Shown: piece after piece, positions 1-64,000 of the stretch
Numbering within the stretch: position 1 is the first letter of the stretch
How the letters are laid out: each line of letters begins with the position of its first letter
Origin: Nitrospiraceae bacterium
Lineage (GTDB): Bacteria > Nitrospirota > Nitrospiria > Nitrospirales > Nitrospiraceae
Reading direction: 5' to 3'
Length of the DNA stretch: 64,000 nucleotides
Assembly: GCA_046351115.1 (NCBI GenBank)
Contig: JAXLZB010000001.1
Location: forward strand, 2,990,570 to 3,054,569
The notes under the pieces: model-generated
The model's input: only the letters and a program-made list of their open reading frames with translations
Database searches by the model: none
What the model was told of the DNA's origin: nothing
Position numbers and translations under genes: made by a program

Positions 1-113
1 CTCCTCCGATGCCCCTTTGTGATGGGTATCCTGGGCCAGTCGCGGACCAATGTGACCGGCGAAGCAGTCGGACAGGTCTCCGTCTTAGGAAAGAGCAGCT
101 AAAGGATTCAACT

Positions 114-2000
114 ATGCATGAATCTCAAGGAAGCAGTCAGTGGTGTCGAGCGTCATGGAAGTTGTCCGCTCTCTGTGCGGGTATGCTTGCGATGCTTTGG
201 TTCATGATGGCAGCTCCTCAGTCGGGGCTTGCCGGGGAGTCGCCTACTGATGTGTTCTTCCACACCCCCGGAGTTCCAAGCGGGCCGGCGGCGCCGACCG
301 CGAATGAGATTCACTATCCTCAATACGGGTCGATGGATAGCCGCCTGTTGGTGTGGTTTGTCACGCAGCAGCATACGTATTTCGGGGGCTTCGTCTTGGC
401 CTTGCCGATTTTTTCCGTGTTGCTTGAATTTTTGGGGTTGATGGCCAGGAATCCTGCCCTGTCGCTGCGCTACGACGGGTTGGCTCGGGACTTACTCAAG
501 GTCGCGCTGCTTTCTCTCTCGGTGACCGCGGTGGTCGGCAGTCTGATGCTTGGGATGTTCATCACGCTCTATCCCAGTTTCATGCAGTACATGGGCTCGA
601 CTTTCAAAGTGATGATGCCGCTCTATGCCCTCGTGTTCGTGGGCACGACGCTACTGACGATTGTCTACTACTACACGTGGAATCGGCTGTCGGCTCCCGG
701 CTTGAAGTATGGCCATGCCACGATCGGATTGCTGTCGGTGGTGTTTGGAACCTCGCTGCTGCTGCTGGCCAACGCCTGGGCTGCCTTTATGATGTCTCCT
801 GCCGGTGTCGACGCGGAGGGCCGATATCTGGGAAATCCTTGGCACTTACTGCATTCGGCCTTGTGGAATCCGCTCAATGTTCATCGTTTCCTGGCTGATA
901 TCATGTCGGGCGGTGCGGTGGTCCTGGCCTATGCCTGTTACCGGTTTTTCACCGGAAAGAATCAGGAAGAGCGGGCCTATTACGATTGGGTCGGCTACAT
1001 TTTCTTGTTTGTCACTGTCTGCGCATTGCTCCCCATGCCCTTTGCCGGCTACTGGCTCATGCGGTCGGTCTATGCTTTCCGCCAGAGCATGGGAGTCACG
1101 ATGATGGGGGGGCTTTTGACCTGGCTGTTCGTGGTCCAGGCGTTGTTGATCGGGGCGTTGTTCTTGGGGGTGAACTACTATCTTTGGCAAAGCACGGGGC
1201 GCATCCGTGGTGGCGAACGCTACCAGTCCTATTACCAGTACCTGTTATTGGCCCTGCTTGGGTGCCTGTTCATTTGGCTGACGCCCCATACGTTGTTGAT
1301 GAGCGACAGCGAAGTAAAGGCCATGGGCGGTGCGCAGCATCCAGTCATCGGCAATTATGGCGTCATGTCATCGAAGAACGGCGCAGTCAACGTCATGATC
1401 TGTATCACGACGTTGAGTTATATCCTGTACCGTCGCGCCAATCGAACCATGACTATTTCCTGGGTCAAGCGGGGCAATGTGGTGCTCGGTGTCCTCTTCG
1501 GCCTTGGCATCGTGCATATTGTGTGGTTGTCGATCTACGGTTTTTACTTGCCGGCTAGCATCAGGGTCGCTTTGTCTGGCCCGCAAGCGTTGACGACGCT
1601 AACGGTAGTGGTCTTGGGTCTGGTGCTGAACCGACAAATGCTGCGGGGAGCCACGATTCACGGTCCCGTCCAATGGGGCAACATTTCAGTACGGGGCATG
1701 GTGGGGCTGTTTGGTCTCGCGGCGGCATTTTCTTGGGTGATGGGCTTGATGGGTTATATCCGTTCGTCCGGAAGACTGGCATGGCATGTCAGCGAGTTGA
1801 TGCCCGATACGTCCCCTTGGGCCTTTACGCCGACCATCGGCTTTGCGGCCAAGATGGTGACGATCAATATGGTGGTCTTTTGGGGTGTGGTGTTTTTCTT
1901 GTTTTGGGTCTGTCAGCGTGGCCAGCGACCGGTCATGCACGAAGCAGTCGATGCTGAGAAGGAGCCGGTGTTTCTGCCGACTCCTTCGCATGAGAGCTAG
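114..2000 (+). CDS. Cytochrome bd-like oxidase subunit I paralogue (CydA-like; no CydB gene nearby)
   Basis: ORF track 9..2000; preferred start is ATG 114 with aaagga upstream. Polytopic membrane protein collinear with 5537..7471 (MMSPAGVD, WHxxHxALWNPLNxH, GYIRSSxRLxWHV). Confidence 0.85.
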   Translation: MHESQGSSQWCRASWKLSALCAGMLAMLWFMMAAPQSGLAGESPTDVFFHTPGVPSGPAAPTANEIHYPQYGSMDSRLLVWFVTQQHTYFGGFVLALPIFSVLLEFLGLMARNPALSLRYDGLARDLLKVALLSLSVTAVVGSLMLGMFITLYPSFMQYMGSTFKVMMPLYALVFVGTTLLTIVYYYTWNRLSAPGLKYGHATIGLLSVVFGTSLLLLANAWAAFMMSPAGVDAEGRYLGNPWHLLHSALWNPLNVHRFLADIMSGGAVVLAYACYRFFTGKNQEERAYYDWVGYIFLFVTVCALLPMPFAGYWLMRSVYAFRQSMGVTMMGGLLTWLFVVQALLIGALFLGVNYYLWQSTGRIRGGERYQSYYQYLLLALLGCLFIWLTPHTLLMSDSEVKAMGGAQHPVIGNYGVMSSKNGAVNVMICITTLSYILYRRANRTMTISWVKRGNVVLGVLFGLGIVHIVWLSIYGFYLPASIRVALSGPQALTTLTVVVLGLVLNRQMLRGATIHGPVQWGNISVRGMVGLFGLAAAFSWVMGLMGYIRSSGRLAWHVSELMPDTSPWAFTPTIGFAAKMVTINMVVFWGVVFFLFWVCQRGQRPVMHEAVDAEKEPVFLPTPSHES

Positions 2001-2030
2001 GATCAACGTCAAACGAGTGTGGTGTAGAGG

Positions 2031-2681
2031 ATGAAGTCGTTGTTAAAAACATGGGCCCTTGCGAGCGTGTTGGTAATCGCATTCGGTGGGGTGACATCGG
2101 CGTTGGCCGGTGACAATGGCGTGATTGTGCTCGAGGATTTTCAGCACAAAGACCAGGATGGGTTTCCTGTCGACTGGCAGCATGAGAATCAACGAAGCCA
2201 GGCCAAGGGACGCGATGCATACAAGATTCAAGTGGAGGGTGGCCAGGGATTCCTAGCCGCTCGTGATGCCGGGCAGCGGGTCAAGAAGCGAAAAATCGAT
2301 TGGGATCCCAAGGCCTATCCAGTTCTGACCTGGCGGTGGCGGTTGCATAAGGCTCCCGGCGGGTCTGAGCCGGTCGCAGCGCTGTATGCGTCGCTCGACA
2401 CCGATTTGATGTTCATTCCCGTGTTTACCAAGTACATCTGGAGTGGTACCAAGCCGGAAGGGACTATTGTGGAAGGCGGGATGTTCAGCGGATCGGAAAT
2501 CGTGGTGCAGAGTGGGACGGCCGCTCTCAACGAATGGGTCGAGGAGCGGATCAATGTCTATGAAGATTTCAAGCGGCTACATCAGCATGAGCCGGCTGAG
2601 AAGGCCTGGGGTATTTCCATCTATGCCGGTCCAGGAGTCGAAATCGATTTTGGGACGATAACTGTCAGCAGAGGGAAGTGA
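2031..2681 (+). CDS. Secreted protein of unknown function (possibly DUF3047-like)
   Basis: 216-aa ORF with an N-terminal signal peptide (ALASVLVIAFGGVTSALAGD) and a gtagagg RBS. The family assignment is from memory only. Confidence 0.6.
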   Translation: MKSLLKTWALASVLVIAFGGVTSALAGDNGVIVLEDFQHKDQDGFPVDWQHENQRSQAKGRDAYKIQVEGGQGFLAARDAGQRVKKRKIDWDPKAYPVLTWRWRLHKAPGGSEPVAALYASLDTDLMFIPVFTKYIWSGTKPEGTIVEGGMFSGSEIVVQSGTAALNEWVEERINVYEDFKRLHQHEPAEKAWGISIYAGPGVEIDFGTITVSRGK

Positions 2682-2718
2682 TCGGCACGATGTTCGAGCC
2701 GAGGTAGGTGTCCAGCCC

Positions 2719-3111
2719 ATGCCCCGAGTACCATCGAAAACCTTTATTGATATCCTTTTGGGCGTAGTCGTCATGGGGACGGTGGGGGCGCTCATCGGGA
2801 CGATCATGGGTGGAGTTTCCATGCCGCTGGCGACTGGGATTGGACTAGCCATGGGCGCAGTCGTCGGTTTTCTCGGTGGTCGGCGATTCTTGATCAGCAT
2901 CCTGGTGGGTTCCCTTCTGGGCGGGGCTCTGGCCTGGATGATTGCAGGGTGGGAAAAGGTTTCGTTCGGAGCAGGCGCGGGGGCGGCGATGGGCGGGTTC
3001 CTGGGTGTGCAAATCTCGATGCTCTTGGACATGCGGGCGGCCCGAAAGGCGGCTACGCTTCAACCGCCGGTGGATAATTCCACGGAGACTCCAGCCGGCA
3101 TCAATTCGTGA
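2719..3111 (+). CDS. Small glycine-zipper membrane protein
   Basis: 130-aa ORF rich in GxxxG/GxxxA repeats (GTVGALIGTIMGG, GIGLAMGAVVGFLGG), co-directional with its neighbours. Confidence 0.55.
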   Translation: MPRVPSKTFIDILLGVVVMGTVGALIGTIMGGVSMPLATGIGLAMGAVVGFLGGRRFLISILVGSLLGGALAWMIAGWEKVSFGAGAGAAMGGFLGVQISMLLDMRAARKAATLQPPVDNSTETPAGINS

Positions 3112-3126
3112 AGGGCGTGTAGCGAA

Positions 3127-4041
3127 ATGGAAAACAGAGCTGTGTTGATCGGGTCCATCATTTTCGTGTTCGGATCCTTTATCGCGACGATTGTCGGGCT
3201 TGTGTACGAGTCCTATAAGGCCAAGCAGATGCGAGAATTGGCCATGTCGATTAAGACGGAAACAAAGGCGACCGTGGTGGCTGAGAAGCAGGACTTTTCC
3301 ATGTACAAAACCCTCATCGGTGATGACGGTCGGGAGATGGTGCAGATTGCTGAGGGTCCGTTCGTGATGGGGAGCCGCGACAATGACAGCGATCCGGACG
3401 AGAAGCCTGAGCACCAGGTCTACCTCAAGGCATATTTCATCGATAAGAAGGAGGTTTCTCAGGACGAATTTGATCGTTTCGCCAAGATGACGAAGCGGGC
3501 CAAACGAAAGATCGAAGTATTTGAGGACGACCCGGCCAAGCTCCTCAAGCCGGAGAACCCGGCGATCGCCGTGACGTGGGACGACGCCGAAGCGTACTGC
3601 CGGTGGGCAGGAAAGCGGTTGCCGACGGAGGCAGAGTGGGAAAAGGCCGCTCGGGGCGAAAGCAAGCGGCGATATCCATGGGGGGATGAGTTTGTTGTCG
3701 GCTATGCGAACATCGATGGAACCGAGGATGGGTTTCAGTATCTGGCGCCCCCAGGAACGTTTGAGCCAGGCCGAAGTCCATTTGGAGTTTATGACATGAC
3801 CGGGAACGTGGCTGAGTGGGTTGCCGATTTCTACGAAGAGAATTACTACCAAAAAGCGACTTATAGGGATCCGAAGGGGCCCGATCAAGGTGAGCAACGC
3901 GTTATTCGCGGTGGCTCATGGCGTGAAACCAAGCGTAATGCAAGGCCTTCAAAGCGATTTCAGGCGAAGCCCTGGCGGCACGACATTACGATTGGATTTC
4001 GATGTGCAAAGGATGTCGAACTGGAGTCGCTGGCCAAGTAA
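3127..4041 (+). CDS. Membrane-anchored FGE-sulfatase (SUMF1 / formylglycine-generating enzyme) family protein
   Basis: N-terminal TM helix, then LPTEAEWEKAARG, RGGSW and GFRCAKD motifs typical of the FGE-sulfatase fold. Confidence 0.8.
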   Translation: MENRAVLIGSIIFVFGSFIATIVGLVYESYKAKQMRELAMSIKTETKATVVAEKQDFSMYKTLIGDDGREMVQIAEGPFVMGSRDNDSDPDEKPEHQVYLKAYFIDKKEVSQDEFDRFAKMTKRAKRKIEVFEDDPAKLLKPENPAIAVTWDDAEAYCRWAGKRLPTEAEWEKAARGESKRRYPWGDEFVVGYANIDGTEDGFQYLAPPGTFEPGRSPFGVYDMTGNVAEWVADFYEENYYQKATYRDPKGPDQGEQRVIRGGSWRETKRNARPSKRFQAKPWRHDITIGFRCAKDVELESLAK

Positions 4042-4052
4042 TTGGTCGTGTC

Positions 4053-5006
4053 ATGCTGGAAAGTAAGTTCAAGATCGCGCTCCTCCTTGTTGTGCTGGCG
4101 GCTGCCAGCCTTCCTGTCATGGGCATTATCAGGGGCACTATTCTTCCCCCATTCGAGCAAGATACCGCTCATCAAGGCGCTGGTTCTGCGGAGCAGTCTT
4201 CCCAGTTCGCCTCGGATGAGGCTCCGGTCGGGGAAGAAATGGTGTTGGTTCCGGCCGGCACGTTCATAAGGGGAACGGATCAGGGCGGTTTCGATGAGCA
4301 GCCTAAGCGGGAGATTTTCCTCGATTCGTTCATGATTGATCGGAACGAGGTGACCAACGCGCAGTATGCCGCTTTTGTGGCTGCCACTGGCCATCGTAAG
4401 TCAGGCCCCCCGTCACGCTATGCGAAAAATATGGGCAAAATGCGAGGGGTGAATCAGCCGGTGGTATATGTCTCCTGGGAAGACGCCGAGGCCTATTGTC
4501 AATGGGCTGGGCGCCGATTGCCTACTGAAGCAGAGTGGGAAAAGGCCATGCGAGGAACGGATGGGCGGCTCTGGCCTTGGGGCAACGTGGAGCTTCCAGG
4601 TGGAGCGAATTGGGCGCGAATCGATGATGGTTTTGAGGCTTCGGCACCTGTCGGACAGTTTAAGAGCGATGCGAGTCCCTACGGAGTGATGGACGGGGCG
4701 GGAAATGTGCTTGAGTGGGTGGAGGATTGGTATCAGGAGAGCGCCTATGCGGAGGCTGAACCTAGAAACCCCCATAGCCCTGAACATGGGACATTTCGGG
4801 TGTTGAGGGGAGCTGGTTATACCAGCGCGGGGTCCGACCTCCGTATTACCAGCCGGAGCAAAATGATGGCCGATTTCCGGGATGAAACAATCGGCTTCCG
4901 CTGCGCACGATCAGTGGATCAAAATGAGGATTCCGGTGGGTCGGTGCGGCCTGGGAAAATCACAGGAAATCAAAGTAGTAGAGGATTAGGAACACGGCCA
5001 AAATGA
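4053..5006 (+). CDS. Membrane-anchored FGE-sulfatase family protein (tandem paralogue)
   Basis: ORF track 4002..5006; ATG 4053 avoids overlap with the upstream gene. TM helix, LPTEAEWEKAMRG, GFRCARS. Confidence 0.8.
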   Translation: MLESKFKIALLLVVLAAASLPVMGIIRGTILPPFEQDTAHQGAGSAEQSSQFASDEAPVGEEMVLVPAGTFIRGTDQGGFDEQPKREIFLDSFMIDRNEVTNAQYAAFVAATGHRKSGPPSRYAKNMGKMRGVNQPVVYVSWEDAEAYCQWAGRRLPTEAEWEKAMRGTDGRLWPWGNVELPGGANWARIDDGFEASAPVGQFKSDASPYGVMDGAGNVLEWVEDWYQESAYAEAEPRNPHSPEHGTFRVLRGAGYTSAGSDLRITSRSKMMADFRDETIGFRCARSVDQNEDSGGSVRPGKITGNQSSRGLGTRPK

Positions 5007-5008
5007 TA

Positions 5009-5037
5009 TTGACAACCATTCCAGCCAAAACTATAAT
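5009..5037 (+). promoter_or_regulatory. Sigma-70 promoter, exact consensus TTGACA-N17-TATAAT
   Basis: TTGACA at 5009..5014, 17-nt spacer, TATAAT at 5032..5037. Lies in an AT-rich intergenic region 3 nt after the upstream stop codon. Confidence 0.6.
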
Positions 5038-5166
5038 GTCGAACACTTTTGAGTTTTTTGCCATAAAAATTCCTATTTTTGCGCGCTCGCGTGAGAAATT
5101 TTGTCTAACACAGAGCAGAGAGTGTGTCAATTAGATTTACGTAACTAAACCGTTAGGAGAGTCACG

Positions 5167-5295
5167 ATGGGAACGGAAGCTGCTCAGGCTCAGGACGACG
5201 TCAAGCTTAAGATCGGCAAGATGATTTTCTATCTCACCTGCGCGATCAGTCTTTGGTTTTTCTACTGGTTCGGTGGGATTCAGTGCCCGTGCTGA
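5167..5295 (+). CDS. Micro-ORF, 42-aa single-TM peptide ending in CPC
   Basis: AGGAGA 6 nt before the ATG. Translation MGTEAAQAQDDVKLKIGKMIFYLTCAISLWFFYWFGGIQCPC. Below the ORF-track size cutoff. Confidence 0.5.
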   Translation: MGTEAAQAQDDVKLKIGKMIFYLTCAISLWFFYWFGGIQCPC

Positions 5296-5346
5296 GTCCT
5301 CACCCTTCTTTTCACGCTCAGTTGATTAAGTTGAGGGGGGTTTGAG

Positions 5347-5469
5347 ATGGGCCAAACAATTGTGTATGTGCTGGTGTCCGTCGCGATCTGCGTCGCCTAC
5401 TTCACCGCTGTCGATCACTTCCTGATGGACGCGCAGGGGTTGGACTTCTGGTATCTCTTCCGGAAGTAG
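5347..5469 (+). CDS. Micro-ORF, 40-aa single-TM peptide
   Basis: GAGGGGGG 6 nt before the ATG. Translation MGQTIVYVLVSVAICVAYFTAVDHFLMDAQGLDFWYLFRK. Below the ORF-track size cutoff. Confidence 0.5.
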   Translation: MGQTIVYVLVSVAICVAYFTAVDHFLMDAQGLDFWYLFRK

Positions 5470-5536
5470 TTTTCCGGGAGGCGGAGAGATTTTGAGGATT
5501 GTTTTTCATATTCGTGATGTATCAAGGAGGTAACCC

Positions 5537-7471
5537 ATGGGTCCGGTAACCCGCAAGAAGTTGATGTCGATTATGGCGCTCAGCGCGATGATCGGCCTCC
5601 TCCTTCTGCCTGTCCTGGTTTCGATACCTGCGCTCGCCAGTGGTGGCGGAGGAGCTGCCCCAGCCGCTCCCGCTGATTCCGCCAAGAAGGACGGTGGTGA
5701 GGCGAAGGTTGAGAAGGGTAAGGATGTGTACTACAAGACGGAGGGTATTGTCTCAGGCCCTCCGGCCCCAAAGACGACCGACGGGGAGAAGGACTATCCT
5801 CGGTACAATTTTGAGAGCCGCGTCCTCCTCTGGTTTGCTAACCAGCAGCACCTCTATTATGGAAGCTTTGTGCTCGCGGTTCCGATCTTTTGCATGATCA
5901 TTGAGTTCATGGGGGTGGTAACTAAGGATAAAGCCCTCGCCAAGCGATATGATCAATTGGCTTATGACTTTATCAAGATCAGTCTGACGGCCTACTCTCT
6001 GACGGCAATCTTGGGTGGTATTCTGATCTTCACCTTCCTGACTCTCTATCCCGCATTCTTCCAGTACCTCTCGAACATTTTCCGGCCGGTCATGCATATT
6101 TATGCGCTGACCTTCGTCGCAGAGAGCGGTACCCTCTACATTTATTATTACGGATGGGACAAGATGAAGGAGGGATTCCTTAAGTGGATCCACCTCAGCA
6201 TGTCTGTCATCCTGAACGTCATCGGCACCCTCCTGATGTTCCTGGCGAACTCGTGGATCGGCTTCATGATGTCGCCGGCCGGTGTTGATGAGCAGGGCCG
6301 ATTCCTGGGGAATATCTGGCACGTCATCCACACCGCCTTGTGGAACCCGTTGAACCTGCACCGTATTCTTGGCAACATGGCCTTCGGCGGCGGCGTCGTG
6401 GCGGCCTACGCCGCCTATCGGTTCTTGTCTGCGAAGACCGACGAAGAGCGGGCGCACTATGACTGGATGGGCTACATCGCGATGGCCCTCGGTGTGTCGT
6501 TCTTAATTCCTCTTCCTTTTGCCGGGTACTGGTTGATGCGTGAAGTCTATGCCTATCGTCAGCAGATGGGCATCACGCTGATGGGCGGTCTGCTTGCGTG
6601 GTTGTTCATCATTCAGGCAACCATGATCGGCATTCTCTTCCTCAGCACCAATTATTACCTGTGGCAAGCGTTGGGTCGGATGCGCGGCGCTGAAAAATAT
6701 CAGCGCTATATCAAGTATCTGGTGTTTCTGCTGTGCTGTGGGTACTTGGTGTTTATCACCCCGCACACGATGGTCATGACCCCGGCCGAACTGAAGGCAA
6801 TGGGTGGTCAGCAGCATCCTGTGTTGGGTAACTACGGTGTCATGTCGGCCAAAAACGGTGGCATTAACGTCATCATCACCACAACGGTGTTGAGCTTCGT
6901 CTGGTACATGCGAGGCAACAAAGTCTCGACTGTGTCGTGGGCGAAATTCGGTAACATCTTCATGGGCTGTTTCTTCTTCTTTGCATATATCAATATTATC
7001 TGGCTGGCGATTTACGGATACTACATTCCTGCAAACGTACGTGTAGGGTTATCCGTGCCCCAGGTGGCTACGACGCTCTCGTGTCTCTTCTTCATGTTCG
7101 CCTTGAACAGCGTCATGATGAAGGGCGCCAAGCAGACGGGCGCAATCGAGTGGGGTAAAATCTCTGCGCGATCACAATATGCGCTGATTATGCTTGCGAC
7201 GGCGTTTACCTGGATGATGGGCTTGATGGGCTACATCCGCTCTTCGGTCCGGTTGTTCTGGCACGTGAACGAAATCATGCGTGACAATTCTCCGTGGGCC
7301 TATACGCACACGGTCGGATTCGCTGCGAACATGATTTCCGCCAACGTGTTGTTCTTCTGGATCAGTATCATGTTCGTATTCTGGCTTGGTACGCTAGGAG
7401 CGAAAAAAGCCCCCGTTGAGGCCAAAGCTGGAGCCCCTGGGAGAGCCCCAGAACCGGCTGTCGGTCACTAA
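5537..7471 (+). CDS. Cytochrome bd-like oxidase subunit I (CydA-like; no CydB)
   Basis: 644-aa polytopic protein with an aaggagg RBS. N-terminal signal/anchor plus an Ala/Gly/Pro-rich linker. Paralogue of 114..2000. Confidence 0.9.
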   Translation: MGPVTRKKLMSIMALSAMIGLLLLPVLVSIPALASGGGGAAPAAPADSAKKDGGEAKVEKGKDVYYKTEGIVSGPPAPKTTDGEKDYPRYNFESRVLLWFANQQHLYYGSFVLAVPIFCMIIEFMGVVTKDKALAKRYDQLAYDFIKISLTAYSLTAILGGILIFTFLTLYPAFFQYLSNIFRPVMHIYALTFVAESGTLYIYYYGWDKMKEGFLKWIHLSMSVILNVIGTLLMFLANSWIGFMMSPAGVDEQGRFLGNIWHVIHTALWNPLNLHRILGNMAFGGGVVAAYAAYRFLSAKTDEERAHYDWMGYIAMALGVSFLIPLPFAGYWLMREVYAYRQQMGITLMGGLLAWLFIIQATMIGILFLSTNYYLWQALGRMRGAEKYQRYIKYLVFLLCCGYLVFITPHTMVMTPAELKAMGGQQHPVLGNYGVMSAKNGGINVIITTTVLSFVWYMRGNKVSTVSWAKFGNIFMGCFFFFAYINIIWLAIYGYYIPANVRVGLSVPQVATTLSCLFFMFALNSVMMKGAKQTGAIEWGKISARSQYALIMLATAFTWMMGLMGYIRSSVRLFWHVNEIMRDNSPWAYTHTVGFAANMISANVLFFWISIMFVFWLGTLGAKKAPVEAKAGAPGRAPEPAVGH

Positions 7472-7497
7472 CCCAGAGAAACGCAAACAAATCGTGT

Positions 7498-7536
7498 GGG
7501 AAGGCCATTAAGGTATGTGCTCGAGATGGCCTTCCC
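7498..7536 (+). other. Intercistronic RNA hairpin (11-bp perfect stem, 17-nt loop)
   Basis: gggaaggccat (7498..7508) pairs with atggccttccc (7526..7536). No U-tract. Followed by aggagg and the GTG start at 7557. Confidence 0.5.
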
Positions 7537-7556
7537 CTCCGCAGGAGGTTTGAGCT

Positions 7557-8873
7557 GTGATTGAATTGATTAAAGAGGCCCTATCAATGGGGTGGCCTGC
7601 ATTAGGGGTTCTTATCGCCCTAATGTTCTATTTCAAGGCTTCCATCCAGGATCCCGCCGCCAGCAAGCGGGCGGTTTTCAAGACCTTCATCGGCATTCTC
7701 GGGGCGTTTCTCTTGTTCATGGCCATCGCCAACTACAAGATGAACTTCTTCGGTGAGTCCCGGCTCTTGCCGGTCTCTCTGGTCTTGATCACTTCCATGA
7801 CTTTTATGATGGCGGTGTATTTCACCAACATCAGTGCGCTGCTCCGTATCGGTGGATTCATGTTCTTTATCGCCGCTGCTCTGTCCGGGTATGGAAACTG
7901 GCTTCCGCAGGTGGAGGGTGGTTTTCCACCGAAGGAAGAGAAAAAAGATTTCAGCAACATGCCGCAGTCTGAATTGGCCGACGAAGGTGAGAAAATTATT
8001 TTCGGCGGTGTTGGGCAAAACAAGGTTCAGGGTGCAATCGGTAAGGGCCAGTGCCCACTTTGCCATGCATTCCATAAGGGTATGTTGGGCGAGCGTGCTC
8101 CAAATCTCGACGGGATTCCTGAGCGTGCAGATAAGGAAAGACTTGAAGATCCCCGCTATCACCGGGGCAAACCGGCGGATCGTGACTCTTCAATGAAAGA
8201 GGCATTCGCTGGCTCTGGTACTGCTGAGAACGGAATTGAGTATATTGCTGAATCCCATGCCTGCCCCAGCTGCTTCGTCGTGGCGGGGTATGGCGTGAAG
8301 GGTACGAATGACAAAGAGAGCCCGATGCCGGCTATTCACAAGCCGCCAATTTCTCTTTCCCTCCCGGAGCTTGCCGCTGTCGATACGTGGCTGTACGTCC
8401 GTGAAGGTAAGGAAGCGCCGGGCTTTGACGAAATCATCAAGGCCTATGAAAAATTCGTTCCGGAATCAGATCGGCCGAAGCCGGCTGATGCGGGAGCTGC
8501 ACCTGCAGGGGCAACCGCGTTAATGGCCGACGGAACCGAGCCGGTGGATCAGATTTTCGCCAAGGCTCAGTGCGTGGCCTGCCACACGATCCCTGGCATT
8601 GCTGGAGCCACTGGAACCATCGGTCCGAAACTGGTCGAGGGAACGACTGCTCCTCAGCGGATCAAGGACAAGGATTATAAAGGCAAGGCTAAGAGTGGAC
8701 CTGAATACATCATGGAGTCGATCGTGGAACCTAGCGCGTTCGTCGTGAAGGGTTTCCCGGACAACACTATGCCGAAGGTGTTCGGTCAGAAGCTCAGCGC
8801 CGGTGCCTTGAAGAAGATTGTCGAGTACCTGTCTCAGGTACAGGAGGGGAAAGAGCCACCCAAGGCTTCGTAG
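7557..8873 (+). CDS. Membrane-anchored dihaem cytochrome c
   Basis: GTG start after aggagg. About four N-terminal TM helices, then two CxxCH motifs (CPLCH, CVACH). Confidence 0.8.
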   Translation: MIELIKEALSMGWPALGVLIALMFYFKASIQDPAASKRAVFKTFIGILGAFLLFMAIANYKMNFFGESRLLPVSLVLITSMTFMMAVYFTNISALLRIGGFMFFIAAALSGYGNWLPQVEGGFPPKEEKKDFSNMPQSELADEGEKIIFGGVGQNKVQGAIGKGQCPLCHAFHKGMLGERAPNLDGIPERADKERLEDPRYHRGKPADRDSSMKEAFAGSGTAENGIEYIAESHACPSCFVVAGYGVKGTNDKESPMPAIHKPPISLSLPELAAVDTWLYVREGKEAPGFDEIIKAYEKFVPESDRPKPADAGAAPAGATALMADGTEPVDQIFAKAQCVACHTIPGIAGATGTIGPKLVEGTTAPQRIKDKDYKGKAKSGPEYIMESIVEPSAFVVKGFPDNTMPKVFGQKLSAGALKKIVEYLSQVQEGKEPPKAS

Positions 8874-8930
8874 TCTAAGACGTAAACCCTGGGAGCTGGT
8901 TTCCACTTCGGATTAAAGGGAGATGATGAA

Positions 8931-9968
8931 ATGAAAGCATTAATGTCAGTCGGCGCCCTGATCGGTGTCGTCGGACTGCTCATGTTGATCGGCATGATCT
9001 TCGGAGTGGTCCCATCGAACACGGTCAGGTTGGTTGAGGGCTACATGCCCATGCAGATGTTGAGCGAGCTGGCGATTTTCGTCGCCGGTTTCACTGGTAT
9101 CAGCTATCTGCTCAACTCGATGGGGATGCCCCTTCCTCGATTTTGGCAAGGCATCCTCTTTTGGGTTTTTGTACAGATGTATTTGAAGTTTCGGGTGTAT
9201 CCCCCTATCCCATTCAGCGTGCGAGCGATGTATGGGACTGTGATCATGGTGGCCGTATTCATGTGGGTGTCGGCAAACGAAGAAGATTGGAAGAAGTTCA
9301 AGCAGCCAATCTATAACGTTCTGGATGCCAATACCGGCTTCCACAAGGCATTGCGCACCATGTACCTCGTTCTCTTGCCGATTTTGATCGGCGGCTTCTC
9401 TTTTCTTTCCATGAAGCCGAGCATCGATGAGCCGATCGAATTGCGTACGGTGCACCCGGCCCCTCCGGCGAGCACCAAGGTGCACGGGAAGACCTACACC
9501 CTGCAGACTTCGCAGAACCCCTATCGTGTCAACCCAGAGGGGAAGTACGATCAGGAATACAGCAACAAGATGATCGTCGAGCAGTCAATGGGACGCCTGA
9601 TGGCCCCGAATGCCAACCCTTGGGACGAAAAGGCTGAAGGGTATCTGAAGTATGTGCGTGAAGGCGGTGAGATTTTCTTCCAGAACTGCCACTTCTGCCA
9701 CGGTGACAATTTGAATGGACGCGGTCTCCATGCGTTCGCCTTCAATCCGATTCCGGCGAACTTTACCGACCCAGGGACGATCGCTCAGCTCCAGGAAACC
9801 TTCATCTTCTGGCGTGTGGCCAAGGGGGGCATCGGCCTTCCCAATGAAGGCTTCCCCTGGGCCTCCGTGATGCCGCCATGGGAACAGCACCTGACCACGG
9901 ATGAAATCTGGAAGGTCATTCTGTTCGAGTACTGGCACACGGGCTACTATCCACGTACTTGGGACTAA
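8931..9968 (+). CDS. Membrane-anchored monohaem cytochrome c
   Basis: About five TM helices, then a class-I-like domain with CHFCHGDNLNG. RBS aaagggaga. Confidence 0.8.
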   Translation: MKALMSVGALIGVVGLLMLIGMIFGVVPSNTVRLVEGYMPMQMLSELAIFVAGFTGISYLLNSMGMPLPRFWQGILFWVFVQMYLKFRVYPPIPFSVRAMYGTVIMVAVFMWVSANEEDWKKFKQPIYNVLDANTGFHKALRTMYLVLLPILIGGFSFLSMKPSIDEPIELRTVHPAPPASTKVHGKTYTLQTSQNPYRVNPEGKYDQEYSNKMIVEQSMGRLMAPNANPWDEKAEGYLKYVREGGEIFFQNCHFCHGDNLNGRGLHAFAFNPIPANFTDPGTIAQLQETFIFWRVAKGGIGLPNEGFPWASVMPPWEQHLTTDEIWKVILFEYWHTGYYPRTWD

Positions 9969-10015
9969 TCGCGAATCTTACAAACAACCTGGGAGAACAG
10001 GTGGTGAGGTTAACA

Positions 10016-11800
10016 ATGAGGAATCTGAGGAAGAAAGTGAAGCCGGCGTTGATCGTCGGTGCCGCCGTGGGGGCTTTGCTCTTCACGGCAAGCATGGGGA
10101 TGGTCGCTCACGCTGCCGATGTCCCTGAAGGCTTCAAATCTGGAGAATTGGCACCGGCACCTCCTGCTGACATGATTGAAGCAGGTAAGCGTGTCTATTT
10201 CACGAAGTGTGTCTGGTGTCATGGCGTGGATGGAGCCGGTGATGGCCCTGGTGCCGACCGCCTGTGGCCCCGTCCGCGCAACTTCAATCAGGGTACGTTC
10301 AAGATTCGCCACACGGCGAGTGGTGAGTTGCCCTTGTTCAACTACAATGAGAAGGCTGTCGACTCTGGCAAGAACGACTTGCTGGATACGGTGACTCACG
10401 GTTTGCCTGGCTCGGCTATGCCGCCGTGGGAAGGTATCTTGACTGAGGAACAGCGTATCCAAGTCTTGGCCTATGTGACGACTCAGCTGGTCAAGGATCG
10501 GAAGTTTACGGACAAGGCTTCTGAAACTCAGACGGTGCTGCAGCTCAGCACGTTGAAGCCTTCTGAGCCAACTGAAGAAAGCGTGAAGCGCGGTGGCGAA
10601 CTGATCGTTGAGAAGAAATGTATTGAGTGCCACGGCCTTGAGGGGCGCGGCGATGGCAACGCCTTCAACCTGAAGGACGACTGGGGCTTTTCCATCCAAC
10701 CGGCGAACTGGCACAAGTGCTGGAACTTCCGGGGAAGCAGGCAGGATCCTTACAACGTTCGGAACATTTTCCGAACGTTCTCGACCGGTCTGAACGGTAC
10801 GCCAATGCCGTCCTTCGCCGACAGTACTTCGGTGGAGGAGCGCTGGAACATTGCGAATTTTGTAAATTCGTTGTGCGAGCGCGACGGTGAAGGCAAGCCC
10901 CTCGGTATCGATCCTCTGACGGATAAGCCGAAGATCAACTTCGTAGTGCCGTCCTCTCCGGTCGAAGGGGATATTTCCGACGATCCTGAGAGTGAAATGT
11001 GGAAGAAGCAGGGGCGCCGTTACGTTGCGATGGGCGGTCAGATCACCCACAAGCCGCGTAACTTCGTCAATCGTATCGACGACGTCTGGGTTAAGTCTCT
11101 CTACAACGAGAAGCAAGTGGTGTATCTGATTCAGTGGGACGATCGGACCAAGAGCGTGGCAGAGGGCAAGTTGCCCTGGGCTCCGACTCAAGTCAACGTC
11201 GAAAACTTTGGTGTGAAGGAACAGGCACCGAAGACTGGCGAAGAAGGTTCCATTGCCGCTGCTCAGAACAATTACACCACGTACAACGACGCGATTGCGT
11301 TCCAATTCCCGATCAAGTGGCAGGAAATTCCCGCTCCGTTCAAGCCGCGGTACCTCTGGGGCGATGCGAAGTTCAATGCCGACATCATCAAGTGGGAAGC
11401 TGACGGGTCCCTGCGTTCCTTCAAGGGAACGGGATGGGATCAGGACTTTGAAGAGCGCGATGACTTCGAAGAGAAGATCAAGCTCATGAAGTCTGAGTGG
11501 AAGAACGGCCGTTGGACAGTCATGATCTCCCGTCCGCTTACTGGTAGTAAGGACGATTATGACGAGTACACCCGGTTTGATGTCGGGAAGTACATTCCGA
11601 TGGTCTTCTTTGCTTGGGATGGTCACAATGGTGATGCCGGACGTAAGATGGCCGTGTCGGCCTTCTACTACACGATTCTGGAACCGCCGATCCCTCGTGA
11701 GGTCTATATCTATCCGGCGATCATCGCCGTCGGTGTGGTCATTCTCGAGGGTTGGGTGCTGACTCGTCGCGCCAACAGGAAGAAGGGCAAGAGCCTGTAG
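10016..11800 (+). CDS. Dihaem cytochrome c fused to an EB_dh / NxrC-type haem-b domain, with a C-terminal TM anchor
   Basis: ORF track 9959..11800 (TTG); ATG 10016 follows ggtgagg. Motifs CVWCHGVDGAGDG and CIECHGLEGRGDG. The C-terminal part is collinear with 28507..29460 and 35232..36074 (AFQFP, IKWEADG, GRWTVMISRPL, VFFAWDGHNGDAGRKMAVS). Confidence 0.8.
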   Translation: MRNLRKKVKPALIVGAAVGALLFTASMGMVAHAADVPEGFKSGELAPAPPADMIEAGKRVYFTKCVWCHGVDGAGDGPGADRLWPRPRNFNQGTFKIRHTASGELPLFNYNEKAVDSGKNDLLDTVTHGLPGSAMPPWEGILTEEQRIQVLAYVTTQLVKDRKFTDKASETQTVLQLSTLKPSEPTEESVKRGGELIVEKKCIECHGLEGRGDGNAFNLKDDWGFSIQPANWHKCWNFRGSRQDPYNVRNIFRTFSTGLNGTPMPSFADSTSVEERWNIANFVNSLCERDGEGKPLGIDPLTDKPKINFVVPSSPVEGDISDDPESEMWKKQGRRYVAMGGQITHKPRNFVNRIDDVWVKSLYNEKQVVYLIQWDDRTKSVAEGKLPWAPTQVNVENFGVKEQAPKTGEEGSIAAAQNNYTTYNDAIAFQFPIKWQEIPAPFKPRYLWGDAKFNADIIKWEADGSLRSFKGTGWDQDFEERDDFEEKIKLMKSEWKNGRWTVMISRPLTGSKDDYDEYTRFDVGKYIPMVFFAWDGHNGDAGRKMAVSAFYYTILEPPIPREVYIYPAIIAVGVVILEGWVLTRRANRKKGKSL

Positions 11801-11827
11801 TCTTCTTGTCGGCATGAGGTAAGTATA

Positions 11828-11866
11828 CGAGGGGGTGAGGAAACTCACCCCCTCGTTGTTTTTGTT
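11828..11866 (+). terminator. Rho-independent terminator
   Basis: cgagggggtgag / ctcaccccctcg 12-bp stem with a gaaa loop, followed by ttgtttttgtt. Confidence 0.85.
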
Positions 11867-11903
11867 CTCGGGGACGACCGAGGAAGAAGTGACACAGCTG
11901 CCC

Positions 11904-12512
11904 ATGATTTCAGACGTTGCTGGTGTTCTGATCGCTGGGGGAAAGAGCCGACGTATGGGGCGTGACAAACGCTTTCTGGCAGTGTCTGGCCGATCCTTGT
12001 TTGATCGCACGTTGGATGTCTTGGAGTCGGTGTTCAAAGAGATCATCGTGGTGCTGGCCGAGCCAGTTCCCGAATTGGATGTCAGGGGATTTCAGGTGGT
12101 TTATGATGCAATCCCGAATTGCGGGAGCCTCGGCGGGTTATATACGGGATTGCGATCCACCCCATTGCCGCGCGTTTTCGCAGTGGCGTGTGACATGCCG
12201 TTTCTCAATCCCAGCCTCGTCAGGTACTTCTCCAAGTTCGACTCGTCCGCGGACATTGTCGTCGCTGAGCTGGCGACCGGTGTCCATCCCATGCATGCGG
12301 TGTATTCGCAGAAGTGTCGACCACTACTTGAGGCTATGGCGCAGCGGGGGGATCTGAAGATTCAACGGTTGTTCCTCGAACCCGACTTACTAGTCCGGGT
12401 CGTGCGTGAGGCGGAACTGGCACCGCTGGACCCTGGCTTGCGCTCATTTCAGAACATCAATACACCGCAAGATTTGGCATTGGCCGAGTCTCTCCTCCCG
12501 CCGGTTTCATAA
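11904..12512 (+). CDS. mobA: Molybdenum cofactor guanylyltransferase
   Basis: GVLIAGGKSRRMGRDKRFL signature. The ORF-track start 11835 lies inside the upstream terminator, so ATG 11904 is preferred. Confidence 0.85.
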   Translation: MISDVAGVLIAGGKSRRMGRDKRFLAVSGRSLFDRTLDVLESVFKEIIVVLAEPVPELDVRGFQVVYDAIPNCGSLGGLYTGLRSTPLPRVFAVACDMPFLNPSLVRYFSKFDSSADIVVAELATGVHPMHAVYSQKCRPLLEAMAQRGDLKIQRLFLEPDLLVRVVREAELAPLDPGLRSFQNINTPQDLALAESLLPPVS

Positions 12513-13525
12513 TGGTCGCCCCGCGGCCCTCGTCGATCCGTCCCGGCGTGCTTCTGATTCATCCTGGGACGTTGGGCGATGTCCTGCTTGCTCGCCCCGC
12601 CATTGCTCTCCTGCGTCGCCAATTTCCTGAACATGAACTGGCGCTTGTCTCGGCAGAGGCTGTCGGACAAGTGTTGCTACATGCTCATGAGATTGATCGT
12701 CTGTTTTCCTTGGAGCGGAACCATTTGGGCGAGCTCTATGCAGGGGAGCAGGACATGACCGGAGAGTTTCAGATTTGGCTGAGCCGCTGCGTATTGGGAA
12801 TTGCTTGGCTAAGCGATGCAGATGAGAGGATCCAGCGGACGCTGCATGAGGTTGGCGTGCAGACGGTCGTTATGAAATCCCCCGCCTCCAGCGATCTTGC
12901 ATCGCTCCATCAGACGGCACGCTTCATCGAAACGATCCTCGGGTCGGAGGGGGGCGCTCCCATAGTCTCCAGGTTAACAGTATCTGAGATCCACAAAGGC
13001 TTGGGGTGCGATCTGTTGAGCGATGTGGGCCTGAAAAACCAATCCGGTCTTGTGGCTGTCCATGTTGGGAGCGGGAGCCGACACAAATGCCTTTCCCCAG
13101 CAGTGCTTTCCCATGTAGTTGGGCAGCTGAGTGAGGAGGGGAAGAGGCCATTCCTGCTGGCAGGGCCGGCGGATGGTGAGTCGCTGCAGGCTGTACGAAC
13201 GCACATGAGGAAACTGGTTCCGGCAATTGAGGGTGCGGAACTCGCTGCGGTGGCGGGATTGCTCTCAATGGTAGATCTCTACGTTGGGCATGATTCCGGA
13301 CTGACCCACTTGGCTGCCGCAGTCGGTCGGCCTACTGTCGCCTGCTTCGGGCCGACCGATGCTCAGCGGTGGCGGCCTCTTGGCGAGCATGTGCGCACGG
13401 TAATCGGGCCGCGCTGTGTCTGCAGCAGCTGGTCAACAGTTCAGGCCTGTCGTGACAAGCCGTGCTTGGCGATTCCGCCGGAGCAAATTCTGGCCGCCTG
13501 CCGGGAGATTTCGGCGCCTTGGTAA
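12512..13525 (+). CDS. Glycosyltransferase family 9 (heptosyltransferase-like)
   Basis: LLIHPGTLGDVLLARPAI N-terminus and DSGLTHLAAAVGRPTVACFGPT motif. The start overlaps the mobA stop (TAATG). Confidence 0.75.
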   Translation: MVAPRPSSIRPGVLLIHPGTLGDVLLARPAIALLRRQFPEHELALVSAEAVGQVLLHAHEIDRLFSLERNHLGELYAGEQDMTGEFQIWLSRCVLGIAWLSDADERIQRTLHEVGVQTVVMKSPASSDLASLHQTARFIETILGSEGGAPIVSRLTVSEIHKGLGCDLLSDVGLKNQSGLVAVHVGSGSRHKCLSPAVLSHVVGQLSEEGKRPFLLAGPADGESLQAVRTHMRKLVPAIEGAELAAVAGLLSMVDLYVGHDSGLTHLAAAVGRPTVACFGPTDAQRWRPLGEHVRTVIGPRCVCSSWSTVQACRDKPCLAIPPEQILAACREISAPW

Positions 13526-13624
13526 GCACCAGTCTTCCTGCCTAGTGATCTTGTCTCTGGTTGGCCGGTGTGTTAGATTGCCGATTTACTTTTCTCTTTT
13601 TCCACGCAGAGTTAGGGGATTCGG

Positions 13625-15370
13625 GTGAGTCAGAGTGTCGTGCAAGATAAGGTGATCGGCGCGTTGGTTCGCGCCATTGAACGAGCCCAACAACAGGGGT
13701 GCCTGAAGGGTACCGCTCTTCCTGCCGTGACCCTTGATGCCCCGAAGCGCCCGGAATGGGGGGATCTCGCTTCGACCGTTGCGATGTCGATGTCGGCATC
13801 CGAGAAGCGGGCTCCGTTTGAGATCGCGCAAATCATCATCGATCACATAGAGCAACGAGACGCGCTGTTCGAGCGAGTAGACATCGCCCGGCCCGGTTTT
13901 CTCAACCTTACCCTCAAGCGGCAGGTGTGGTTCGATGTCCTTCGTGAGATCGAATTCCTGGGGGCGGCATACGGTGAATCCAGCATCGGGAAAGGCCGAC
14001 GGGTTTTGGTCGAGTATGTGAGCGCCAATCCTACCGGCCCCTTGCATGTAGGCCACGGGCGAGGAGCGGCGGTTGGCCAAGCGTTGGTCCGCCTGTTGCG
14101 GGCCACAGGGCACGATGTCGCAAGCGAATACTACATCAATGACGCGGGCCGTCAGATGAAAATGTTGGGCCTCTCCGTGTTTGCGCGCTACATGGAATTG
14201 GCTGGAACGCCGGTCCCATTTCCGGAGGATGGATACCAGGGCGAGTATATCCGCGAATTGGCCGGTCGCATCAAGGCTGTGAAGGGGGATGCCCTATCAA
14301 CGCTGCCGGCGCCGGAAGCCGAGGGGCAAGCCAGGGATCTTGCCTATCGTGAACTGCTGGATCTAATTCGCCGGGACCTTGAGACATTCGGCATCACATT
14401 CGAATCCTGGTTCAGCGAAGCCTCGCTGCTGTCTTCAGGAGCGGTCGCCCAGTCGCTGGCCGAACTCACCAGGCAGGGCCTGCTGTTTGAGCAGGATGGC
14501 GCGCTGTGGTTTCGCTCTTCTGCCTATGGAGATGAGAAAGACCGCGTCGTACGGAAACAGGAAGGTGACTTTACATACCTGGCGTCGGACATGGCCTACC
14601 ACCGCGACAAGCTCAAGCGTGGCTACGATCTGCTGGTGGATGTCTGGGGGGCCGACCACCATGGGTATATCCCCCGTATGCAGGCGGTGGTACAGGCCTT
14701 TGGGTATCCCAAGGAACGCCTGAAGGTCGTGCTCGTGCAAATGGTGAATCTGCTCCGCGGCGGGAAGAAGGTGGAAATGTCCAAGCGGGCGGGGGAGTTT
14801 ATAACCTTGCGCGAGGTTATGGATGAAGTCGGGGCCGATGCGGCAAAGTTCTTTTTCCTGATGCGGGATTCGAATTCACATCTGGATTTCGATCTTGAAC
14901 TGGCTAAGCAACAGTCCCAGGAGAACCCGGTCTACTACGTGCAGTACGCCCACGCGAGAATCGCAAGCCTGCGCCGCGTGGCCGCGTCACGAGGGGTCGC
15001 CTGTCCGTTGCCCACCCAGGCGGAATTGGACTGTCTGGGGGATCCGGACGAACTCGCCATTATCCGAAAATTGTCTGCCTATCCGATGGTAGTGGAAGCC
15101 AGTGCGATGGGGCTGGAGCCGCACCGGATCGCCTACTACCTGCGCGAATTGGCCGGGATGGTGCATCCGTTCTACAACAAGCATCGAATTCTCCCCTCCG
15201 CCAGCGAAGGGGATGCCGACGATGCCGCCGGCGCAACCGGCGAAGGGCGCAAGCAGGAGGCACCCAATCCAGGTTTGACCGGTGCGCGTCTCGCGTTGAT
15301 GTGGAGCGTCCAGCAGGTGATCCGCAACGGCCTAGGGGTCTTGGGCGTCGAGGCCCCAGATCAGATGTAG
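13625..15370 (+). CDS. argS: Arginine--tRNA ligase
   Basis: SANPTGPLHVGHGRGA (HIGH-type) and MSKR motifs. 581 aa, GTG start. Confidence 0.95.
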   Translation: MSQSVVQDKVIGALVRAIERAQQQGCLKGTALPAVTLDAPKRPEWGDLASTVAMSMSASEKRAPFEIAQIIIDHIEQRDALFERVDIARPGFLNLTLKRQVWFDVLREIEFLGAAYGESSIGKGRRVLVEYVSANPTGPLHVGHGRGAAVGQALVRLLRATGHDVASEYYINDAGRQMKMLGLSVFARYMELAGTPVPFPEDGYQGEYIRELAGRIKAVKGDALSTLPAPEAEGQARDLAYRELLDLIRRDLETFGITFESWFSEASLLSSGAVAQSLAELTRQGLLFEQDGALWFRSSAYGDEKDRVVRKQEGDFTYLASDMAYHRDKLKRGYDLLVDVWGADHHGYIPRMQAVVQAFGYPKERLKVVLVQMVNLLRGGKKVEMSKRAGEFITLREVMDEVGADAAKFFFLMRDSNSHLDFDLELAKQQSQENPVYYVQYAHARIASLRRVAASRGVACPLPTQAELDCLGDPDELAIIRKLSAYPMVVEASAMGLEPHRIAYYLRELAGMVHPFYNKHRILPSASEGDADDAAGATGEGRKQEAPNPGLTGARLALMWSVQQVIRNGLGVLGVEAPDQM

Positions 15371-15388
15371 TGTGAGAGGATCGCGCTG

Positions 15389-16528
15389 ATGCTCAGGTTT
15401 GACATCGTCCATGAAGATCATGAGTCCAAGGCTAGGCTGGGACGACTACAGACCAACCGGAGTACCGTTGATACTCCGGCTTTCATGCCGGTCGGGTCGT
15501 TGGGAAATGTGCGGGGGGTGGATGTCGACGAACTGCAGAAGATTGGGTACGGCCTGATCCTGAACAATGCTTACCACATGTATTTACGGCCCGGCCACAA
15601 GATCGTTCAAGAATTGGGAGGGCTTCACGGATTTACCGGTTGGCCGCATTCGATCCTGACCGATAGCGGAGGCTTCCAGGTGTTCAGCCTGGCGAAGTTT
15701 TGCAAGGTGACCGACGAGGGCGTGACGTTCCAATCGCACATCGACGGATCGGCGCGGTTCATCAGCCCGGAAACCTCCATCGAGATTCAGGAATCTTTGG
15801 GTGCGGACATTATCATGGCATTCGACCACGTGGTGGCGTTGCCCGCGTCGGCCGACCACGTACAGGATGCCGCGCGTCGTACGTCCTTGTGGGCACGGCG
15901 TTGTCTGACGGCCAAGCGGCGAACGGATCAGTCCTTGTTCGGCATCGTGCAAGGGGGGCTGGATCCTGCGGCCCGTGTCGCGTCGGCGCGCGATCTCGTG
16001 TCCTTGGCGTTCGACGGCTATGCCGTCGGCGGCTTGTCGGTCGGTGAAGAGAAGGCCGATATGTACGCGATGCTTGACGTGACGGTGCCGGAACTCCCGA
16101 GTGCCAAACCGCGGTACCTGATGGGAGTCGGTATGCCTGAAGACCTCGTGGAGGGAGTTGCCAGGGGCATCGACATGTTCGACTGTGTGGTGCCGTCGCG
16201 ACACGGGCGCACCGGCTGGCTGTTCACGTCATTCGGGCGTGTCGTTATCAAGCAGGCGCAGTACCTTCGGGATGAACAGCCCATCGATCCGGCTTGCCCC
16301 TGTCCCGTCTGTGCCAAATATTCTCGGGCCTACCTGCATCATCTCTTCGGAATTAAGGAGATGCTGGGAGCCCGGTTGAATACGATTCACAATCTATGGT
16401 TTTTCGCTCGGTTGATGCAGGACATCCGGGATGCGATCAAAGAAGGCCGGTTCAACGAGTTTCGCCGGCGGTTTTACGAAATGTATAAGCCCGACCAGCC
16501 GGCGGGAGAGTCCCGAATCGACCTGTAG
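15389..16528 (+). CDS. tgt: Queuine tRNA-ribosyltransferase
   Basis: TPAFMPVG, FDCVVPSRHGRTG and the CPCPVC zinc site. Confidence 0.95.
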   Translation: MLRFDIVHEDHESKARLGRLQTNRSTVDTPAFMPVGSLGNVRGVDVDELQKIGYGLILNNAYHMYLRPGHKIVQELGGLHGFTGWPHSILTDSGGFQVFSLAKFCKVTDEGVTFQSHIDGSARFISPETSIEIQESLGADIIMAFDHVVALPASADHVQDAARRTSLWARRCLTAKRRTDQSLFGIVQGGLDPAARVASARDLVSLAFDGYAVGGLSVGEEKADMYAMLDVTVPELPSAKPRYLMGVGMPEDLVEGVARGIDMFDCVVPSRHGRTGWLFTSFGRVVIKQAQYLRDEQPIDPACPCPVCAKYSRAYLHHLFGIKEMLGARLNTIHNLWFFARLMQDIRDAIKEGRFNEFRRRFYEMYKPDQPAGESRIDL

Positions 16529-16561
16529 GCGAGACTGGGCGACAGGAGGACGAACGACATT

Positions 16562-16882
16562 ATGTGGGAATCGGTCGCGTGGGCGCAGGGAACATCCGGA
16601 GGCACGGGGCCGGGAAGCAGTTTGCTGTCCCTGGTTCCCTTCGTGCTGATCTTCGTCATTTTTTATTTCATGCTGATTTTGCCGCAACAAAAGCGCCAGA
16701 AGCAGCTCAAGTCGATGATTGAAGGGTTGAAGAAGGGTGACAAGGTGGTCACGGCGTCCGGCATCTGGGGAACCATTACCAATATGGGCAAAGAGACGGT
16801 GACCCTGCAGATCGCGGATAACACCAAAATCAAAATCCAAAAAGAGCATATTGCTCGGCTGCGCGGCGAGGAAGAAGACTAG
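16562..16882 (+). CDS. yajC: Preprotein translocase subunit YajC
   Basis: FYFMLILPQQKRQK motif, in the conserved tgt-yajC-secDF order. Confidence 0.9.
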   Translation: MWESVAWAQGTSGGTGPGSSLLSLVPFVLIFVIFYFMLILPQQKRQKQLKSMIEGLKKGDKVVTASGIWGTITNMGKETVTLQIADNTKIKIQKEHIARLRGEEED

Positions 16883-16918
16883 ACGCAGGCTATCGATGGG
16901 AGAAGGGTTGGCGGACGT

Positions 16919-18568
16919 ATGAAGAAAGTTGGCGGACGGTTGTTAGCCTTGGTGACGATGGTCGTCGCCTCGGTCATCTTTTTCTTGCCCTCGTATCAAC
17001 CGCTGTATCAGGAATTGCCGCGGTGGGTGCGGAATATTTTGCCGGATAAGGGCATCACGCTCGGCTTGGACCTGCAGGGCGGTATTCACTTGGTGCTCGA
17101 GGTGGAAGAGGACCGGGCGGTGGAGATTGCCGTGGAGCGGACGGTGGTGGCGCTCCAAGATCACTTGGTCGAGAAGAAAATTCCTGCAGAATCAGTCAAG
17201 CGGACCGGGGCCTCACGAATCACGATCGGGTTCCAGAACGCAGAGCTGAAGGCCCAGATCCAGAAGCTGCTGGATGATTTCCCGACCTACCTCGAAGTCG
17301 AGTCGGCCGGGTCCGGCAATTCGGTTGTGTGGGACTTGCGCGAGGCGGAGATCAAGCGGATCAAGGATTCCGCCATCAACCAAGCATTGGAAACCATTCG
17401 CAATCGCATCGACCAGTTCGGTGTGGCCGAGCCGCTCATTCAGCGCCAGGGGCTCAAACAACTCGTTGTCCAGTTACCGGGGATCAAGGATCCCAAGCTG
17501 GCTAAGGACCTGATCAAGCAGACCGCATTGCTCGAATTCAAGCTGCTCGATGAGGAGAACCAGCTCAAAGTGGATATGCCCGGGCGTATCCAGAAGGGCA
17601 AGGAGCGAGAAGAGGCCTTTTTCAAGCAGGTGGAAGGCAAGGTGCCGGAAGGCGATCAAATTCTCTTTGAACGCGTGACGGACAAGGACGGAGGCCAGGA
17701 ATGGCTGGTGCCTTACCTGGTCAAGAAGCGGGTGATGTTGGCCGGAGACGTGCTGAGCGATGCCCGGGTGTCCATCGGACAATTCAACGAGCCCTATGTG
17801 TCGATCACCTTCGATGCGAAGGGTGCACGGGAGTTCGATCGGATTACGGGCGAGAGCGTGAAGCGGCGTATGGCCATCGTGCTCGACAACAATATTTACT
17901 CCGCCCCTGTGATCCAGGAGCGCATCACCGGCGGACGGGCGCAGATCACCGGCACCTTCTCAATGGAAGAAGCCAACAATCTGGCCATCGTCCTCCGCGC
18001 CGGCGCCCTGCCGGCTCCGCTGAAGATCATTCAGGACCTCACCGTCGGACCATCCCTGGGACGAGACTCGATTGAGAAAGGCGTGCATGCGACATTGTTC
18101 GCCGGTCTGCTTGTCGTCGTCTTCATGGCCATCTATTACCGGTTGTCCGGCGTGATTGCCGACTTCGCGCTGCTGTTGAACCTGATCTGCTTGATCGGGT
18201 CCCTCGCCGCGCTGAATGCGACCCTCACGCTCCCTGGCATCGCCGGCATCATTTTGACGATCGGAATGGGCGTCGATTCCAACGTGCTGATCTTCGAGCG
18301 CATTCGGGAAGAGTTGCGACAGGGCAAACCGGTCCGGCTCGCGATTGACGGCGGATACGATAAGGCGTTGCTGACGATCGTCGATTCCCACGTCACGACC
18401 CTGATCACCGGCTTTGCGCTGTTCCTCTTCGGCACCGGACCGATCAAAGGATTTGCCGTGACGCTTTGTCTCGGCATCGCGATCAACCTCTTTACCGCCC
18501 TGGTCGGGACCAAGGTCGTCTTCGACCTGTTGAACCAGCGCAAGAAAATCGAGCAGCTGAGTATTTAG
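16919..18568 (+). CDS. secD: Protein translocase subunit SecD
   Basis: LGLDLQGG motif, large periplasmic loop, C-terminal 6-TM bundle. Confidence 0.95.
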   Translation: MKKVGGRLLALVTMVVASVIFFLPSYQPLYQELPRWVRNILPDKGITLGLDLQGGIHLVLEVEEDRAVEIAVERTVVALQDHLVEKKIPAESVKRTGASRITIGFQNAELKAQIQKLLDDFPTYLEVESAGSGNSVVWDLREAEIKRIKDSAINQALETIRNRIDQFGVAEPLIQRQGLKQLVVQLPGIKDPKLAKDLIKQTALLEFKLLDEENQLKVDMPGRIQKGKEREEAFFKQVEGKVPEGDQILFERVTDKDGGQEWLVPYLVKKRVMLAGDVLSDARVSIGQFNEPYVSITFDAKGAREFDRITGESVKRRMAIVLDNNIYSAPVIQERITGGRAQITGTFSMEEANNLAIVLRAGALPAPLKIIQDLTVGPSLGRDSIEKGVHATLFAGLLVVVFMAIYYRLSGVIADFALLLNLICLIGSLAALNATLTLPGIAGIILTIGMGVDSNVLIFERIREELRQGKPVRLAIDGGYDKALLTIVDSHVTTLITGFALFLFGTGPIKGFAVTLCLGIAINLFTALVGTKVVFDLLNQRKKIEQLSI

Positions 18569-18580
18569 GAAGGAGCGGGC

Positions 18581-19498
18581 ATGTTCCAGATTCTGGGAAA
18601 GACGAATGTCGATTTCATGGGCAAGCGCAACATCGCGTTTGCCTTCTCTGGAGTACTAGTTCTCCTGGGCATCATTGCGGTCATTCAGATTGCGCGTGGG
18701 GCCGCCAATCTGGGGATCGATTTCGCCGGCGGAACGGCGGTGCAATTGAAGTTTGAGCAGCCGATTCGAATCGATGAAGCGCGCAAGGCCTTGGAAGCCA
18801 ACGGGCTTGGAACGGCGGAGTTGCAGGAGTTCGCGCAGGATAACAAGTTGCTGATCCGGATGAAGGCCTCGACCACCATCGAGGAAAAAGTCGCGGAGCG
18901 GGTGACGGCGGTCTTCACCAAAGAATTTCCGGGCAACAAATTCGTGATCGACTCGAGCACCGAGATCGGTCCTACGATCGGGAAGAAGCTGCAGGAAGAT
19001 GCGCTCATCGCGGTGTTGATTTCATTCGTCGGCATCATCTTGTACATCGCCGTGCGCTTCGAGCTCCGATTTGGGGTCGCCGCTGCGCTCGCCACGTTTC
19101 ACGACGTACTGGCGGTGCTCGGGGCGTTCTACATACTGGATCGGGAGATTACGCTGCTCGTGATTACCGCGTTATTGACGTTGGCCGGGTATTCGCTCAC
19201 GGACACTGTTGTGGTGTTCGACCGCATCCGTGAGAATTTGCGGACGCGCCGGCGCGAGCAGGAAGGCGAGATCATCAACAACGCCATCAATCAGGTTCTC
19301 AGCCGCACCATCGTGACGAGTCTCACGGTGGTGATCGTGCTGATCCCGCTCACCCTGTCCGGCGGCGAAGTGCTGCACGACTTCTCCCTCGCTCTGCTGT
19401 GGGGGGTAATTTTTGGAACCTACTCCTCCGTATTCGTGGCCAGCCCCTTGTTGCTGCTGTGGCCAGGCAGCGCCGGCAGCTTGATCAAGCGCGCATAG
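18581..19498 (+). CDS. secF: Protein translocase subunit SecF
   Basis: GIDFAGGT motif and C-terminal TM bundle. Confidence 0.95.
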   Translation: MFQILGKTNVDFMGKRNIAFAFSGVLVLLGIIAVIQIARGAANLGIDFAGGTAVQLKFEQPIRIDEARKALEANGLGTAELQEFAQDNKLLIRMKASTTIEEKVAERVTAVFTKEFPGNKFVIDSSTEIGPTIGKKLQEDALIAVLISFVGIILYIAVRFELRFGVAAALATFHDVLAVLGAFYILDREITLLVITALLTLAGYSLTDTVVVFDRIRENLRTRRREQEGEIINNAINQVLSRTIVTSLTVVIVLIPLTLSGGEVLHDFSLALLWGVIFGTYSSVFVASPLLLLWPGSAGSLIKRA

Positions 19499-19527
19499 CC
19501 GTCGCGGGGTTGGGGCAGCCGTCGTAC

Positions 19528-19555
19528 GCTCCCTCCATGGTAGAGTGGAGGGAGC
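19528..19555 (+). terminator. GC-rich hairpin after secF (no U-tract)
   Basis: gctccctcca / tggagggagc 10-bp stem with an 8-nt loop. Confidence 0.35.
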
Positions 19556-19579
19556 CTAGCCAGAGGCGGGATCGCATCC

Positions 19580-22500
19580 ATGTCGTTCTGGAGCCGGTCG
19601 CACAGCCTCCAGCGGAAGATCATTGCAGCCATCGTGCTGGTGGGTCTCCTACCGGTCTGTTTGTCCCTCGTACTGACCTATATCGAAGAGCGCCGGGCGC
19701 TTCGGGAAACGCTCGGGGCCAACTTTAAAGAAGTGGCCGTTGAGACGGCCCGCCGGATCGAGATGCAAGTGAGCCGGGGGGTCAATGAGGCCCAGCAGCT
19801 CGCGGCCACGCCGTTCCTTCGCACTGCGGTCACGGAAGCCAACCGCACCTACCACGAAAAAGACGAGAAGGCGATCCAGTCCATGATCAAGGACTGGCAG
19901 CAGCGTTGGCGGCAGCGTGACAAGAAAAGCGAATTTCCCCTCTTCATCAACCGGATCGTCACGAATTATCTGATTCGGTGGCACGATATCCGGAAGGCCG
20001 ACTACGTCGGCATTTTCGTGACCGACAATCACGGCGCGTTGGTCGTGAGTTCCATCCCGCAGGTCGAATACTATTACGGCAAGACGAATTGGTGGCAGGC
20101 GATCATGCATCGCCGTGGCCAGGTCTATGTGGGCGACATCGCCTTCGATCCTTCCTTCGGGACTCACGTCGTCAACGTCACGGCTCCCATTCTCGACGAT
20201 GAGCAGCGCGCAACGATCGGGGCTGTCACGGTTTTGCTTCGCCGCGACACGCTTTTTCACTCGGTCGCCGAAGCCACCGTGGGACGGTCGGGGCATGCCA
20301 TGCTGTTCAGTTCGGACGGTGCGCCTCTGATCTGTCCGATCTTGGCGCCCGAGGAGCATTCCGTGACTCCGGAACTGGTCACAGCCTTGGGCTCCAGCCA
20401 GGCCGGGTGGGCGACCGCCGCCAATGATTCTCACGGCGCACAACAGGCCTTGGTTGGCTACGCCCCGGTTCGGCTCGGCGAGGGCTTGGCGCCGGAAAGC
20501 ATGGGGGGGAAGCGATGGGTGGCGTTCGTCCGTCAGGATCCCGAGGAAACGTTCGCACCCCTTTCCCAGTTGGTCCTCAAAGTGACCGTCTATGGACTAT
20601 GCGTACTGGCGGTCTTGCTCGTCACAGGGTTTGCCGTCGCGCGGCGGATCGCCCGTCCGATCGGGTTGTTGCACGAGGGCGTGCTGCGTATCGGCAGCGG
20701 GAGCTTGGATCAGCGGCTGGAGCTTCACACCGGTGATGAAATTGAGCACCTGGCCGAGGCCTTCAACAGGATGGCCGCCAACCTCCGACTCTCCTTCGGG
20801 CAGATTGAGCAGCGAATGGAGGAGGTGCGCCGACTGGAAGAAAAATATCGCGACCTGATCGAGCATTCCCCCGAGATGATCTATCAGCTCAATAAGGCAG
20901 GGCAGTTCGTCCACGTGAACAAGACGGGGCTCGACAAGCTGGGCTATGCGCTGGACGAAATGCTGAAAATGCGCCTGTGGGAGCTCGTGCCGAAGGGGCG
21001 GGAAGCCGATATTCTCGTCTATCTCGAGCGACTAGTCTCGCAGGGGCGGAGTTCGATTGAAACCGTCTTCCTGGCGCGAGACGGCCACCCGATCGACGTG
21101 GAAATCCATGCCACGGCCTTGTTCGATAGCGGCGGCGGCGGTTTGGTGCATTCCCGCGCGTTCGTGCGCGACATCACAGAACGACGCATTTTGGAAGCGC
21201 AGGTCCAGCGGTATACCACGCAGTTGGAGCAGGCTGTCAATGAGCGGACGCAGCAGCTGGTCGCCTCGCAGGAACGCTACAAGGCCCTGTTTGATCTGGT
21301 GGCCGATTCCGTCTTCATGGTAGGTGAGGACGGCGGGATTGTCGCGGTCAATAAGCGTGAAGAGCAGGCCTTGGGGTATGCGGCGGCGCAGGTGGTCGGC
21401 CGCAGCATCTTTGACGTGGTGGATGTCGCCTACCATGACGAGATGAAGGCGTTGTTGGCGGAGATCATCGGCGGGACGCGGCGTGTGCCGACGCAGGAGG
21501 TTACGGTCCACGACGCCGCGGGGGAAGAGCGGCCGGTGGAAATGGATTTGATTCAGGTGCGCGGCAGCGACCATACCTGGGTCATGGTGCAATTGCGCGA
21601 CATTACCGACCGGAAGCGGCTTGAGCGGCAGATGCAGATCTATCAGGCCGAGTTGGAAACCAAAGTCCGCGAGCGGACGCGTGAGATCGAGGAAACAAAG
21701 CAATACTTGGAGAATCTGCTCGAGAATGCCAACGACGTCATTTATACGCTCGACGGCAGTCAATGTTTCACCTATGTGAACAGCAAAATTCAGGCTTGGG
21801 GGTATCAGAAAGAGCATTTGCTCGGACGGCCCTACTTGGCGCTTCTCTCCAAGCGGCACCGCGGTAGGCGTCTGAAATCGACGTTGGATATCGGCGTGAA
21901 GCAGGTCTACGAAGTCGAGGTGCTTACGAGGACCGGGGAGCCGAGGCTGGTCATGGTCAGCGTGTCCCCGCTGCAGGGGGCAGACGGTACGATCCTGGGG
22001 GTACTGGGCATCGCGCGTGACATGACTGATACCAAGAAACTGGAACAGCAAATACGAAATTCCGAGAAGCTGGCCTCCGTCGGTAAGTTGGCGGCGGGCG
22101 TCGCCCACGAGATCAACAACCCCTTGGGTGGCATCCTCAATTGTTTGTACAATCTTCGTAAGGGCACATTGTCGCCGGCCCGTCAGGAAGAGTATCTTGC
22201 CTCGATGGAGGACGGCTTGCGCCGTGTGCAGAAGATTGTGCGCCAACTGCTCGATTTCTCTCAGCAGCACAATCCTGAGTTGGCGTTGGCCGACATCAAT
22301 CAGGTCGTGAACCGGGTGTTACTATTGACGGACCACCTGTTCAGTCCGCACCGCGTGGTCCTCGAGACTGATTTGGATCCCGACGTGCCCGAGTTGATGA
22401 TCGATCGCCACATGATGGAACAGGTCTTGATGAACCTGGTGTTGAATGCGATTCAAGCAATGCGCACGGGTGGATTGCTGAAGATCCGGACCTTCGTGGA

Positions 22501-22756
22501 TGGGACGAATTGCATGGTGGAGATCAAGGACACGGGGTGCGGTATTCCCGCTTCCGTGCTGCCGAAGATTTTTGATCCGTTCTTCACCACAAAAAGCGAG
22601 GGGGAGGGGACAGGTTTGGGCCTATCCGTCAGTTTGGGCATCGTAGAGCGGCACGGCGGAAAGATTTTCGTGGACAGCGAAGTGGGGCGAGGCACCACCT
22701 TTACGCTGTCGATTCCGTTGACATCTGAACGTTACGCCATCGGGAGGTTTTCGTGA
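19580..22756 (+). CDS. Sensor histidine kinase (Cache-like periplasmic domain, HAMP, multiple PAS, HisKA, HATPase)
   Basis: Two TM helices flank a ~300-aa periplasmic domain. HAMP (ARPIGLLHEG...EAFNRMAANL), repeated PAS-like modules, H-box AAGVAHEINNPL, G-box GEGTGLGLS. Confidence 0.9.
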   Translation: MSFWSRSHSLQRKIIAAIVLVGLLPVCLSLVLTYIEERRALRETLGANFKEVAVETARRIEMQVSRGVNEAQQLAATPFLRTAVTEANRTYHEKDEKAIQSMIKDWQQRWRQRDKKSEFPLFINRIVTNYLIRWHDIRKADYVGIFVTDNHGALVVSSIPQVEYYYGKTNWWQAIMHRRGQVYVGDIAFDPSFGTHVVNVTAPILDDEQRATIGAVTVLLRRDTLFHSVAEATVGRSGHAMLFSSDGAPLICPILAPEEHSVTPELVTALGSSQAGWATAANDSHGAQQALVGYAPVRLGEGLAPESMGGKRWVAFVRQDPEETFAPLSQLVLKVTVYGLCVLAVLLVTGFAVARRIARPIGLLHEGVLRIGSGSLDQRLELHTGDEIEHLAEAFNRMAANLRLSFGQIEQRMEEVRRLEEKYRDLIEHSPEMIYQLNKAGQFVHVNKTGLDKLGYALDEMLKMRLWELVPKGREADILVYLERLVSQGRSSIETVFLARDGHPIDVEIHATALFDSGGGGLVHSRAFVRDITERRILEAQVQRYTTQLEQAVNERTQQLVASQERYKALFDLVADSVFMVGEDGGIVAVNKREEQALGYAAAQVVGRSIFDVVDVAYHDEMKALLAEIIGGTRRVPTQEVTVHDAAGEERPVEMDLIQVRGSDHTWVMVQLRDITDRKRLERQMQIYQAELETKVRERTREIEETKQYLENLLENANDVIYTLDGSQCFTYVNSKIQAWGYQKEHLLGRPYLALLSKRHRGRRLKSTLDIGVKQVYEVEVLTRTGEPRLVMVSVSPLQGADGTILGVLGIARDMTDTKKLEQQIRNSEKLASVGKLAAGVAHEINNPLGGILNCLYNLRKGTLSPARQEEYLASMEDGLRRVQKIVRQLLDFSQQHNPELALADINQVVNRVLLLTDHLFSPHRVVLETDLDPDVPELMIDRHMMEQVLMNLVLNAIQAMRTGGLLKIRTFVDGTNCMVEIKDTGCGIPASVLPKIFDPFFTTKSEGEGTGLGLSVSLGIVERHGGKIFVDSEVGRGTTFTLSIPLTSERYAIGRFS

Positions 22757-24207
22757 AAGGGTTTCGGGTGTTGATCGTCGATGATGAGCCGCTTATGCGG
22801 CTCTCTATGGTGGACGCCCTCGAAGGGATTGGGTGCGAGGTGACGGCCGCCGCGACGGGGACGGAAGGCCTGCATGTATTGGCTACGCGTCCGTTTGATC
22901 TCGTCATCACCGATTTGCGTTTGCCCGGGGCCGACGGGTTGACGGTCCTCAAGACCAGCAAGGAACGGTCTCCCACGACCGAGGTGATCGTGATTACGGC
23001 GCATGGCTCGGTCGATACGGCCGTGGGGGCGATGAAGCTCGGCGCCTATGACTACGTGACGAAGCCCTTTCAGATGGATGAACTGCTGCTAGTGGTCGAA
23101 CGTGCGGGCAAGATCCTGGGCCTGCGCCGGGAAAACTTGGATCTCAAGGAGACGCTGGAAGAACGATTCAGCTTCGGAGGAATTCTCGGGCGCAATAACT
23201 ACATGCGGGCGTTGCTCGAGAAGATAAAGCTCGTAGCTGCCACCGATTCGACGGTCTTGATCATCGGTGAGAGCGGCACGGGGAAGGAATTGGTGGCCAA
23301 TGCTCTGCACCAGAACAGCCCTCGTCGAGATCAGCCGCTCATCAAAGTGAGCTGTGCCGCATTGCCGGAAACCTTGTTGGAAGCCGAATTGTTTGGACAT
23401 GAGAAGGGTGCCTTCACCGGCGCGCTTCGCCAGCGGCGCGGCCGGTTCGAGTTGGCTCATCGCGGCACGTTGTTCCTGGATGAGATCGGTGAAATTTCTC
23501 CCGTGGTCCAAGTCAAACTGTTGCGCGTGCTACAGGAGCGCCAGTTCGAACGAGTCGGGGGAAATGAGACGATTGAAAGCGACGTGCGCGTGGTCTGTGC
23601 GACGCAGAAAGATCTCCGTAAAGAAGTGGCGCACGGCCGGTTTCGAGAAGATTTGTACTATCGGCTCAATGTCGTCCAAATCATCGTGCCGCCGTTGCGG
23701 GAACGCCGAGAAGACGCGCTGCTGATTGCCGAGCATGTGTTGCAAACGCGTTCGACGAAGCTCTGTAAGAGTCTCAAGGGATTTGCGCAACCCAGCCGGG
23801 AATTGCTCCTGAAATACTCGTTTCCCGGCAACGTGCGTGAATTGGAGAACATGGTGGAGCGCGCCGTGGCGCTCGGGCGCGAGGGGGAGTCGGTGCAGCC
23901 CTGGGACCTGTGCGGATTTCAGTCCTGTCCGTATCTCGGAGGGGCGCCGCAGGAATCCTGCGGGTTCTGTAGCGAGGGACTGGCCATTGGCACGAAGCGC
24001 CCGGCAGAGGGCGTGACCTCGACGCTCGCGGCCGCCCGCGAACAATTTGAGCGGGACTTCATCCTGGAGGTGCTGAAAAAGGTTGATGGGAGCCGCACCA
24101 ACGCCGCCCATCTCCTGGGGCTGTCGCGAAAGGCTTTGTGGGAGAAGTGCAAACGCTACGGCATCGCATCCGCAAGGGAGGAAGCCGACGATGACGACGG
24201 CTCGTGA
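22753..24207 (+). CDS. Sigma-54-dependent response regulator (NtrC family)
   Basis: REC domain ([11 protein letters not shown]), Walker [15 protein letters not shown] loop, C-terminal Fis-type HTH. The GTG start overlaps the kinase stop (GTGA). Confidence 0.9.
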
Positions 24208-24218
24208 CTGAACTGAGG

Positions 24219-24241
24219 GCGGCCCCATCATAAGGGGCCGC
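24219..24241. terminator. Hairpin between convergent genes
   Basis: gcggcccc / ggggccgc 8-bp GC stem with a 7-nt loop, between the regulator stop and the WD40 stop. Confidence 0.4.
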
Positions 24242-24269
24242 ATCGCTCGCAACGGTTACCGAGGACTGA

Positions 24270-25361
24270 CTACTCGGCCGATTCCGGCCCGCCTTCCCAG
24301 AGCTTCACCGTGCGATCCCACGAAGCACTCGCCAATCGTAGGCCGTCCGGTGAGAAACACAGGCCCCGCACAGGCCCCGAGTGGCCTTTGAGTGTTCGGA
24401 AGTTTCGCCCAGTGGAGATGTCCCAGAAGCGAATCGTCTGGTCGTCGCTCGCGCTGACCAGCACCTTGCCGTCCGGTGAAACCGTCAGGGCGCGGACCCA
24501 GCCGGTGTGGCCCCGCAGCACTCTGAGTTCGGACATGGCGGGCATTTCGAAAAAGCGAATGGTCGTATCGCGGCTGCCTGTGATCAATAATTTGGCGTCC
24601 GGCGTAAAGGTCATAGCCCCGATCCAGTACTCCATCGGCTTCTGGAATCCGCCGTCATCTTCGATGAAGTAGCCTCGGGTTTCCGTCGAGTCTTCAGCCG
24701 ACTCCTGCCAATGGCCGTTGTGCAGGATCTTTTCTTCGCCGCTGGGCAACACTTCCCAGATCTTGATCTTACCGATGTCGCTGCCGCTGGCCAAGTGGAT
24801 GCCGTCGGGAGAAAACGCGACACACACCGACCAATGGTGGTCGTACTGATCTTTCCCGAGCAAAGTCATCAACTCAGTGCCGGTCGTGACTTCCCAAATC
24901 TTGATGTCCTTATTGTGGCTACCGCGGGCGAGCATCAAGCCATCGGGCGACAATGAGAGGCTGCAGACATTGTGGTCGTAACGCGTGAATAGCAGCTTGG
25001 TGGATTCGCCCGTCTTGGGGTTCCACAAACGGATGGTGCGATCCTCGCTTCCGGTCGCCAGGGTTTGACCATCAGGTGTATACACGATGGCGCGAATATC
25101 ATTAGTATGGCCGCGGAGTGAGCGCAGGAGACGCCCGGTCTCGATATCCCAAATGCGTACATAGCGATCAACGCCGCCACTGGCGAGCGACAAGCCGTCC
25201 GGTGCGTAAGCGACGGCCCACACGCCATGAGAATGACCGCGAAACGTATTCAATTCGCGGATGCCGGCCTTCCAATGCTCGAGATAATCGACGGGTGCGG
25301 CGCCGGGCGCACCCGTCTGAGTGGGCTGCGGAGTTGGAGGAATTGTGGCTTGGTTGCTCAT
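24270..25361 (-). CDS. WD40-repeat beta-propeller protein
   Basis: Seven or so repeats of the GH...SPDG...ASGS.D.TI(K/R)(I/L)W(D/E) type. Confidence 0.85.
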   Translation of the reverse strand: MSNQATIPPTPQPTQTGAPGAAPVDYLEHWKAGIRELNTFRGHSHGVWAVAYAPDGLSLASGGVDRYVRIWDIETGRLLRSLRGHTNDIRAIVYTPDGQTLATGSEDRTIRLWNPKTGESTKLLFTRYDHNVCSLSLSPDGLMLARGSHNKDIKIWEVTTGTELMTLLGKDQYDHHWSVCVAFSPDGIHLASGSDIGKIKIWEVLPSGEEKILHNGHWQESAEDSTETRGYFIEDDGGFQKPMEYWIGAMTFTPDAKLLITGSRDTTIRFFEMPAMSELRVLRGHTGWVRALTVSPDGKVLVSASDDQTIRFWDISTGRNFRTLKGHSGPVRGLCFSPDGLRLASASWDRTVKLWEGGPESAE

Positions 25362-25425
25362 AGCGATGGTTGCCTCTGGCGGAGCCCCGGCTCGTGTCGC
25401 CGGACGCCTGTCTGTCCCGCGTGGT

Positions 25426-25455
25426 TTGCAAATCCCGCGAGGGGGTTTGTATAAT
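25426..25455 (+). promoter_or_regulatory. Candidate sigma-70 promoter (TTGCAA-N18-TATAAT)
   Basis: -35 at 25426..25431 and an exact TATAAT at 25450..25455, about 100 nt upstream of ATG 25557. Confidence 0.35.
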
Positions 25456-25556
25456 TCTCGGTCCCAGTCTGGGATCGTAAGAGAGTGAGCCGGGGCAAGT
25501 CAAGCGCACCGCCCCCCAGATCGCATTATCCAGGCCTCTCGACAAAGGAAGGTATT

Positions 25557-26588
25557 ATGGCAACGGGAGTCGAGGTATCCAGGTCACAGATGGAAATTCG
25601 CTTTCAACCCGCCTTACTGCAGGAGGTCATCGATTCGTTCATCGAGAAGACCGAGCGCGAAGGGGACCCGACCTACTATAAAGAGTTTCATGAGCTGGCA
25701 GATCCGATCTATGAAAAATTCACGCTCGATGATCGCGAGGCGGAATTCAAGAAGCTGTATCAGTATCTATTCGGGACCTGGGGATTCTCTGACATCATCC
25801 GAGACGCCTTCAACGAATACCCTGAGCTCAAACAGCGGGTCGGGATCGTCCTGGTCAAGGGCGTCCTGAAAGAAGACCAAGAGGGCGTCGACATTCTTCG
25901 CAAATGGGGATCGGTGGAGCACGAACTGGCCAAGAGCTTCGAAGAGAAGGGGCTCAAGGGCGTGGGGATCAAGCTGATTCCGCGGCGCTTCTATGACCCG
26001 GCTCTGACGCGCTACTGCCGGCATGAGTTGATGCATATCCACGATATGCTAGACCCGGCATTCGGCTATGATCCTGATACGAGGGTCGGTCAAAATCCCG
26101 GCGAAGAAACACTTATTCTGCATCGCTATCGCGTGTTGTGGAATCTGAGCGTCGACAGCCGGCTCATTGCCGCCGGGCGCGAGCCGATGCTTTCCAAAGA
26201 GGATCGCTTCAAAGAATTTCGTTCCTGGTATCGCAAGATTCCACCCGCCCAGCTGAAGTCGGTGTTCGAAGGCCTCTGGCAAATGAGCTATTTCACCCAC
26301 TCCGAACTGGTGGAAATGGCGACGGATACCTTGCGCGTGATGGACCATGCGGTCGACGTCGAAGGCGGCGAGGTGCCCGAGACGACCAACAAAGTCATGC
26401 TGATGCCGGGGTTCCCTTGTCCGCTCTGCCGCTTTCCGACCTACTCGTGGGTCGAGGATTTGGGGACAAAAGTGGAAAGCTACGTGCTGGATTTCATCCG
26501 CGAGAACCATCCGGGCTGGGACATCGAGTTCGGAGCGTGTGATCGCTGCGTGGAAGTGTATAAGCTGCGCGCCGACGGCGTAATGTAA
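25557..26588 (+). CDS. Conserved hypothetical protein with an HExxH motif and a C-terminal CxxC...CxxC zinc ribbon
   Basis: ORF track 25485..26588; ATG 25557 follows aaggaagg. HELMH at 26022..26036. C-terminal CPLC and CDRC. Confidence 0.7.
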   Translation: MATGVEVSRSQMEIRFQPALLQEVIDSFIEKTEREGDPTYYKEFHELADPIYEKFTLDDREAEFKKLYQYLFGTWGFSDIIRDAFNEYPELKQRVGIVLVKGVLKEDQEGVDILRKWGSVEHELAKSFEEKGLKGVGIKLIPRRFYDPALTRYCRHELMHIHDMLDPAFGYDPDTRVGQNPGEETLILHRYRVLWNLSVDSRLIAAGREPMLSKEDRFKEFRSWYRKIPPAQLKSVFEGLWQMSYFTHSELVEMATDTLRVMDHAVDVEGGEVPETTNKVMLMPGFPCPLCRFPTYSWVEDLGTKVESYVLDFIRENHPGWDIEFGACDRCVEVYKLRADGVM

Positions 26589-26601
26589 CAACGAGGACAC
26601 G

Positions 26602-27207
26602 GTGGGGGGCGATCCCAAATACGGACGGCGAGACTTCCTCAAGGATTCGGTCGTCTCGGTTGCAAAGGCCGCGCGGGAATTTTCTATCCACAAAGATGCG
26701 GTGCGTGAGCCGGTGGCTGCACCCCCGCGGGTCGATTGGCTGCGCCCGCCTGGAGCAGTGGCGGAGGCTCTCTTCCTCGAACGGTGCACCAGTTGTGGCG
26801 ACTGCGTGAAGGCCTGCCCTCCGGCCGCGATTGTGACGGATGCAGCCAATGGCTCACCGGTGATTTTCCCGAGTGATACCGCCTGTGAGCTCTGTGAGGA
26901 GTTTCCCTGTATTGCGGCTTGTGCGACGGAGGCACTCCTGCCGGTCGAAGATCTATTTGCGGTCCGCATGGGCGTCGCGGCGGTTTCGCACCGGGTCTGC
27001 ACGGCAGGGCAAGGATGCCATGCGTGTGTATCGAAGTGTCCGACTGACGCGCTCTCGACCGATTTCGAGGCGTTTCGCCTCGTCGTATCGGCTCAGCGTT
27101 GTGTCGGTTGCGGACTCTGTGAGCAGGTCTGTAAAACGGTCAATGATCATATTGCGATCAAGGTGACCCCGGCCAGACATTGTGCGACAGGCGCGGTCGG
27201 ATTGTGA
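26602..27207 (+). CDS. NapF-like polyferredoxin (four 4Fe-4S-type Cys motifs, Tat-like RRDFLK at the N-terminus)
   Basis: GTG start after gagga. Motifs CTSCGDCVKACP, CELCEEFPCIAAC, CHACVSKCP, CVGCGLCEQVC. RRDFLK is followed by only a weak hydrophobic region. Confidence 0.8.
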   Translation: MGGDPKYGRRDFLKDSVVSVAKAAREFSIHKDAVREPVAAPPRVDWLRPPGAVAEALFLERCTSCGDCVKACPPAAIVTDAANGSPVIFPSDTACELCEEFPCIAACATEALLPVEDLFAVRMGVAAVSHRVCTAGQGCHACVSKCPTDALSTDFEAFRLVVSAQRCVGCGLCEQVCKTVNDHIAIKVTPARHCATGAVGL

Positions 27208-27309
27208 CGATTATGGCCGCCGAACGGTCTCGCAAGATGAGTGAACAGCGCCCTCAGCGTGCGAAAACCAAGATACTTGAGGCAAGTGATAGGGGGGACC
27301 AGTTCATGC

Positions 27310-27338
27310 TTGACATCCCCGCCACCTTTACCTATCAT
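27310..27338 (+). promoter_or_regulatory. Candidate sigma-70 promoter (TTGACA-N17-TATCAT)
   Basis: -35 at 27310..27315 and -10 at 27333..27338, within the 221-nt gap before the chaperone gene. Confidence 0.4.
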
Positions 27339-27428
27339 ACGCCTCCTGTGTCGCAGGACTCTTGTGTTGTGTGGTCGGTGTTTGAGATCGAAACACGCAA
27401 CATATTGAGGTGAGGAGAAAAAGTACGT

Positions 27429-28406
27429 ATGACCTCGAAACAAGTCGTGCAATCAACCTCCCCCTCCTCCACGGTCGTGGCTCCCACGCAAAGCGTCGCC
27501 ATAAAAGATTCCCCATCGGTTGAGCGTGCATTGAATCGAAGCAAAGTCTATTTGCTTCTGTCTTGGAGCTTGCTCTATCCCGAAGACGATGAATTCCTGG
27601 ACTATTTGCAGTGCGGAGAATTCGTCGAAGACGGGCGGGCGGCACTCGAGGCGTTGCGTGTCGCGCTGGACGGGATCGGCGGAGAGCGGGCAAAGCAGAA
27701 GATCGGCCTGCTCAACAAGCAGTTCGATTTGATCGAGAAATTGGTCGCGGCTGAATGTGTCAATTGGCAGCTGAGCGATCTGCAGACGGAACATCGCCGG
27801 GTCTTCACCAACGTGATCACGTTGGATTGCCCGCCGTATGAAACGTTGTTCGGGAACGATCACGTGTTTGCGCAGTCCCATGTGATGGGGGACATTGCAG
27901 GGTTCTACAAGGCGTTCGGCGTCGAGCTCTCGAAGGACATCCATGAGCGCTTGGACCATCTGAGCGTCGAGTTCGAATTCATGCATTTCCTCACCTACAA
28001 GGAATCGTACTCGCGTTGCCACGACGGTCTGGAGAAGACTGAAATCGTCGTAGATGCGCAGAAGAAATTCGTCAAGAATCACATCGGTCGATGGGTGCCG
28101 CTGTTTTGTCGCATGCTGGCCAAGAAGGCGGACGCGGGCTTGTTCAAAATTATGGCCGATTGCATGTCTGAGTGGATGGATTTTGAGGTCGCCTTCCTCG
28201 GGGTGAATCCGCAACCCTACTCCGAGGCGGATTATCGGCCGGCTACCTTCAATGCTCCGGAAGGTCAAACCTACGAGTGTGGGGCGCAGGATCAAGGGAA
28301 TGAGCTGAGCATGTTGCTGAGCGAGGTCGGGGCCCAGTCTTTCATGGACCAGAAGGACAAAGAGAAAGACGGCAAAAAAGATGAGGGTCCCGTCGGAACT
28401 GCGTAG
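27429..28406 (+). CDS. TorD/NarJ/DmsD-family redox-enzyme maturation chaperone (NxrD-like)
   Basis: LLSWSLLYPEDDEF, EHRRVFT and DHLSVEFEFMHFL motifs typical of the family. RBS ggtgaggag. Confidence 0.8.
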   Translation: MTSKQVVQSTSPSSTVVAPTQSVAIKDSPSVERALNRSKVYLLLSWSLLYPEDDEFLDYLQCGEFVEDGRAALEALRVALDGIGGERAKQKIGLLNKQFDLIEKLVAAECVNWQLSDLQTEHRRVFTNVITLDCPPYETLFGNDHVFAQSHVMGDIAGFYKAFGVELSKDIHERLDHLSVEFEFMHFLTYKESYSRCHDGLEKTEIVVDAQKKFVKNHIGRWVPLFCRMLAKKADAGLFKIMADCMSEWMDFEVAFLGVNPQPYSEADYRPATFNAPEGQTYECGAQDQGNELSMLLSEVGAQSFMDQKDKEKDGKKDEGPVGTA

Positions 28407-28506
28407 GGGTTCACGTTTGTTGGGTGCTGTGCGTTTGGGTTTTCAGTAGGCGTTATAAGGTCTCAGTTCTTTAATCCATTAATCTTTTTAGAGGAGGGCA
28501 TACGCA

Positions 28507-29460
28507 ATGAGACTGATGCAGACACGCAACAAGCGTTTGGTGTTTGGCATTCTGCTCTCTGCCCTTATCGTCGGCGTTATGTTGACGATCGGGCAGGTGC
28601 CCCTCGCGGTCAGCCAACCGGTGACCATTCCCGCGAAGGCGATCAAGGGGCCTATCCCAATGGACGGTGCGAACCCCATTTGGGAAGGAGTGCCAGGGGT
28701 CATTATCCCGCTGAGCGGGCAGACCATCACCACGCCGATGCACCCGAATATTTCGGTGAAGTCGGTGTTCGTGAAGGCAATGACCAACGGGAAGGAGCTT
28801 GGGCTGCGCTTGGAGTGGAGCGACCAGACCAAGAATGACACGGCGATCGGACCGCAGGACTTCCGCGATCAGACCGCCATCATGTTCCCGGTGAACACCG
28901 CCGGGGCGCCGCCGTTCCAGTGTATGGGTCAGTCCGGTGGCACCGTCAATATTTGGCGGTGGAACGCGGAGTGGCAGAAGGACATCGGAAAGGACAGCGC
29001 AGGGTTGTGGGACGTGGACGACCAGTATCCTGGCATCTTCTGGGACTACTACTTCGAAGAGCCGGCCGGTGGGGTGACCTACCCGGATCGTATCGGTCGC
29101 AGCCTTGGCCCATTCAACTCCGGTATCTGGTCTGGCAACATCATGTCTGACCCGACGCTGCGGGTCAGCTCCGTCGAGGATCTGAGCGCCAATGGGTTCA
29201 GCACGTTGACCACGCAGGCCCATCAGGATGTGATCGGGAACGGCGTGTGGGAACCGTCAGGCTCCGTCAAGGGCGGTGGTTACACTGGCCCGACCTGGCG
29301 TGTGGTCATTAAGCGTTCGCTGGAGACCAGCGATGCGAACGACACCCAGTTCAAGGCGGGTATGTCTGTGCCCATCGCGTTCGCGGTGTGGGACGGCTCG
29401 AACATCGAACGGAACGGTATGAAGGCGCTCTCCACCTGGTTCACGCTGAAGTTGCCGTGA
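28507..29460 (+). CDS. NxrC-type haem-b subunit candidate (EB_dh domain), exported
   Basis: Signal peptide. LRLEWSDQTKND, NIWRWNAEWQKD, WRVVIKRSL, AFAVWDGSNIERNGMKALSTW. Confidence 0.8.
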   Translation: MRLMQTRNKRLVFGILLSALIVGVMLTIGQVPLAVSQPVTIPAKAIKGPIPMDGANPIWEGVPGVIIPLSGQTITTPMHPNISVKSVFVKAMTNGKELGLRLEWSDQTKNDTAIGPQDFRDQTAIMFPVNTAGAPPFQCMGQSGGTVNIWRWNAEWQKDIGKDSAGLWDVDDQYPGIFWDYYFEEPAGGVTYPDRIGRSLGPFNSGIWSGNIMSDPTLRVSSVEDLSANGFSTLTTQAHQDVIGNGVWEPSGSVKGGGYTGPTWRVVIKRSLETSDANDTQFKAGMSVPIAFAVWDGSNIERNGMKALSTWFTLKLP

Positions 29461-29528
29461 TCCAAGTGGCCTGAGTGAACTCAAGCCTCTCCCGGCGTCG
29501 GGTGAGGCAGCGTTCCTAGGTCGTAACT

Positions 29529-29575
29529 GAAGGCCCCGAATCAGTGTCCGCAAGGGCATGTGGTTCGGGGCCTTC
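29529..29575 (+). terminator. Hairpin after the NxrC-like gene
   Basis: gaaggccccgaa / ttcggggccttc 12-bp stem with a 23-nt loop, followed by gtgcatttt. Confidence 0.4.
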
Positions 29576-29735
29576 GTGCATTTTGAGCATGCAAGTGCAT
29601 TCGCTTGTGCACAGTCGAGGAGCGGAGCTTTTGGCGGTGCGCACGGTTGCATTTGAGCGGAGACGGAGTGTATAAACCGAGGTGGGGTAATGTCATCAAC
29701 ACACTGATTTTTCCATCACATATAAAGATATATTT

Positions 29736-31517
29736 ATGAAAGTGTCATTGCTGTTTCCTCCGACCTGGCACCCATCACAACCATATCTGAGTCTTCCTTC
29801 TCTCACCGGTTTTCTCGCTCAAGCAGGCGTCAAAAACGTCTCACAGCGTGACCTTGGCATTGAGCTGTTGGATAAGGTATTGACTCAGTCTTTTGCGGAA
29901 GGGATCTATCAGCAGCTTGTCGATAAACAGCAGGGTCTCGAGCGAACTCGGGCCGGTGAGACTGGGCCAGGCAGCGCCGAGCACCTCTCGCGGGTTGTTG
30001 AGTCCCTGGACCGGTTTCCCTACCTGCACGAACGCATCGAGCTGGCCAAAGAAACGTTGCGTGGGGAGGGGTTCTACGATATCGAGGCTTACCGCAACAG
30101 CCTGTTCTTGATCGATAAATGGCTCGAAGTGGTGTCGTCACTCTACTTTCCCACGCGTTTGACGGTGGTCGATAACCAATTCGGTGACTATTCGATTTAT
30201 TCATCCAAGGATTTGACCAAAGTCATTCGCGATGATACGCAGAACCCCTATATTGGATTGTTTCGGGAGTTGTTCCTGCCATCTATTCTGGCGGACCGCC
30301 CTGACCTCGTCGGCGTGTCGATTACGGCCACTTCGCAGATCATCCCTGGGCTGACCTTGTGTCGTTTGCTCAAGGAGGCCGCGCCGGATGTCCATATTAC
30401 GGTGGGCGGCAGCATCTTCACACGCCTGGTGGACAACTTGCGCCGATGCCAGTGGCTCTTCGACATTACGGATGATTTTGTAGTGTTCGAAGGCGAGACG
30501 GCTTTACTGGAACTCGTCAACCAAATGGAAGGGAAACGGGATTTCAGCAAGGTGCCGAATCTGATTTACCGCCAGAACGGCAAGATCACGGTCAACCAGC
30601 CCTTCTATTCTGAAAACATCAACCAGCTGACCGCGCCCAATTATGACGGGTTCCCGCTCGATCTGTACTTATCGCCGGAGCCCGTGCTACCCGTGCAATT
30701 TTCGCGTGGCTGTTACTACAAAGACTGCGCGTTCTGCGCGCTCACGCTGGATCATCAAAACTTCCGGCAGCGTGACCCCGGTAAGACGGTGGACGATTTG
30801 GAATGGCTTAAGGCACGTTATGGCGCCGAGTTCTTTTTCTTTACCGACGAATGCTTCGCGTTGTCGCCGACCAAGCGCCTCTGTCAGCAGATGATCGATC
30901 GACAATTGAACGTGAAGTGGACGTGCGAGCTGCGTTTTGAAAAGAACTTGAGCCGCGAACTCCTGACGCAAATGCGCGATGCCGGTTGTTTGAAGATCGT
31001 CTTTGGTCTGGAATCCTTCAACCAGCGGGTAATGGATTTCATGAAGAAGGGGATCAAGCAGGAGTGGGTCCGCCGAATCGCTGACGACTGTGTGGATCTC
31101 GGCATCGCCATGCACTGCTATGTGATCGTCGGGTTCCCGACCGAGAAGGAAGAGGAAGCGCTGGAGACGATGAACTTTATCGTCGAGAACAAGAAGCTGA
31201 ACGAGTCCTATGGCTTTTCCTGCCAGCCCTGCTTGTTCGATTTGGAGAAAGAAGCGCCGATCATGAACGATCCGGGCAGCTATGGCATCCGGCGCATCAT
31301 GCGGCCTTCGTCTGAAGACCTCAGTCTGGGGTTCTTCTACGAGGTGCAGGAAGGTATGACGCCGCCCCAGGCGGAACAGCTGTATCAGCACGTGTACGAG
31401 AAGATCAGCGAAGTCGTGTGCGAATTGCCCTTCAATTACTCGATGGCAGATGGGTTGCTGTACATTGCTCGGGAAAAATCACAAGCCGTGCGGGTGCCGC
31501 AACCTGCCGGATCGTAG
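29736..31517 (+). CDS. B12-binding-domain radical SAM protein (class B)
   Basis: N-terminal LLFPPTWHPSQPYLSLPSLTGFL (B12-domain type). Cys triad SRGCYYKDCAFC. No obvious SD before the ATG. Confidence 0.85.
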   Translation: MKVSLLFPPTWHPSQPYLSLPSLTGFLAQAGVKNVSQRDLGIELLDKVLTQSFAEGIYQQLVDKQQGLERTRAGETGPGSAEHLSRVVESLDRFPYLHERIELAKETLRGEGFYDIEAYRNSLFLIDKWLEVVSSLYFPTRLTVVDNQFGDYSIYSSKDLTKVIRDDTQNPYIGLFRELFLPSILADRPDLVGVSITATSQIIPGLTLCRLLKEAAPDVHITVGGSIFTRLVDNLRRCQWLFDITDDFVVFEGETALLELVNQMEGKRDFSKVPNLIYRQNGKITVNQPFYSENINQLTAPNYDGFPLDLYLSPEPVLPVQFSRGCYYKDCAFCALTLDHQNFRQRDPGKTVDDLEWLKARYGAEFFFFTDECFALSPTKRLCQQMIDRQLNVKWTCELRFEKNLSRELLTQMRDAGCLKIVFGLESFNQRVMDFMKKGIKQEWVRRIADDCVDLGIAMHCYVIVGFPTEKEEEALETMNFIVENKKLNESYGFSCQPCLFDLEKEAPIMNDPGSYGIRRIMRPSSEDLSLGFFYEVQEGMTPPQAEQLYQHVYEKISEVVCELPFNYSMADGLLYIAREKSQAVRVPQPAGS

Positions 31518-31530
31518 CCGACGACCGGCG

Positions 31531-31560
31531 TTGACCGGGATTTTTCTGCAGGGCTATAAT
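31531..31560 (+). promoter_or_regulatory. Candidate sigma-70 promoter (TTGACC-N18-TATAAT)
   Basis: -35 at 31531..31536 and an exact TATAAT at 31555..31560, 25 nt before ATG 31586. Confidence 0.45.
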
Positions 31561-31585
31561 CACCTTCCCCTTCAGGGAGCATCGA

Positions 31586-32707
31586 ATGTCCGCTGTTGCG
31601 ACGACAATCGAGCGTGCCACGGGCCGGGTCGAAGACCAGGGGTTGCTGTTCGAGTACACCATCAAGATGGTGCTGCTTGTCGGCTTTCTCGAACTGGTGC
31701 TCTACCGGCTGGTGTCGCGCTTGGGCATGCATATCAGTAAGATTGCCGCTCAACATGAGTGGGTCGGGACGACATTCCGTTGGCTGTCGTCGATCGGCTT
31801 CGTCTTGCTGAACGTGGTGGCGATCTTCGTGTTTCTTGCCTTGCTGGTGCTCCTGCTCAATCGGATTAAAGCCAAGGGCCTGAGCGGCTATAATGTGGTT
31901 ACTCTGCCCTGCGTCGGGCTGCTCTTGGTATTGACGGCGGCATTTCTCGTCGTCCCTCCGGGGATGTTGGGATCGATTGCCTACAACGTTGTCACCGTGA
32001 TCGCCCTGACCGCACTCATGCTGGAATATTGGTCGCTGCACCGCGACCGGCTCCAACGTATTCTGGCAGTCACGTACTATTTCGGCATCTCGGGATGGCT
32101 GTATTACCAAATCGTTTCCACCGCGTACGGCTGGATGGGAGCGTTGGCGGCTCCTCCGCTCGTCTACGAAGCGAACCGGATCGGTGAGGCCTTGATGGTC
32201 ATTGCCAGCATGCTGGTCTTCTGGGCTTACGGACGCGGCCTGTCGTTTCGGACCAGGAACCGCCAACAGCGCCGTCGGGCCGTCTGGTTCTGGTCCGTGG
32301 CGGGTGTGGTATTTTTCGGGCTGTTGTTCATGGATTATTTCCTCAGCATCTACAATCCCGTGCTGGCCACCTCGATGCGTAAGGCAGGCGAGGGGATCAG
32401 TTGGATTTTCCAGATGGGCATGGGCTACACATTCTATCTGCCCTTCGCGTTTTATGTGGCGGGTCTGCTGTGCTGGTCCTACACGGTCATCCGATTGGTG
32501 ACGATGGGACGTGTGGCCGGATATGGTCTCGGGCTCATGTTCATCGCGGGGTATGCCTTGTTGGTATCCAGTCTGACGCTGATGGTGATATTGGGTGTCA
32601 TGTTGCTCACGCTCGATCGTCCGAGGGGAGCCGTGGCCGAACAAGAGTCAGTGCCGAATGAGCCGCTGGTTGGAGCGCAAGAATCGCTCGCCGGGGGGCA
32701 GGTCTAG
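31586..32707 (+). CDS. Polytopic membrane protein of unknown function
   Basis: 373 aa with about 9-10 hydrophobic helices. RBS gggag. Confidence 0.7.
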   Translation: MSAVATTIERATGRVEDQGLLFEYTIKMVLLVGFLELVLYRLVSRLGMHISKIAAQHEWVGTTFRWLSSIGFVLLNVVAIFVFLALLVLLLNRIKAKGLSGYNVVTLPCVGLLLVLTAAFLVVPPGMLGSIAYNVVTVIALTALMLEYWSLHRDRLQRILAVTYYFGISGWLYYQIVSTAYGWMGALAAPPLVYEANRIGEALMVIASMLVFWAYGRGLSFRTRNRQQRRRAVWFWSVAGVVFFGLLFMDYFLSIYNPVLATSMRKAGEGISWIFQMGMGYTFYLPFAFYVAGLLCWSYTVIRLVTMGRVAGYGLGLMFIAGYALLVSSLTLMVILGVMLLTLDRPRGAVAEQESVPNEPLVGAQESLAGGQV

Positions 32708-32736
32708 TAGTCTAATTTCCTAGAGGATATGGTGTT

Positions 32737-33549
32737 ATGGACGAACAGAAACACACAGCCGGTGCAGAGCAGGGTAGTGCGGCGGTCGATCCTGGCGATC
32801 AGCCCTTGAGCCCCGACGAGGAAATTGCCGAGATTGAAAAAATGCTGGCAACCGAGCCGGATGATTTCCAGGCGCGGTGCCGGTTGGGCGAACTCTATTT
32901 CAGCAAGGGCCGATTGGATGATGCCCTGACTGAGGTCAAGAAGTCGATCGAAATGGCCGAGGGGCTCCGCACCGAAATGAACCGGTCGCTGGCCATGTAT
33001 TACTCCAACCTCGGTACCATCTACGCCACCAAGGGTATGATGGAAGAGGCGGAAACCGAATTCAAACACGCGTTGGAGGTGCACGCATACGACGTGCTCG
33101 CGCTCTTCAATCTGGGGCGCGTCCAGGCGGACAAGAAGAAATTCATGGACGCCAAAGGGTATTATGAACGGTTAGTCGAGATCACGCCGGACGATCCCAT
33201 CGCGTGGTACAACCTGGCCGGCGTCTACGTCGAACTCGACAACCCGCAGGTGTCCGATTACAACACGATGGATATGGCGATCCAGTGTTATCTTCGTGTC
33301 TTGGAACTGGATCCGAAACACTTGGAAGCAAGCTTCAAATTGATGGAAATTGCCCTCAACCACAAGAAGACCGATTTGGCCGTCAAGGTGATGGAAAGTG
33401 CGGTCGAGCACAGTCCGGATGAGCCGCTGGCGTATTACAATTTGATCAGCGTGTACGACAAGTGCAAGATGTTTGAACAGGCCGAACAAGCCCGTCAGCG
33501 TCTCAAAGAGCGGTTTGCCAAGAAGGCCAAAGAGGGTGCCACAACCTGA
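32737..33549 (+). CDS. TPR-repeat protein
   Basis: Repeated 34-aa TPR-like units (LGELYFSKGRLDDAL, LGTIYATKGMMEEAE, YNLAGVY, YNLISVYDKC). Confidence 0.8.
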   Translation: MDEQKHTAGAEQGSAAVDPGDQPLSPDEEIAEIEKMLATEPDDFQARCRLGELYFSKGRLDDALTEVKKSIEMAEGLRTEMNRSLAMYYSNLGTIYATKGMMEEAETEFKHALEVHAYDVLALFNLGRVQADKKKFMDAKGYYERLVEITPDDPIAWYNLAGVYVELDNPQVSDYNTMDMAIQCYLRVLELDPKHLEASFKLMEIALNHKKTDLAVKVMESAVEHSPDEPLAYYNLISVYDKCKMFEQAEQARQRLKERFAKKAKEGATT

Positions 33550-33573
33550 ACTTGTGACCAAAGGAGACACACC

Positions 33574-33852
33574 ATGTTTGGGAGTCTGGGTTTTACAGAA
33601 TTGATCCTGATTCTGTTCATCGTGCTGATTATTTTCGGCGCGGGAAAATTGCCGCAATTAGGTGAGGGTCTCGGAAAAGCGATCAAGGGCTTCAAGAAGT
33701 CGGTGCACGAGGCGGACGCCATCGAAGCTGAGGCGCAGGCGCAGCAAGCGGCGACCCAGGCTCAGGCCATCCAAGCTCCGGCCCCGCAGATGCAGGTGCC
33801 CACGGTGGAGCAGCAACCGGCCGTCGCGGCTCCCCCGGCATCCCACGCTTAG
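33574..33852 (+). CDS. tatA: Twin-arginine translocase subunit TatA/E
   Basis: [42 protein letters not shown]. Low-complexity A/Q-rich tail. Confidence 0.9.
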
Positions 33853-33899
33853 GTGCCGCGGTCGCTTCGTAAGCCACGCACGAATGGATTGACGAGAAT

Positions 33900-35150
33900 A
33901 TGGATACTGAACTGCAGTTGGCGTCCGGGTACATCGAGACCTTCGCTGGAAACGGCAAGGCCCGCAGCACAGGCGACGGCAAGCGCGCGGTGAAAGCGGG
34001 GATCCCGCTTCCTCACCATGTGGCTCTCGACCGGGAAGAGCGGTGGCTCTATTTTGCCGAATCCGGGTCGGACCGCATTCGACGGGTCAATCTAGCGGAA
34101 GGAACGGTCCACAACTTTGCCGGCATCGGCGAGACCTGCTACAGCGGAGACGAGGGGCCATGCGGCGAGGCTGGGCTGTATCTTCCCCTTGATGTCGCGT
34201 TCGACTCCCGGAACGACTTGTATATTTGTGATTCCGGCAGCAACCGAATCCGCAAGGTCGATCACGAGACCGGAATCATCACCACCGTCGTCGGGACCGG
34301 CGAGCACGGGTTCAACGGGGATGGTTTGGCGCTCGAGGTCAATCTCACGTGGCCGGCCGCGATCGCCTTCGATGCCGAAGACGTCATGTATATTGCCGAT
34401 ACGCAGGCGCACCGCATTCGTCGGTTCGATTCCCGAACCGGTCGGGTGGAGACCATCGCTGGAACCTGGACGTCGGAAGATGAGGCCCGCGAGCAGCCGC
34501 TTGTGGCGCGCAATCTCGTGGTGTTGTCCGGAGATGCGATCGGCATCGACTTCAGCGACGACAACGGCTGGCTCATGCCGGTTTGTTCGGACGGACTCGA
34601 CCTGTCGCTCTACCTGGACGACGGCCGGCCGGCCGTAGAGTCTCGCCTCTATGACCTGGTCGGGATTGCAGTGGACCGCGCGGGGGATGTGTATGTGGTC
34701 GACAAGGCCAGCAACCGCGTGCGGCGTATCGACCGGAATACCGGCATCATCACGACGCTGGCAGGGGTGTGTCGGTATGGGTTTGACGGCGATGGAAAGC
34801 CTGCGGCCAAGTCCATGCTGCATGCACCGGAAGCCATCGTATTCGACGACCACAATCATGCCTACGTGTCGGACACCGGAAACCATCGTGTGCGCAAGAT
34901 TGAAGCCGGCACGGGGCTGATCAGCACGGTTGCAGGTAACGGTGACAGTGGTTATGAAGACAAGAACATGGGCGGCTGCGGCGCCGCTCGGTTTGTGGCC
35001 AAAGATGCTGCTGGTGCGTTGAAGCACGGTGACGGCTTGCTGGCGGTTGAGGCGGTGGTCAATTCCCCCGTCGGACTGGCGATCGACCGGCAGGGTCAGC
35101 TGTATATTTGTGAGCGAGGGGAAAACAAGATTCGTCGGGTCAAGCTGTAA
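33900..35150 (+). CDS. NHL-repeat beta-propeller protein
   Basis: Repeated (D/E)SG(S/N)(N/H)R(I/V)R(K/R)(V/I) units. No signal peptide seen. Confidence 0.8.
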   Translation: MDTELQLASGYIETFAGNGKARSTGDGKRAVKAGIPLPHHVALDREERWLYFAESGSDRIRRVNLAEGTVHNFAGIGETCYSGDEGPCGEAGLYLPLDVAFDSRNDLYICDSGSNRIRKVDHETGIITTVVGTGEHGFNGDGLALEVNLTWPAAIAFDAEDVMYIADTQAHRIRRFDSRTGRVETIAGTWTSEDEAREQPLVARNLVVLSGDAIGIDFSDDNGWLMPVCSDGLDLSLYLDDGRPAVESRLYDLVGIAVDRAGDVYVVDKASNRVRRIDRNTGIITTLAGVCRYGFDGDGKPAAKSMLHAPEAIVFDDHNHAYVSDTGNHRVRKIEAGTGLISTVAGNGDSGYEDKNMGGCGAARFVAKDAAGALKHGDGLLAVEAVVNSPVGLAIDRQGQLYICERGENKIRRVKL

Positions 35151-35160
35151 GCGACCTGCG

Positions 35161-35191
35161 CCCGCCGATCCGGACATGCCGGATCGGCGGG
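35161..35191 (+). terminator. Strong GC hairpin after the NHL gene (13-bp perfect stem)
   Basis: cccgccgatccgg / ccggatcggcggg with a 5-nt loop. No U-tract. Confidence 0.45.
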
Positions 35192-35231
35192 GTCAACCTA
35201 CCTACCGCCGAAAGGCAGACGCGACCGAGGC

Positions 35232-36074
35232 ATGGGGCGAATGACATCGGTCCCAATTTCGCGAACACCTCTATTGGCATTGCTGGCTGGTCTCTTCGTG
35301 GTCGCCCTGTTGCTGGGAGGATTCGGTATTCCCATCGTCAGTTCCGAGGGCATGATCATCCGTGCACAAGCGGTTTCGGGAGATGTGCCGCTCGCTCCGG
35401 AAGATCCCGCCTGGCAGAAGATTCCTCCCATGACATTGCCCTTGAGCGGGCAAATCATCACCCGTCCGGTCTGGCCCGAACCTACTGCGCGCGCATTGAC
35501 CGTGCGGGCGGTTCATAATGGAACCGATATTGCGTTTTTGCTCGAGTGGCAGGACAACACCAAGAATGATCGACTGACTCCAGGAACGTTTCGCGACGGT
35601 GTTGCGATCGGGCTTCCCCTCGGTGACGCCCCGGCCTTCTTCTGCATGGGGCAGCTTGATCACTACATCAACATTTGGCACTGGAAGGCAGATTGGCAGA
35701 GTGACATCGACCGGCGCGCCGCGCGGACCACAGAAAAGGACAAGTCGGGAAGTGGTGAGCCTCGGCGTTTCGAAGTGATCCCCAGACGCGCCTCCTCCGT
35801 CGAGGACTTGATCGGAGGCGGTTTCAGTACCCTGACGACGAAGGAAAAGCAGGGTCGGGTTCAGGGTAAAGCTTACTGGAAGGATGGAACCTGGCACGTT
35901 GTGATGCGGCGCCCATTGTCTAGCGAAGAGCAGGACAACGAAGCCAAGTTGATCCCTGGGCGAATCCAGGCCGTCTCTTTCGCGGTATGGAACGGTGAGA
36001 ATAAGGAGCGCAACGGGCAGAAGGCCGTTGCTCCCTGGTTCCAGCTGTCGTTGGACCCAAGCGTGAAGAGTTAA
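35232..36074 (+). CDS. NxrC-type haem-b subunit candidate (EB_dh domain), second paralogue
   Basis: Signal/anchor. FLLEWQDNTKND, NIWHWKADWQSD, WHVVMRRPL, SFAVWNGENKERNGQKAVAPW. Confidence 0.8.
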   Translation: MGRMTSVPISRTPLLALLAGLFVVALLLGGFGIPIVSSEGMIIRAQAVSGDVPLAPEDPAWQKIPPMTLPLSGQIITRPVWPEPTARALTVRAVHNGTDIAFLLEWQDNTKNDRLTPGTFRDGVAIGLPLGDAPAFFCMGQLDHYINIWHWKADWQSDIDRRAARTTEKDKSGSGEPRRFEVIPRRASSVEDLIGGGFSTLTTKEKQGRVQGKAYWKDGTWHVVMRRPLSSEEQDNEAKLIPGRIQAVSFAVWNGENKERNGQKAVAPWFQLSLDPSVKS

Positions 36075-36102
36075 CCTAGCCCTGCTTGCAGGGTGGGAGG
36101 GA

Positions 36103-36573
36103 ATGATTTTCGACCGACGATGCCCGTTCACAGGAGCCCTTTCTCGCGGAAGGGCTTTTTTTGTGGGTATGATCATGCTGGCGGGCGTCTTTTGCGTCGC
36201 CGGGGCCGGATTGGCGGCCGACAACGGCCAGATGACGGCGGACGAAGCGGTGCAACTGGGTGAAGAATTCGGCATCGCGGTGGGGGAAGTCGACGAAGAA
36301 ATTCAACGGGAATTGAAACTCCAGCGTCCGGAAGGCGTAGCGGTGTTCGAAGTGATCGGCAATTCCCGGGCCGACTATGCCGGGATCAAGGTCCGTTCCG
36401 TCATCAAAGAAATCGATAAGAAGGAAGTGCGCAACCTGATCGATTTCGGCAAAGCCATCAAGGTCGCAATGAAGGAATGCAATTTCACGGTGGGCACCTA
36501 TGAACCGGCCGACCCCGGCGATCCAGTCGGGTGGGGCGTGAACTTTCATTTTGTCGGCTGCAAACGAGACTAA
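36103..36573 (+). CDS. Exported PDZ-domain protein
   Basis: Signal peptide (MIMLAGVFCVAGAGLAA), then a PDZ-like GVAVFEVIGNSRADYAGIKVRSVIKEIDKKEV. Confidence 0.65.
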   Translation: MIFDRRCPFTGALSRGRAFFVGMIMLAGVFCVAGAGLAADNGQMTADEAVQLGEEFGIAVGEVDEEIQRELKLQRPEGVAVFEVIGNSRADYAGIKVRSVIKEIDKKEVRNLIDFGKAIKVAMKECNFTVGTYEPADPGDPVGWGVNFHFVGCKRD

Positions 36574-36590
36574 GAGGAGCACCGGGTCGC

Positions 36591-37898
36591 GTGATACGTC
36601 CAGGCAAGGGTATTCAACGAGTGGCGATGGGTCTGCTGCTGCTGGGCCTGTCGGTGCTCAATATCACCTTCCATGAACGAGCGATCGCCCAGAAGACCGA
36701 TGGGCAGGCGCCTGCCGAGTGGGTCGACGAGATCGAGAAGATTTTTATCCGCTCTGAGGATTGCAAGCAGTGCCATGATCGACACTATGAAGAGTGGAAG
36801 GGGGTGCGCGAGCAGACGCCAGACTTGAAGACTTTCGGCCGGGTCGATGCGGCGCTGCTCCATGGCACATCCTTTGAGTCGCCGGTTTTCCGAACCGTCC
36901 TCGGTGTGTGGATGCAGACGAATCCGACATTGGACGAACGGCAGCGCTGTCTCTCCTGCCACGCGCCTGCGGTGACGGTGTTTCCGCAACATGCCGAAAA
37001 GATTGCAGCGCAGGTGCTCTCCGGCAAACCCCAAGTCGAGGGGATCGGCTGTGCCTCCTGTCACCTCATCAATGCCGTCGAGAAGACGCCGCTTCCTCCG
37101 CCGACCTTCAAGGTACAGCCGGGGTCGATGCTGTACGGACCCTATGCCGATCCTGAAGAAAATCTCGTACATCCGGCGTCGCAATCCGATCTGTTCCGCG
37201 GGGCGAATTTCTGTGCCTCTTGTCATTTCGACAAGGTGAAAGACGTGACGCAGAAGGACCTGCCGGGAGAAATTCTTCAGGGGACCATCTGTCAGGATTG
37301 TCACATGGAGCCGTCGACCGGCAGTTCCACCTCCAAACGTGGCGCGATGACGCGAGCCATCGGGCGTCACTGGTTCCGCGGGGTGGTGATTCCCGGGACG
37401 CTGCTCAAGAATAGAAACTTGCAAGCGGAATGGATGCCGCGTCTCGACATTGAAACAACGAAGTCGGCGTCCGCTGTTGAAGGCACCGTGTTGGTCAAGA
37501 TCGGCAGTCTGCCCCATAGCTTCCCCGACGGAGATCCGGTGCTCAAACAATTTTCCCTATCCATCAGCGTGAAAGATGCGGATGGGAATGTGTTGAGCGA
37601 AGAGGTGAAGCGGTTCGGCTTGCCGTACGACAAGATTCTGCGTGGGCCGATTCCCGACCCCTTTATCAAGGGCGGCAATACGAGGCGGGTGCCGTTCACG
37701 CAAACGTTGAAGCCCGGTGCGGCCCCGGCGACCATCGAAGTCGTCTTGAGCTATGCGCTGATTCCGGAGCCCGACGCGGCGTTGAAAGACAAGTATCTTG
37801 CGACGTTGGCCACGGAACAGGAGCGTGCCATGGCGAAGAAGGTAATCGAGGAATACGTGCAGCCTCGCGTGCTGACCTATCGCGCCAAGCCCTTGTGA
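36591..37898 (+). CDS. Pentahaem cytochrome c
   Basis: Five CxxCH motifs (CKQCH, CLSCH, CASCH, CASCH, CQDCH). Start is GTG 36591 or ATG 36627; the ORF-track start 36531 overlaps the PDZ gene. Confidence 0.8.
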   Translation: MIRPGKGIQRVAMGLLLLGLSVLNITFHERAIAQKTDGQAPAEWVDEIEKIFIRSEDCKQCHDRHYEEWKGVREQTPDLKTFGRVDAALLHGTSFESPVFRTVLGVWMQTNPTLDERQRCLSCHAPAVTVFPQHAEKIAAQVLSGKPQVEGIGCASCHLINAVEKTPLPPPTFKVQPGSMLYGPYADPEENLVHPASQSDLFRGANFCASCHFDKVKDVTQKDLPGEILQGTICQDCHMEPSTGSSTSKRGAMTRAIGRHWFRGVVIPGTLLKNRNLQAEWMPRLDIETTKSASAVEGTVLVKIGSLPHSFPDGDPVLKQFSLSISVKDADGNVLSEEVKRFGLPYDKILRGPIPDPFIKGGNTRRVPFTQTLKPGAAPATIEVVLSYALIPEPDAALKDKYLATLATEQERAMAKKVIEEYVQPRVLTYRAKPL

Positions 37899-37955
37899 GG
37901 TTGGCCTCGTTCTGCATGGTGGGTGAGATCTGCGGGGACAGGAGGAAAAGCGACG

Positions 37956-39194
37956 GTGACGCATCATCGGAAGCGGGTGGCGTGGACGGTCATCGGGTTG
38001 ATGCTGGGGCTCTGCATGGGGCTAGCCTATGGAGTTCAGCAGGGACTGGCCCAGGATCAAAAATCGGCTCTTTCAATCGACAAAGCATTTCCCAGTTCCA
38101 GCAAGTGCAAGCGCTGTCATGAACGTGTATTCGAAGAATGGGAAACCTCGCCGCTTTCCCGGTCCATCCATACACCAACCTTTCGGGCGGCCCTCGACGC
38201 ATACCTGAATTCCCCGGCCGGCAAAGACAAGGCGTTGTGTTTTCGTTGCCATGCGCCGCACGTCCGGGAGTTCACCGATCAGGCCCAACAGTTCGTTGCC
38301 CAAGCTCAGTCCGGTGAGCCCACGTTCGATGGAGTGGCTTGCGCCCAATGCCATCTGATCAAGCAGGTCGACCGGACGAAACAACCGCCAGAGCCCAAGT
38401 ACGACGTCGGCAGTAAGACCATGTATGGCCCATACAAGGACTTCGCTCAGAATTTGGCCCACCAGTCGATGGAACTCGGTCTCTTCCAGAAGTCCGATCT
38501 CTGTTTGAACTGTCATCAGGTGGTGCCGGCGGCAGCGGACCTCGGCAAGAGCAATGATTTGTTGGGCAACTGGGACCAAAGCAAGGCCGTCAAGTCCGGC
38601 AAGGAATGCCAGGCCTGTCATATGCCGGAGCAGGTCGGAGAATCTGCGAACGGTGAACGGAAACGGAAGGTGGCGAACCATACCTTCCCGGGCCGTATCG
38701 GGCAGCTTCGACAGGAGGCTGTCAAGCTCGAAGTGACCACCAAGGTCGAGGGTGAGAAGACGCTCGTGACGGTCACGGTGCAGAGCTTGGTCCCTCATAA
38801 TCTTCCGACCACGCATCCGGGCTGGGCCAGCGTCGTCCTTGAACTTGATATCAAGGGGAAGAATCTCAAGACGGTCTTCAACGAGAAGCGGATCTATGGA
38901 CGCGCCTACGCCGACGCCAAGGGCCAGAAGACCGTGTTTGATTTTGAAGCCACGAAGGTGCTGGAAGACACCGTCTTGAAGCCGGAAGAAAAGCGTGTGG
39001 AGACCTTCTCATTTCCCACACCGAAGGACACGAAGACGTTCGACGTCGAGGCCAGTCTCAGCTATGCCCCCGTGACCGGTCCCGCTCCGTTCCTGCAGCG
39101 CATCGAGGCAGAATCCTCCAAAGGCGCGCAGGACCCGGTGTTCCAACCGATTCCCATCGTCAAATTCAGCGAGAATATTCCGGTCAATAAATGA
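37956..39194 (+). CDS. Pentahaem cytochrome c (tandem paralogue)
   Basis: Five CxxCH motifs (CKRCH, CFRCH, CAQCH, CLNCH, CQACH), collinear with 36591..37898. GTG 37956 follows ggagga; the ORF-track start is 37923. Confidence 0.8.
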   Translation: MTHHRKRVAWTVIGLMLGLCMGLAYGVQQGLAQDQKSALSIDKAFPSSSKCKRCHERVFEEWETSPLSRSIHTPTFRAALDAYLNSPAGKDKALCFRCHAPHVREFTDQAQQFVAQAQSGEPTFDGVACAQCHLIKQVDRTKQPPEPKYDVGSKTMYGPYKDFAQNLAHQSMELGLFQKSDLCLNCHQVVPAAADLGKSNDLLGNWDQSKAVKSGKECQACHMPEQVGESANGERKRKVANHTFPGRIGQLRQEAVKLEVTTKVEGEKTLVTVTVQSLVPHNLPTTHPGWASVVLELDIKGKNLKTVFNEKRIYGRAYADAKGQKTVFDFEATKVLEDTVLKPEEKRVETFSFPTPKDTKTFDVEASLSYAPVTGPAPFLQRIEAESSKGAQDPVFQPIPIVKFSENIPVNK

Positions 39195-39276
39195 CGTCGA
39201 TCGTATCTCGTCGTGCGAGCACGGCGGGATGCATACGTATGGGCTGTGAGACGAGTGACGGCCGTGCGTTGCGGAG

Positions 39277-39531
39277 CTACTCGGCGACGATTTTCGAGCC
39301 AGGCGATTTCATCTTGAAGATTTGAATCGCGCTGTAGATGCCCTTGGCGGGATGATTGAGGATGAGCCGAGAATTGGTGATGTGAGTGTCGATCAGCTCG
39401 TACTGCCCCCCGCTGTAGAAGATGTCGCAGTCGTCGATCTGGCAGTTTTTGTAGACGTGGTTGTCCAGGCAGAGCTTGGCCTTACTGAAGTTCTGCTGAT
39501 CCACGATGATGTAGGTCGGTTCCAGTCCCAT
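39277..39531 (-). CDS. Hypothetical 84-aa protein
   Basis: gagagga SD 4-6 nt before the ATG. No recognisable motif. Confidence 0.5.
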   Translation of the reverse strand: MGLEPTYIIVDQQNFSKAKLCLDNHVYKNCQIDDCDIFYSGGQYELIDTHITNSRLILNHPAKGIYSAIQIFKMKSPGSKIVAE

Positions 39532-39651
39532 TGGTTCCTCTCGGTCGCGGCACTATAACAAACCCCTTCGGTCTCCGCAAATCTTCACCTCATTGACCGA
39601 GCGCCTCACCCGCAATGCTGCGTCACAGGCGGGGCGCCGGGATTTTTCGTC

Positions 39652-39680
39652 TTGATCCGCTCCTGTCACCTGTATAGAAT
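39652..39680 (+). promoter_or_regulatory. Candidate sigma-70 promoter (TTGATC-N17-TAGAAT)
   Basis: -35 at 39652..39657 and -10 at 39675..39680. Would give a ~210-nt leader for hppA. Confidence 0.4.
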
Positions 39681-39896
39681 GGCGCCACTTTTCCAGTAGT
39701 TAGCGGTCGGAGTCAGCCCCGCACCACCCCGCGGTTTCCGCCGTCCCGACGCATACGCATTCGATGACACATATGCACGGGCGACCGTGTCACAAAGGAC
39801 CTGCACGTTGCATCAAACACCATACTGAATCGAGTTCATTCCTGCGATGCCGATTCTCCTGTCGGATCGGTATCACGCCAACAAAAGGAGCGCACT

Positions 39897-41954
39897 GTGA
39901 GTGACTCAGCGATTATCACCTTTGCATTGATTGCTGCTGCAGCGGGGATCGCGTATGGGCTCTATCTGGCGATGTGGGTGTTCAAGCTGAACGCCGGCAA
40001 TGCCAAGATGCAGGAGATCGCGAAAGCGATTCAGGAAGGCGCCAGCGCCTACATGAACCGTCAGTATAGGATGGTCGGTATGGTGGCGGCGGGTCTTTTC
40101 GTGGTGCTCTGGGGAGCCGGAGCCGTATCGGATAAGTTCGGATTTCTGACGGCAATTGGATTTCTCGTCGGTGCCGGCGCATCGGCGATCGCCGGCTATG
40201 TCGGCATGATCATCGCCGTGCGAGCCAATGTCCGAACGGCACAGGCGGCGCACGATGGAATGAATGCGGCTCTGACCGTGGCTTTCCGTGGCGGTGCCGT
40301 GACCGGTCTTCTGTTGATCGGTCTGGGCTTGCTGGCGATCACGGGGTTCTACACGCTGGCTACACAAATGGCCGGCCAGGAGAAGGCAATCCATGCGCTG
40401 CTGAGCCTTGGATTCGGTGGTAGTTTGATTTCGGTGTTTGCGCGGGTTGGCGGCGGGATCTATACGAAGGCCGCCGACGTGGGCGCAGACTTGGTCGGGA
40501 AAGTCGAAGCGGGAATTCCGGAAGACGACCCTCGCAACCCGGCGGTCATCGCCGATAACGTCGGGGACAATGTCGGCGATTGCGCCGGCATGGCGGCGGA
40601 CCTCTTCGAGACCTACGCGGTGACGACGGTCGCGGCGATGGTACTCGCCTTCACGATGTTCAAGGGACAAAGCGCTCCGATTCTCTATCCACTGGCGTTG
40701 GGTGCTGTCACGATTTTCGCCACGATCATCGGTATTCTATTCGTGAAGGTGAGCCCTGGCGGAGAGATCATGCCGGCCCTCTATAAAGGCCTGTTCGTCG
40801 CCGGTGGGATCGCAGCGGTGGCCTTCTTCCCGATCACGACGAAGGTGATGGAAGGGGTCGGGGGAGTCAGCGGCGTCAGCTACTACATCGCTGCGCTCCT
40901 CGGCTTGATCGTGACGCTGGCCCTGGTATTCATCACCGACTACTACACCTCGAAGAGCTATGCACCGGTGAAGGACATCGCTAAGGCGAGCGAGACGGGG
41001 CATGCGACGAACATCATCGCCGGCTTAGCCGTCGGCATGCAGTCGACGGCCGCGCCGGTGGTGGTGATCGCGGCGGCGATCTTGATCAGCTTCTGGATCT
41101 GCGGCGGGGCGGCCTCCGGCGGTTTGTACGGTGTGGCGGTGGCGGCGGTCTCGATGTTGTCGATGGCCGGGATCGTGGTCGCGATCGACGCATTCGGTCC
41201 GATCACCGACAACGCGGGCGGGATTGCGGAAATGTCTCACTTGGGAAAAGCCGTTCGCGACATTACCGATCCGTTGGATGCGGTCGGCAATACGACCAAA
41301 GCGGTCACGAAGGGCTACGCGATCGGCTCGGCCGGACTTGCGGCGGTGGTGTTGTTTGCCGAGTATTCACGCGAGGTCGCAGCGCATAATCCAGCCCTGG
41401 CGGCTTTTGACCTATCCGATCCAAAGGTGTTGGTCGGATTGTTCTTGGGCGGAATGTTGCCGTTTTTATTCGGCGCGCTCTGCATGAAAGCGGTGGGGCA
41501 GGCAGGCGGCTTGATTGTCGAGGAGGTTCGTCGCCAGTTCCGCACGATTAAGGGCATCATGGAAGGAACGGGGAAACCGGAATACGGGACGTGTGTCGAC
41601 ATCGTGACCCAGGCGGCGATCCAAAAGATGATGATCCCTGGCTTGATTCCGGTCGCTTCGCCGATTGTGATCGGACTCGTGCTTGGACCTCAGGCACTGG
41701 GAGGCATGCTGGTCGGCAGCATCGTGACCGGGCTTTTCGTGGCCATTTCCATGACGAGCGGGGGTGGCGCCTGGGACAATGCGAAGAAGTACATCGAAGA
41801 GCAGGGATTGAAGGGGTCGGATACCCACAAGGCTGCGGTGACCGGCGATACGGTCGGTGACCCCTACAAAGATACCGCTGGGCCTGCCGTCAATCCGATG
41901 ATCAAAGTCATCAATATCGTCGCGCTGTTGATCGTCTCACTGATCGTGCGATAG
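39897..41954 (+). CDS. hppA: Membrane-bound ion-translocating pyrophosphatase
   Basis: [18 protein letters not shown] and [15 protein letters not shown] signatures. 685 aa, GTG start after aaggag. Confidence 0.95.
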
Positions 41955-41984
41955 GGCGAGGCAGAGCCGGATCTCGTGTGTCAG

Positions 41985-42034
41985 GTCTCATTGAGCCGGG
42001 CAATTGTCCCGGCTCAATGAGACTTGTTGCTTTG
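41985..42034 (+). terminator. Rho-independent terminator
   Basis: gtctcattgagccggg / cccggctcaatgagac 16-bp perfect stem with a 7-nt loop, then ttgttgctttg. Confidence 0.85.
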
Positions 42035-42140
42035 AGGCGAGTCGGCCTTTCCTTCAATGGCTTGACGGCTTTACGAACCCTGGGGTAAGGTGACAATAGA
42101 GTGTGGAACAGCCGTGCTCAGTCCACTGGGAGGTGCTCCG

Positions 42141-42338
42141 ATGGAGAAACAAGAGAGGAGACCGGAATCCAGGAAGGAATCCCATAGCAAAGAAGAAGTA
42201 AAGCCGAATCCGAAAGTCGTCGAGTCCGGCAAGAAGATGAAAGAGGACATCGATAAGTTGGTCGATGAAATCGACGACGTGCTCGAAAAAAATGCGGAAG
42301 AATTCGTGAAAAATTACGTGCAAAAAGGGGGCGAATAG
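42141..42338 (+). CDS. pup: Prokaryotic ubiquitin-like protein Pup (C-terminal GGE)
   Basis: 65 aa. DIDKLVDEIDDVLEKNAEEFVKNYVQKGGE matches the conserved Pup C-terminal half. gggaggtg SD. The ORF-track start 42090 is less likely. Confidence 0.85.
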   Translation: MEKQERRPESRKESHSKEEVKPNPKVVESGKKMKEDIDKLVDEIDDVLEKNAEEFVKNYVQKGGE

Positions 42339-42479
42339 CCGCCCCCCCGTTCCGTCTCCCTTCAGCAGCGCCTCCATCCCCCAAACCCTCCCTGAGGTCG
42401 TGCCGCAGTTCTCCGGTCCTTTCCGATGAGTTCCTGCATCGCTGTGCAGGCCGGCGTGTTCAGATGAGATCTGAGTGGT

Positions 42480-42508
42480 TTGACAATCCGTAAGCGAGCC
42501 GATAACAT
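42480..42508 (+). promoter_or_regulatory. Candidate sigma-70 promoter (TTGACA-N17-TAACAT)
   Basis: -35 at 42480..42485 and -10 at 42503..42508, upstream of recJ. Confidence 0.35.
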
Positions 42509-42553
42509 TCCCCTTACTTCTCAGTCACTTCTGACTGTTCAAGCCGCAGACAG

Positions 42554-44269
42554 GTGGTCATGCGACAAAAGCTTTGGGTCTTTCGTCCGTCAAATCCCGC
42601 ACTCCAGATGAATCTGTCTCGAGCCTTGTCAATTTCCCCTGTCACAGCCTCGATCTTGATGGCAAGGGGCGTGACGTCGGCGGATGAGGCGACGCGCTGG
42701 ATGTCCGGAGATCAAGGTGGGCTCCATGATCCTTTCCTGTTGCCGGATATGGAGGCGGCGATCGATCGGCTCCAACGGGCTTTGCGCGGAAATGAGCGTG
42801 TCTGTTTTTACGGCGACTATGATGTGGACGGAGTCTCGGCTACCAGTTTGTATCTTTCGTTTTACCGGGGGCTTGGGGGGCAGGCGATACCCTACATCCC
42901 CCATCGGGTGCAGGAAGGATATGGGCTCAACGAAGCCGCGATACGGCACTTGTCGCAAGAGGGGGTGACGCTGCTCATCACGTCCGATTGCGGGACGACT
43001 TCGCATCGGGAAATCGCGCTGGCGGCGCAACTCGGAATCGATGTCGTGGTGACGGATCACCATCAAACCGACGAGACGATGCCATCTGCGGTCGCGGTAT
43101 TGAACCCGCATCGCCGCGACGCGCGCTATCCGTTTCGTGGACTCTGCTCGGCTGGGCTGGCCTACAAGGTCGTATCGGCCTACTGCAGGAAATACGGTGC
43201 CGGTGAATTGCCGCCGGAATCCTTTCTGGATTTGATGGCGTTGGCCACGGTGGCGGATGTCGTCCCGTTGCAGGATGAAAACCGCATCCTCGTCCGTGAA
43301 GGACTGGCGCAGCTCACACGCGGCGCGCGCTGTGGGGTGCGGGCCCTCAAGCAGGTCGCCGGTATTACAAAACCTTGCACGGCCGAGACCGTTGCGTTTC
43401 GTTTGGGCCCGCGACTGAATGCGGCCGGTCGTCTGGATCATGCGCTTGCCTGCGTTCGACTACTTACGACCGAGTCCGACTATGAAGCCAAAGAGCTTGC
43501 CGACCACCTGGAGCAACTGAATCGGCGGCGACAAGAAATCGAAGAAGACATCACTCGGGAAGCGGGCGAGCAATTGGCGCAGGACGAGTCTCGATCGGCG
43601 ATCGTGTTGGCGTCCTCGAAATGGCACTTGGGCGTGGTGGGGATCGTCGCGGCCCGTCTTGTCGACCGGTTCCACAAACCGAGCATCGTCATGGCCATCA
43701 ACGAGAAGGGGCTCGGGAAGGGGTCGGCGCGGACGGTCGAGGGGTTCGATTTGTACCAGGGGTTGACGGCTTGCCGCGAGCTCCTCGATGCTTACGGCGG
43801 ACACCCAAGCGCGGCCGGCCTTACGATTCAGGCCTCGCGGATCGAAGAGTTCCGCCGGCGCTTCGATGAGGTGGCCACTGCCTGGGCGGGGGCGGCTCCC
43901 TCGCAGCCGACTCTGCACGTTGATGCGGAGGTCAATCTGACGGACGTGAATTTCGGGCTCATCCGGGAATTGGAGTCGCTGCACCCATTCGGCGCGGGCA
44001 ATCCCGAGCCGACGCTGGCTGTGCGGGGATTGCAGGTGTTGGAGGCCCGGGTGGTGGGCGAGAAACACCTCAAGTTGCGGGTTCGTCAAGGCCGGTCCTT
44101 GACGTTCGACAGCATCGGGTTTCGCATGGGATCGTTTGAGGAGTTGGGGCTCACAACGAGCAAGCCGGTGGATCTGGCCTTTAGTCCGGAGCGGAATCAT
44201 TGGAACGGCTACGACCGTCTGCAATTGCGTATCAGAGCATTGCGGATGACGGAGGGAGTGTCCTCGTAA
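42554..44269 (+). CDS. recJ: Single-stranded-DNA-specific exonuclease RecJ
   Basis: FYGDYDVDGVSA and VTDHH (DHH family) motifs. Confidence 0.9.
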   Translation: MVMRQKLWVFRPSNPALQMNLSRALSISPVTASILMARGVTSADEATRWMSGDQGGLHDPFLLPDMEAAIDRLQRALRGNERVCFYGDYDVDGVSATSLYLSFYRGLGGQAIPYIPHRVQEGYGLNEAAIRHLSQEGVTLLITSDCGTTSHREIALAAQLGIDVVVTDHHQTDETMPSAVAVLNPHRRDARYPFRGLCSAGLAYKVVSAYCRKYGAGELPPESFLDLMALATVADVVPLQDENRILVREGLAQLTRGARCGVRALKQVAGITKPCTAETVAFRLGPRLNAAGRLDHALACVRLLTTESDYEAKELADHLEQLNRRRQEIEEDITREAGEQLAQDESRSAIVLASSKWHLGVVGIVAARLVDRFHKPSIVMAINEKGLGKGSARTVEGFDLYQGLTACRELLDAYGGHPSAAGLTIQASRIEEFRRRFDEVATAWAGAAPSQPTLHVDAEVNLTDVNFGLIRELESLHPFGAGNPEPTLAVRGLQVLEARVVGEKHLKLRVRQGRSLTFDSIGFRMGSFEELGLTTSKPVDLAFSPERNHWNGYDRLQLRIRALRMTEGVSS

Positions 44270-46452
44270 TGCCGCACGAGACGGTGACCCGGCTCGACCA
44301 ACTGATCGAGCGTGTCAAAAGCTACAACGTCGACGCAGATCTGGACCTGGTAAAGCAGGCCTATGAATTTTCCGCCAGGGCTCATGAAGGCCAGACCCGG
44401 CGGTCGGGAGAGCCGTATCTTCAACATCCACTGGCCGTCGCGGGCCTCCTGACGCATCTCAAGACCGATGTGGCCGCGATTGTGGCGGGGCTGTTGCATG
44501 ACACGCTGGAGGATACGCTGGCGACGCCGGCCGAACTCGAACAGCGGTTCGGCAAGGATGTGGTCCACCTGGTGGACGGCGTCACGAAGATCGGAAAAAT
44601 TACCTTCCGGAGCTACGAGGAAAAGCAGGCCGAAAATTTTCGCAAGATGGTCCTCTCGATGGCGGACGACATCAGGGTCGTCCTCATTAAGCTGGCCGAC
44701 CGGCTGCACAACATGCGCACGCTCGAGTACCTGAGCGAGCGCAAGCGGCATGAGATCGCCCAGGAAACGCTCGAAATTTACGCCCCGCTGGCGAATCGGT
44801 TGGGGATCGGTTGGATCAAGAACGAACTCGAGGACCTCTGTCTCAAGCATTTGAAGCCGGAGGTGTATGAGCAGCTGCGGATTCGCGTGGCGAAGCGGGA
44901 TGAAGATCGCCAGCAGTACATTCAGGAAGTGATCGAGGTGGTGAAGGGTGCCATTGCCGAAGCGGGCCTCACCGGCGATGTCTATGGGAGGCCGAAGCAT
45001 CTGTACGGCATCTACCAGAAGATGGAAAAGCAATCGATTACCTTCGAGGAGGTCTACGACCTCGCGGCGCTTCGGATCATCACCGATACCAAGATGAGCT
45101 GTTATGCCCTGTTGGGGGTCATCCATTCGCTCTGGCGGCCGCTGCCCGGCCGCTTCAAGGACTACATTGCGATTCCCAAGTCCAACCTGTATCAGTCCCT
45201 GCATACCACTGTAGTTGGCCCAAAAGGTGAGCACGTGGAGTTCCAGATCCGCACGGAGGAAATGCATCGCGTGTCGGAGCACGGCATCGCCGCCCATTGG
45301 AAGTACAAAGAGCAGGGCCGCATCGACGAAAAAGACGGCAAGGTGTTCAGTTGGTTGCGGCAGTTCGTGGAATGGCATCAGGATCTTCCGGACAACCGGC
45401 AATTCATGGATTCCGTGAAGCTCGATCTGTTTCACGACGTGGTCTACGTGTTTACGCCCAAGGGCATGGTCAAGGAGTTGCCCAAAGGGTCGACGCCGGT
45501 CGATTTTGCCTATTCGATCCATACCGAGATCGGAGACCATTGCGTCGGCGCCAAGGTCAACGGGAAGATCGTGCCGCTGAAGCATTCGATGGAGAGCGGT
45601 GATACCATTGAAATTTTGACCTCGCCCAACCAAACGCCGCACAAGGATTGGCTGAAGTTCGTCCGTACGTCTCGGGCCAAGACCAAGATCAAACATTGGA
45701 TCAAGGCGGAAGAGCAGGCGCGGAGCGTGGAAATCGGCAAACGCCTACTGGAGGCCGAGTTCCGTCGCCACGGGCTGGCACCGGCCCAGATGATTCGCTC
45801 GGAACAGCTGCTGGAGGTGGCGAAGCAGGCCGGGTATGAAACGACCGAAGAGTTGGCTGCCGCCGTGGGATTCGGGCATCTCCCGACCTCTCAAATCATC
45901 AGCAAGTTCACCTCCACGGTGCCGGCCGAGACGCAGCCGACGCAAGTCGAGCCGGAGTCGCCCCAGAAACCCGTCGCGGGCAAAGCCGACCATCAAGGTG
46001 TTCAAGTCAAAGGCGCGCGCGATCTTCTCATGCAGCTTTCACGTTGCTGCAACCCCGTTCCCGGTGATCGAATTTTGGGTTACATCACGAGAGGGCGTGG
46101 GCTTACGATTCACACTATCGATTGTCCGAATCTCGAGGCGTTGGACTACGATAAGAACCGGTTGGTGGAAGTCGAGTGGGATTTGGCCATGCCGGGGACC
46201 CATGCAGTCAAGGTCTCGGTCATCGCGGTCGATAGGACGGGCGTGTTGGCAAACGTGTCGGCAGCCATTGCCGAATGTTCCGCCAACATCAGTCGTGCGG
46301 AAATCACAACCAGGGAAGACCGTAAGGCTGTCCTCGATTTCGTCATCGAGATTACGGATACGGCCCATTTGCATCGGGTCCTGAAGACAATCGAAAAGGT
46401 CGATGGTGTCATCACTGCCCGCCGAGTTCGGTCGTGGCAGGAGCGGGCATGA
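44269..46452 (+). CDS. rel: Bifunctional (p)ppGpp synthetase/hydrolase (RelA/SpoT homologue)
   Basis: HD domain (HPLAVAG...HDTLEDT), synthetase YQSLHTTV, TGS and ACT regions. ATG 44269 overlaps the recJ stop (TAATG); the ORF-track start is 44200. Confidence 0.9.
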   Translation: MPHETVTRLDQLIERVKSYNVDADLDLVKQAYEFSARAHEGQTRRSGEPYLQHPLAVAGLLTHLKTDVAAIVAGLLHDTLEDTLATPAELEQRFGKDVVHLVDGVTKIGKITFRSYEEKQAENFRKMVLSMADDIRVVLIKLADRLHNMRTLEYLSERKRHEIAQETLEIYAPLANRLGIGWIKNELEDLCLKHLKPEVYEQLRIRVAKRDEDRQQYIQEVIEVVKGAIAEAGLTGDVYGRPKHLYGIYQKMEKQSITFEEVYDLAALRIITDTKMSCYALLGVIHSLWRPLPGRFKDYIAIPKSNLYQSLHTTVVGPKGEHVEFQIRTEEMHRVSEHGIAAHWKYKEQGRIDEKDGKVFSWLRQFVEWHQDLPDNRQFMDSVKLDLFHDVVYVFTPKGMVKELPKGSTPVDFAYSIHTEIGDHCVGAKVNGKIVPLKHSMESGDTIEILTSPNQTPHKDWLKFVRTSRAKTKIKHWIKAEEQARSVEIGKRLLEAEFRRHGLAPAQMIRSEQLLEVAKQAGYETTEELAAAVGFGHLPTSQIISKFTSTVPAETQPTQVEPESPQKPVAGKADHQGVQVKGARDLLMQLSRCCNPVPGDRILGYITRGRGLTIHTIDCPNLEALDYDKNRLVEVEWDLAMPGTHAVKVSVIAVDRTGVLANVSAAIAECSANISRAEITTREDRKAVLDFVIEITDTAHLHRVLKTIEKVDGVITARRVRSWQERA

Positions 46453-46499
46453 GGAGTGCACCTTTCCGGCTGGTCGTCTCCTAGAAGGATATTTCTAGT

Positions 46500-48011
46500 A
46501 TGAGTCTTGGCATGGTGGTCGGCGGAGGGATCGGGTTGGTCGCCGCTGTCCTCTTGCCTCTCCTCGGTGTCGCCTACCTCTCCTATCGCCGTGGGCGAAA
46601 CATTCCCATTCTCGTGCTGCTGGCAGGCCCGCTGGCGTTGCTGCTGGGCGGGGTCGCCATCTTCATCCACAGCGAGGCAGGTCCCGATCTCTCTCCGTTG
46701 GCTCGCTCGGCCGTCAATGTTGCGGCAGCGATGGGCGCGGCGTTTTTCCTCTTTACTATCCTCGATTTCCTGATCATCGGCGAATTCCTGATCGAGCGTG
46801 GAAACCGGTATATCCCCGACGTCGTCCGCCAAATTCTGATCGGCGTGGAGGTGGTCGCTGCGGGGGTGTTGTTCCTCTGGCTCATCATGGGCATCAACCT
46901 TGTTGCCTTGGTCGCGTTGCCCACCGTGGCGGCGGCTGTGGTTGGTGTGGCGTTGAAGGATACGTTGGCGCGATTCTTCGCCGGGATTGAACTTGGCAAG
47001 GTGGTCAAGGTCGGCGATTGGATCTCGACCATGGAGAAGGAAGGGCTGGTCACGCATATCGGTATGGAGCATGTCACGCTGAAGACGCGCGAGCAGGATA
47101 CGATCTCGCTCCCGAACGACAGCGTGATTAGTGCCGGGGTGACGAACTATAACCGACCTACGACGACGCATCTCTGCTCAGTCTATGTCGATGCGGCCTA
47201 TCGGACTCCCCCGGAAATCGTCTGCGAGACGCTGGTCGAGGCCGCGTCCGCAGCCCCGGGTGTGCTGGCCGAACCCAAGCCTTATTCAATGGTCACGAAC
47301 TTCGGCGAATCGGCTATTCAATATCGCGTCAAGTTTCCAATCTCCGATTACGCCCGCTATCCGGTCATCGAAAGCCAAGTGCGGACCTACATCTGGCATG
47401 CCTTTGCCAGACGAGGGATCGAGATTCCATTCCCGCAGCGCGTGTTGCATCAAACGTCGGAGGCGCCGAGCGATCCACTCGACAAGACCATCCACCGTAT
47501 CGTCGGCCGCCTGACGGTAATCGATTTCTTAGCTGCGCTGGATGAAAAGCAACTGGAAACTTTGGCCCGTGAGGCTCGGCTGGAAAGCTATCTGCCGGGT
47601 GAGCGGGTGGTGCGACAGGGCGACCCCGGACAAGACCTGTTTGTCATCGTATCCGGCAAGGCTGATGTGCGGCTGGAGCAGGGCGGGTTGAGTTCAGTGG
47701 TGACGACGCTGGGAGCCGGGCAGTTTTTTGGAGAAATGTCGCTCCTGACCGGTGAACCCCGGTCTGCGACGGTGGTAGCTGCTGAGACTCTGCAGGTGAT
47801 TGCGGTCGGCAAGGATGCCCTTCTTCAGGTGGTGCAACAGGATCGACGACTGGTTGAGCAAATTGGCGAGGTCGTGGCCCGTCGGCATGCCGCCACGGCT
47901 GCAGCGAAGGCACAGCTATCCAAGGAGGCCGCGGCGTTGGCCGCCTCCTCGCAAGCAAAGTCATTGGTTGAACGGATTCAGAATTTTCTCTGGGGACCGA
48001 AGAGCCATTAG
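46500..48011 (+). CDS. MscS-family mechanosensitive channel with a C-terminal cyclic-nucleotide-binding domain
   Basis: TM bundle, MscS beta-domain (VGDWISTMEKEGLVTHIGMEHVTLKT), and a cNMP-binding FFGEMSLLTGEPRSATVVA. Confidence 0.85.
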   Translation: MSLGMVVGGGIGLVAAVLLPLLGVAYLSYRRGRNIPILVLLAGPLALLLGGVAIFIHSEAGPDLSPLARSAVNVAAAMGAAFFLFTILDFLIIGEFLIERGNRYIPDVVRQILIGVEVVAAGVLFLWLIMGINLVALVALPTVAAAVVGVALKDTLARFFAGIELGKVVKVGDWISTMEKEGLVTHIGMEHVTLKTREQDTISLPNDSVISAGVTNYNRPTTTHLCSVYVDAAYRTPPEIVCETLVEAASAAPGVLAEPKPYSMVTNFGESAIQYRVKFPISDYARYPVIESQVRTYIWHAFARRGIEIPFPQRVLHQTSEAPSDPLDKTIHRIVGRLTVIDFLAALDEKQLETLAREARLESYLPGERVVRQGDPGQDLFVIVSGKADVRLEQGGLSSVVTTLGAGQFFGEMSLLTGEPRSATVVAAETLQVIAVGKDALLQVVQQDRRLVEQIGEVVARRHAATAAAKAQLSKEAAALAASSQAKSLVERIQNFLWGPKSH

Positions 48012-48463
48012 GGCACTTTGAAATCAAGGCGCATGCCGCGCTGCAATTCAAGCGCCTCCGCCCGCCCGCTGCCGAGTTCCAGGACATACAGCGCGCCGAT
48101 ATTCGGCCGGTATTGGGGGCAGCTGTCGTCTTGGTAGGTACAAATCGGGACGTTGTGCTCGATATGGACGATCTTCTTCCTGTCGTCCATCCAGATAATA
48201 TCCAGCGGGATTTTCGTGTTCTTCATCCAGAAGGTGTGGGGCTGCGCGTCTCCGAAGGTGAACAACATCCCTCGATCATCCGCCAGGTGTTCTCGAAACA
48301 TCAGACCTTTCGCCCGTTTCATGGGCGTGTCAGCCAACTCAGCCGATATCGTCGCGCCTTTGGGCGTTTTCACGGCAATGAGTGTTTCCGGCTCTTCCGC
48401 GGGGCTCAAGGAGGCCAACATTAGCGTCACTATCACGCCAAGGATCGAGAATCTGATACGCAT
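48008..48463 (-). CDS. DUF192-family exported protein
   Basis: Signal peptide. GLMFR...MLFTF...FWMKNTKIPLDIIWMD pattern. Confidence 0.75.
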   Translation of the reverse strand: MRIRFSILGVIVTLMLASLSPAEEPETLIAVKTPKGATISAELADTPMKRAKGLMFREHLADDRGMLFTFGDAQPHTFWMKNTKIPLDIIWMDDRKKIVHIEHNVPICTYQDDSCPQYRPNIGALYVLELGSGRAEALELQRGMRLDFKVP

Positions 48464-48599
48464 AGGCGCATCCTAGCGAGGCCGGTATAGGGTCGTCAAG
48501 GCAGCGGACTTCCGTGAGACCGCCGTCGGACCTTGCCTTGCATTTCGCTCAATGCGTGTGCCATCCTCATCACCCTGCGATGTCCAAGGAGGCTCCGTT

Positions 48600-48785
48600 A
48601 TGAAAGAAAAGCGCCGGGTGCTGTACAAGAAGGGCGTGTTTGTGTGCCCGAAATGCCGTCAATCCTATGTGCAGGAAAAGTGGATCGAGGAGTTTCGAAT
48701 CCGCTGCCACAAGTGCGACTACCGAGGTACGTTGACCGAGGTGTCCGTCGAAGAGCACATGGACGAGGAAACGGTTCGCTACTAG
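48600..48785 (+). CDS. Small zinc-ribbon protein (61 aa)
   Basis: aaggagg SD. CPKC...CHKC pairs. The ORF-track start is 48552. Confidence 0.5.
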   Translation: MKEKRRVLYKKGVFVCPKCRQSYVQEKWIEEFRIRCHKCDYRGTLTEVSVEEHMDEETVRY

Positions 48786-48847
48786 GGAAGACACTGTTCC
48801 CGTCGGCCATCGTGAGTTCAGCCCCGTTGCAAAGGGGCGTGCCGATC

Positions 48848-48875
48848 GCGCCTCAGTCACCTCGCACTGAGGCGC
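48848..48875 (+). terminator. Hairpin after the zinc-ribbon gene
   Basis: gcgcctcagt / actgaggcgc 10-bp stem with an 8-nt loop, then agctttc. Confidence 0.45.
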
Positions 48876-49001
48876 AGCTTTCATACCTCCTGTTGAGTTG
48901 ACTTATTCTTAGGCATTGGGCCCTGTCTGTTTCTTCCAATCGTCTCCATCCAGCCGCATCCGCGTCGGGAGCGGTTTCTAACTTTGTGAATGAGGCCTGA
49001 T

Positions 49002-49604
49002 ATGAACAAGTGGATCTCGTGCATCCTGCTGTGCATCGGCTGGTTGATGGGAGCGGCAGATCCTGGATTGGCCGATTCGCCGGAACCGGTCCTCCATGTT
49101 CTGGTAGCTTACCATTCTCTTTCCGGTCAGACGGAAAAGATGGCGGAGGCCGTTGCTCATGGAGCTCGCGGAGTCGCTCGGACCGAAGTCATTCTGAAAC
49201 GTGTGCGGCAGGTGACGGCCGAAGATCTATTCGGGGCAGATGCCATCGTCCTGGGGTCGCCGGTGTATTGGTCCAATATGGCAGGGGAGGTGAAAGCGTT
49301 CATCGACGATTGGCAATTCAAGTTCGGCGTGTTTCCCGAATTCAAGCTGAAGAATCGGGTCGGCGCGGCATTCGCTACCGGTGGACAGATCTCGAGCGGC
49401 AAGGAATTGACGATGCTCTCGATTCTCGCGGCGATGCTCGGCAACTATATGATCGTGGTGAGCGGGGGCGGTGCATTTGGGGCATCTGCTACGACGGAAG
49501 GGGACAGCCCTGGCATTGATGAGAAAGAATTGGCTGCGGCCCGTGAGCTCGGGCAACGGGTGGCCGAGGTGGCTTGGGCTGTGAAAAAAGGCTTCGGCCG
49601 GTAG
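49002..49604 (+). CDS. Flavodoxin-like fold / WrbA-type FMN protein with an N-terminal signal peptide
   Basis: MNKWISCILLCIGWLMGAADPGLA, then LVAYHSLSGQTEKMAEAVA and GSPVYWSNMAGEVKAFID. Confidence 0.75.
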   Translation: MNKWISCILLCIGWLMGAADPGLADSPEPVLHVLVAYHSLSGQTEKMAEAVAHGARGVARTEVILKRVRQVTAEDLFGADAIVLGSPVYWSNMAGEVKAFIDDWQFKFGVFPEFKLKNRVGAAFATGGQISSGKELTMLSILAAMLGNYMIVVSGGGAFGASATTEGDSPGIDEKELAAARELGQRVAEVAWAVKKGFGR

Positions 49605-49649
49605 CGCTACTGGTAGGCAGGTAACAATCGGGAACGAGCAGAGGAGAGG

Positions 49650-49853
49650 TCAGGACGCGATCTTATTTCCCAAACCGTCCAAGTGGCTCTGAGCCAGCGC
49701 GACAAGCTCGTGGATGTTCTTGGCGCAGCGACCGCAACATCCCTTGTCGCGAAGTCCGAACTCAGCGATAAGCTGGCGGGTCGTCACGCAGCCTGTTCGG
49801 CCAGCTTCCCGCACATCCGATTCAGTCAACCCTTTGCAGAGGCACACATACAT
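49650..49853 (-). CDS. bfd: Bacterioferritin-associated ferredoxin ([2Fe-2S] Bfd-like)
   Basis: 67 aa, MYVCLCKGLTE...CCGRC. ggaaggag SD. Only the 3' third of ORF 49650..50339 is credible. Confidence 0.8.
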   Translation of the reverse strand: MYVCLCKGLTESDVREAGRTGCVTTRQLIAEFGLRDKGCCGRCAKNIHELVALAQSHLDGLGNKIAS

Positions 49854-49894
49854 AATTCGTGCTCCTTCCGACCGGGTCAATTCAGCTGCATGGC

Positions 49895-49913
49895 GATTAT
49901 GAGAAGCATTCTC
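49895..49913. promoter_or_regulatory. Fur-box-like operator
   Basis: GATTATGAGAAGCATTCTC matches GATAATGATAATCATTATC at 15 of 19 positions. Lies just downstream of the bfd -10 element. Confidence 0.5.
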
Positions 49914-49923
49914 AACTGTGCAA

Positions 49924-49952
49924 AGTATACCGCCCATCCCCGGATCTGTCAA
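49924..49952 (-). promoter_or_regulatory. Candidate sigma-70 promoter of bfd (TTGACA-N17-TATACT)
   Basis: Minus-strand TTGACA at 49952..49947 and TATACT at 49929..49924. Confidence 0.5.
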
Positions 49953-50245
49953 TCGCGCATCCGTCCGCTTCCAGCCTCTTTTCTCCGCAGCGGCAGCTAG
50001 GGCCTTGAAAGGTGCATCTAATGAGCTCGTGGATTGCAAGTGATTGATTATGCATGAAAATATTCTATGTTGACCCGCAGTCGGTTGGCGGCCCTGAACC
50101 AAGGGCAGTGGAAATGCTGAAGCGACTCGAGATTTCATCCAGGAATGGTGATAGACTGCGCCTCTCCTGCACTCATTGAAATTGCAGCCTGTGGCAGAAC
50201 TGCTCTCTTGAATCTTCGATCCATATCTTCCGGAACCTGCGCTCA

Positions 50246-50755
50246 ATGGCTCGCGGCGTTTCACGGATGATGCGACCTCGTTCAACCTTCCTGATCTGGG
50301 GCTCTTTCGCTCTTGCTTGGGGACTCCTTGCTCCCGCACCGGCCTTCTCCCTCGCCACCGCCGTCACGCCATATGGTCCGGCCACGATACTCGGTTGCCA
50401 TGACGGTGACACCTGCACCATCAGTATTCCTTCCTTGCCGAGTTTGTTCGGGGAGAAATTGCCCATGCGCCTGGTGGGTATTGATACGCCGGAGATCAAC
50501 GGAGCCTGTGAATTCGAGCGTCAACTGGCAATCAGGGCTAGACAGTTTCTCCTTTCCAAGTTGCAAGGCGGAGGTCGGGTGGAAATCCAGCCAGTCGCGC
50601 GGGATAAGTATTTTCGGATTCTCGCCTTGGTATCCGTCGATGGGCAGGATCTGGCGGATGAAATGGTCTCGGCCGGACTGGCCGTCTCCTACAGCGGTGG
50701 AACGAAACGTCCCTGGTGTCCTCCTAGCAATCGCCCTTCCCATCCAGTCCCATAG
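50246..50755 (+). CDS. Exported thermonuclease (SNase-like) protein
   Basis: Signal peptide, then HDGDTCTI and MRLVGIDTPEI motifs. Confidence 0.75.
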   Translation: MARGVSRMMRPRSTFLIWGSFALAWGLLAPAPAFSLATAVTPYGPATILGCHDGDTCTISIPSLPSLFGEKLPMRLVGIDTPEINGACEFERQLAIRARQFLLSKLQGGGRVEIQPVARDKYFRILALVSVDGQDLADEMVSAGLAVSYSGGTKRPWCPPSNRPSHPVP

Positions 50756-50860
50756 AGGTCGCACCACCGCGTTCCGATCCCTTGTAGCTGCCTGTTGTTG
50801 CTGCGAGGTCAGACATACTCTGTTGAAGGCATGGCGCCTGACCGTCGCGGCTGCAATCGG

Positions 50861-51499
50861 TTAGGAGCGGGCAGAGAGAGAATTCGGTTGTGTGGGAGCG
50901 AAGGCTCGCGCCACCGAAAAGCATGTGAGCACTGCCGCTGTGTCGAGCAGTAACAGTTGCCACCCGGTTCGCCAGGACCAGACTTCGTGGTCCGACTCCT
51001 CCAAAGGAATTTCGTGGTCGACTCGGGACTCAAAGTCCTTGAAGGCTTTATCGATGGTCAAGAAAAGGGCTCGTCCATCTCCGACTTTGACATAGAGATC
51101 TACCTGGTCTCGTTGGCCGTTCTCCGCGATGGTCGTGAGGCGATTCTTGCTGGCTACGAACTCTGTGACCCTGGCGTGTAACAGCCCTATGCCTCCCTGA
51201 AGCCGTTGGTCACCCGCGGTCAGCATCATCAACCGGTCGGTAATGGAGGTCAATTGCGCTTCAGCTGACTGGAGTGGCTCCAAGAATGTTTTCTGTCCCG
51301 CCAAGAGATAGCCACGAAAACTGGTTTCTACCTCCACCACCAGGCGTTCAAGGCGGAGGATCTGCTCGATGATCAGGGCGCGCTTGAGTTGGGCGTTTGA
51401 TCGTGATTTCCACTGCCCGAACAATGTCACGTGCCCGAGCAGAAACAGTATAAGGACGGCGGTCATGGCGGGAAGAAACCAGAAAGATCGAGGATACAT
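50861..51499 (-). CDS. Stand-alone CHASE3-domain membrane protein (no output domain)
   Basis: TM helix, CHASE3-type ETSFRGYLLAGQKTFLEPLQSA, second TM helix, then stop. ATG 51499 preferred over the ORF-track start 51589. Confidence 0.7.
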   Translation of the reverse strand: MYPRSFWFLPAMTAVLILFLLGHVTLFGQWKSRSNAQLKRALIIEQILRLERLVVEVETSFRGYLLAGQKTFLEPLQSAEAQLTSITDRLMMLTAGDQRLQGGIGLLHARVTEFVASKNRLTTIAENGQRDQVDLYVKVGDGRALFLTIDKAFKDFESRVDHEIPLEESDHEVWSWRTGWQLLLLDTAAVLTCFSVARAFAPTQPNSLSARS

Positions 51500-51593
51500 G
51501 GTTGCGTCTAAGCCGGTGCGTAGAATCGGATGAATCGCATTGCGAGTCACAATATGCTGCGCGGGGCTGTGTGAACGTACCCTCAACATGGGC

Positions 51594-51625
51594 GGTGGGG
51601 GCAGAACGTTGTCTCCGCCCCCACC
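51594..51625 (-). terminator. Hairpin about 40 nt after the nxrB stop
   Basis: ggtgggggc / gcccccacc 9-bp GC stem with a 14-nt loop. No U-tract. Confidence 0.35.
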
Positions 51626-51664
51626 TGCAGGTAGGCTTGTCTCCTATCCTGCTATACCCATGTC

Positions 51665-52954
51665 TTAGAGCCAGTTGACCCGTTCTGCGGGTCGGATGTA
51701 GATCGGCTCTTCGACCTGAATGCGCGCCACTTCCTTGCCCGACTTGTTGAAGCCCAGCACGGTGTCGTTATACATGTCGAATCGCTTCCCGTGGATCTGG
51801 GTTTCGAACACTTTCGGGCCCGGAATGACGTCGTACCGGAAGATGATCTGCTGGCTGGCGCGCCACAATTGCAGCACCGCCAACAGTTCGCGGCTCGGCA
51901 CGAGATACTTCTCGATCGCATTGTCGACGCCCGGCCCGAACATCTGCCGGTTGTAGCCCCGCGGCGCGTGCCGCGGCGGAATATAGTACCCGTTGGGCTC
52001 CGTCCCCCATTGCGGGAACAGCGGCAAGGCCACCTGCTCCACGCGGATCGTGTAGTACAGGGGATGCCACCGGTCTTCCGCCCAGAGGCCGTCTTCGCCG
52101 ATGCGCACCAGGCTCTGCATGCGAATCTTGCCCACGCAGGCCGCCATACAGCGCGTTTCCATCGGCTCGCCGCCCGTCAAGGGGTCTTTGCCCTCGATGC
52201 GCGGATAGCACGCAATGCACTTTTCCGACACCCGGGTCGTGCCCCGGTACATCGGCTTCTTGAACGGGCACTGTTCCACGCACTTCTTGTACCCGCGGCA
52301 CCGGTTCTGGTCGATCAACACGATGCCGTCTTCCGGCCGCTTGTAGATCGCCTTGCGCGGGCAGGCTGCCAAGCAGCCCGGATACGTGCAGTGGTTGCAA
52401 ATGCGCTGGAGGTAGAAGAAGTACGTCTCGTGTTCCGGCAAGCTTGAGCCGGAGAGCCGCCACGGTTCGTCCCGGGAGAACCCGGATTTATCGATGTTTT
52501 CCACGAGCGCCCGCATCGAGGTCGCCGTGTCTTCATAGATGTTGACGAACCGCCACTCCTGGTCCGTCGGGATGTAGCCGATCGCCGCCTGGCCCACCTT
52601 GGCGCCCGCGTCGAAAATGGTCATCCCTTCGAACACCCCGTACGGGGCATGGTGCTTGCGGCCGACCCGCACGTTCCATACCTGGCCGCCCGGGTTCACC
52701 TGCTCGATGAGCTGGGTGATCTTCACGTCGTAGAACTGGGGATACCCGCCGTACGGCTTGGTCTCCACGTTGTTCCACCACATATACTCCTGGCCCTTGG
52801 AGAACAGCCAGGTCGACTTGTCCGCCATCGAACAGGTCTGACAGGCCAAACAGCGATTGATGTTGAACACAAAGGCAAACTGCCACTTCGGATGCCGCTC
52901 CTCGTAGGGATACAGCATCTTTCGTCCCAGGTGCCAGTTATACACTTCAGGCAT
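51665..52954 (-). CDS. nxrB: Nitrite oxidoreductase beta subunit (Nitrospira type)
   Basis: 429 aa, MPEVYNWHLGRKMLYPYEERHPKWQFAFVFNINRCLACQTCSMADK. Fe-S motifs CNHCTYPGCLAACP and CRGYKKCVEQCP. No signal peptide. Confidence 0.95.
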   Translation of the reverse strand: MPEVYNWHLGRKMLYPYEERHPKWQFAFVFNINRCLACQTCSMADKSTWLFSKGQEYMWWNNVETKPYGGYPQFYDVKITQLIEQVNPGGQVWNVRVGRKHHAPYGVFEGMTIFDAGAKVGQAAIGYIPTDQEWRFVNIYEDTATSMRALVENIDKSGFSRDEPWRLSGSSLPEHETYFFYLQRICNHCTYPGCLAACPRKAIYKRPEDGIVLIDQNRCRGYKKCVEQCPFKKPMYRGTTRVSEKCIACYPRIEGKDPLTGGEPMETRCMAACVGKIRMQSLVRIGEDGLWAEDRWHPLYYTIRVEQVALPLFPQWGTEPNGYYIPPRHAPRGYNRQMFGPGVDNAIEKYLVPSRELLAVLQLWRASQQIIFRYDVIPGPKVFETQIHGKRFDMYNDTVLGFNKSGKEVARIQVEEPIYIRPAERVNWL

Positions 52955-53025
52955 TGGAAATCCTCCTTCTCATGATCAGATGGTTGTCTGTTGTGAGCTT
53001 CCTCAAGGCTTCCATCGCTCGTCGT

Positions 53026-53059
53026 GCGTGAAGCGTGGTTTGCGATCGACGCTTCACGC
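53026..53059 (-). other. Intercistronic hairpin between nxrA and nxrB
   Basis: gcgtgaagcgt / acgcttcacgc 11-bp perfect stem with a 12-nt loop, 10 nt after the nxrA stop. Confidence 0.45.
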
Positions 53060-53068
53060 GCGCCGCCG

Positions 53069-56000
53069 TTAGACTTTGATCTTGATGTGCTCGCCTTTGA
53101 GCCACTTGATCATGAACTCGTTTTCCTGACCCGGCGTGAAGCCCGTCCGGACCGGTTCCCACGGCCCACGCGCCCCGATGCCGCCGTCTTCCGCCTTGGT
53201 GATGCGGATCAAGCATTCCTTCGGGACCGTGTTGATCGCGTGGTGGTCGACCTGATAGCCCCACTTGAACTTCCAGGCAATCGCGTGTTTGCCCGGCAGC
53301 GAGTCGGTTTGGTGCATCGGCATCAACCAGTTCCGGGTAAAGGACTGTTGGGCCCCATACCGGAAGTTGGACTGATAGCCGGTGTCCACCGCGATGGCGC
53401 GGCCGTCCGGTCGCGTCTCGTGGCCCTTCACCGACTTCGGCGTCGACACGTACGGGGCGTGCTTCGCCATCGTGACGTGGTACGGATACGCCGGGTTGTA
53501 CTTGGCGCGGATCATCAAGCGCGCGACCTTGTAGTACGGATCCGAGGGCTTCCAGCCGCGGTACGGCCGGTCCACCGGGTTGCCGTCGACATACACGTAG
53601 TCGCCGTCGTTGATGCCGCGATCCTTCGCGGCCTGCGGGTTGATGTGGATCTGGTGCTCGCCGACGCCCGGCGTCCGCTTGTCCATGCGGTAGGGATCGC
53701 CGAAGTTCGACTCGTAAATCTGCACCCAGTCGTTCACCGACCACTGGCTGTGGACCCGGTGGCGGGTCTTCGGGGTGACGCAGTAGAACTGGTACCCTTT
53801 TTCCCACAACGGGTTCGCATGCCGTTTGATTTCTCCCCACGGCAACTTGATGTTGCGCACGTGTTTGTCGTCATGGTGCTGCGCCGTGATCGGAATCCCG
53901 TAGTCGTCCGGGCGGACGTACGGGTTGCTCGTCATGATCGCGTTCGGGAGGTAGGGCGTACATTCCGGCCCTTCCCGATGGACGACGAAGTTTTCGCCGT
54001 ACTCGATCGCCTCCGGTTCGATCCGGTAGGTCTCGATCCGGCCCGACCGCGTCCACTGAGGTTTCGACTCGTTGGTTTCTTCCCAGAGCGGATGGCGCGG
54101 ATAGGTGCGGCCCATGACCATCCAGCCCTTTTCCGACTTCAACATGACGTCGGCGCTGTATCCGTAGCAGGTTGAGCTGGCGTCCAGCATCCGCTGCGGG
54201 TACACATCGACGCGGTTCATATAGACGAAATGGAACACGCCGCGGAAGCGGGCATCGCCCGTTATCTCCGTCAACTTGGATGCGACACCGGCGAATGTGT
54301 CGGCATCGTTGCGGGTGTCGTACAACGGCCGGATGCCGCCCTTCCAGATCTGCACCCACGGATTGGACACCGTGGCCGTCATTTCCGGATAGGTGAATTC
54401 CATCCAGCTGTTGCAGGCAAACGCCACATCGGCGTGGTTGACGTCGGATGTCATCTCGATGTCCTGGGTCACGATCATCTCGATGTTCGGGTCGACGTTC
54501 TTCACCATGTCGTAGTGGTGTTTCGCGTTGTTCAGGATGTTCACATTCGTGACCCACCGGACCTTGCTGGGGCTCGGCATGTGGGTCTTGCCGGTGAACA
54601 CCTTGCGTCCGTACTTCGGCGTGTTGACGATCAAGGCCGTGTCGCCGTGGTTCCAGTACCCGACCTCTTCGCCGTAGTAGTACGACTTGGTCTTGATTTC
54701 CTTGCCATGGGCATTGGGGTCCAACGTAAGGTTGAACGGATCTTCTCCCGTATGCACGGCGAGGCCGGCGCCGGACCACGGCACCGCGTTCCAGATGCCG
54801 GCTTTGTAGTTGCCGGACCAGGTGTGGCATCCGGTGCCGAACTTGCCGATATTCCCGGTCAGAGTGAGCACCATGGCTGCCGCACGCCCCATTTCCGTCA
54901 TGTGGAAGTAGTGGCAGACGCCTTCGCCGTTGTGCATCGCGGCCGGCTTGACCGTGCCCGAGTCGCGCGCCCACCGGACAATGAGATCCTTCGGCGCCCG
55001 GGTGATTTGATGCGTCGTATCCAGGTCGTAGTCCTGGAGGTGGACCAAGTACAGCTGGTAGATCGACATGACGTCGACCTCCCGACCGTTCAAGAGCTTC
55101 ACGCGGAACGTCCCGGTCAGGGCCGGGTCGATACCGCTGGCCTTGAAATGAACTCCGACCATTTCACGATGGATGGGGACCGCCTTGCCCTTGGCCAGAT
55201 CCCACACCATCATCCCGCCGAGCCGCTCGATCTGGTCCGGCTTGAGGGATTGGATGCGTCCGGAATAGCTCTTGGAAAAATCCGGCAGCTTGTAGTCCGC
55301 GATGACGTCGCGCGGATCGAGGTATTGCAGCGTATCCGTGCGGACGAGAAGCGGGAGGTCCGTGAAATCCTTGATGTAGTCGATATCCTGCATGTTCTCG
55401 TCGAGAATGATCTTGCAGGCACCGAGGAAGTGTGCGGCATCGGTTTCTGGCCGCAGCGGAATCCAATAGTCGGCCCGATAGGCCGTCGGATTGTATTCCG
55501 GCGTGATGACGACGATCCGGGCGCCGCGCTCGATCGACTCGAGTTTCCAGTGGGCTTCCGGCATCTTGTTCTCGACGAAGTTCTTCCCCCAGCTGGTGTT
55601 CAGTTTGGAGAAGCGCATGTCGTTGAGATCGATGTCGCAGTTCTGCGTGCCGTTCCACCAGGGGTGGGACGGGTCCTGGTCGCCGTGCCAGGTGTAATTC
55701 GAGTAATACTTGCCGCCTTGCGCTTTATCCGGATCAACCTTCCGGATGAATGTGTCGAGGAGAGGCAGGCATCCGCCGTTAAACCTGGTGTTCATCATCT
55801 TGCCGACGATGCCCAGCACCGGCATGCCCGCGCGATGCTTGAAGCACCGCACGCCCGCGCCCTTCATCATCTCGATCATTTCCGGGGCATAGCCCTGCTC
55901 GCGCAACCGCCTCGCACCGGACTCCCCGCTGTACCGCGTCGCGATCACGATGCAGGCCTTGGCCACATACGTAAACGCCGTGTCCCAGGAGACCCGATTC

Positions 56001-56512
56001 ATGTCGTCGAGGAAGCGGCTGTCGAATTTGTATTTGCGTTTGACGTCCGGCGTCAGCTCGGGGGAGCCGTCGTCCATCCACTGCTTCCAGCCCTTCCGCA
56101 TTAACGGCCCCTTCAACCGATAGGGTCCGTACACGCGGCGATGGAAGGTGAACCCCTTCAGGCACATGCGCGGGTTGTGCGCGAATGTCCCGCGATTGCC
56201 GTAGAGGTCCTCATAGGTTTGGTGATCGTAGTTCTGCTCGACCCGCATGACGACGCCGTTCCGGACGAAGGCCCGGACGCGACAGCCGTGGGTATCATTC
56301 GGCGAGCAGCACCACGTAAACGACGAGTCATACCGGTACTGGTCATGGTAGACGCGCTCCCACGACCGGTCCGGATACTCGCCCAGCGGGTTCCCGACTT
56401 CCACGACCGGCTGCAGCGCGGTCAGCGCCAGGACTTTATCCGCCACGGCGATCGCCGCGACGGTTCCCACCGTCACTTTGAGAAATTGTCTCCGTGAAAC
56501 GGAAACGTGCAT
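53069..56512 (-). CDS. nxrA: Nitrite oxidoreductase alpha subunit (periplasmic, Mo-bis-MGD, Tat-exported)
   Basis: MHVSVSRRQFLKVTVGTVAAIAVADKVLA Tat signal. WCCSPNDTHGCR Fe-S motif. About 1147 aa. ATG 56512 with aaggagg 8 nt upstream; the ORF-track TTG is at 56518. Confidence 0.95.
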   Translation of the reverse strand: MHVSVSRRQFLKVTVGTVAAIAVADKVLALTALQPVVEVGNPLGEYPDRSWERVYHDQYRYDSSFTWCCSPNDTHGCRVRAFVRNGVVMRVEQNYDHQTYEDLYGNRGTFAHNPRMCLKGFTFHRRVYGPYRLKGPLMRKGWKQWMDDGSPELTPDVKRKYKFDSRFLDDMNRVSWDTAFTYVAKACIVIATRYSGESGARRLREQGYAPEMIEMMKGAGVRCFKHRAGMPVLGIVGKMMNTRFNGGCLPLLDTFIRKVDPDKAQGGKYYSNYTWHGDQDPSHPWWNGTQNCDIDLNDMRFSKLNTSWGKNFVENKMPEAHWKLESIERGARIVVITPEYNPTAYRADYWIPLRPETDAAHFLGACKIILDENMQDIDYIKDFTDLPLLVRTDTLQYLDPRDVIADYKLPDFSKSYSGRIQSLKPDQIERLGGMMVWDLAKGKAVPIHREMVGVHFKASGIDPALTGTFRVKLLNGREVDVMSIYQLYLVHLQDYDLDTTHQITRAPKDLIVRWARDSGTVKPAAMHNGEGVCHYFHMTEMGRAAAMVLTLTGNIGKFGTGCHTWSGNYKAGIWNAVPWSGAGLAVHTGEDPFNLTLDPNAHGKEIKTKSYYYGEEVGYWNHGDTALIVNTPKYGRKVFTGKTHMPSPSKVRWVTNVNILNNAKHHYDMVKNVDPNIEMIVTQDIEMTSDVNHADVAFACNSWMEFTYPEMTATVSNPWVQIWKGGIRPLYDTRNDADTFAGVASKLTEITGDARFRGVFHFVYMNRVDVYPQRMLDASSTCYGYSADVMLKSEKGWMVMGRTYPRHPLWEETNESKPQWTRSGRIETYRIEPEAIEYGENFVVHREGPECTPYLPNAIMTSNPYVRPDDYGIPITAQHHDDKHVRNIKLPWGEIKRHANPLWEKGYQFYCVTPKTRHRVHSQWSVNDWVQIYESNFGDPYRMDKRTPGVGEHQIHINPQAAKDRGINDGDYVYVDGNPVDRPYRGWKPSDPYYKVARLMIRAKYNPAYPYHVTMAKHAPYVSTPKSVKGHETRPDGRAIAVDTGYQSNFRYGAQQSFTRNWLMPMHQTDSLPGKHAIAWKFKWGYQVDHHAINTVPKECLIRITKAEDGGIGARGPWEPVRTGFTPGQENEFMIKWLKGEHIKIKV

Positions 56513-56684
56513 AGCCAATACCTCCTTGTAAGGCAGATCAATGATTCATGGTGCTGTTCGTGCCATCGAGTCGGCCGGTCCGCAGAACATCTGTGATCAC
56601 CTCCCTTCGCGTGGTCGGATGGAAACATCTCGTTGCGGAACCGGTTGTAATCGTGCGAACAGCGCATGACGGGGTATGGGAATA

Positions 56685-56699
56685 TCAAGTGACGTGCCG
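56685..56699 (-). promoter_or_regulatory. Weak sigma-54 -24/-12 candidate (CGGCAC-N5-TTGAT)
   Basis: Minus-strand CGGCACGTCACTTGA. GG and spacing fit TGGCAC-N5-TTGCW, but the -12 C is an A. About 170 nt upstream of the nxrA ATG. Confidence 0.25.
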
Positions 56700-56965
56700 C
56701 GGGTGAGGTCTCGCGCCAGCCGTCGTCGCGCGGAAGGAGACTGATGGAAATTCAGTATGTTGTGAAAATCGGCCGGAAGTCGACGGGCGCTTGGAAGGAA
56801 TTGCGGCTTGGGCTCTGTCAGCAAGGGCTGACGCGCTGGTACATGCTCTTGGCTAAGTTATGGAAATGATGGGGCGATCTGGTGTCCGAAATCACGGACA
56901 CTAGGGCTGGATTCGCCAATACCCACGCCAGACGAGGAGTTCAGCGGGTTTCGTACAACGCAGCG

Positions 56966-58402
56966 TCAGGATTTACTGACGTCCTGCCCGGCATCTTTGA
57001 GATAGCGCCGCATGATTTCATGAAAATAAGAGCGAGGGAGGCCGGCCTCCTGTGCGGCGTGGGTGACATTGCCGTGATGGATCGAGAGCTTGGCGGAGAT
57101 GTATCGATGGTTGAATGCGGCGAGGATCTGCTCCTTGGCCTTCGCATATGGAAGGTGAAGGTAATCTTCCATTCCGTCCGCTCCTCGCCGGTCGGGAGAC
57201 TGCAGCAGCCCTGAGACGTCTGTCACGGCGATTCGATTGCTCTTGGCCAGCATGACCGCGCGCTCCATGACGTTGCGGAGCTCGCGCACGTTACCGGGCC
57301 AGGGATAGGCAACCAATTCGGTGACGGCCGACGGATGAATATCGTCGGTGTGCTTGCTGAATTCCTTGGCATAGCGCGACATGAAATGCCGAGCCAAGAC
57401 GGGGATGTCTTCCGGCCGTTCGCGCAGGGGCGGGACGCGGATGACCATGACGTTGAGCCTGAAAAACAGGTCCTTGCGAAATTCGTTGCGCTTGACCTTT
57501 TCGGCCAGGTCCTGGTTCGTGGCTGCGACGAACCGGACATTCACCTTCTTTTGCTGGGTGCTGCCGACTGCTCGAACCTCGCCCTCTTCCAGCACCCGTA
57601 GGAGCTTGGCTTGCAAGTTGGCGGGTAGGTCTCCGATCTCGTCGAGAAAGACCGTGCCGCGGCTTCCGGACTCGATCAGGCCGGTCTTGTCCGACACCGC
57701 CCCAGTGAATGCCCCGCGCACATGGCCGAAGAGTTCGCTTTCGACGGTGCCCTCGGCAAATGTCGTGCAGTCGACCACTTGAAAGGGGCCGTCACGCTCG
57801 GCGCTGCGCTCATGGATGGCCTTTGCGATCAACTCTTTTCCGGTACCGGTTTCACCGATGATGAGCGTGGTCGAAGGGACTTTGGCGATGGCTTCGATCA
57901 TCTGCATCACGTTCTTGATCGGCGGGCTGACTCCGACCAGATCCTTGAACGGCATCGGCTGGCTGTCGGTCCCGTTGGGCTCGGTGTGCCGAAGAATATC
58001 GGCCATGCGCATGGCACGGTGGATGCGGGCGGCCAGATCCATCGCGTCGAACGGTTTGACCACGTAATCGAACGCGCCGTGGCGCATGGCATCGATTGCG
58101 GTATCGACCGCATTGACCCAGCTGACGACGATGACCGGGATGCGGCGGTTCATATCCTGGACCCGCCGGAGCAACTCGATGCCGCTCATCCCGGGTAACC
58201 GAACGTCCGTGATGATGAGGTCGATCGGTTCGTGGGAGAGGCGCTCCAATCCACCTTCAGCCGTTGCGTTGATCAATAATTCCACTTCCTCATCCTCATG
58301 GCGAGGCAGTTCGTGTTCCACGGCGCGAAGGAACATCTCGACGTCGCCGCCGTTGTCCTCGATCAACAGGATGGTGAAGGTTGAGGGCTTGGTCGTGGGC
58401 AT
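56966..58402 (-). CDS. Sigma-54-dependent response regulator (NtrC family)
   Basis: REC (DLIITDVRLPG), Walker A GETGTGKE, GAFTGA, C-terminal HTH. Confidence 0.9.
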   Translation of the reverse strand: MPTTKPSTFTILLIEDNGGDVEMFLRAVEHELPRHEDEEVELLINATAEGGLERLSHEPIDLIITDVRLPGMSGIELLRRVQDMNRRIPVIVVSWVNAVDTAIDAMRHGAFDYVVKPFDAMDLAARIHRAMRMADILRHTEPNGTDSQPMPFKDLVGVSPPIKNVMQMIEAIAKVPSTTLIIGETGTGKELIAKAIHERSAERDGPFQVVDCTTFAEGTVESELFGHVRGAFTGAVSDKTGLIESGSRGTVFLDEIGDLPANLQAKLLRVLEEGEVRAVGSTQQKKVNVRFVAATNQDLAEKVKRNEFRKDLFFRLNVMVIRVPPLRERPEDIPVLARHFMSRYAKEFSKHTDDIHPSAVTELVAYPWPGNVRELRNVMERAVMLAKSNRIAVTDVSGLLQSPDRRGADGMEDYLHLPYAKAKEQILAAFNHRYISAKLSIHHGNVTHAAQEAGLPRSYFHEIMRRYLKDAGQDVSKS

Positions 58403-58404
58403 GG

Positions 58405-60447
58405 CTAGCCTCTTTCAGCTTGATAGGACAGGTTGGAGAGCAGGGATGCAGATTGGGGCGAGCCAGTTCCACGTTCGGCGGACTTACCGCCGGGAACCGG
58501 GAGACGGAACTGGAATCGGCTGCCGATGCCTGGCGTGGAATCGACCCAGATGGCCCCCTCGTACTGTTCGACCACGGTCTTGACGATAGACAATCCGATG
58601 CCTGCGCCGGGGATATCGGCGGTGCAGAGCCGTTGAAACGGCTCGAAGATCCTTGCCGTCATCGCGGGATCGATGCCCATGCCGTTGTCGTCTACATAGA
58701 TCACCGCGCCGTGCGGGGAGGGATCCCAACCGATGTCCACACGCGGATGCGGCTGCGTACCCATATATTTGATGGCGTTCCCGATTAAATTTTCCAGCAC
58801 CTGTTTGAGGTGGATACGGCGGCAGGCCAGCCGCGGAAGATTGTCAGCAATCGTCACGGTTACCCTGGCCGCCTGGGCCAGGGGCGCGAGTAAATCCAGC
58901 ACTTCCTTCACGACCGCCTGCGTATCGACGCTTTCCAACGGGCTGGGAACCGCCGTGATGCGAGCCAGGTCCAATGTGCGTTCCGCCAGCTGTGCGAGAT
59001 CGCGTCCCTCCTTCTTGATCCATTCGAGATAGCGCCGTCCTTTGTCGTCCAGTCGGCTGCCGTAGTCCGATTCGATCCAGGATGCGAATTCCGCGACGCG
59101 GCCGGCTGGCGCCTTCACCTCGTGAGTCAGCTCCGCGACGTTGCGTTCGACGGCGTGCAGCTTCGCGCGGAGGAGATGTGACTCGGACTGCAGCGCGTCG
59201 AACAGCCGTGCATTCTCGATGGTGACCGCCGCATAGGCCGCGAATTGCTGCGCCAGCCTGATATCCCATTCGCTGAAGGACCGCTGGGTCCCAGTGCTCA
59301 GGAGGGTCAGCACGCCGATGCAGTCGTGCGGCCCGAGCAGCGGGACGGCCAGATAGCTTTGTGCTCCGAACTCGTCGCGAAAGTGAATCAGGCGATCATG
59401 GCAGCTGCCGACATCGGCGACCACGACCGGACGTTTGGTCTCGTACGCTTCGTTGGAAAATGGGGTTTCTTCGGTGAGGAGAATCTGTTTGCGGATGGTG
59501 TCGAAGGCTTGTCCTGATGCGGCCTCCACGATCCAACATTCCAAGACGGAGTGGCGGACCATAATGACGGCCATGTCTACCCGGACGAGGTCGGCTGCGC
59601 GGTCGACGATACGTCGCAGCACCTGCTCGATACCTCCGATGCCGAGTGTGCTGATCTCTTGGCCGGTCGCATGGAGCGCTTCCAGCTCCTCGATGCCCTG
59701 CCTGGTTCGCTGCGCCATATGTTCGAAAGTGCGGGCTAGGCGACCGAGCTCGTTCGACGACTGCACGGCAAGCGTGGTGTTCAGGTCTCCCGCCGCAAGC
59801 CGCTCGGCTCCCCGGGTCAGTTCCTGGAATGGTCGGCGGATCGTCCGGTGGAACAGGATGAAGGCGCCTCCCAGCAGTCCGGCCGACAGGATTAGAAAAA
59901 GAATTTGTAGGGCATAGAGGGTCTTCGTTCTCGCTGCGGCATTGCGTTCGAGGCTGTGCACCATGACCGAAAGGGCATCGACGAATTCATCGGCGTGCCG
60001 GAGGTATTCCTGCTGAGCCAGTTCCAGTTGCATCCCGGATGCTCTGGTTGCCGATTCGATCGACGGGCGGAGCTGCAGGTCCCAACGGTCTTGCAGCCCC
60101 TGAATCTGCCCCATCACCGAGGGCTCGATCTCGCCGATCGGGGCATGATCGGCCGTGCCGTATCGCAAGCCGGTCAGGACTTTCTCCCATCGTGCCGTTT
60201 CCTGGGTAATGAGGTCGCGAAGTGTCGCTTCCTGCTGGGGGGCCGACAGTTGCAGCAGCAGCGAAGCCAGCCGGTAGATACGCATCCGTTCCGTTCCGGC
60301 TTGATCGATCGCGGTACTGATTCCGATCAGCTGTGCCGCCATGTAGGAGGAAACGAGCAACAGGGCGCTGTACATGAGGAACACCAGGAGGAAGGTGGCA
60401 CCGATCTGAGCGATCAACGAAGAGCGGAAGGTTCGGAATCGGCGCAT
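58405..60447 (-). CDS. Sensor histidine kinase with a NarX/NarQ-type periplasmic P-box domain, HAMP, GAF, HisKA, HATPase
   Basis: Start ATG 60447 (the ORF-track extension to 60930 overlaps the upstream gene). P-box AIDQAGTERMRIYRL, HAMP, GAF, H-box THEVKAP, G-box GAGIGLS. Confidence 0.85.
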   Translation of the reverse strand: MRRFRTFRSSLIAQIGATFLLVFLMYSALLLVSSYMAAQLIGISTAIDQAGTERMRIYRLASLLLQLSAPQQEATLRDLITQETARWEKVLTGLRYGTADHAPIGEIEPSVMGQIQGLQDRWDLQLRPSIESATRASGMQLELAQQEYLRHADEFVDALSVMVHSLERNAAARTKTLYALQILFLILSAGLLGGAFILFHRTIRRPFQELTRGAERLAAGDLNTTLAVQSSNELGRLARTFEHMAQRTRQGIEELEALHATGQEISTLGIGGIEQVLRRIVDRAADLVRVDMAVIMVRHSVLECWIVEAASGQAFDTIRKQILLTEETPFSNEAYETKRPVVVADVGSCHDRLIHFRDEFGAQSYLAVPLLGPHDCIGVLTLLSTGTQRSFSEWDIRLAQQFAAYAAVTIENARLFDALQSESHLLRAKLHAVERNVAELTHEVKAPAGRVAEFASWIESDYGSRLDDKGRRYLEWIKKEGRDLAQLAERTLDLARITAVPSPLESVDTQAVVKEVLDLLAPLAQAARVTVTIADNLPRLACRRIHLKQVLENLIGNAIKYMGTQPHPRVDIGWDPSPHGAVIYVDDNGMGIDPAMTARIFEPFQRLCTADIPGAGIGLSIVKTVVEQYEGAIWVDSTPGIGSRFQFRLPVPGGKSAERGTGSPQSASLLSNLSYQAERG

Positions 60448-60578
60448 AGATGCCGCTCGCCTCCGTGGTGACAAACCAACACTCCGTCCCGCGTGGCGGA
60501 TGCGGGACGATCGGCTCGGGCCTAGATACCCTATCGTAGGAGGGGACCTATCGCTAATCAACCCCCCATCAACTTGCA

Positions 60579-61742
60579 TCACTTCTCGAATAACAACATA
60601 AGATAAGCCAGAAACAGCAGCAGGTGGACGGCTCCGAGCAGGACGTTGGTGCGGCGCGCCGCAAACGTCAGCATGCTGAGGACGACCGTGAGGAGGAGGA
60701 GTGTCGTATCGACCTCGTCGAGCCCCAGGATGATTGTGGATCCTCGGAGGAAGCCGATGGTGAGCACGGCGGGAATCGTGAGGCCGATGCTCGCCAGGAC
60801 GGAGCCGAGGAGGATGTTTACGGATCGTTGCAGCTGATTGGCCAAGGCCGCCCGCACGGCACCAAAGGATTCCGGCGCCAGCACCATCGCTGCGACCAAC
60901 ACGCCCCCCAATGCAGGCGGAGCTTGCCATTGATGGAGAAAGTAGTCGATCGGCACCGCGGCATGCTCGGCTAAGAGGACAAGCGGGACCAGATACCCCA
61001 GCAACAGGGCTCCATGGGCCCAGAGCGGTTTGGCTGGGGCGCCGTCCCGTTGCGGCTGTCGGGGAAACGCCCGTCCGGATCGCTTGGGGGCGAGAAAGTA
61101 GTCACGATGGCGTAGGTTTTGAATAGCCAGGAATACGCCATAGAGGCCCAGCGACATGACGATCAAGAACGCCGACAGTCTGGGTGAGTAGGTGGGACCC
61201 GGTGAGGAGAGCGTATAGTTCGGCATGACGAGTCCGAGGACTGCGAGCGGCACAATCACGGCCAGAAAGGCATTGGCCCCTTGCAGGTTATAGCTTTGCT
61301 CATGGTAGCGAAGCCCGCCGAGCACCAGCGAGAGGCCCACCATTCCGTTCAGCACGATCATCACCACCGCGAACATCGCGTCGCGTGCCAACGAGGGGTT
61401 GCCTGATTCCGTATACATGAAGGCGCTGATCATCACGACTTCGATGCCGGTAACGGAGAGGGTGAGGATGACGGTTCCGACCGGTTCCCCCAGCCTGGTG
61501 GCCAGGGCTTCGGCATGGTGGATGGCCGAGAAGGCCGAGGTCAGGATGGCAAACAGCAGCCAAGCCAATAGGGCCATGAGTTGGAGCGGACGGTCGAAGT
61601 CGCTGAGCCACTCGTCGCCGTATGCGACGAACAACAGGGCCGTCGTAATCGGGAGTATCAGCAGTGCTTGCCCGAACGACCCTGTTCTTTGGCCGGCGGG
61701 CGGGACCTCGGGGAGGGCTGCTGTGTCGGCCGGTTTGATCAT
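60579..61742 (-). CDS. chaA: Cation/proton antiporter, CaCA family (ChaA-like)
   Basis: 11-TM protein. AIHHAEALATRLGEPVGTVILTLSVTGIEVVMISAF resembles the ChaA signature region. Confidence 0.75.
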   Translation of the reverse strand: MIKPADTAALPEVPPAGQRTGSFGQALLILPITTALLFVAYGDEWLSDFDRPLQLMALLAWLLFAILTSAFSAIHHAEALATRLGEPVGTVILTLSVTGIEVVMISAFMYTESGNPSLARDAMFAVVMIVLNGMVGLSLVLGGLRYHEQSYNLQGANAFLAVIVPLAVLGLVMPNYTLSSPGPTYSPRLSAFLIVMSLGLYGVFLAIQNLRHRDYFLAPKRSGRAFPRQPQRDGAPAKPLWAHGALLLGYLVPLVLLAEHAAVPIDYFLHQWQAPPALGGVLVAAMVLAPESFGAVRAALANQLQRSVNILLGSVLASIGLTIPAVLTIGFLRGSTIILGLDEVDTTLLLLTVVLSMLTFAARRTNVLLGAVHLLLFLAYLMLLFEK

Positions 61743-61803
61743 GGTGATAGGAACTAGGGTGACCTGCGCGGCTCACTCATGGTTTCGACGAGCCCAATCG
61801 GAT

Positions 61804-62118
61804 TCATGACGAGGCCCTCAGGCCGAGAATCCCGGCGACGATCAGGAGGAGGGAAATCAGGCGCGTGGCCGAGGCCGATTCAGCGAACAATACCATTCCC
61901 AGTACTGCGGTCCCGGCGATGCCGATGCCGGTCCAGATCGCGTAGCCCGTTCCAACGGGAATGCTTTTGAGGGCAAGGGCAAGCAGTCCCATGCTGGCGC
62001 AGATCGAGAGTATCGTGATCATCGAGGGCCACGGCCTGGTGAAGCCATCGGAATATTTCAACCCAACGGCCCACGCAACCTCGAAGAGCCCTGCCAGCAC
62101 CAAGTATCCCCAGGCCAT
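61804..62118 (-). CDS. sugE: SMR-family transporter (SugE/Gdx-like)
   Basis: 104 aa, [23 protein letters not shown]. gggaggaag SD. The ORF-track start is 62229. Confidence 0.85.
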
Positions 62119-62180
62119 AGATTGGCTTCCTCCCTGCGGTCCACACAGCCGGGTCGCGTCGCTGCAGCAACCCGCCGGCC

Positions 62181-64000
62181 TTAATGCCGGTCGCGTCCGC
62201 TCTGCAACGCGAGCCCTTCCTCTGCCCATCCGGCCTCGCCCTCTCGCCCTTCCCCCTGTGGGGATGTCGGCCTGGTGTGGCTTTCATCCGACCGGTCGAG
62301 CCAGCGGTACAGCACCGGCAAGACGACAAGCGTCAACAGGGTGGAGCTCACTAGACCGCCGATGACGACGATCGCGAGCGGCCGTTGCACTTCCGAGCCG
62401 ATGCCGTGGGCGACAGCCAACGGAACTAGTCCGAGTAAGGCCACCGTTGCCGTCATGAGCACCGGCCTGAGTCGCAGGAGGCAACCGGTCACCACGGCCT
62501 CGTGGCTGCTCAATCCATCCGCCCGCAGCTGATTGAAGTAGGACACCAGGACGATGCCGTTGAGCACCGCGACGCCGAACAGATTGATGAACCCGACTGA
62601 AGCGGGGACGCTGAGGTATTCACCGGAAAGCCACAGGGCGACGATGCCGCCGATCATGGCGAACGGTAGGTTCAGAATGATCAGCGCGGCGTGCCGGACC
62701 GAGTTGAAGGAGGCAAAGAGCAGCAGGAAGATCAGGCCGATGGTGATCGGGACGATGATTCTCAAACGAGCCATCGCCCGCTGCATATTTTCGAACGAGC
62801 CGCCCCACACGAGGTGATAACCGGACGGCATGGGTACCTGCGCCGCGATCTTGCTTTGGGCTTCGGCGACGATGCTTTCGATGTCACGGCCGAGTGTGTT
62901 GAAGCCGACGTAGATGCGACGCTGCAGGCCTTCTCGGCTGATCTGGGCCGGCCCTTCGCGCAATTCCACCGTGGCGAGTTCCCCCAGCGGGATCAGCGCT
63001 CCGGTGCCGGACGTCAACAGAATGTTGCTGATAGTCTGCACACTGTCGCGGTATTTCTCGGGATACCGGAACGTCAGGTCGAACCGCTTTTGTCCTTCAT
63101 ACACGACGGTCGCCGTTTCCTGGCCGATCGCGGTGGTAATGATTTCCCGAATATGTCCGACAGTGATGCCGTGCCGGGCGATCTTTTTCCGGTCGATGTC
63201 GATGGTGAGGTACGTTTGGCCGAAGAGCTGTTCGACGCGAACATCCCCGACGCCCTTGATGGAACTCATGATCCCCTGAATTTTCTCCGCCAGTGTCCGC
63301 AACATGGAGAGATCTTCCCCGAGAATCTTGACCGTGGCCTCGGATCGCACTCCGGAGAGGAGTTCGTCGACGCGTTGTTGGATCGGTTGGCTCAACAGGA
63401 AATTCGCGCCGGGAACCTGCTCGATCCGTTTCCGGATCGCATCGTCCAGTTGGGGTTTGGTCTTGGCCGTGGTCCATTCGTCCATTGGACGGAGTGTGAC
63501 GACCGGGTCGCTGGCATTCGCTTCCTGGGGATCATTCGCGAGTTCGGACCGGCCGATCTTGGAAACCACCGACCGGACTTCCGGAAATTCCAGCACGGCC
63601 CGCTGCACGTCCTTTTCGATCTCGATGGACTTGTCCAGGGCGATGCTCGGATACCGGATGATCTGCGGCGTGATGGCGGCCTCGTTGAGGATCGGAATGA
63701 ATTCCCCGCCGAGAAATGGGAATAGGGCGAGGCTGCCTCCCAAGAGTCCCACGGCGATGGCCAACACACCGAACCGATGCGTCATCGCCCACTGCAGTGT
63801 CGGTACGTAGAGCCGCTTGGCCCAGCGGAGCAAGAACGTGTCCTCCTCGCTGCCTCGCTCGAGCGCCAAGGCGCAGAGGACCGGAGAGAGTGTGAGCGAC
63901 AGCGCGAGCGAGACCATGAGCGCGATGATGATTGTATAGGCGAGGGGCTGGAACATTTTCCCCTCCATGCCCTGGAGGGTGAGGATCGGCAGGAATACCA
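62181..64000 (-). CDS. RND heavy-metal efflux pump, CzcA/CusA family (C-terminal ~600 aa; N-terminus lies beyond the window)
   Basis: [27 protein letters not shown] and C-terminal TM bundle. The reading frame stays open to the window edge. Confidence 0.9.

Follow-up and report, generated by a model that had tools for sequence, protein, structure and literature searches.

NxrC_1, a PDZ-like protein and two pentahaem cytochromes c: a conserved four-gene module with a probable link to nitrite oxidoreductase in Nitrospira

Genes and features of the locus

The window, i.e., the whole stretch of 64,000 nucleotides analysed from the Nitrospiraceae bacterium assembly GCA_046351115.1, carries four adjacent genes for an NxrC paralogue (NxrC_1), a PDZ-like protein and two cytochromes, cytA and cytB (Table 1). 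The first-pass annotation had described them as co-directional, with gaps of 17–57 nt and a signal or anchor sequence at each N-terminus. Both observations hold: the gaps from ORF1 to ORF4 are 28, 17 and 57 nt, and all four proteins begin with a basic and then a hydrophobic stretch, the export calls being made by reading the sequences by eye. For ORF1, the ATG at 35241 is the likelier start and is the one annotated in a 99 %-identical MAG; the protein then has 277 aa. Both cytochrome genes start with GTG; AAGAGGAG lies just 5′ of the cytA start at 36591 and AGGAGG just 5′ of the cytB start at 37956, and these were preferred to a longer mechanical cytA ORF from 36531 and to a cytB start at 37923, which were set aside.

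Table 1. Positions and strands of the features in the window
Feature	Position	Strand	Description
Upstream part of conserved array	26602..35150	+	Pfam and synteny
NapG-like Fer4 protein	26602-27207	+	Pfam, synteny
TorD/NarJ-like chaperone	27429-28406	+	Pfam, synteny
NxrC_2, main paralogue	28507-29460	+	Kuenenia NxrC match over full length, 3.8e-33
B12/radical-SAM protein	29736-31517	+	Pfam, synteny
Unknown protein	31586-32707	+	Synteny
TPR protein	32737-33549	+	Pfam, synteny
TatA	33574-33852	+	Pfam, synteny
NHL-repeat protein	33900-35150	+	Pfam, synteny
Hairpin	35161..35191	+	Between NHL-repeat gene and nxrC_1; 13-bp perfect stem, 5-nt loop
ORF1, nxrC_1	35232..36074	+	Minor EB_dh haem-b paralogue of NXR gamma subunit
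ORF2, PDZ-like gene	36103..36573	+	Small secreted protein, mature part ~115 aa
Terminator-like element	36136..36162	+	PDZ codons 12-20; stem GCCCTTTC/GGAAGGGC, loop TCGC, then T7
ORF3, cytA	36591..37898	+	Pentahaem cytochrome c, periplasmic, 435 aa
ORF4, cytB	37956..39194	+	Pentahaem cytochrome c, periplasmic, 412 aa
84-aa ORF	39277..39531	-	Convergent; closes array 3′ of cytB
nxrB copy	51665-52954	-	Type II DMSO-reductase beta profile
nxrA copy	53069-56518	-	Type II DMSO-reductase alpha profile

The hairpin and the convergent gene that had been named as the borders of the group were both recovered. An 81-nt segment containing the hairpin folds with z = −3.2 against shuffles and the stem is kept in the centroid structure; no U-tract was found at it, and it is not conserved in the other Nitrospirales compared. 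The convergent ORF is conserved at the same position in Nitrospira sensu stricto with 64–90 % identity, and a Pfam scan matched it to no known family.

The earlier description of a compact cluster did not survive comparison with other genomes, in which the group is not self-contained. The four genes are the 3′ end of a co-directional conserved array spanning ~26.6 kb to 39.2 kb, in the order TorD-like chaperone, NxrC_2, radical-SAM, unknown, TPR, TatA, NHL, NxrC_1, PDZ, cytA and cytB, and transcription from the radical-SAM gene to cytB is flat (see below). A synteny comparison found this same order in ~60 species-level Nitrospirales genomes, and among the 80 compared every contig of sufficient length preserves the order from NxrC_2 to cytB. 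The cytA and cytB genes invariably sit side by side. In one divergent Nitrospirales MAG (L044) they occur alone in an unrelated neighbourhood, which indicates that the cytochrome pair can work without NxrC_1 and the PDZ gene next to it. Pfam scans and neighbour comparisons found no gene for a porin, rhodanese or lipoprotein nearby. A copy of nxrAB lies 12.5 kb downstream of the four genes on the opposite strand. In our preferred reading, they make up the distal end of an NXR-accessory array of nitrite-oxidising Nitrospirales.

The module had also been taken as not previously characterised. In fact, the cluster is already in the literature as NITMOv2_3614–3631 of N. moscoviensis (PMC6606698, PMC12342949), and it has been counted among the genes specific to NXR-positive Nitrospirales (PMC12342949). 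The four genes of the window are orthologous, gene for gene and with 77–80 % identity, to NITMOv2_3614–3617, which are annotated as nxrC_1, PDZ protein and two 'putative pentaheme cytochrome c' and have the same order and neighbours. Unlike N. moscoviensis, the window comes from a lineage-I-like Nitrospira, its cytB being ~85 % identical to that of N. defluvii, and N. moscoviensis has an extra FAD-oxidoreductase gene after cytB.

NxrC_1, the PDZ-like protein and transcript levels

By sequence comparison, ORF1 is a true haem-b protein of the EB_dh/NxrC type, and its ligands are intact. It scores 115.8 bits against Pfam EB_dh PF09459 (cut-off 33.3; 4e-33) and matches Kuenenia stuttgartiensis NxrC (7b04_C, 7.4e-25) and EbdC (2ivf_C, 4.7e-16) in the PDB. 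In the alignments, the haem-b ligands of EbdC (M108 and K201) and those of Kuenenia NxrC fall on Met139 and Lys264 of ORF1, both of which are invariant in 67 NxrC_1 orthologues. The N-terminus is a predicted signal peptide or anchor and, as in the two known proteins, Sec export is predicted and there is no C-terminal membrane helix. These features characterise NxrC_1 as a secreted haem-b protein with predicted Met/Lys ligation and the fold of the NXR gamma subunit. Its 80 % identity to NITMOv2_3617 identifies it as orthologous to the N. moscoviensis protein published as the candidate 'NxrC_1'; the identity to NxrC_2 is 35 %. Against NCBIfam TIGR03477 (DMSO_red_II_gam) it scores 155.6 bits in two stretches, below the cut-off of 169.85. 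Unlike Kuenenia NxrC, with which it aligns in two pieces, NxrC_1 is missing a central insertion of ~45 residues that NxrC_2 also has, and hence its docking to NxrB may differ. A further difference from Kuenenia NxrC and EbdC is that its gene lies away from nxrAB.

Transcript data have been published for N. moscoviensis. During nitrite oxidation, NxrC_1, cytA and cytB were found at 352, 342 and 424 RPKM, while NxrC_2 reached 20,365 RPKM in Table 2 of that study and 18,780 in its supplement, where the mapping was less strict (PMC6606698). NxrC_1 transcripts are thus ~50-fold below those of NxrC_2 and nxrAB (PMC6606698), which sets the stoichiometry far from 1:1 with the NXR core and makes NxrC_1 at most a minor or alternative partner. 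The first-pass proposal of an alternative NXR gamma subunit therefore keeps its structural part, i.e., the EB_dh domain, the ligands and the orthology to NxrC_1, but is restricted to a minor role. A link of NxrC_1 to NXR is backed by its gene keeping strictly to the company of those for the TorD-like chaperone, the main NxrC_2 and TatA in ~60 Nitrospirales species. On synteny, phylogenetic profile and transcript data, NxrC_1 is a candidate subunit of NxrAB.

The assignment of ORF2 as PDZ-like comes from profile comparisons. A profile of 50 orthologues matches the PDZ domains of DegP/HtrA at 4.9e-8, and ORF2 itself matches the PDZ region of NCBIfam degP_htrA_DO (TIGR02037) at 3.4e-10, while the Pfam scores stay below their cut-offs (PDZ_1, 20.9 vs 28; PDZ_6, 17.7 vs 27). 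The NCBI name is 'PDZ domain-containing protein'; the AlphaFold model is too poor for a fold test, and Pfam and NCBIfam scans found no protease domain beside the PDZ domain. An alternative annotated start is the GTG at 36163. The long start is favoured by the basic-then-hydrophobic N-terminus that it gives in N. moscoviensis, N. japonica and the window; in 21 species, moreover, the frame is open and has a start codon upstream. The PDZ-like protein is probably an adaptor and may clamp the hydrophobic C-terminus of cytA, which is conserved as R-x-x-x-L with the final Leu in 66 of the 76 orthologues.

Embedded in the 5′ end of the PDZ gene is the terminator-like element, which is found in ~25 Nitrospira species, always in frame as A-L-P-x-G-R-A-F-F, and is absent from N. 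moscoviensis. It has fixed rare codons, namely AGG for Arg (4 % of Arg codons), GCT for Ala (10 %) and TTT for Phe (31 %), and the nucleotides are kept even where the amino acids change. Conserved order and gaps, and equal RPKM in N. moscoviensis, are what one operon would show, yet this hairpin with its U-run lies at the 5′ end of the PDZ gene, and the genes upstream of the four are expressed at the same level.

The same data admit an explanation in terms of NXR biogenesis or organisation. The module would then assist in assembling, poising or anchoring the membrane-bound NXR lattice and would carry no catabolic electrons; the PDZ protein would serve as a tether, and the cytochromes would act in redox poising or as structural partners. 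The array includes TorD-like chaperone, radical-SAM, TPR, TatA and NHL proteins, PDZ domains are typical of periplasmic quality-control proteins, and expression across the N. moscoviensis block, from the radical-SAM gene through cytB, is uniformly modest (PMC6606698), which is just as compatible with a part in biogenesis. For a purely structural part, however, ten conserved haem sites plus an intact site for haem b would be costly, and here the PDZ domain comes without the protease domain. We consider this explanation improbable.

The two pentahaem cytochromes

The count of one haem b and ten haem c sites for the four genes together stands, each cytochrome having five CxxCH motifs that are invariant in 82 orthologues in addition to the Met139/Lys264 pair of NxrC_1. 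The two cytochromes are paralogues with 30 % identity. Sequence matches would place both in the fold family of the pentahaem c552 of Thermochromatium tepidum (5ZE8) and the multihaem selenoprotein MccSep, a polysulfide reductase of Geobacter sulfurreducens (GSU2937-2936, 9WT8), an assignment that is new here. cytB matches 5ze8 at 1.4e-10, the best PDB sequence match, and MccSep 9wt8 at 4.6e-8 over residues 36–357; cytA matches the same two entries, with a profile match of 2e-8, and its top Foldseek match is again 5ze8, through the C-terminal beta-sandwich region of a poor model (pLDDT 48). In cytA an alpha-helical haem cap would precede a C-terminal beta-sandwich, the latter predicted from that model. 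Like MccSep, the proteins are periplasmic, of ~400 aa, with five CxxCH motifs in a predicted alpha-helical cap, and they align with it over the full length; a counterpart of its C-terminal Ig-like domain, which in MccSep sends the loop H-x-x-P-x-G-X-P toward haem 2, is predicted. With c552 they share the lack of Sec and, by prediction, the layout of five haems and a beta-sandwich; they differ in having only ~20–30 % identity over the aligned stretches, the c552 loop is PHAMPTGAP, and the genomic context is not comparable. Whereas MccSep is a homotetramer, cytA and cytB are two diverged paralogues in tandem and probably form a heteromer.

The conserved residues separate both cytochromes from MccSep, whose activity requires both Sec325 and Cys239. 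Position by position, HSFPDGDP of the cytA loop lines up with HSIPDGUP of MccSep and puts Asp at the selenocysteine position, where the cytB loop HNLPTTHP has His; each residue is invariant, and Sec or Cys occurs there in neither protein. The equivalent of Cys239, the distal ligand of haem 2, is missing as well, no Cys being found between the haem-4 and haem-5 motifs in ~80 orthologues of either cytochrome. That both cytochromes lack the catalytic Cys and Sec is likewise new here. Outside the motifs, exactly five histidines are invariant in each: H65, H91, H194, H260 and H309 in true cytA orthologues, in which D315 is also invariant, and H102, H169, H242, H281 and H287 in 83 cytB sequences, together with the five CxxCH motifs. 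Five such histidines per protein and no catalytic Cys or Sec indicate plain electron carriers. The AlphaFold models are poor (pLDDT ~50) and haem ligation was inferred from conservation alone, by which all ten haems are probably bis-His, six-coordinate and of the electron-transfer type.

A functional system of the MccSep/ExtKL type would reduce polysulfide or selenite, or else belong to a porin-cytochrome conduit of the outer membrane. It is suggested by the homology to MccSep and by ExtKL (NF040886) being the best NCBIfam match, with 114.7 bits (3.8e-33) for cytB and 70.8 bits for cytA. These scores are far under the family cut-off of 250, the residues essential in MccSep are replaced in all orthologues, the Pfam scans and neighbour comparisons show no porin, rhodanese or lipoprotein gene close by, and cytB has no lipobox, the sole Cys of its leader being unconserved. 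Such a function is already contradicted by the residue tests and is very improbable.

More weight, though still as an unlikely reading, goes to a periplasmic redox module independent of NXR, in which NxrC_1 would be a stand-alone haem-b carrier and one cytochrome, likeliest cytA, an enzyme descended from MccSep-type reductases and acting on a small N- or S-compound. cytA does keep the D-G-x-P active-site loop with its invariant Asp, the family is large and diverse (1773 clusters), expression is far below that of NXR, and L044 has the pair without NxrC_1 and PDZ. Against this, the haem-ligating Cys is gone, the five invariant histidines of cytA leave no obviously open haem, and the cluster is confined to NXR-positive clades in rigid synteny with NXR maturation genes.

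Proposed role in electron transfer

From the observed identities, ligands, synteny, co-expression level and phylogenetic profile of the module, the four proteins probably form a side-route for electrons to or from nitrite oxidoreductase. As an account of function, this NXR-linked side relay is our best guess, which we hold tentatively. A periplasmic relay of one haem b (NxrC_1) and ten haems c (cytA and cytB) would dock to NxrAB via NxrC_1, or else to NxrABC_2; this physical association, the direction of electron flow and the part of the PDZ-like protein are what we infer.

To our knowledge, neither a cytochrome pair of the c552/MccSep fold nor a PDZ protein is known in the selenate, chlorate and perchlorate reductase or DMS dehydrogenase systems. 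In these periplasmic type II Mo-enzymes, electrons pass between the Mo-enzyme and the membrane chain by way of a multihaem cytochrome or a soluble gamma subunit with haem b, and the soluble EB_dh gamma subunits exchange electrons with c-type cytochromes (PMC3578206). The module would work alike, a resemblance that is one of functional analogy only. It has also been proposed in print that the various forms of NxrC serve different acceptors (PMC3578206).

In a bolder and improbable version of the side relay, NxrC_1, the PDZ-like protein, cytA and cytB would be a dedicated low-potential decahaem input wire, which switches a sub-population of NXR to nitrate reduction or feeds reverse electron transport. 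Its cytochromes would derive from a domesticated pair of MccSep-type reductases in which Sec gave way to His in cytB, closing haem 2, and to Asp in cytA; the PDZ protein would capture the cytA C-terminus, and the terminator in the PDZ signal-peptide codons would set the dosage. In its general form, the relay would be a minor or conditional electron route, outside the main flow of electrons that runs from nitrite to the terminal oxidase, and these Nitrospira may use it to supply electrons for nitrate reduction, to connect with reverse electron transport, or as a buffer.

Conserved array around the four genes

The four genes of the module, nxrC_1, the PDZ-like gene, cytA and cytB, lie co-directionally on the forward strand at 35.2-39.2 kb with intergenic gaps of 28, 17 and 57 nt. 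As judged by eye, all four N-termini run from a basic into a hydrophobic stretch, in agreement with the signal or anchor sequences assigned in the first-pass annotation. The genes begin after a genuine hairpin, for which no conservation was found in the comparison with other Nitrospirales, and end at a conserved convergent ORF of 84 aa. With gene layout, N-termini, hairpin and convergent ORF all found, the underlying observation is therefore confirmed. The description of a compact stand-alone cluster does not hold, as the four genes are part of a longer conserved array and are not self-contained.

Coordinates of the module and of neighbouring features in the window
Feature	Position (nt)	Strand	Details
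Sensor kinase and sigma-54 activator pair	19580-24207	+	upstream of the accessory array
NxrC_2 gene	28507..29460		second EB_dh gene
Hairpin before nxrC_1	35161..35191		13-bp stem, no U-tract
ORF1 (nxrC_1)	35232..36074	+	EB_dh; likelier start 35241 (so called in a MAG with a 99 %-identical PDZ protein)
ORF2 (PDZ-like)	36103..36573	+	
Hairpin in the PDZ gene	36136..36162	+	GCCCTTTC/GGAAGGGC, then T7; first (signal-peptide) codons
Cys126 codon of the PDZ-like protein	36478-36480	+	
Cys153 codon of the PDZ-like protein	36559-36561	+	
ORF3 (cytA)	from 36591	+	real start GTG, behind AAGAGGAG
cytA C-terminus	37875-37898	+	
ORF4 (cytB)	from 37956	+	real start GTG, behind AGGAGG
84-aa ORF	39277-39531	-	convergent to cytB; closes the array
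Sensor kinase and sigma-54 activator pair	56966-60930	-	adjoins nxrAB

The 5′ part of the array comprises Fer4, a TorD/NarJ-like chaperone, EB_dh (317 aa), B12/radical-SAM, an unknown gene, TPR, TatA and NHL, and the 3′ part EB_dh (277-280 aa), PDZ, cytA and cytB; next come the convergent 84-aa ORF and an H+-PPase. This order is shared by N. moscoviensis, N. japonica and a close MAG. In a scan with one genome per species, all 80 of the loci among the matches listed belong to Nitrospirales, one of them labelled Nitrospinota. Wherever the contig is long enough in these listed loci, the order NxrC_2-rSAM-unknown-TPR-TatA-NHL-NxrC_1-PDZ-cytA-cytB is kept, even in a clade with cytB only ~50 % identical, the exceptions being loci L044 and L071. 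In L044, from the divergent Nitrospirales MAG AMR_MDS_0955, cytA-cytB stand alone (8523-11227) among BLUF/PsiE genes, an SDR, a divergent class I cytochrome c and a photolyase, with no NxrC_1 or PDZ gene near them. In L071, an NxrC_2-like gene lies ~6 kb downstream of cytA-cytB on the other strand.

The locus titled 'Nitrospinota bacterium' (L038, JACZVJ010000005.1) contains a complete Nitrospirales-type array with the identities of the divergent Nitrospirales clade; a taxonomic mislabel or binning error is likely, and horizontal transfer less likely. Throughout Nitrospira sensu stricto, the 84-aa ORF is conserved in this place (64-90 % identity); it gave no family match. In N. moscoviensis, a gene for an FAD-dependent oxidoreductase of 449 aa (L001, 12106-13455), absent from the window, is inserted between cytB and this ORF.

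The window also contains an nxrAB copy, on the opposite strand and 12.5 kb downstream. The region is flanked by the two pairs of sensor kinase and sigma-54 activator genes, the first of which corresponds to the 'two-component system' described for the published cluster. A simple scan of the cluster for a sigma-54 promoter revealed no convincing consensus site, and the numbers from a sigma-70 and terminator scan were near chance.

NxrC_1 and the pentahaem cytochromes

The assignment of ORF1 as an NxrC paralogue with one haem b site is well founded. It matches Pfam EB_dh (4e-33), Kuenenia NxrC (7b04_C, 7.4e-25) and also EbdC (2ivf_C), whose haem-b ligands M108 and K201 align to M139 and K264, invariant in 67 orthologues. 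The window stems from a Nitrospira; the identity of ORF1 to Nitrospira MAG proteins is 91-96 %. A look-up of the exact ORF1 sequence returned nothing. NxrC_2, with 35 % identity to ORF1, aligns full length with Kuenenia NxrC, including a ~45-aa central insertion, whereas ORF1 is without this insertion.

The ten haem c sites are accounted for by five CxxCH motifs in each of cytA and cytB, paralogues of 30 % mutual identity; cytB shares 85 % identity with its N. defluvii counterpart and 77 % with the N. moscoviensis one. In the PDB, the only sequence relatives of cytA and cytB are the T. tepidum pentahaem cytochrome c552 (5ze8, 1.4e-10) and the Geobacter multihaem selenoprotein MccSep, a recent structure (9wt8, 4.6e-8) that aligns nearly end to end. 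Foldseek with a poor cytA model (pLDDT 48) placed 5ze8 first, followed by generic Ig-like domains only. The best family match, NCBIfam ExtKL, is far below cut-off.

MccSep is a polysulfide reductase in which Sec325 and the haem-2 ligand Cys239 are both essential. The counterpart of its Sec loop reads HSFPDGDP in cytA and HNLPTTHP in cytB, the Sec position being His287 in cytB, and the segment from the haem-4 to the haem-5 motif is devoid of Cys in both. Among ~76-82 species-level orthologues, each cytochrome has exactly five invariant non-motif histidines, H65, H91, H194, H260 and H309 in cytA and H102, H169, H242, H281 and H287 in cytB; Asp315 of cytA is also invariant. From these five plus five histidines and the loss of Cys and Sec, we infer that all ten haems would be six-coordinate bis-His, and that cytA and cytB would serve electron transfer rather than catalysis; they look like pure wires. 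A true MccSep/ExtKL system, suggested by the family matches, is highly improbable, as residues and scores contradict it and porin or lipoprotein genes are absent among the neighbours; both an MccSep-type reductase and an ExtKL outer-membrane conduit were rejected on residues and context.

The wider cytA/cytB family comprises 1773 clusters at 50 % identity and includes Cys-type MccSep-like members. One cytB-like homologue (P0365, 40 % identical) has His at the Sec position and retains a Cys pair corresponding to the haem-ligating Cys239 of MccSep. In evolutionary terms, this protein may stand between MccSep-type enzymes and the cytochromes of Nitrospira. A metagenome scan with this protein as query returned only Nitrospira cytB orthologues.

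The PDZ-like protein and the hairpin in its gene

The PDZ assignment of ORF2 stands in part: the protein scores below the Pfam PDZ thresholds, but a profile of 50 orthologues matches the PDZ domains of DegP/HtrA (4.9e-8), so that 'PDZ-like' is an acceptable description. The AlphaFold2 models of this protein and cytA were built from shallow alignments of close orthologues, and Foldseek with the PDZ model (pLDDT 50) gave nothing informative. A candidate ligand is encoded next to it. The cytA C-terminus keeps LT[FY]R..xL with an R-x-x-x-Leu ending, and the terminal Leu is present in 66 of 76 orthologues, whereas cytB ends in Lys; it is therefore plausible that the cytA tail binds the adjacent PDZ-like protein.

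The PDZ-like protein has both Cys126 and Cys153 in 27 of 70 orthologues, seemingly the Nitrospira sensu stricto ones. In the others, the two are substituted, mostly by Lys or Gln at 126 and Ile or Val at 153. This pattern suggests a disulfide specific to that lineage within the C-terminal extension, which is invariant.

A second hairpin lies at the start of the PDZ coding sequence. A hairpin followed by U6-7 was found at the same position in ~25 Nitrospira species (loci L003, L005, L047, L051, L053, L056-L059, L061-L063, L065, L067, L069, L073, L077, L078, L080-L082, L084 and L085), always in frame as A-L-P-x-G-R-A-F-F. A twin-arginine reading of 'GRAFF' was rejected because there is only one Arg. 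Rare codons are fixed in the element, namely Arg AGG (4 % of the window's Arg codons), Ala GCT (10 %) and Phe TTT (31 %), and amino-acid changes keep its nucleotides (R to W by TGG; F to L by TTA/TTG, to V by GTT and to C by TGT). Codon fixation and nucleotide retention suggest selection at the RNA level, with a putative terminator or attenuator separating nxrC_1 from PDZ, cytA and cytB. Such a coding-region terminator may tune the expression of the module. The hairpin is absent from the divergent Nitrospirales clade and from the N. moscoviensis group; transcript data come from N. moscoviensis alone.

Expression and a possible relay to NXR

Five NxrC candidates were described in N. moscoviensis by Mundinger et al. 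2019 (PMC6606698), where the ORF1 orthologue, nxrC_1 (NITMOv2_3617), reached 354 RPKM and nxrC_2, adjoining the TorD-like chaperone, 20,365 RPKM, level with nxrA and nxrB. The supplement of the same study lists rSAM (376 RPKM), the unknown gene (414), TPR (539), TatA (617), NHL (719) and two genes annotated 'putative Pentaheme cytochrome c' (NITMOv2_3615, 342; NITMOv2_3614, 424). Transcription of the module under nitrite oxidation is therefore 3-7 times the median; it forms a flat profile with the upstream genes of the array and is ~50-fold lower than that of the NXR core.

Our literature search found nothing on a Nitrospira NXR cryo-EM structure or on 'Nide3278', which we take to be the equivalent N. 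defluvii locus tag and do not use as evidence. The cluster is counted among 140 genes put forward as diagnostic for nitrite oxidation as a lifestyle of Nitrospirales (PMC12342949), and Lücker et al. 2013 (PMC3578206) had earlier suggested separate downstream acceptors for the different NxrC forms. Both the general idea and the cluster, as a conserved and uncharacterised one, are thus in the literature.

We tentatively favour a relay in the periplasm, with one haem b and ten haems c, that would be tied to NXR: NxrC_1 would replace NxrC_2 on some NxrAB, or the relay would dock to the complex, and it would serve a minor or conditional electron route. The NXR-restricted phylogenetic profile, intact cofactor sites, lost catalytic residues, strict cytA-cytB pairing and rigid synteny with NXR maturation genes argue for it. 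Low stoichiometry, the missing insertion of NxrC_1 and the cytochrome pair alone in L044 argue against the relay. A module independent of NXR, with cytA as an enzyme, is unlikely, and a role in biogenesis or anchoring is quite improbable. Nitrate reduction and electron storage, as put forward earlier, are conjectural directions of flow. Bis-His multihaem proteins are often of low potential, and such a potential would favour electron input over uptake from nitrite at +430 mV.

Taken together, the earlier interpretation is partly supported and was largely anticipated in the literature. Added here are the placement of the cytochromes in a fold family for which structures exist (5ZE8, 9WT8), their catalytic residues lost, the two sets of invariant histidines, the embedded terminator-like hairpin and the C-terminus of cytA as candidate PDZ ligand; these are testable, useful leads rather than surprises, and current views are not overturned. 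Several NxrC paralogues and various cytochromes have been published as candidates for passing electrons out of, or into, the periplasmic Nitrospira NXR. Few gene sets are, like this module, both confined to NXR-positive Nitrospirales and fixed in place beside NXR maturation genes, and this makes the module a reasonable biochemical target.

Follow-up and report, generated by a model that had tools for sequence, protein, structure and literature searches.

A pup gene set apart from the pupylation and proteasome gene cluster in Nitrospira

The window (the whole stretch of 64,000 nucleotides of Nitrospiraceae DNA that was analyzed) contains a pup gene at positions 42141-42338 of the forward strand. 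It is very probably the functional, and probably the sole, pup of a complete Pup-proteasome system in a nitrite-oxidizing Nitrospira, relocated from a gene cluster that lies elsewhere on the chromosome. The original prediction described an orphan pup gene; it is an orphan only in that the gene was relocated in this lineage, the system being otherwise canonical and complete. Both the protein and pupylation itself are already known in kind, and the difference lies in gene organization, so that no new kind of biology is shown.

The gene is an ATG-initiated open reading frame (ORF) of 65 codons plus the stop codon, the latter included in the coordinates, and its product, MEKQERRPESRKESHSKEEVKPNPKVVESGKKMKEDIDKLVDEIDDVLEKNAEEFVKNYVQKGGE, is 65 amino acids long with the C-terminal end FVKNYVQKGGE. 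The predicted Shine-Dalgarno sequence was confirmed as GGGAGG (42128-42133, + strand), 7 nt 5' of the ATG. The region around it, GGAGGTGCT, is invariant in 8/8 aligned Nitrospira genomes, and GGAGGTGCTCCGATG is found in 7/8. A longer frame of 82 amino acids starting at a GTG at 42090 was rejected because the DNA 5' of the ATG diverges by indels, while the spacing between the Shine-Dalgarno sequence and the ATG is kept across species. Two antisense ORFs (42054-42377 and 42118-42384) were rejected as well, since it is only in the + frame that substitutions from genome to genome are silent.

Profile searches accept the product as Pup, as had been proposed from the sequence. It matches the Pfam Pup family (PF05639) with E=3.3e-21 and 76.4 bits, against a curated cut-off of 27 bits, and the NCBIfam equivalog-domain model TIGR03687 with 62 bits, against a cut-off of 41.45 bits. 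Its length of 65 residues and its QKGGE terminus agree with the size and ending of the Pup family (50-90 amino acids and a C-terminal G-G-[EQ]). The Pup of Mycobacterium tuberculosis (Rv2111c; 3M91/3M9D, 7OY3) belongs to the same family and is of similar size (approximately 64-65 amino acids). Residues 28-65 of the window protein align without gaps to the M. tuberculosis Pup chains in Mpa complexes (3m91, 3m9d, 7px9), while residues 38-65 can be aligned both to the Pup peptides of 7oy3/7oxy and to the Pup part of the PafA-Pup fusion 4bjr. The gapless part comprises the C-terminal 38 residues (DEIDDVLExNAExFVxxYVQKGG), and 24 aligned positions are invariant or identical between the two proteins. 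According to this alignment, the segment of Pup in contact with the Mpa coiled coil and with the groove of PafA/Dop is present, and the corresponding binding is predicted. In contrast, the N-terminal half of the Nitrospira protein is Lys-rich and unrelated in sequence to that of M. tuberculosis Pup.

The C-terminus differs between the two as well: Nitrospira Pup ends in GGE, whereas M. tuberculosis Pup ends in GGQ. A terminus ready for ligation had been proposed, and the translation agrees with it, ligation itself being predicted. Among the 120 closest clusters of Nitrospira-type Pup proteins, 87 have a GGE end and 25 a GGQ end. Because the two forms coexist, the need for deamidation by Dop apparently switches between close relatives, as in actinobacteria. 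The usual context of a pup gene, adjacent to dop, prcB or pafA, is not found at the window pup, but such adjacency is a feature of that context and not of the Pup protein family; its absence is what sets this locus apart. In public databases (NCBI, JGI), these proteins carry the name 'ubiquitin-like protein Pup [Nitrospira sp.]'. Judged by its sequence, 42141-42338 is thus a genuine pup gene, encoding an ordinary Pup that is already annotated as such.

The gene is real and under strong purifying selection, its N-terminal half included. Comparison with ten other loci revealed 14-21 synonymous and 0 non-synonymous codon differences in pup. The exact 65-amino acid protein recurs in 152 blocks of the sequence collection, and the gene order hppA-pup-recJ-relA was found in 10/10 inspected places with the identical protein, at a DNA identity to the window of only 76-86%. 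In the seven more distant of these ten loci, the identity to the window is 91-93% for HppA, 87-88% for RelA and 76-79% for RecJ; among the same seven, the five carriers of an MscS-like channel show 65-69% identity for that protein. Contig JAHBWI010000010.1 of assembly GCA_019637075.1 matches the window at 100% identity over 22,058 bp.

The position of pup just after the hppA terminator and upstream of recJ and a rel gene was correctly predicted. The upstream neighbor, hppA (39897-41954, + strand), encodes a membrane H+-pyrophosphatase (PF03030 in the matching locus). Just 3' of its stop codon, a consensus scan identified a terminator-like hairpin (41982-42026, + strand) with a 19-bp stem containing 11 G-C pairs, followed by TTGCTTTG, a T-rich tail; the hairpin is common to the window and its closest relative. 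This terminator-like structure would end the hppA transcript and isolate pup from hppA transcription. Between the hairpin and pup lies a promoter-like block (42062-42091, + strand) that consists of TTGACG (42062-42067), an 18-nt spacer and TAAGGT (42086-42091). The -10-like element TAAGGT of the window is TAATGT in most relatives. The block GGCTTGACG-N-CCCTrGrGTAAkGTGAC is kept in 7/8 Nitrospira genomes, amid intergenic DNA that is poorly conserved. A sigma-70 consensus scan gave no match upstream of pup, and it missed this block because the -10 element agrees with the consensus at only 3/6 positions. Cross-species conservation, the sole basis for the assignment, suggests that the block is the pup promoter, with a weak -10 element.

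On its 3' side, pup is directly followed by a C-rich, G-poor tract (42339-42430, + strand), and the consensus scan found no intrinsic hairpin terminator after the gene. The first 90 nt after pup contain 44 C versus 17 G. The C/G ratio after pup is 1.4-2.6 in 8/8 genomes, compared with 0.86 for the + strand of the whole window. This tract may serve as a Rho-dependent termination region. Farther downstream is a sigma-70-type promoter of recJ-relA (42480-42508, + strand), TTGACA-17-TAACAT, which has 10/12 consensus matches and is the sole match of the sigma-70 scan in the region. Between this promoter and recJ is a conserved leader, TTCCCCTTACTTCTCAGTCACTTCTGA. Both elements are well conserved in 7/8 aligned genomes, while the remaining one (locus L091) shares only GTTTGACAA; apart from these elements, the pup-recJ gap (203-249 nt) is poorly conserved. 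No matches to Rfam were found in the whole window at gathering thresholds, and hence no known riboswitch or small RNA lies near pup.

The genes downstream are recJ (42560-44269, + strand; DHH/DHHA1/RecJ_OB) and relA/spoT (44269-46452, + strand; HD_4/RelA_SpoT/TGS/ACT), with coordinates transferred from a locus (L106) that is 100% identical to the window. They overlap by one base (44269), which suggests translational coupling, and the pair is kept in all related loci. Like hppA, these two genes are context rather than parts of the Pup system. Because it is set between a terminator and the recJ promoter, pup looks like a small transcription unit of its own.

The original prediction also considered co-regulation with the stringent-response gene downstream. 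A pup-recJ-relA operon, in which tag supply would be tied to the stringent response, could be imagined from the common strand of the three genes, the lack of a hairpin terminator after pup and the synteny kept in every examined locus. Such an operon is unlikely, however, as the conserved promoter and leader stand between pup and recJ, the tract after pup resembles a Rho-loading site, and the rest of the gap is poorly conserved. Read-through could co-transcribe pup with recJ-relA, although the evidence does not favor this. Since a separate conserved promoter precedes recJ, the proposed co-regulation of pup and rel is unsupported.

The separate location of pup could itself be adaptive. Tag supply would then be set by a conserved, dedicated promoter, apart from the levels of the ligase and the proteasome, and the N-terminal half of Pup might have an additional, lineage-specific partner or role. 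That half, which is disordered and normally variable, is unchanged between species at this locus. We consider this adaptive reading quite unlikely; if true, the extra role could be, for example, regulatory, non-degradative pupylation in slow-growing, starvation-prone nitrite oxidizers.

The remaining components of the system are absent from the window, as had been predicted. Searches with tblastn using Nitrospira queries for Mpa, Dop, PrcB, PrcA and PafA gave only short, spurious matches in the 64 kb (best E 0.04-0.1), so that dop, prcB and pafA are absent from the 42 kb upstream and the 22 kb downstream of pup. Pfam scans of 20 of the larger ORFs of the window identified no pupylation-system family either; the families found are cytochrome bd-like oxidases, cytochromes c, ArgRS, SecD, histidine kinases, sigma-54 activators, an MscS/cNMP channel, an Na/Ca exchanger and AcrB.

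The genus, however, encodes the complete set. PafA relatives were searched for with the N. moscoviensis sequence from a published Dop/PafA alignment (supplement of PMC7947786). The species-representative genome collection contains 582 of them, and the best 80 of the 582 are all from Nitrospira or Nitrospiraceae, with 90-97% identity. The genomes bearing these 80 include what we take to be comammox metagenome-assembled genomes (MAGs). One contig (CAADGK010000064.1), titled 'uncultured Nitrosospira sp. isolate CMX', encodes a PafA with 92% identity to the N. moscoviensis protein and is probably a mislabelled comammox Nitrospira MAG.

On chromosome OZ245008.1, the gene order is thiG-thiE-mpa-dop-prcB-prcA-pafA-M23 peptidase, and all five products of the system pass the NCBIfam equivalog cut-offs: Mpa (TIGR03689, 737 bits), Dop (TIGR03688, 543 bits), PrcB (TIGR03690, 299 bits), PrcA (TIGR03691, 310 bits) and PafA (TIGR03686, 563 bits). 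The partner set of M. tuberculosis Pup is thus also present in Nitrospira at the equivalog level. Around the best 80 of the 582 pafA relatives, a tblastn search at E<=10, covering up to 10 kb on each side as far as the contig permitted, found a pup-like sequence at 0/80 loci. In two further contigs with gene tables (L094 and L104), the gap between dop and prcB is 81 bp and 39 bp, respectively. Across these 80 loci and two contigs, the Nitrospira cluster thiG-thiE-mpa-dop-prcB-prcA-pafA has no pup between dop and prcB, nor any within 6-10 kb of pafA. In OZ245008.1 and in L094 and L104, a gene for Lon protease follows another 4-6 kb downstream, on the opposite strand.

Both loci occur together on one contig of a congener. 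Ga0438285_000012 (310,166 bp) bears pup at approximately 255.2-255.4 kb and mpa-dop-prcB-prcA-pafA at approximately 206.0-212.4 kb, on the same strand and approximately 43 kb apart. Its pup is 83% identical to the window pup and has the same hppA-recJ context; indeed, every examined Nitrospira-type pup sits between hppA and recJ-relA. That the window lacks the cluster is what one would expect, as it runs only 22 kb past pup on that side. By analogy with its congeners, the genome from which the window derives is inferred to contain the cluster, and as Nitrospira clusters contain no pup, the window pup is probably the only one of this genome.

The original prediction had left a choice between a second copy of pup and a dispersed pupylation system. 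The latter stands, with a pup-less cluster located elsewhere, whereas the second copy finds no counterpart at any of the 80 pafA loci. It is very improbable that the window gene is an extra, stand-alone paralogue beside a canonical pup between dop and prcB. Duplicated parts have been reported in some organisms, and Leptospirillum ferrooxidans has two full copies of the system (PMC3511204). Nevertheless, no pup-like sequence lies near pafA in the Nitrospira loci, the short gaps between dop and prcB are just those 81 bp and 39 bp, and the window Pup matches the in-cluster Pup of sister lineages colinearly at 65-71% identity, as would be the case for an orthologue.

That the protein is a Pup-like relic, no longer conjugated after loss of the ligase from the genome, is barely credible. 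The lack of any pupylation gene in the 64 kb would fit such a relic, but the protein shows 0 amino acid changes across species whose neighboring proteins differ by 7-35%, PafA is present and conserved at 90-97% across the genus (best 80 of 582 relatives), and the congeneric contig carries both loci. The original prediction had named the lack of a PafA homologue as the sign of a relic. At the genus level PafA is found throughout Nitrospira, with pafA in 80/80 listed genomes (the best 80 of the 582 relatives), so that a cognate ligase exists there.

The functional pup of a complete, dispersed system thus remains the preferred explanation, and the sister lineages suggest how it came about. Among Nitrospiria, contigs with a PafA 78-79% identical to the N. 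moscoviensis protein (L097, L098, L105, L099 and L100) have the same cluster with a 66-amino acid ORF between dop and prcB; NCBI names them 'Nitrospiria bacterium' and 'Candidatus Manganitrophaceae'. The in-cluster ORFs of L097 and L099, the two that were scanned, pass TIGR03687. The in-cluster Pup proteins of L097, L105 and L099 are those colinear with the window Pup at 65-71% identity; two end in GGE and one in GGQ. In these three loci, pup occupies the canonical dop-pup-prcB slot within the same flanks as in Nitrospira (thiG-thiE-mpa-dop on one side, prcB-prcA-pafA-M23 peptidase on the other), whereas Nitrospira has nothing in that slot and carries pup between hppA and recJ. The Nitrospiraceae contigs with 84-88% PafA identity (L104 and L094) have no in-cluster pup. 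Since sister Nitrospiria keep a pup of 65-71% identity in the slot, the gene probably moved in an ancestor of the Nitrospiraceae. The simplest reading is probably a single relocation in the lineage leading to this family, after which the slot closed. Its phylogenetic placement is coarse because it is based on classes of PafA identity and not on a tree. In the examined Nitrospiraceae and sister Nitrospiria (L011-L105), thiamine genes, (thiS)-thiG-thiE, stand before the cluster and an M23 peptidase gene comes after it.

In the proposed scenario, pup would have left the dop-prcB slot in the Nitrospiraceae ancestor and would have settled between hppA and recJ-relA as a small transcription unit of its own. 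The further steps follow the characterized mycobacterial and actinobacterial pathway (PMC3511204), from which the biochemistry of Nitrospira pupylation is inferred. Pup would be made with a C-terminal Glu, and because this terminus is already GGE, deamidation would be unneeded. PafA would activate the C-terminal Glu with ATP and join Pup to lysines of substrate proteins. The Mpa ATPase would bind the conserved C-terminal half of Pup and thread the disordered N-terminus into the PrcAB 20S proteasome. Dop would remove Pup as a depupylase, and would also act as the deamidase in relatives with a GGQ Pup (25 of the 120 closest clusters).

UBact is a Pup homologue described in Gram-negative phyla and reported in Nitrospirota. 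Likewise small and disordered, this tag ends in G[EQ] and occurs in Gram-negative hosts with Mpa, Dop, PafA and a proteasome. That the window protein is such a modifier rather than Pup proper is extremely improbable even in a Gram-negative member of the Nitrospirota, as it passes the Pup-specific equivalog-domain model TIGR03687, has a Pup-type FVxxYVQKGG[EQ] end matching that of M. tuberculosis Pup, and is already accounted for by Pup models over its whole conserved region.

Knowledge of pupylation in Nitrospirae dates back to 2008 (PMC2588565; PMC7947786). Iyer et al. 2008 described pup as 'invariably' adjacent to a PafA-family gene (PMC2588565), and Barandun et al. 2012 called the pupylation gene order 'rigidly conserved' (PMC3511204). 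Nitrospira keeps the order mpa, dop, prcB, prcA, pafA of the canonical pupylation locus (PMC2588565; PMC3511204) and is a genus-wide exception to it for pup only; in M. tuberculosis, pup is located beside dop and prcB, unlike in Nitrospira. No paper describing the split arrangement in Nitrospira was found in a literature coverage that is incomplete. The observation corrects the textbook view of an invariant pupylation gene order. For annotation, it advises caution: neither an 'orphan' pup nor a pup-less pupylation cluster is to be equated with an incomplete system. Pupylation has been studied mainly in actinobacteria, where pup and the proteasome genes are co-transcribed. Nitrospira, a key genus of nitrite oxidizers and comammox organisms, offers a natural case of a tag gene split from an intact system, and it would be convenient for asking whether tag supply is regulated apart from the enzymes.

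Several other features of the window deserve mention. On the - strand, 51665-56518 contains an nxrB-like gene (429 amino acids, Fer4_11) and an nxrA-like gene (1149 amino acids); in matching loci, the product of the latter is of the molybdopterin type and bears a TAT signal. The end of contig JAHBWI010000010.1 falls close to the start of nxrB (approximately 52051 in the window), as is typically seen when an assembly breaks at a repeated copy of nxrAB. At two separate places, a sensor histidine kinase is paired with a sigma-54-dependent response regulator. One of these pairs (56966-60930, - strand) is directly beside nxrA and comprises a HAMP-GAF kinase of 840 amino acids and an activator of 477 amino acids. 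The other is located upstream (19580-24207, + strand) and comprises a dCache-PAS kinase of 1058 amino acids and an activator of 484 amino acids.

Two paralogous cytochrome bd subunit-I-like proteins are encoded at 9-2000 (+ strand, 663 amino acids) and 5537-7471 (+ strand, 644 amino acids). Both match PF01654 over approximately 240 residues only, and cytochrome c genes lie alongside. Between the multihaem cytochrome genes and hppA is an ORF of 84 amino acids (39277-39531, - strand) that has no Pfam match. An ORF at the same position, always of 84 amino acids, is present in every related locus, and it may encode a conserved small protein.

Follow-up and report, generated by a model that had tools for sequence, protein, structure and literature searches.

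Members of Nitrospira are the dominant nitrite oxidisers of soils, waters and wastewater plants, and most of them carry several copies of nxrAB, the genes of nitrite oxidoreductase (NXR). We know of no genetic system for Nitrospira. In a 64-kb stretch of DNA from a Nitrospiraceae bacterium, analysed here as a whole and referred to as the window, the genes of a sensor histidine kinase and a response regulator precede one nxrAB copy (Table 1), which raises the questions of what this kinase perceives and whether the pair controls the neighbouring enzyme. Sigma-54-dependent regulators upstream of Nitrospira nxrAB have already been reported (Lucker 2010 and Koch 2015, cited in PMC6606698 and PMC7522533); as far as the citing papers relate, both the regulator genes and the general idea of sigma-54 or two-component control of NXR are shared with the present locus.

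Table 1. Features of the kinase-regulator-nxrAB locus, with positions in the window.
Feature	Positions	Strand	Details
Sensor histidine kinase gene	58405..60447	-	680 aa; TM1, PilJ/NarX-like periplasmic domain, TM2, HAMP, GAF, HisKA-type DHp, HATPase_c
Periplasmic four-helix-bundle sensor domain, PilJ/NarX type (predicted)	59923..60342	-	aa 36-175
P-box AIDQAGTERMRIYRL	60268..60312	-	aa 46-60; predicted oxyanion site G51, T52, R54, M55 on dimer axis
HAMP domain	59698..59856	-	aa 198-250; Pfam HAMP 55.6 bits
GAF domain	59218..59631	-	aa 273-410; Pfam GAF 69.8 bits
Transmitter	58492..59139	-	HisKA-class DHp aa 437-499 and catalytic HATPase_c aa 544-652
NtrC-type response regulator	56966..58402	-	478 aa; receiver, sigma-54 AAA+, lid domain, Fis-type HTH aa 428-467
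Palindrome 1 GTCAGtaaatcCTGAC	56965..56980	.	overlaps regulator stop codon; predicted activator binding site
Palindrome 2 GTCCGtgatttCGGAC	56884..56899	.	within longer GTGTCCG-N6-CGGACAC; predicted site
Palindrome 3 GTCAGcccttgCTGAC	56817..56832	.	~125 nt upstream of promoter; predicted site
Putative sigma-54-type promoter CGGCACGTCACTTGAT (GGCAC-N5-TTGA)	56684..56699	-	~170-185 nt upstream of nxrA ATG
nxrA, nitrite oxidoreductase alpha subunit	53069..56512	-	Tat signal; Pfam Molybdopterin, Fe4S4, TAT_signal; predicted target
nxrB, nitrite oxidoreductase beta subunit	51665..52954	-	Pfam Fer4_11

The start at 60447 assigned to the kinase gene matches orthologues of 680 aa with 91% identity, and the identical protein is held at NCBI as MBX3238151.1, annotated 'GAF domain-containing protein'. 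A small CHASE3 membrane protein without an output domain, for which an NCBIfam search returned no match, is encoded just downstream of nxrB.

The kinase has two hydrophobic segments (approximately aa 11-35 and aa 176-198) whose flanks follow the positive-inside rule. A profile search, proposed earlier as a check on the domain between them, returned Pfam PilJ (PF13675) on aa 36-138 above its gathering score (28.1 against 26.6 bits, E 2.2e-6), and the same family is precomputed for nearly all of 120 kinase orthologues. Searched against the PDB, a family profile matched NarX (3EZH, 5.1e-7) and McpN (6GCV, 3.1e-5) and gave no other significant match. The AlphaFold model of the sensor domain (pLDDT 91.7) places helices at aa 3-68, 70-96, 109-135 and 138-199, which are predicted to form, in the periplasm and flanked by the two TM helices, the antiparallel four-helix bundle that characterizes the PilJ family, and the top eight Foldseek matches of this model were all NarQ and McpN. 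Two of the scores count against our model: the PilJ score exceeds its threshold by only 1.5 bits, and the match of the single kinase sequence to NarX is weak (E 0.019). The Pfam match, the family profile and the predicted fold support the assignment of the periplasmic part of the kinase to the PilJ/NarX type of sensor domain, and the refuting outcome named beforehand, an absence of profile support for a NarX-like domain, did not arise.

Approximately 10 residues beyond TM1, inside this bundle, translation puts the P-box exactly at the coordinates where an earlier note on this DNA, written from the sequence alone, had located it. The note had also counted 9 of 15 positions identical to the P-box of NarX, and this number holds, with coinciding residue numbers (G51, R54, M55); the reference that it quoted, AINIAGSLRMQSYRL, is however what we take to be the P-box of NarQ, the NarX P-box in PDB entry 3EZH being AINKAGSLRMQSYRL. 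Identity is 9/15 with either reference. Apart from the kinase P-box, no 15-mer in the six-frame translation of the window is identical to the NarX P-box at 7 or more of 15 positions, and a single instance of the pattern A[IVL][DNE]xAGxxRMxx[YF][RK][LIM] is present in the window, against none in 200 shuffles. Among 92 orthologues G51 and M55 are invariant (92/92 each), Y58 is kept in 91/92 and R54 in 90/92, and the P-box is the best-conserved part of the periplasmic domain.

The nitrate contacts of McpN are G58, A59, R61 and M62 (PMC6381276), and a G-x-x-R motif marks nitrate/nitrite sensor kinases (PMC8199190); the contact residues of the kinase were assigned by homology to the former and by the latter motif. 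The G-x-x-R-M core on helix 1, which makes the nitrate contacts in NarX, NarQ and McpN, is present and 98-100% conserved, including the ligand-binding arginine to which the note had drawn attention. On sequence grounds, this supports the predicted retention of the oxyanion site of these three proteins. Two differences from the P-box of NarX/NarQ count against the model. Nitrate/nitrite sensor kinases have Asn at position 3 with 99% conservation (PMC8199190), whereas this position is Asp in the kinase (D48) and mostly Glu in its orthologues (E in 64, D in 14 and N in 14 of 92). Furthermore, E53 and R56, which flank R54 and are near-invariant in the kinase family, stand where NarX has L53 and Q56, so that the core reads E53-R-M-R56 for L-R-M-Q.

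The modules reported to follow the sensor domain (HAMP, GAF and HisKA) were all recovered by Pfam, HisKA slightly below its gathering score (25.8 against 26.9 bits), a shortfall that we count against the model. Within the well-conserved GAF domain, H299, C304 and W305 are invariant in the orthologue alignment. The weak PDB similarity of this domain to GAF-A of DevS/DosT led us to consider a haem-binding GAF of this type, which was rejected because the position of the proximal, haem-binding His of DevS/DosT is not aligned.

These properties bear on what the kinase perceives. The PilJ fold could respond to something else, for instance to a different anion or to an accessory protein, or it could be mainly structural, with the GAF domain as the input for redox state, NO or a metabolite. 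PilJ domains that do not bind nitrate exist, PilJ itself among them (PMC6381276), the 'AG(S/T)ERMR' form of the P-box is found in many unrelated architectures, and both the conserved GAF domain with its DevS/DosT likeness and the CHASE3 protein beyond nxrB would be in keeping with such an input. We consider it quite improbable all the same, as the best-conserved stretch of the periplasmic domain is the P-box, in which every nitrate-contacting residue of the solved structures is retained, the haem ligand of DevS is not conserved in the GAF domain, and a position beside a nitrite/nitrate enzyme fits an N-oxyanion signal.

The transmitter differs from that of NarX and NarQ. Its phospho-acceptor H442, in the motif HEVKAPAG, is invariant among orthologues, and in the PDB the transmitter is matched best by kinases of the HisKA class (8f71, HK853, bacteriophytochrome kinases and ZraS), with no HisKA_3 kinase among these matches; likewise, Pfam gives HisKA and not HisKA_3. 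The H-box reads HEVKAP and lacks the H-D-x-x-x-Q of the HisKA_3 subfamily (PMC8199190). Judged by these features, the DHp domain is of the HisKA class and not of the HisKA_3 class found in NarX/NarQ. A PilJ-HAMP-GAF-HisKA_3 kinase named NarX by JGI aligns with residues 15-431 and the alignment ends at the H-box. An NCBIfam search of the kinase gave no equivalog, and the NarX and NarQ models were absent from its top matches.

A gap of 2 nt separates the kinase stop codon (TAG, 58405-58407) from the regulator ATG at 58402, and coordinates and Pfam domains (Response_reg, Sigma54_activat with 213.7 bits, and AAA_lid_14) agree with the description of this neighbour as a sigma-54 activator upstream of nxrA. 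The receiver carries D66 in the motif LIITD, and the AAA+ domain contains GETGTGKE (Walker A) and GAFTGA. The best NCBIfam match is ntrC with 372 bits, short of its equivalog cutoff of 558.6, and no other equivalog cutoff was reached in this search. The HTH_8 match is weak (E 0.006, 16.7 bits; gathering score 22) and is also counted against the model. By its receiver Asp, Walker A motif, GAFTGA loop and HTH, the regulator is a canonical NtrC-type sigma-54 activator. The cognate regulators of NarX/NarQ kinases are of the NarL/NarP (LuxR/FixJ) type (PMC8199190), in contrast to this predicted partner, and the substitution of an NtrC-type for a NarL-type regulator that had been proposed is thereby supported, with NtrC as the best family match.

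Approximately 30 Nitrospira loci keep the gene order kinase, regulator, nxrA, nxrB. Related loci share 85-97% identity in nxrA and 94-99% in nxrB; regulator orthologues (68-90% identity) come next after the kinase in 30/30 loci that extend past it, and nxrA comes next after the regulator in every contig reaching far enough. The palindrome GTCMG-N6-CKGAC occurs three times in the window, where 0.54 would be expected, and all three copies lie in the 450-nt spacer between the regulator gene and nxrA. Both arms of palindrome 2 differ, symmetrically, from the TGTCA..TGACA form of the other loci. Across 30 loci, 36 perfect palindromes were counted in 15.8 kb of spacers versus 3 in 319 kb elsewhere.

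The spacer also contains a putative sigma-54-type promoter with two mismatches to TGGCAC-N5-TTGCW. Its GGCA and TTG are invariant in a 14-locus alignment, and an element of the form GGCAC-N5-TTG(A/T) is found once in 28/30 spacers; the -12 element, TTGA or TTGT versus the canonical TTGC, counts against the model. The exact consensus TGGCAC-N5-TTGCW has no match in the window, and with two mismatches allowed there are 31 matches versus 28.5 by chance; the promoter was recognised through multi-locus conservation alone and not through consensus counts. An Rfam scan of the spacer and leader found no known RNA family. The spacer is predicted to hold a conserved candidate promoter of the sigma-54 type and three candidate operator palindromes.

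These data also bear on whether the kinase-regulator pair merely neighbours nxrAB and controls other genes. Some nxrAB copies do lack a nearby regulator, for example nxrAB_1 of N. moscoviensis and that of N. inopinata (PMC6606698). With the gene order conserved in the loci compared, palindromes confined to the spacer within the window and rare outside it in the other loci, and the promoter conserved in its placement ahead of nxrA, we regard a chance neighbourhood as very improbable. Synteny, palindromes and the sigma-54-type promoter together support a link to nxrAB that is stronger than adjacency.

We consider it fairly probable that the locus encodes a two-component system dedicated to a single copy of nxrAB, in which nitrite and/or nitrate acts through the kinase and the regulator on the sigma-54 promoter. 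For this model, computation supplied the domain identities, the fold, the conservation of the site and the synteny, and it showed that the cis elements are present and conserved. NXR of Nitrospira converts nitrite to nitrate in the periplasm, the compartment that the sensor domain would sample. The kinase would be a dimeric membrane protein in which helix 1 contributes G51, T52, R54 and M55 to an oxyanion site on the dimer axis, where nitrite and/or nitrate would bind. The signal would then pass through TM2, HAMP and GAF to the HisKA-class transmitter and lead to autophosphorylation at H442, from which the phosphoryl group would be transferred to D66 of the regulator. The phosphorylated regulator may assemble on the three spacer palindromes (consensus TGTCA-N8-TGACA), and its GAFTGA-bearing AAA+ domain could open the promoter GGCAC-N5-TTGA about 125 nt downstream and so allow transcription of nxrAB. 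Ligand, direction of the response, phosphotransfer and DNA binding are the parts that we infer.

The earlier reading of a rewired nitrite/nitrate sensor feeding a sigma-54 activator stands as a model, given the domain, the partner, the synteny and the cis elements; 'rewired' should not be taken to denote a unique event, as kinases with the architecture PilJ-HAMP-(GAF/PAS)-HisKA are frequent outside Nitrospira. The joining of a PilJ sensor to a HisKA kinase is widespread, sigma-54 regulators beside nxrAB were already known, and the system is a variation on both.

In a chemostat culture of N. moscoviensis with low residual nitrite, expression was weak for those nxrAB copies that have the NtrC-type regulator (PMC6606698), and nitrate must have been present because NXR produces it. 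On this indirect argument we lean towards nitrite, the substrate, as the activating signal, which would turn on an additional copy of nxrAB at times of abundant nitrite. The dominant nxrAB copy of N. moscoviensis is linked to a NifA-like regulator (PMC6606698). For this reason the NtrC-type system would not be the master control of NXR.

NarX prefers nitrate, and this preference favours an alternative in which the same hardware responds to nitrate only, either reporting the accumulation of product or inducing an NXR copy that is run backwards as a nitrate reductase without oxygen, with hydrogen or formate. In addition, McpN, the second-best PDB sequence match and a top fold match, is a receptor for nitrate that does not bind nitrite (PMC6381276), N. 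moscoviensis can use formate to reduce nitrate according to work cited in PMC6606698, and the latter paper itself proposes that nxrAB paralogues might differ in nitrate reduction. We judge a response to nitrate alone unlikely: nitrate was necessarily present in the nitrite-fed chemostat, yet the loci with the NtrC-type regulator were weakly expressed (PMC6606698). Published structures give no sequence rule that separates nitrate from nitrite (PMC6381276), so that sequence cannot decide between the two ligands. As for the preferred ligand, we tentatively suggest, as a possibility open to considerable doubt, that the kinase family is tuned to nitrite over nitrate with a contribution from E53 and R56; it would then be the first dedicated nitrite-sensing kinase and would bring extra nxrAB copies into use in step with the supply of nitrite.

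The analysis turns the remark that sigma-54 regulators lie upstream of nxrAB into a concrete and testable circuit with predicted binding residues, phospho-acceptor, operators and promoter. Its parts are conserved across about 30 loci and each of them is open to testing in other hosts or in vitro. If the ligand is nitrite, the sensor would constitute a natural nitrite-specific module and a potential biosensor, and it would help to explain the behaviour of nitrite oxidisers in partial-nitritation processes. The synteny over some 30 loci, the three spacer palindromes and the conserved sigma-54-type promoter are new here. In the literature searched, which did not cover the primary papers Lucker 2010 and Koch 2015, where the sensor type may appear, we found no description of the sensor domain, P-box, palindromes or promoter of this system; on NarX/PilJ-type sensor kinases it yielded a single remark, on a NarX-like kinase downstream of the NXR cluster of Ca. 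Nitromaritima (PMC5029188).

Compared with known systems, the kinase most resembles NarX and NarQ of the E. coli NarX-NarL/NarQ-NarP systems, the sensor domain of which is its best PDB match by profile and by fold. In all of them TM1 and TM2 enclose a periplasmic four-helix bundle, the P-box with its G-x-x-R-M core has the same residue numbers, and a GAF or GAF-like module comes after HAMP. Unlike NarX-NarL, the Nitrospira pair is predicted to act on an enzyme that oxidises nitrite, in a host that lives as an aerobic chemolithoautotroph. In Pseudomonas aeruginosa, the nitrate chemoreceptor McpN (PA2788) likewise has a PilJ-type ligand-binding domain (TM-score approximately 0.77, normalised to the target) in which the contact residues G, the residue after it, R and M are conserved (PMC6381276). 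It differs in its output, a methyl-accepting chemotaxis domain, in being nitrate-specific, and in its N-box, Q-R-M-L-[ST]-Q as opposed to E-R-M-R-I-Y in the kinase.

In its output, the Nitrospira system resembles NtrB-NtrC, ZraS-ZraR and AtoS-AtoC, which pair a HisKA-class kinase with a regulator composed of receiver, AAA+ domain (GAFTGA) and Fis-type HTH; their regulators bind upstream palindromes and activate a -24/-12 promoter, as is predicted here. We know of no PilJ/NarX-type domain in NtrB, ZraS or AtoS, and the sensor inputs differ from that of the Nitrospira kinase, NtrB being cytoplasmic and PII-controlled and ZraS sensing metals.

The best-supported reading of the locus is a relay from sensor to nxrAB, in which the periplasmic domain of the kinase would bind an N-oxyanion, the signal would reach the transmitter by way of TM2, HAMP and GAF, H442 would autophosphorylate and hand its phosphoryl group to D66 of the regulator, and the regulator would oligomerise on three palindromes and open the predicted sigma-54 promoter of nxrAB.

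Translation of 58405..60447 (minus strand) gives a kinase of 680 aa, whose residues 46-60, AIDQAGTERMRIYRL, correspond exactly to nt 60268..60312. Against the aligned NarX stretch in PDB 3EZH, AINKAGSLRMQSYRL, 9 of 15 positions are identical, and G51, R54 and M55 carry the same numbers in both proteins. The P-box with nine identities proposed in the earlier note is thus borne out; the reference string quoted there as NarX is one that we take to be the NarQ P-box, which also gives 9/15. Among the 15-mers read from all six frames of the window, only the P-box reaches at least 7/15 identities to that of NarX, and its pattern occurs once, compared with no occurrence in 200 shuffles; the match is not due to chance. 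Hydropathy reveals two membrane segments only (about aa 11-35 and 176-198) with positive cytoplasmic flanks, which places the P-box about 10 residues into the periplasm, at a depth like that in NarX. Among 92 orthologues (family consensus AIEQAGTERMRIYKL), G51 and M55 are invariant (92/92 each), followed by R56 and Y58 (91/92 each) and R54 (90/92). In three of the orthologues (P0047, P0055 and P0068), VIEEVETERTRVYKL stands where the P-box would be, with G51 changed to E and M55 to T; these family members are otherwise full-length, their record lacks a PilJ match, and the binding-site hypothesis could be checked against them as natural controls.

The NarX-like sensor domain also finds profile support, with PilJ above its gathering score. 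The lone sequence has its best PDB match in NarX, although a weak one (E 0.019). More than 120 full-length orthologues (51-91% identity to the window kinase) were collected, which share one architecture throughout and, where named, all belong to Nitrospira or Nitrospiraceae. A profile built from 23 diverse orthologue sensor domains matched NarX (3EZH, 5.1e-7; 3EZI, 8e-6) and the nitrate chemoreceptor McpN (6GCV, 3.1e-5), with no further PDB matches below 0.03. The AlphaFold2 model, made with the orthologue alignment, is confident (pLDDT 91.7) and consists of a long TM1-H1 helix, H2, H3 and a long H4-TM2 helix. NarQ fragments and McpN fill ranks 1-8 in a Foldseek search of the PDB at 18-21% identity and TM-scores of 0.59 to 0.78 (higher of two normalisations); the E-values of about 0.01-0.025 are modest, as is usual with helical bundles.

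In McpN, nitrate is contacted on the dimer axis by G58, A59, R61 and M62, and R61A abolishes binding (PMC6381276), while in NarX and NarQ arginines hold the nitrate and the glycines of the G-x-x-R motif stack around it (PMC8199190). The residues that make up this site are all present in the window kinase. The family differs from the nitrate/nitrite sensor kinases of that review in having Asp/Glu at P-box position 3, where theirs is a 99% conserved Asn, and the window kinase has E53 and R56 in place of their Leu and Gln.

Pfam confirms the continuation with HAMP, GAF and HisKA described in the earlier note, HisKA lying slightly under its gathering score. The PDB matches of the transmitter are of the HisKA class (8f71, HK853, bacteriophytochrome kinases, ZraS), with no HisKA_3 kinase among them. 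A kinase of NarX architecture aligns to residues 15-431 of the window kinase, ending exactly at the H-box, and a PilJ-HAMP-GAF-HisKA kinase of another organism aligns along its whole length; together with the HisKA matches, these alignments indicate that sensor, HAMP and GAF form an input module like that of NarX, joined to a HisKA transmitter. An exhaustive sensor-domain profile search returned 1120 relatives at E <= 1e-3, among which the Nitrospira family is left with few representatives after collapsing. Beyond it are chemoreceptors with three PilJ repeats, PilJ-HAMP-GAF-HisKA_3 kinases (the NarX architecture, and named NarX by JGI), PilJ-HAMP-(GAF/PAS)-HisKA kinases and GGDEF-motif proteins (by motif match alone); the combination is therefore found outside Nitrospira too and is not unique. 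The review of nitrate/nitrite sensor kinases, in which Nitrospira is unmentioned, used a data set selected by HisKA_3 and so could not have included this family (PMC8199190). NCBI annotates the identical protein as 'GAF domain-containing protein', no more. A rival reading is that another ligand is bound or that the cytoplasmic GAF input is dominant; against it, the likeness of the GAF domain to DevS/DosT GAF-A is weak and the haem ligand is unaligned.

The nearest sensor-domain relatives outside the kinase family are metagenomic chemoreceptors with three tandem PilJ domains (P0128 and P0129, JGI), whose P-boxes, e.g., AIDQAGAQRMRTYKL, are nearly identical to those of the Nitrospira kinases. 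The H-box of the window kinase has Ala at H+4, with family-wide conservation of at least 90%; this position in HisKA is usually Thr/Asn, required for phosphatase activity according to the passage in PMC8199190 that cites Willett and Kirby 2012. Thr/Asn is also absent from H+4 in the closest solved kinases (8f71 and bacteriophytochrome kinases).

Features of the window and of comparison loci
Feature	Position	Remarks
PilJ	window kinase	28.1 bits, gathering 26.6 (Pfam)
HAMP	window kinase	Pfam
GAF	window kinase	Pfam
HisKA	window kinase	25.8 bits, gathering 26.9 (Pfam)
HATPase_c	window kinase	Pfam
H-box	59107..59124 (-)	H-E-V-K-A-P, residues 442-447
Phospho-acceptor	regulator D66	within LIITD
Walker A	regulator	GETGTGKE
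Sigma-54 contact loop	regulator	GAFTGA
Fis-type HTH	regulator	weak
Palindromes	56817-56832, 56884-56899, 56965-56980	window spacer
Candidate sigma-54-type promoter	56684-56699	CGGCACGTCACTTGAT
Purine-rich box	56597..56608 (-)	GAAGGGAGGTGA, nxrA leader
Upstream ORF	ATG 56590	14 codons, after purine-rich box
CHASE3-only protein	50861..51589 (-)	242 aa
CHASE3-protein copy	L016 17101..17583	Nitrospira, after nxrB
TarH/4HB_MCP_1 protein	L043 18723..19409	N. moscoviensis, 228 aa
Second kinase and regulator	L043 864..2924, 2949..4415	N. moscoviensis CP011801
Third regulator	L045 19214..20635	N. moscoviensis CP011801
Multihaem cytochrome c pair, membrane H+-pyrophosphatase, RelA/SpoT gene	36531..39194 (+), 39897..41954 (+), 44200..46452 (+)	cytochrome genes adjacent

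Coordinates and Pfam domains also uphold the placement of a sigma-54 activator directly upstream of nxrA: only 2 nt separate the kinase stop from the ATG of the gene for a 478-aa regulator (Response_reg and Sigma54_activat; best NCBIfam match NtrC, under the equivalog cutoff), and nxrA and then nxrB come after it. Across 31 Nitrospira loci from species-representative genomes, a regulator orthologue (68-90% identity) follows the kinase in 30/30 loci reaching beyond it, L028 being left out as its contig ends inside the kinase gene. nxrA comes next in every contig that reaches more than about 500 nt beyond the regulator. Many metagenome contigs stop within that distance, at the nxrA start (L003, L010, L013, L020, L021, L025 and others), which we ascribe to assembly collapse or breaks at the multi-copy nxrAB repeat; owing to these ends, automated context analyses often miss the kinase-nxrAB link.

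N. moscoviensis has two kinase-regulator-nxrAB units. It also has a second nxrAB copy in tandem behind a different kinase (686 aa; HAMP, GAF, HATPase), whose periplasmic domain looks like CHASE3 and lacks a P-box; at least two sensory inputs thus serve different nxrAB paralogues. The regulator of this different kinase is 49% identical to that of the window, and in the spacer the promoter is canonical (TGGCAG-N5-TTGCT) while TGTCA palindromes are absent. Directly after a kinase-regulator-nxrAB unit comes a third regulator of this type, which precedes a further nxrA copy and has no kinase gene of its own.

The spacer between regulator and nxrA, aligned for 14 loci, contains three conserved palindromes, TGTCA-N8-TGACA, and one GGCA(C/T)-N5-TTG(T/A) element with sigma-54 spacing. 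The degenerate palindrome GTCMG-N6-CKGAC occurs three times in the 64 kb, always inside the 450-nt spacer (0.54 expected per window), and the middle copy is changed symmetrically in both arms (TGTCC..GGACA). Over 30 loci, 36 perfect palindromes were found in 15.8 kb of spacer versus 3 in 319 kb elsewhere, and the promoter element occurs once in 28/30 spacers. The candidate promoter follows the nearest palindrome at a distance of about 125 nt and precedes the nxrA ATG by about 170-185 nt; the last base of its -12 element is A in the window and T in most other loci, the canonical base being C. A rival reading, that the kinase-regulator pair is merely adjacent to nxrAB, is unlikely, since the cis-element evidence speaks against it. 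The nxrA leader also has a purine-rich box, kept in 14/14 aligned loci and about 75-90 nt upstream of the actual ribosome-binding site in the window; a small AAAGG..CCTTT hairpin follows it in several loci, and no Rfam family matched the region.

Nitrospira NXR is established as periplasm-facing (Tat signal on NxrA and literature), so that the sensor samples the enzyme's own compartment. Nitrite and nitrate are not separable from sequence as ligands, and those who solved the McpN structure could give no structural explanation of why McpN and NarX differ in specificity (PMC6381276). A rival reading is nitrate-only sensing, as product feedback or inducing reverse operation of NXR as a nitrate reductase. 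When N. moscoviensis was grown in a nitrite-fed chemostat at low residual nitrite, its nxrAB copies behind the window-type regulator, and those regulators, were weakly expressed; the copy with high expression has its link to a NifA-like regulator (PMC6606698). Nitrate, being the product, must have been present, and this single, indirect clue speaks for nitrite as the activating signal. These expression data also show the kinase-regulator system to be a conditional control of certain nxrAB copies, not a master switch (PMC6606698).

Sigma-54 regulators upstream of Nitrospira nxrAB are known, as stated in PMC6606698 and PMC7522533 with reference to Lucker 2010 and Koch 2015, as are a NarX-like kinase close to the Ca. 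Nitromaritima NXR genes (PMC5029188) and PilJ domains on various output types (PMC6381276). The searched literature, which comprised sources other than the two primary Nitrospira genome papers, does not describe that the nxr-linked kinase has a NarX-type P-box or couples HisKA to NtrC, nor does it describe the putative operator palindromes or the candidate promoter. The parts of the system are well known and reused in modular fashion, but regulation of nitrite oxidoreductase paralogues becomes directly testable.

Directly downstream of nxrB, the window encodes a CHASE3-only membrane protein, with the domain between two hydrophobic segments and without an output domain, which may be an accessory sensor for nxr-linked kinases. 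Another Nitrospira locus has a copy of it, 38% identical, after nxrB, and in N. moscoviensis a TarH/4HB_MCP_1 protein takes this position. The window also carries a membrane H+-pyrophosphatase, a RelA/SpoT gene and two multihaem cytochrome c genes; pentahaem cytochromes are listed among the diagnostic genes of nitrite-oxidising Nitrospirales (PMC12342949).
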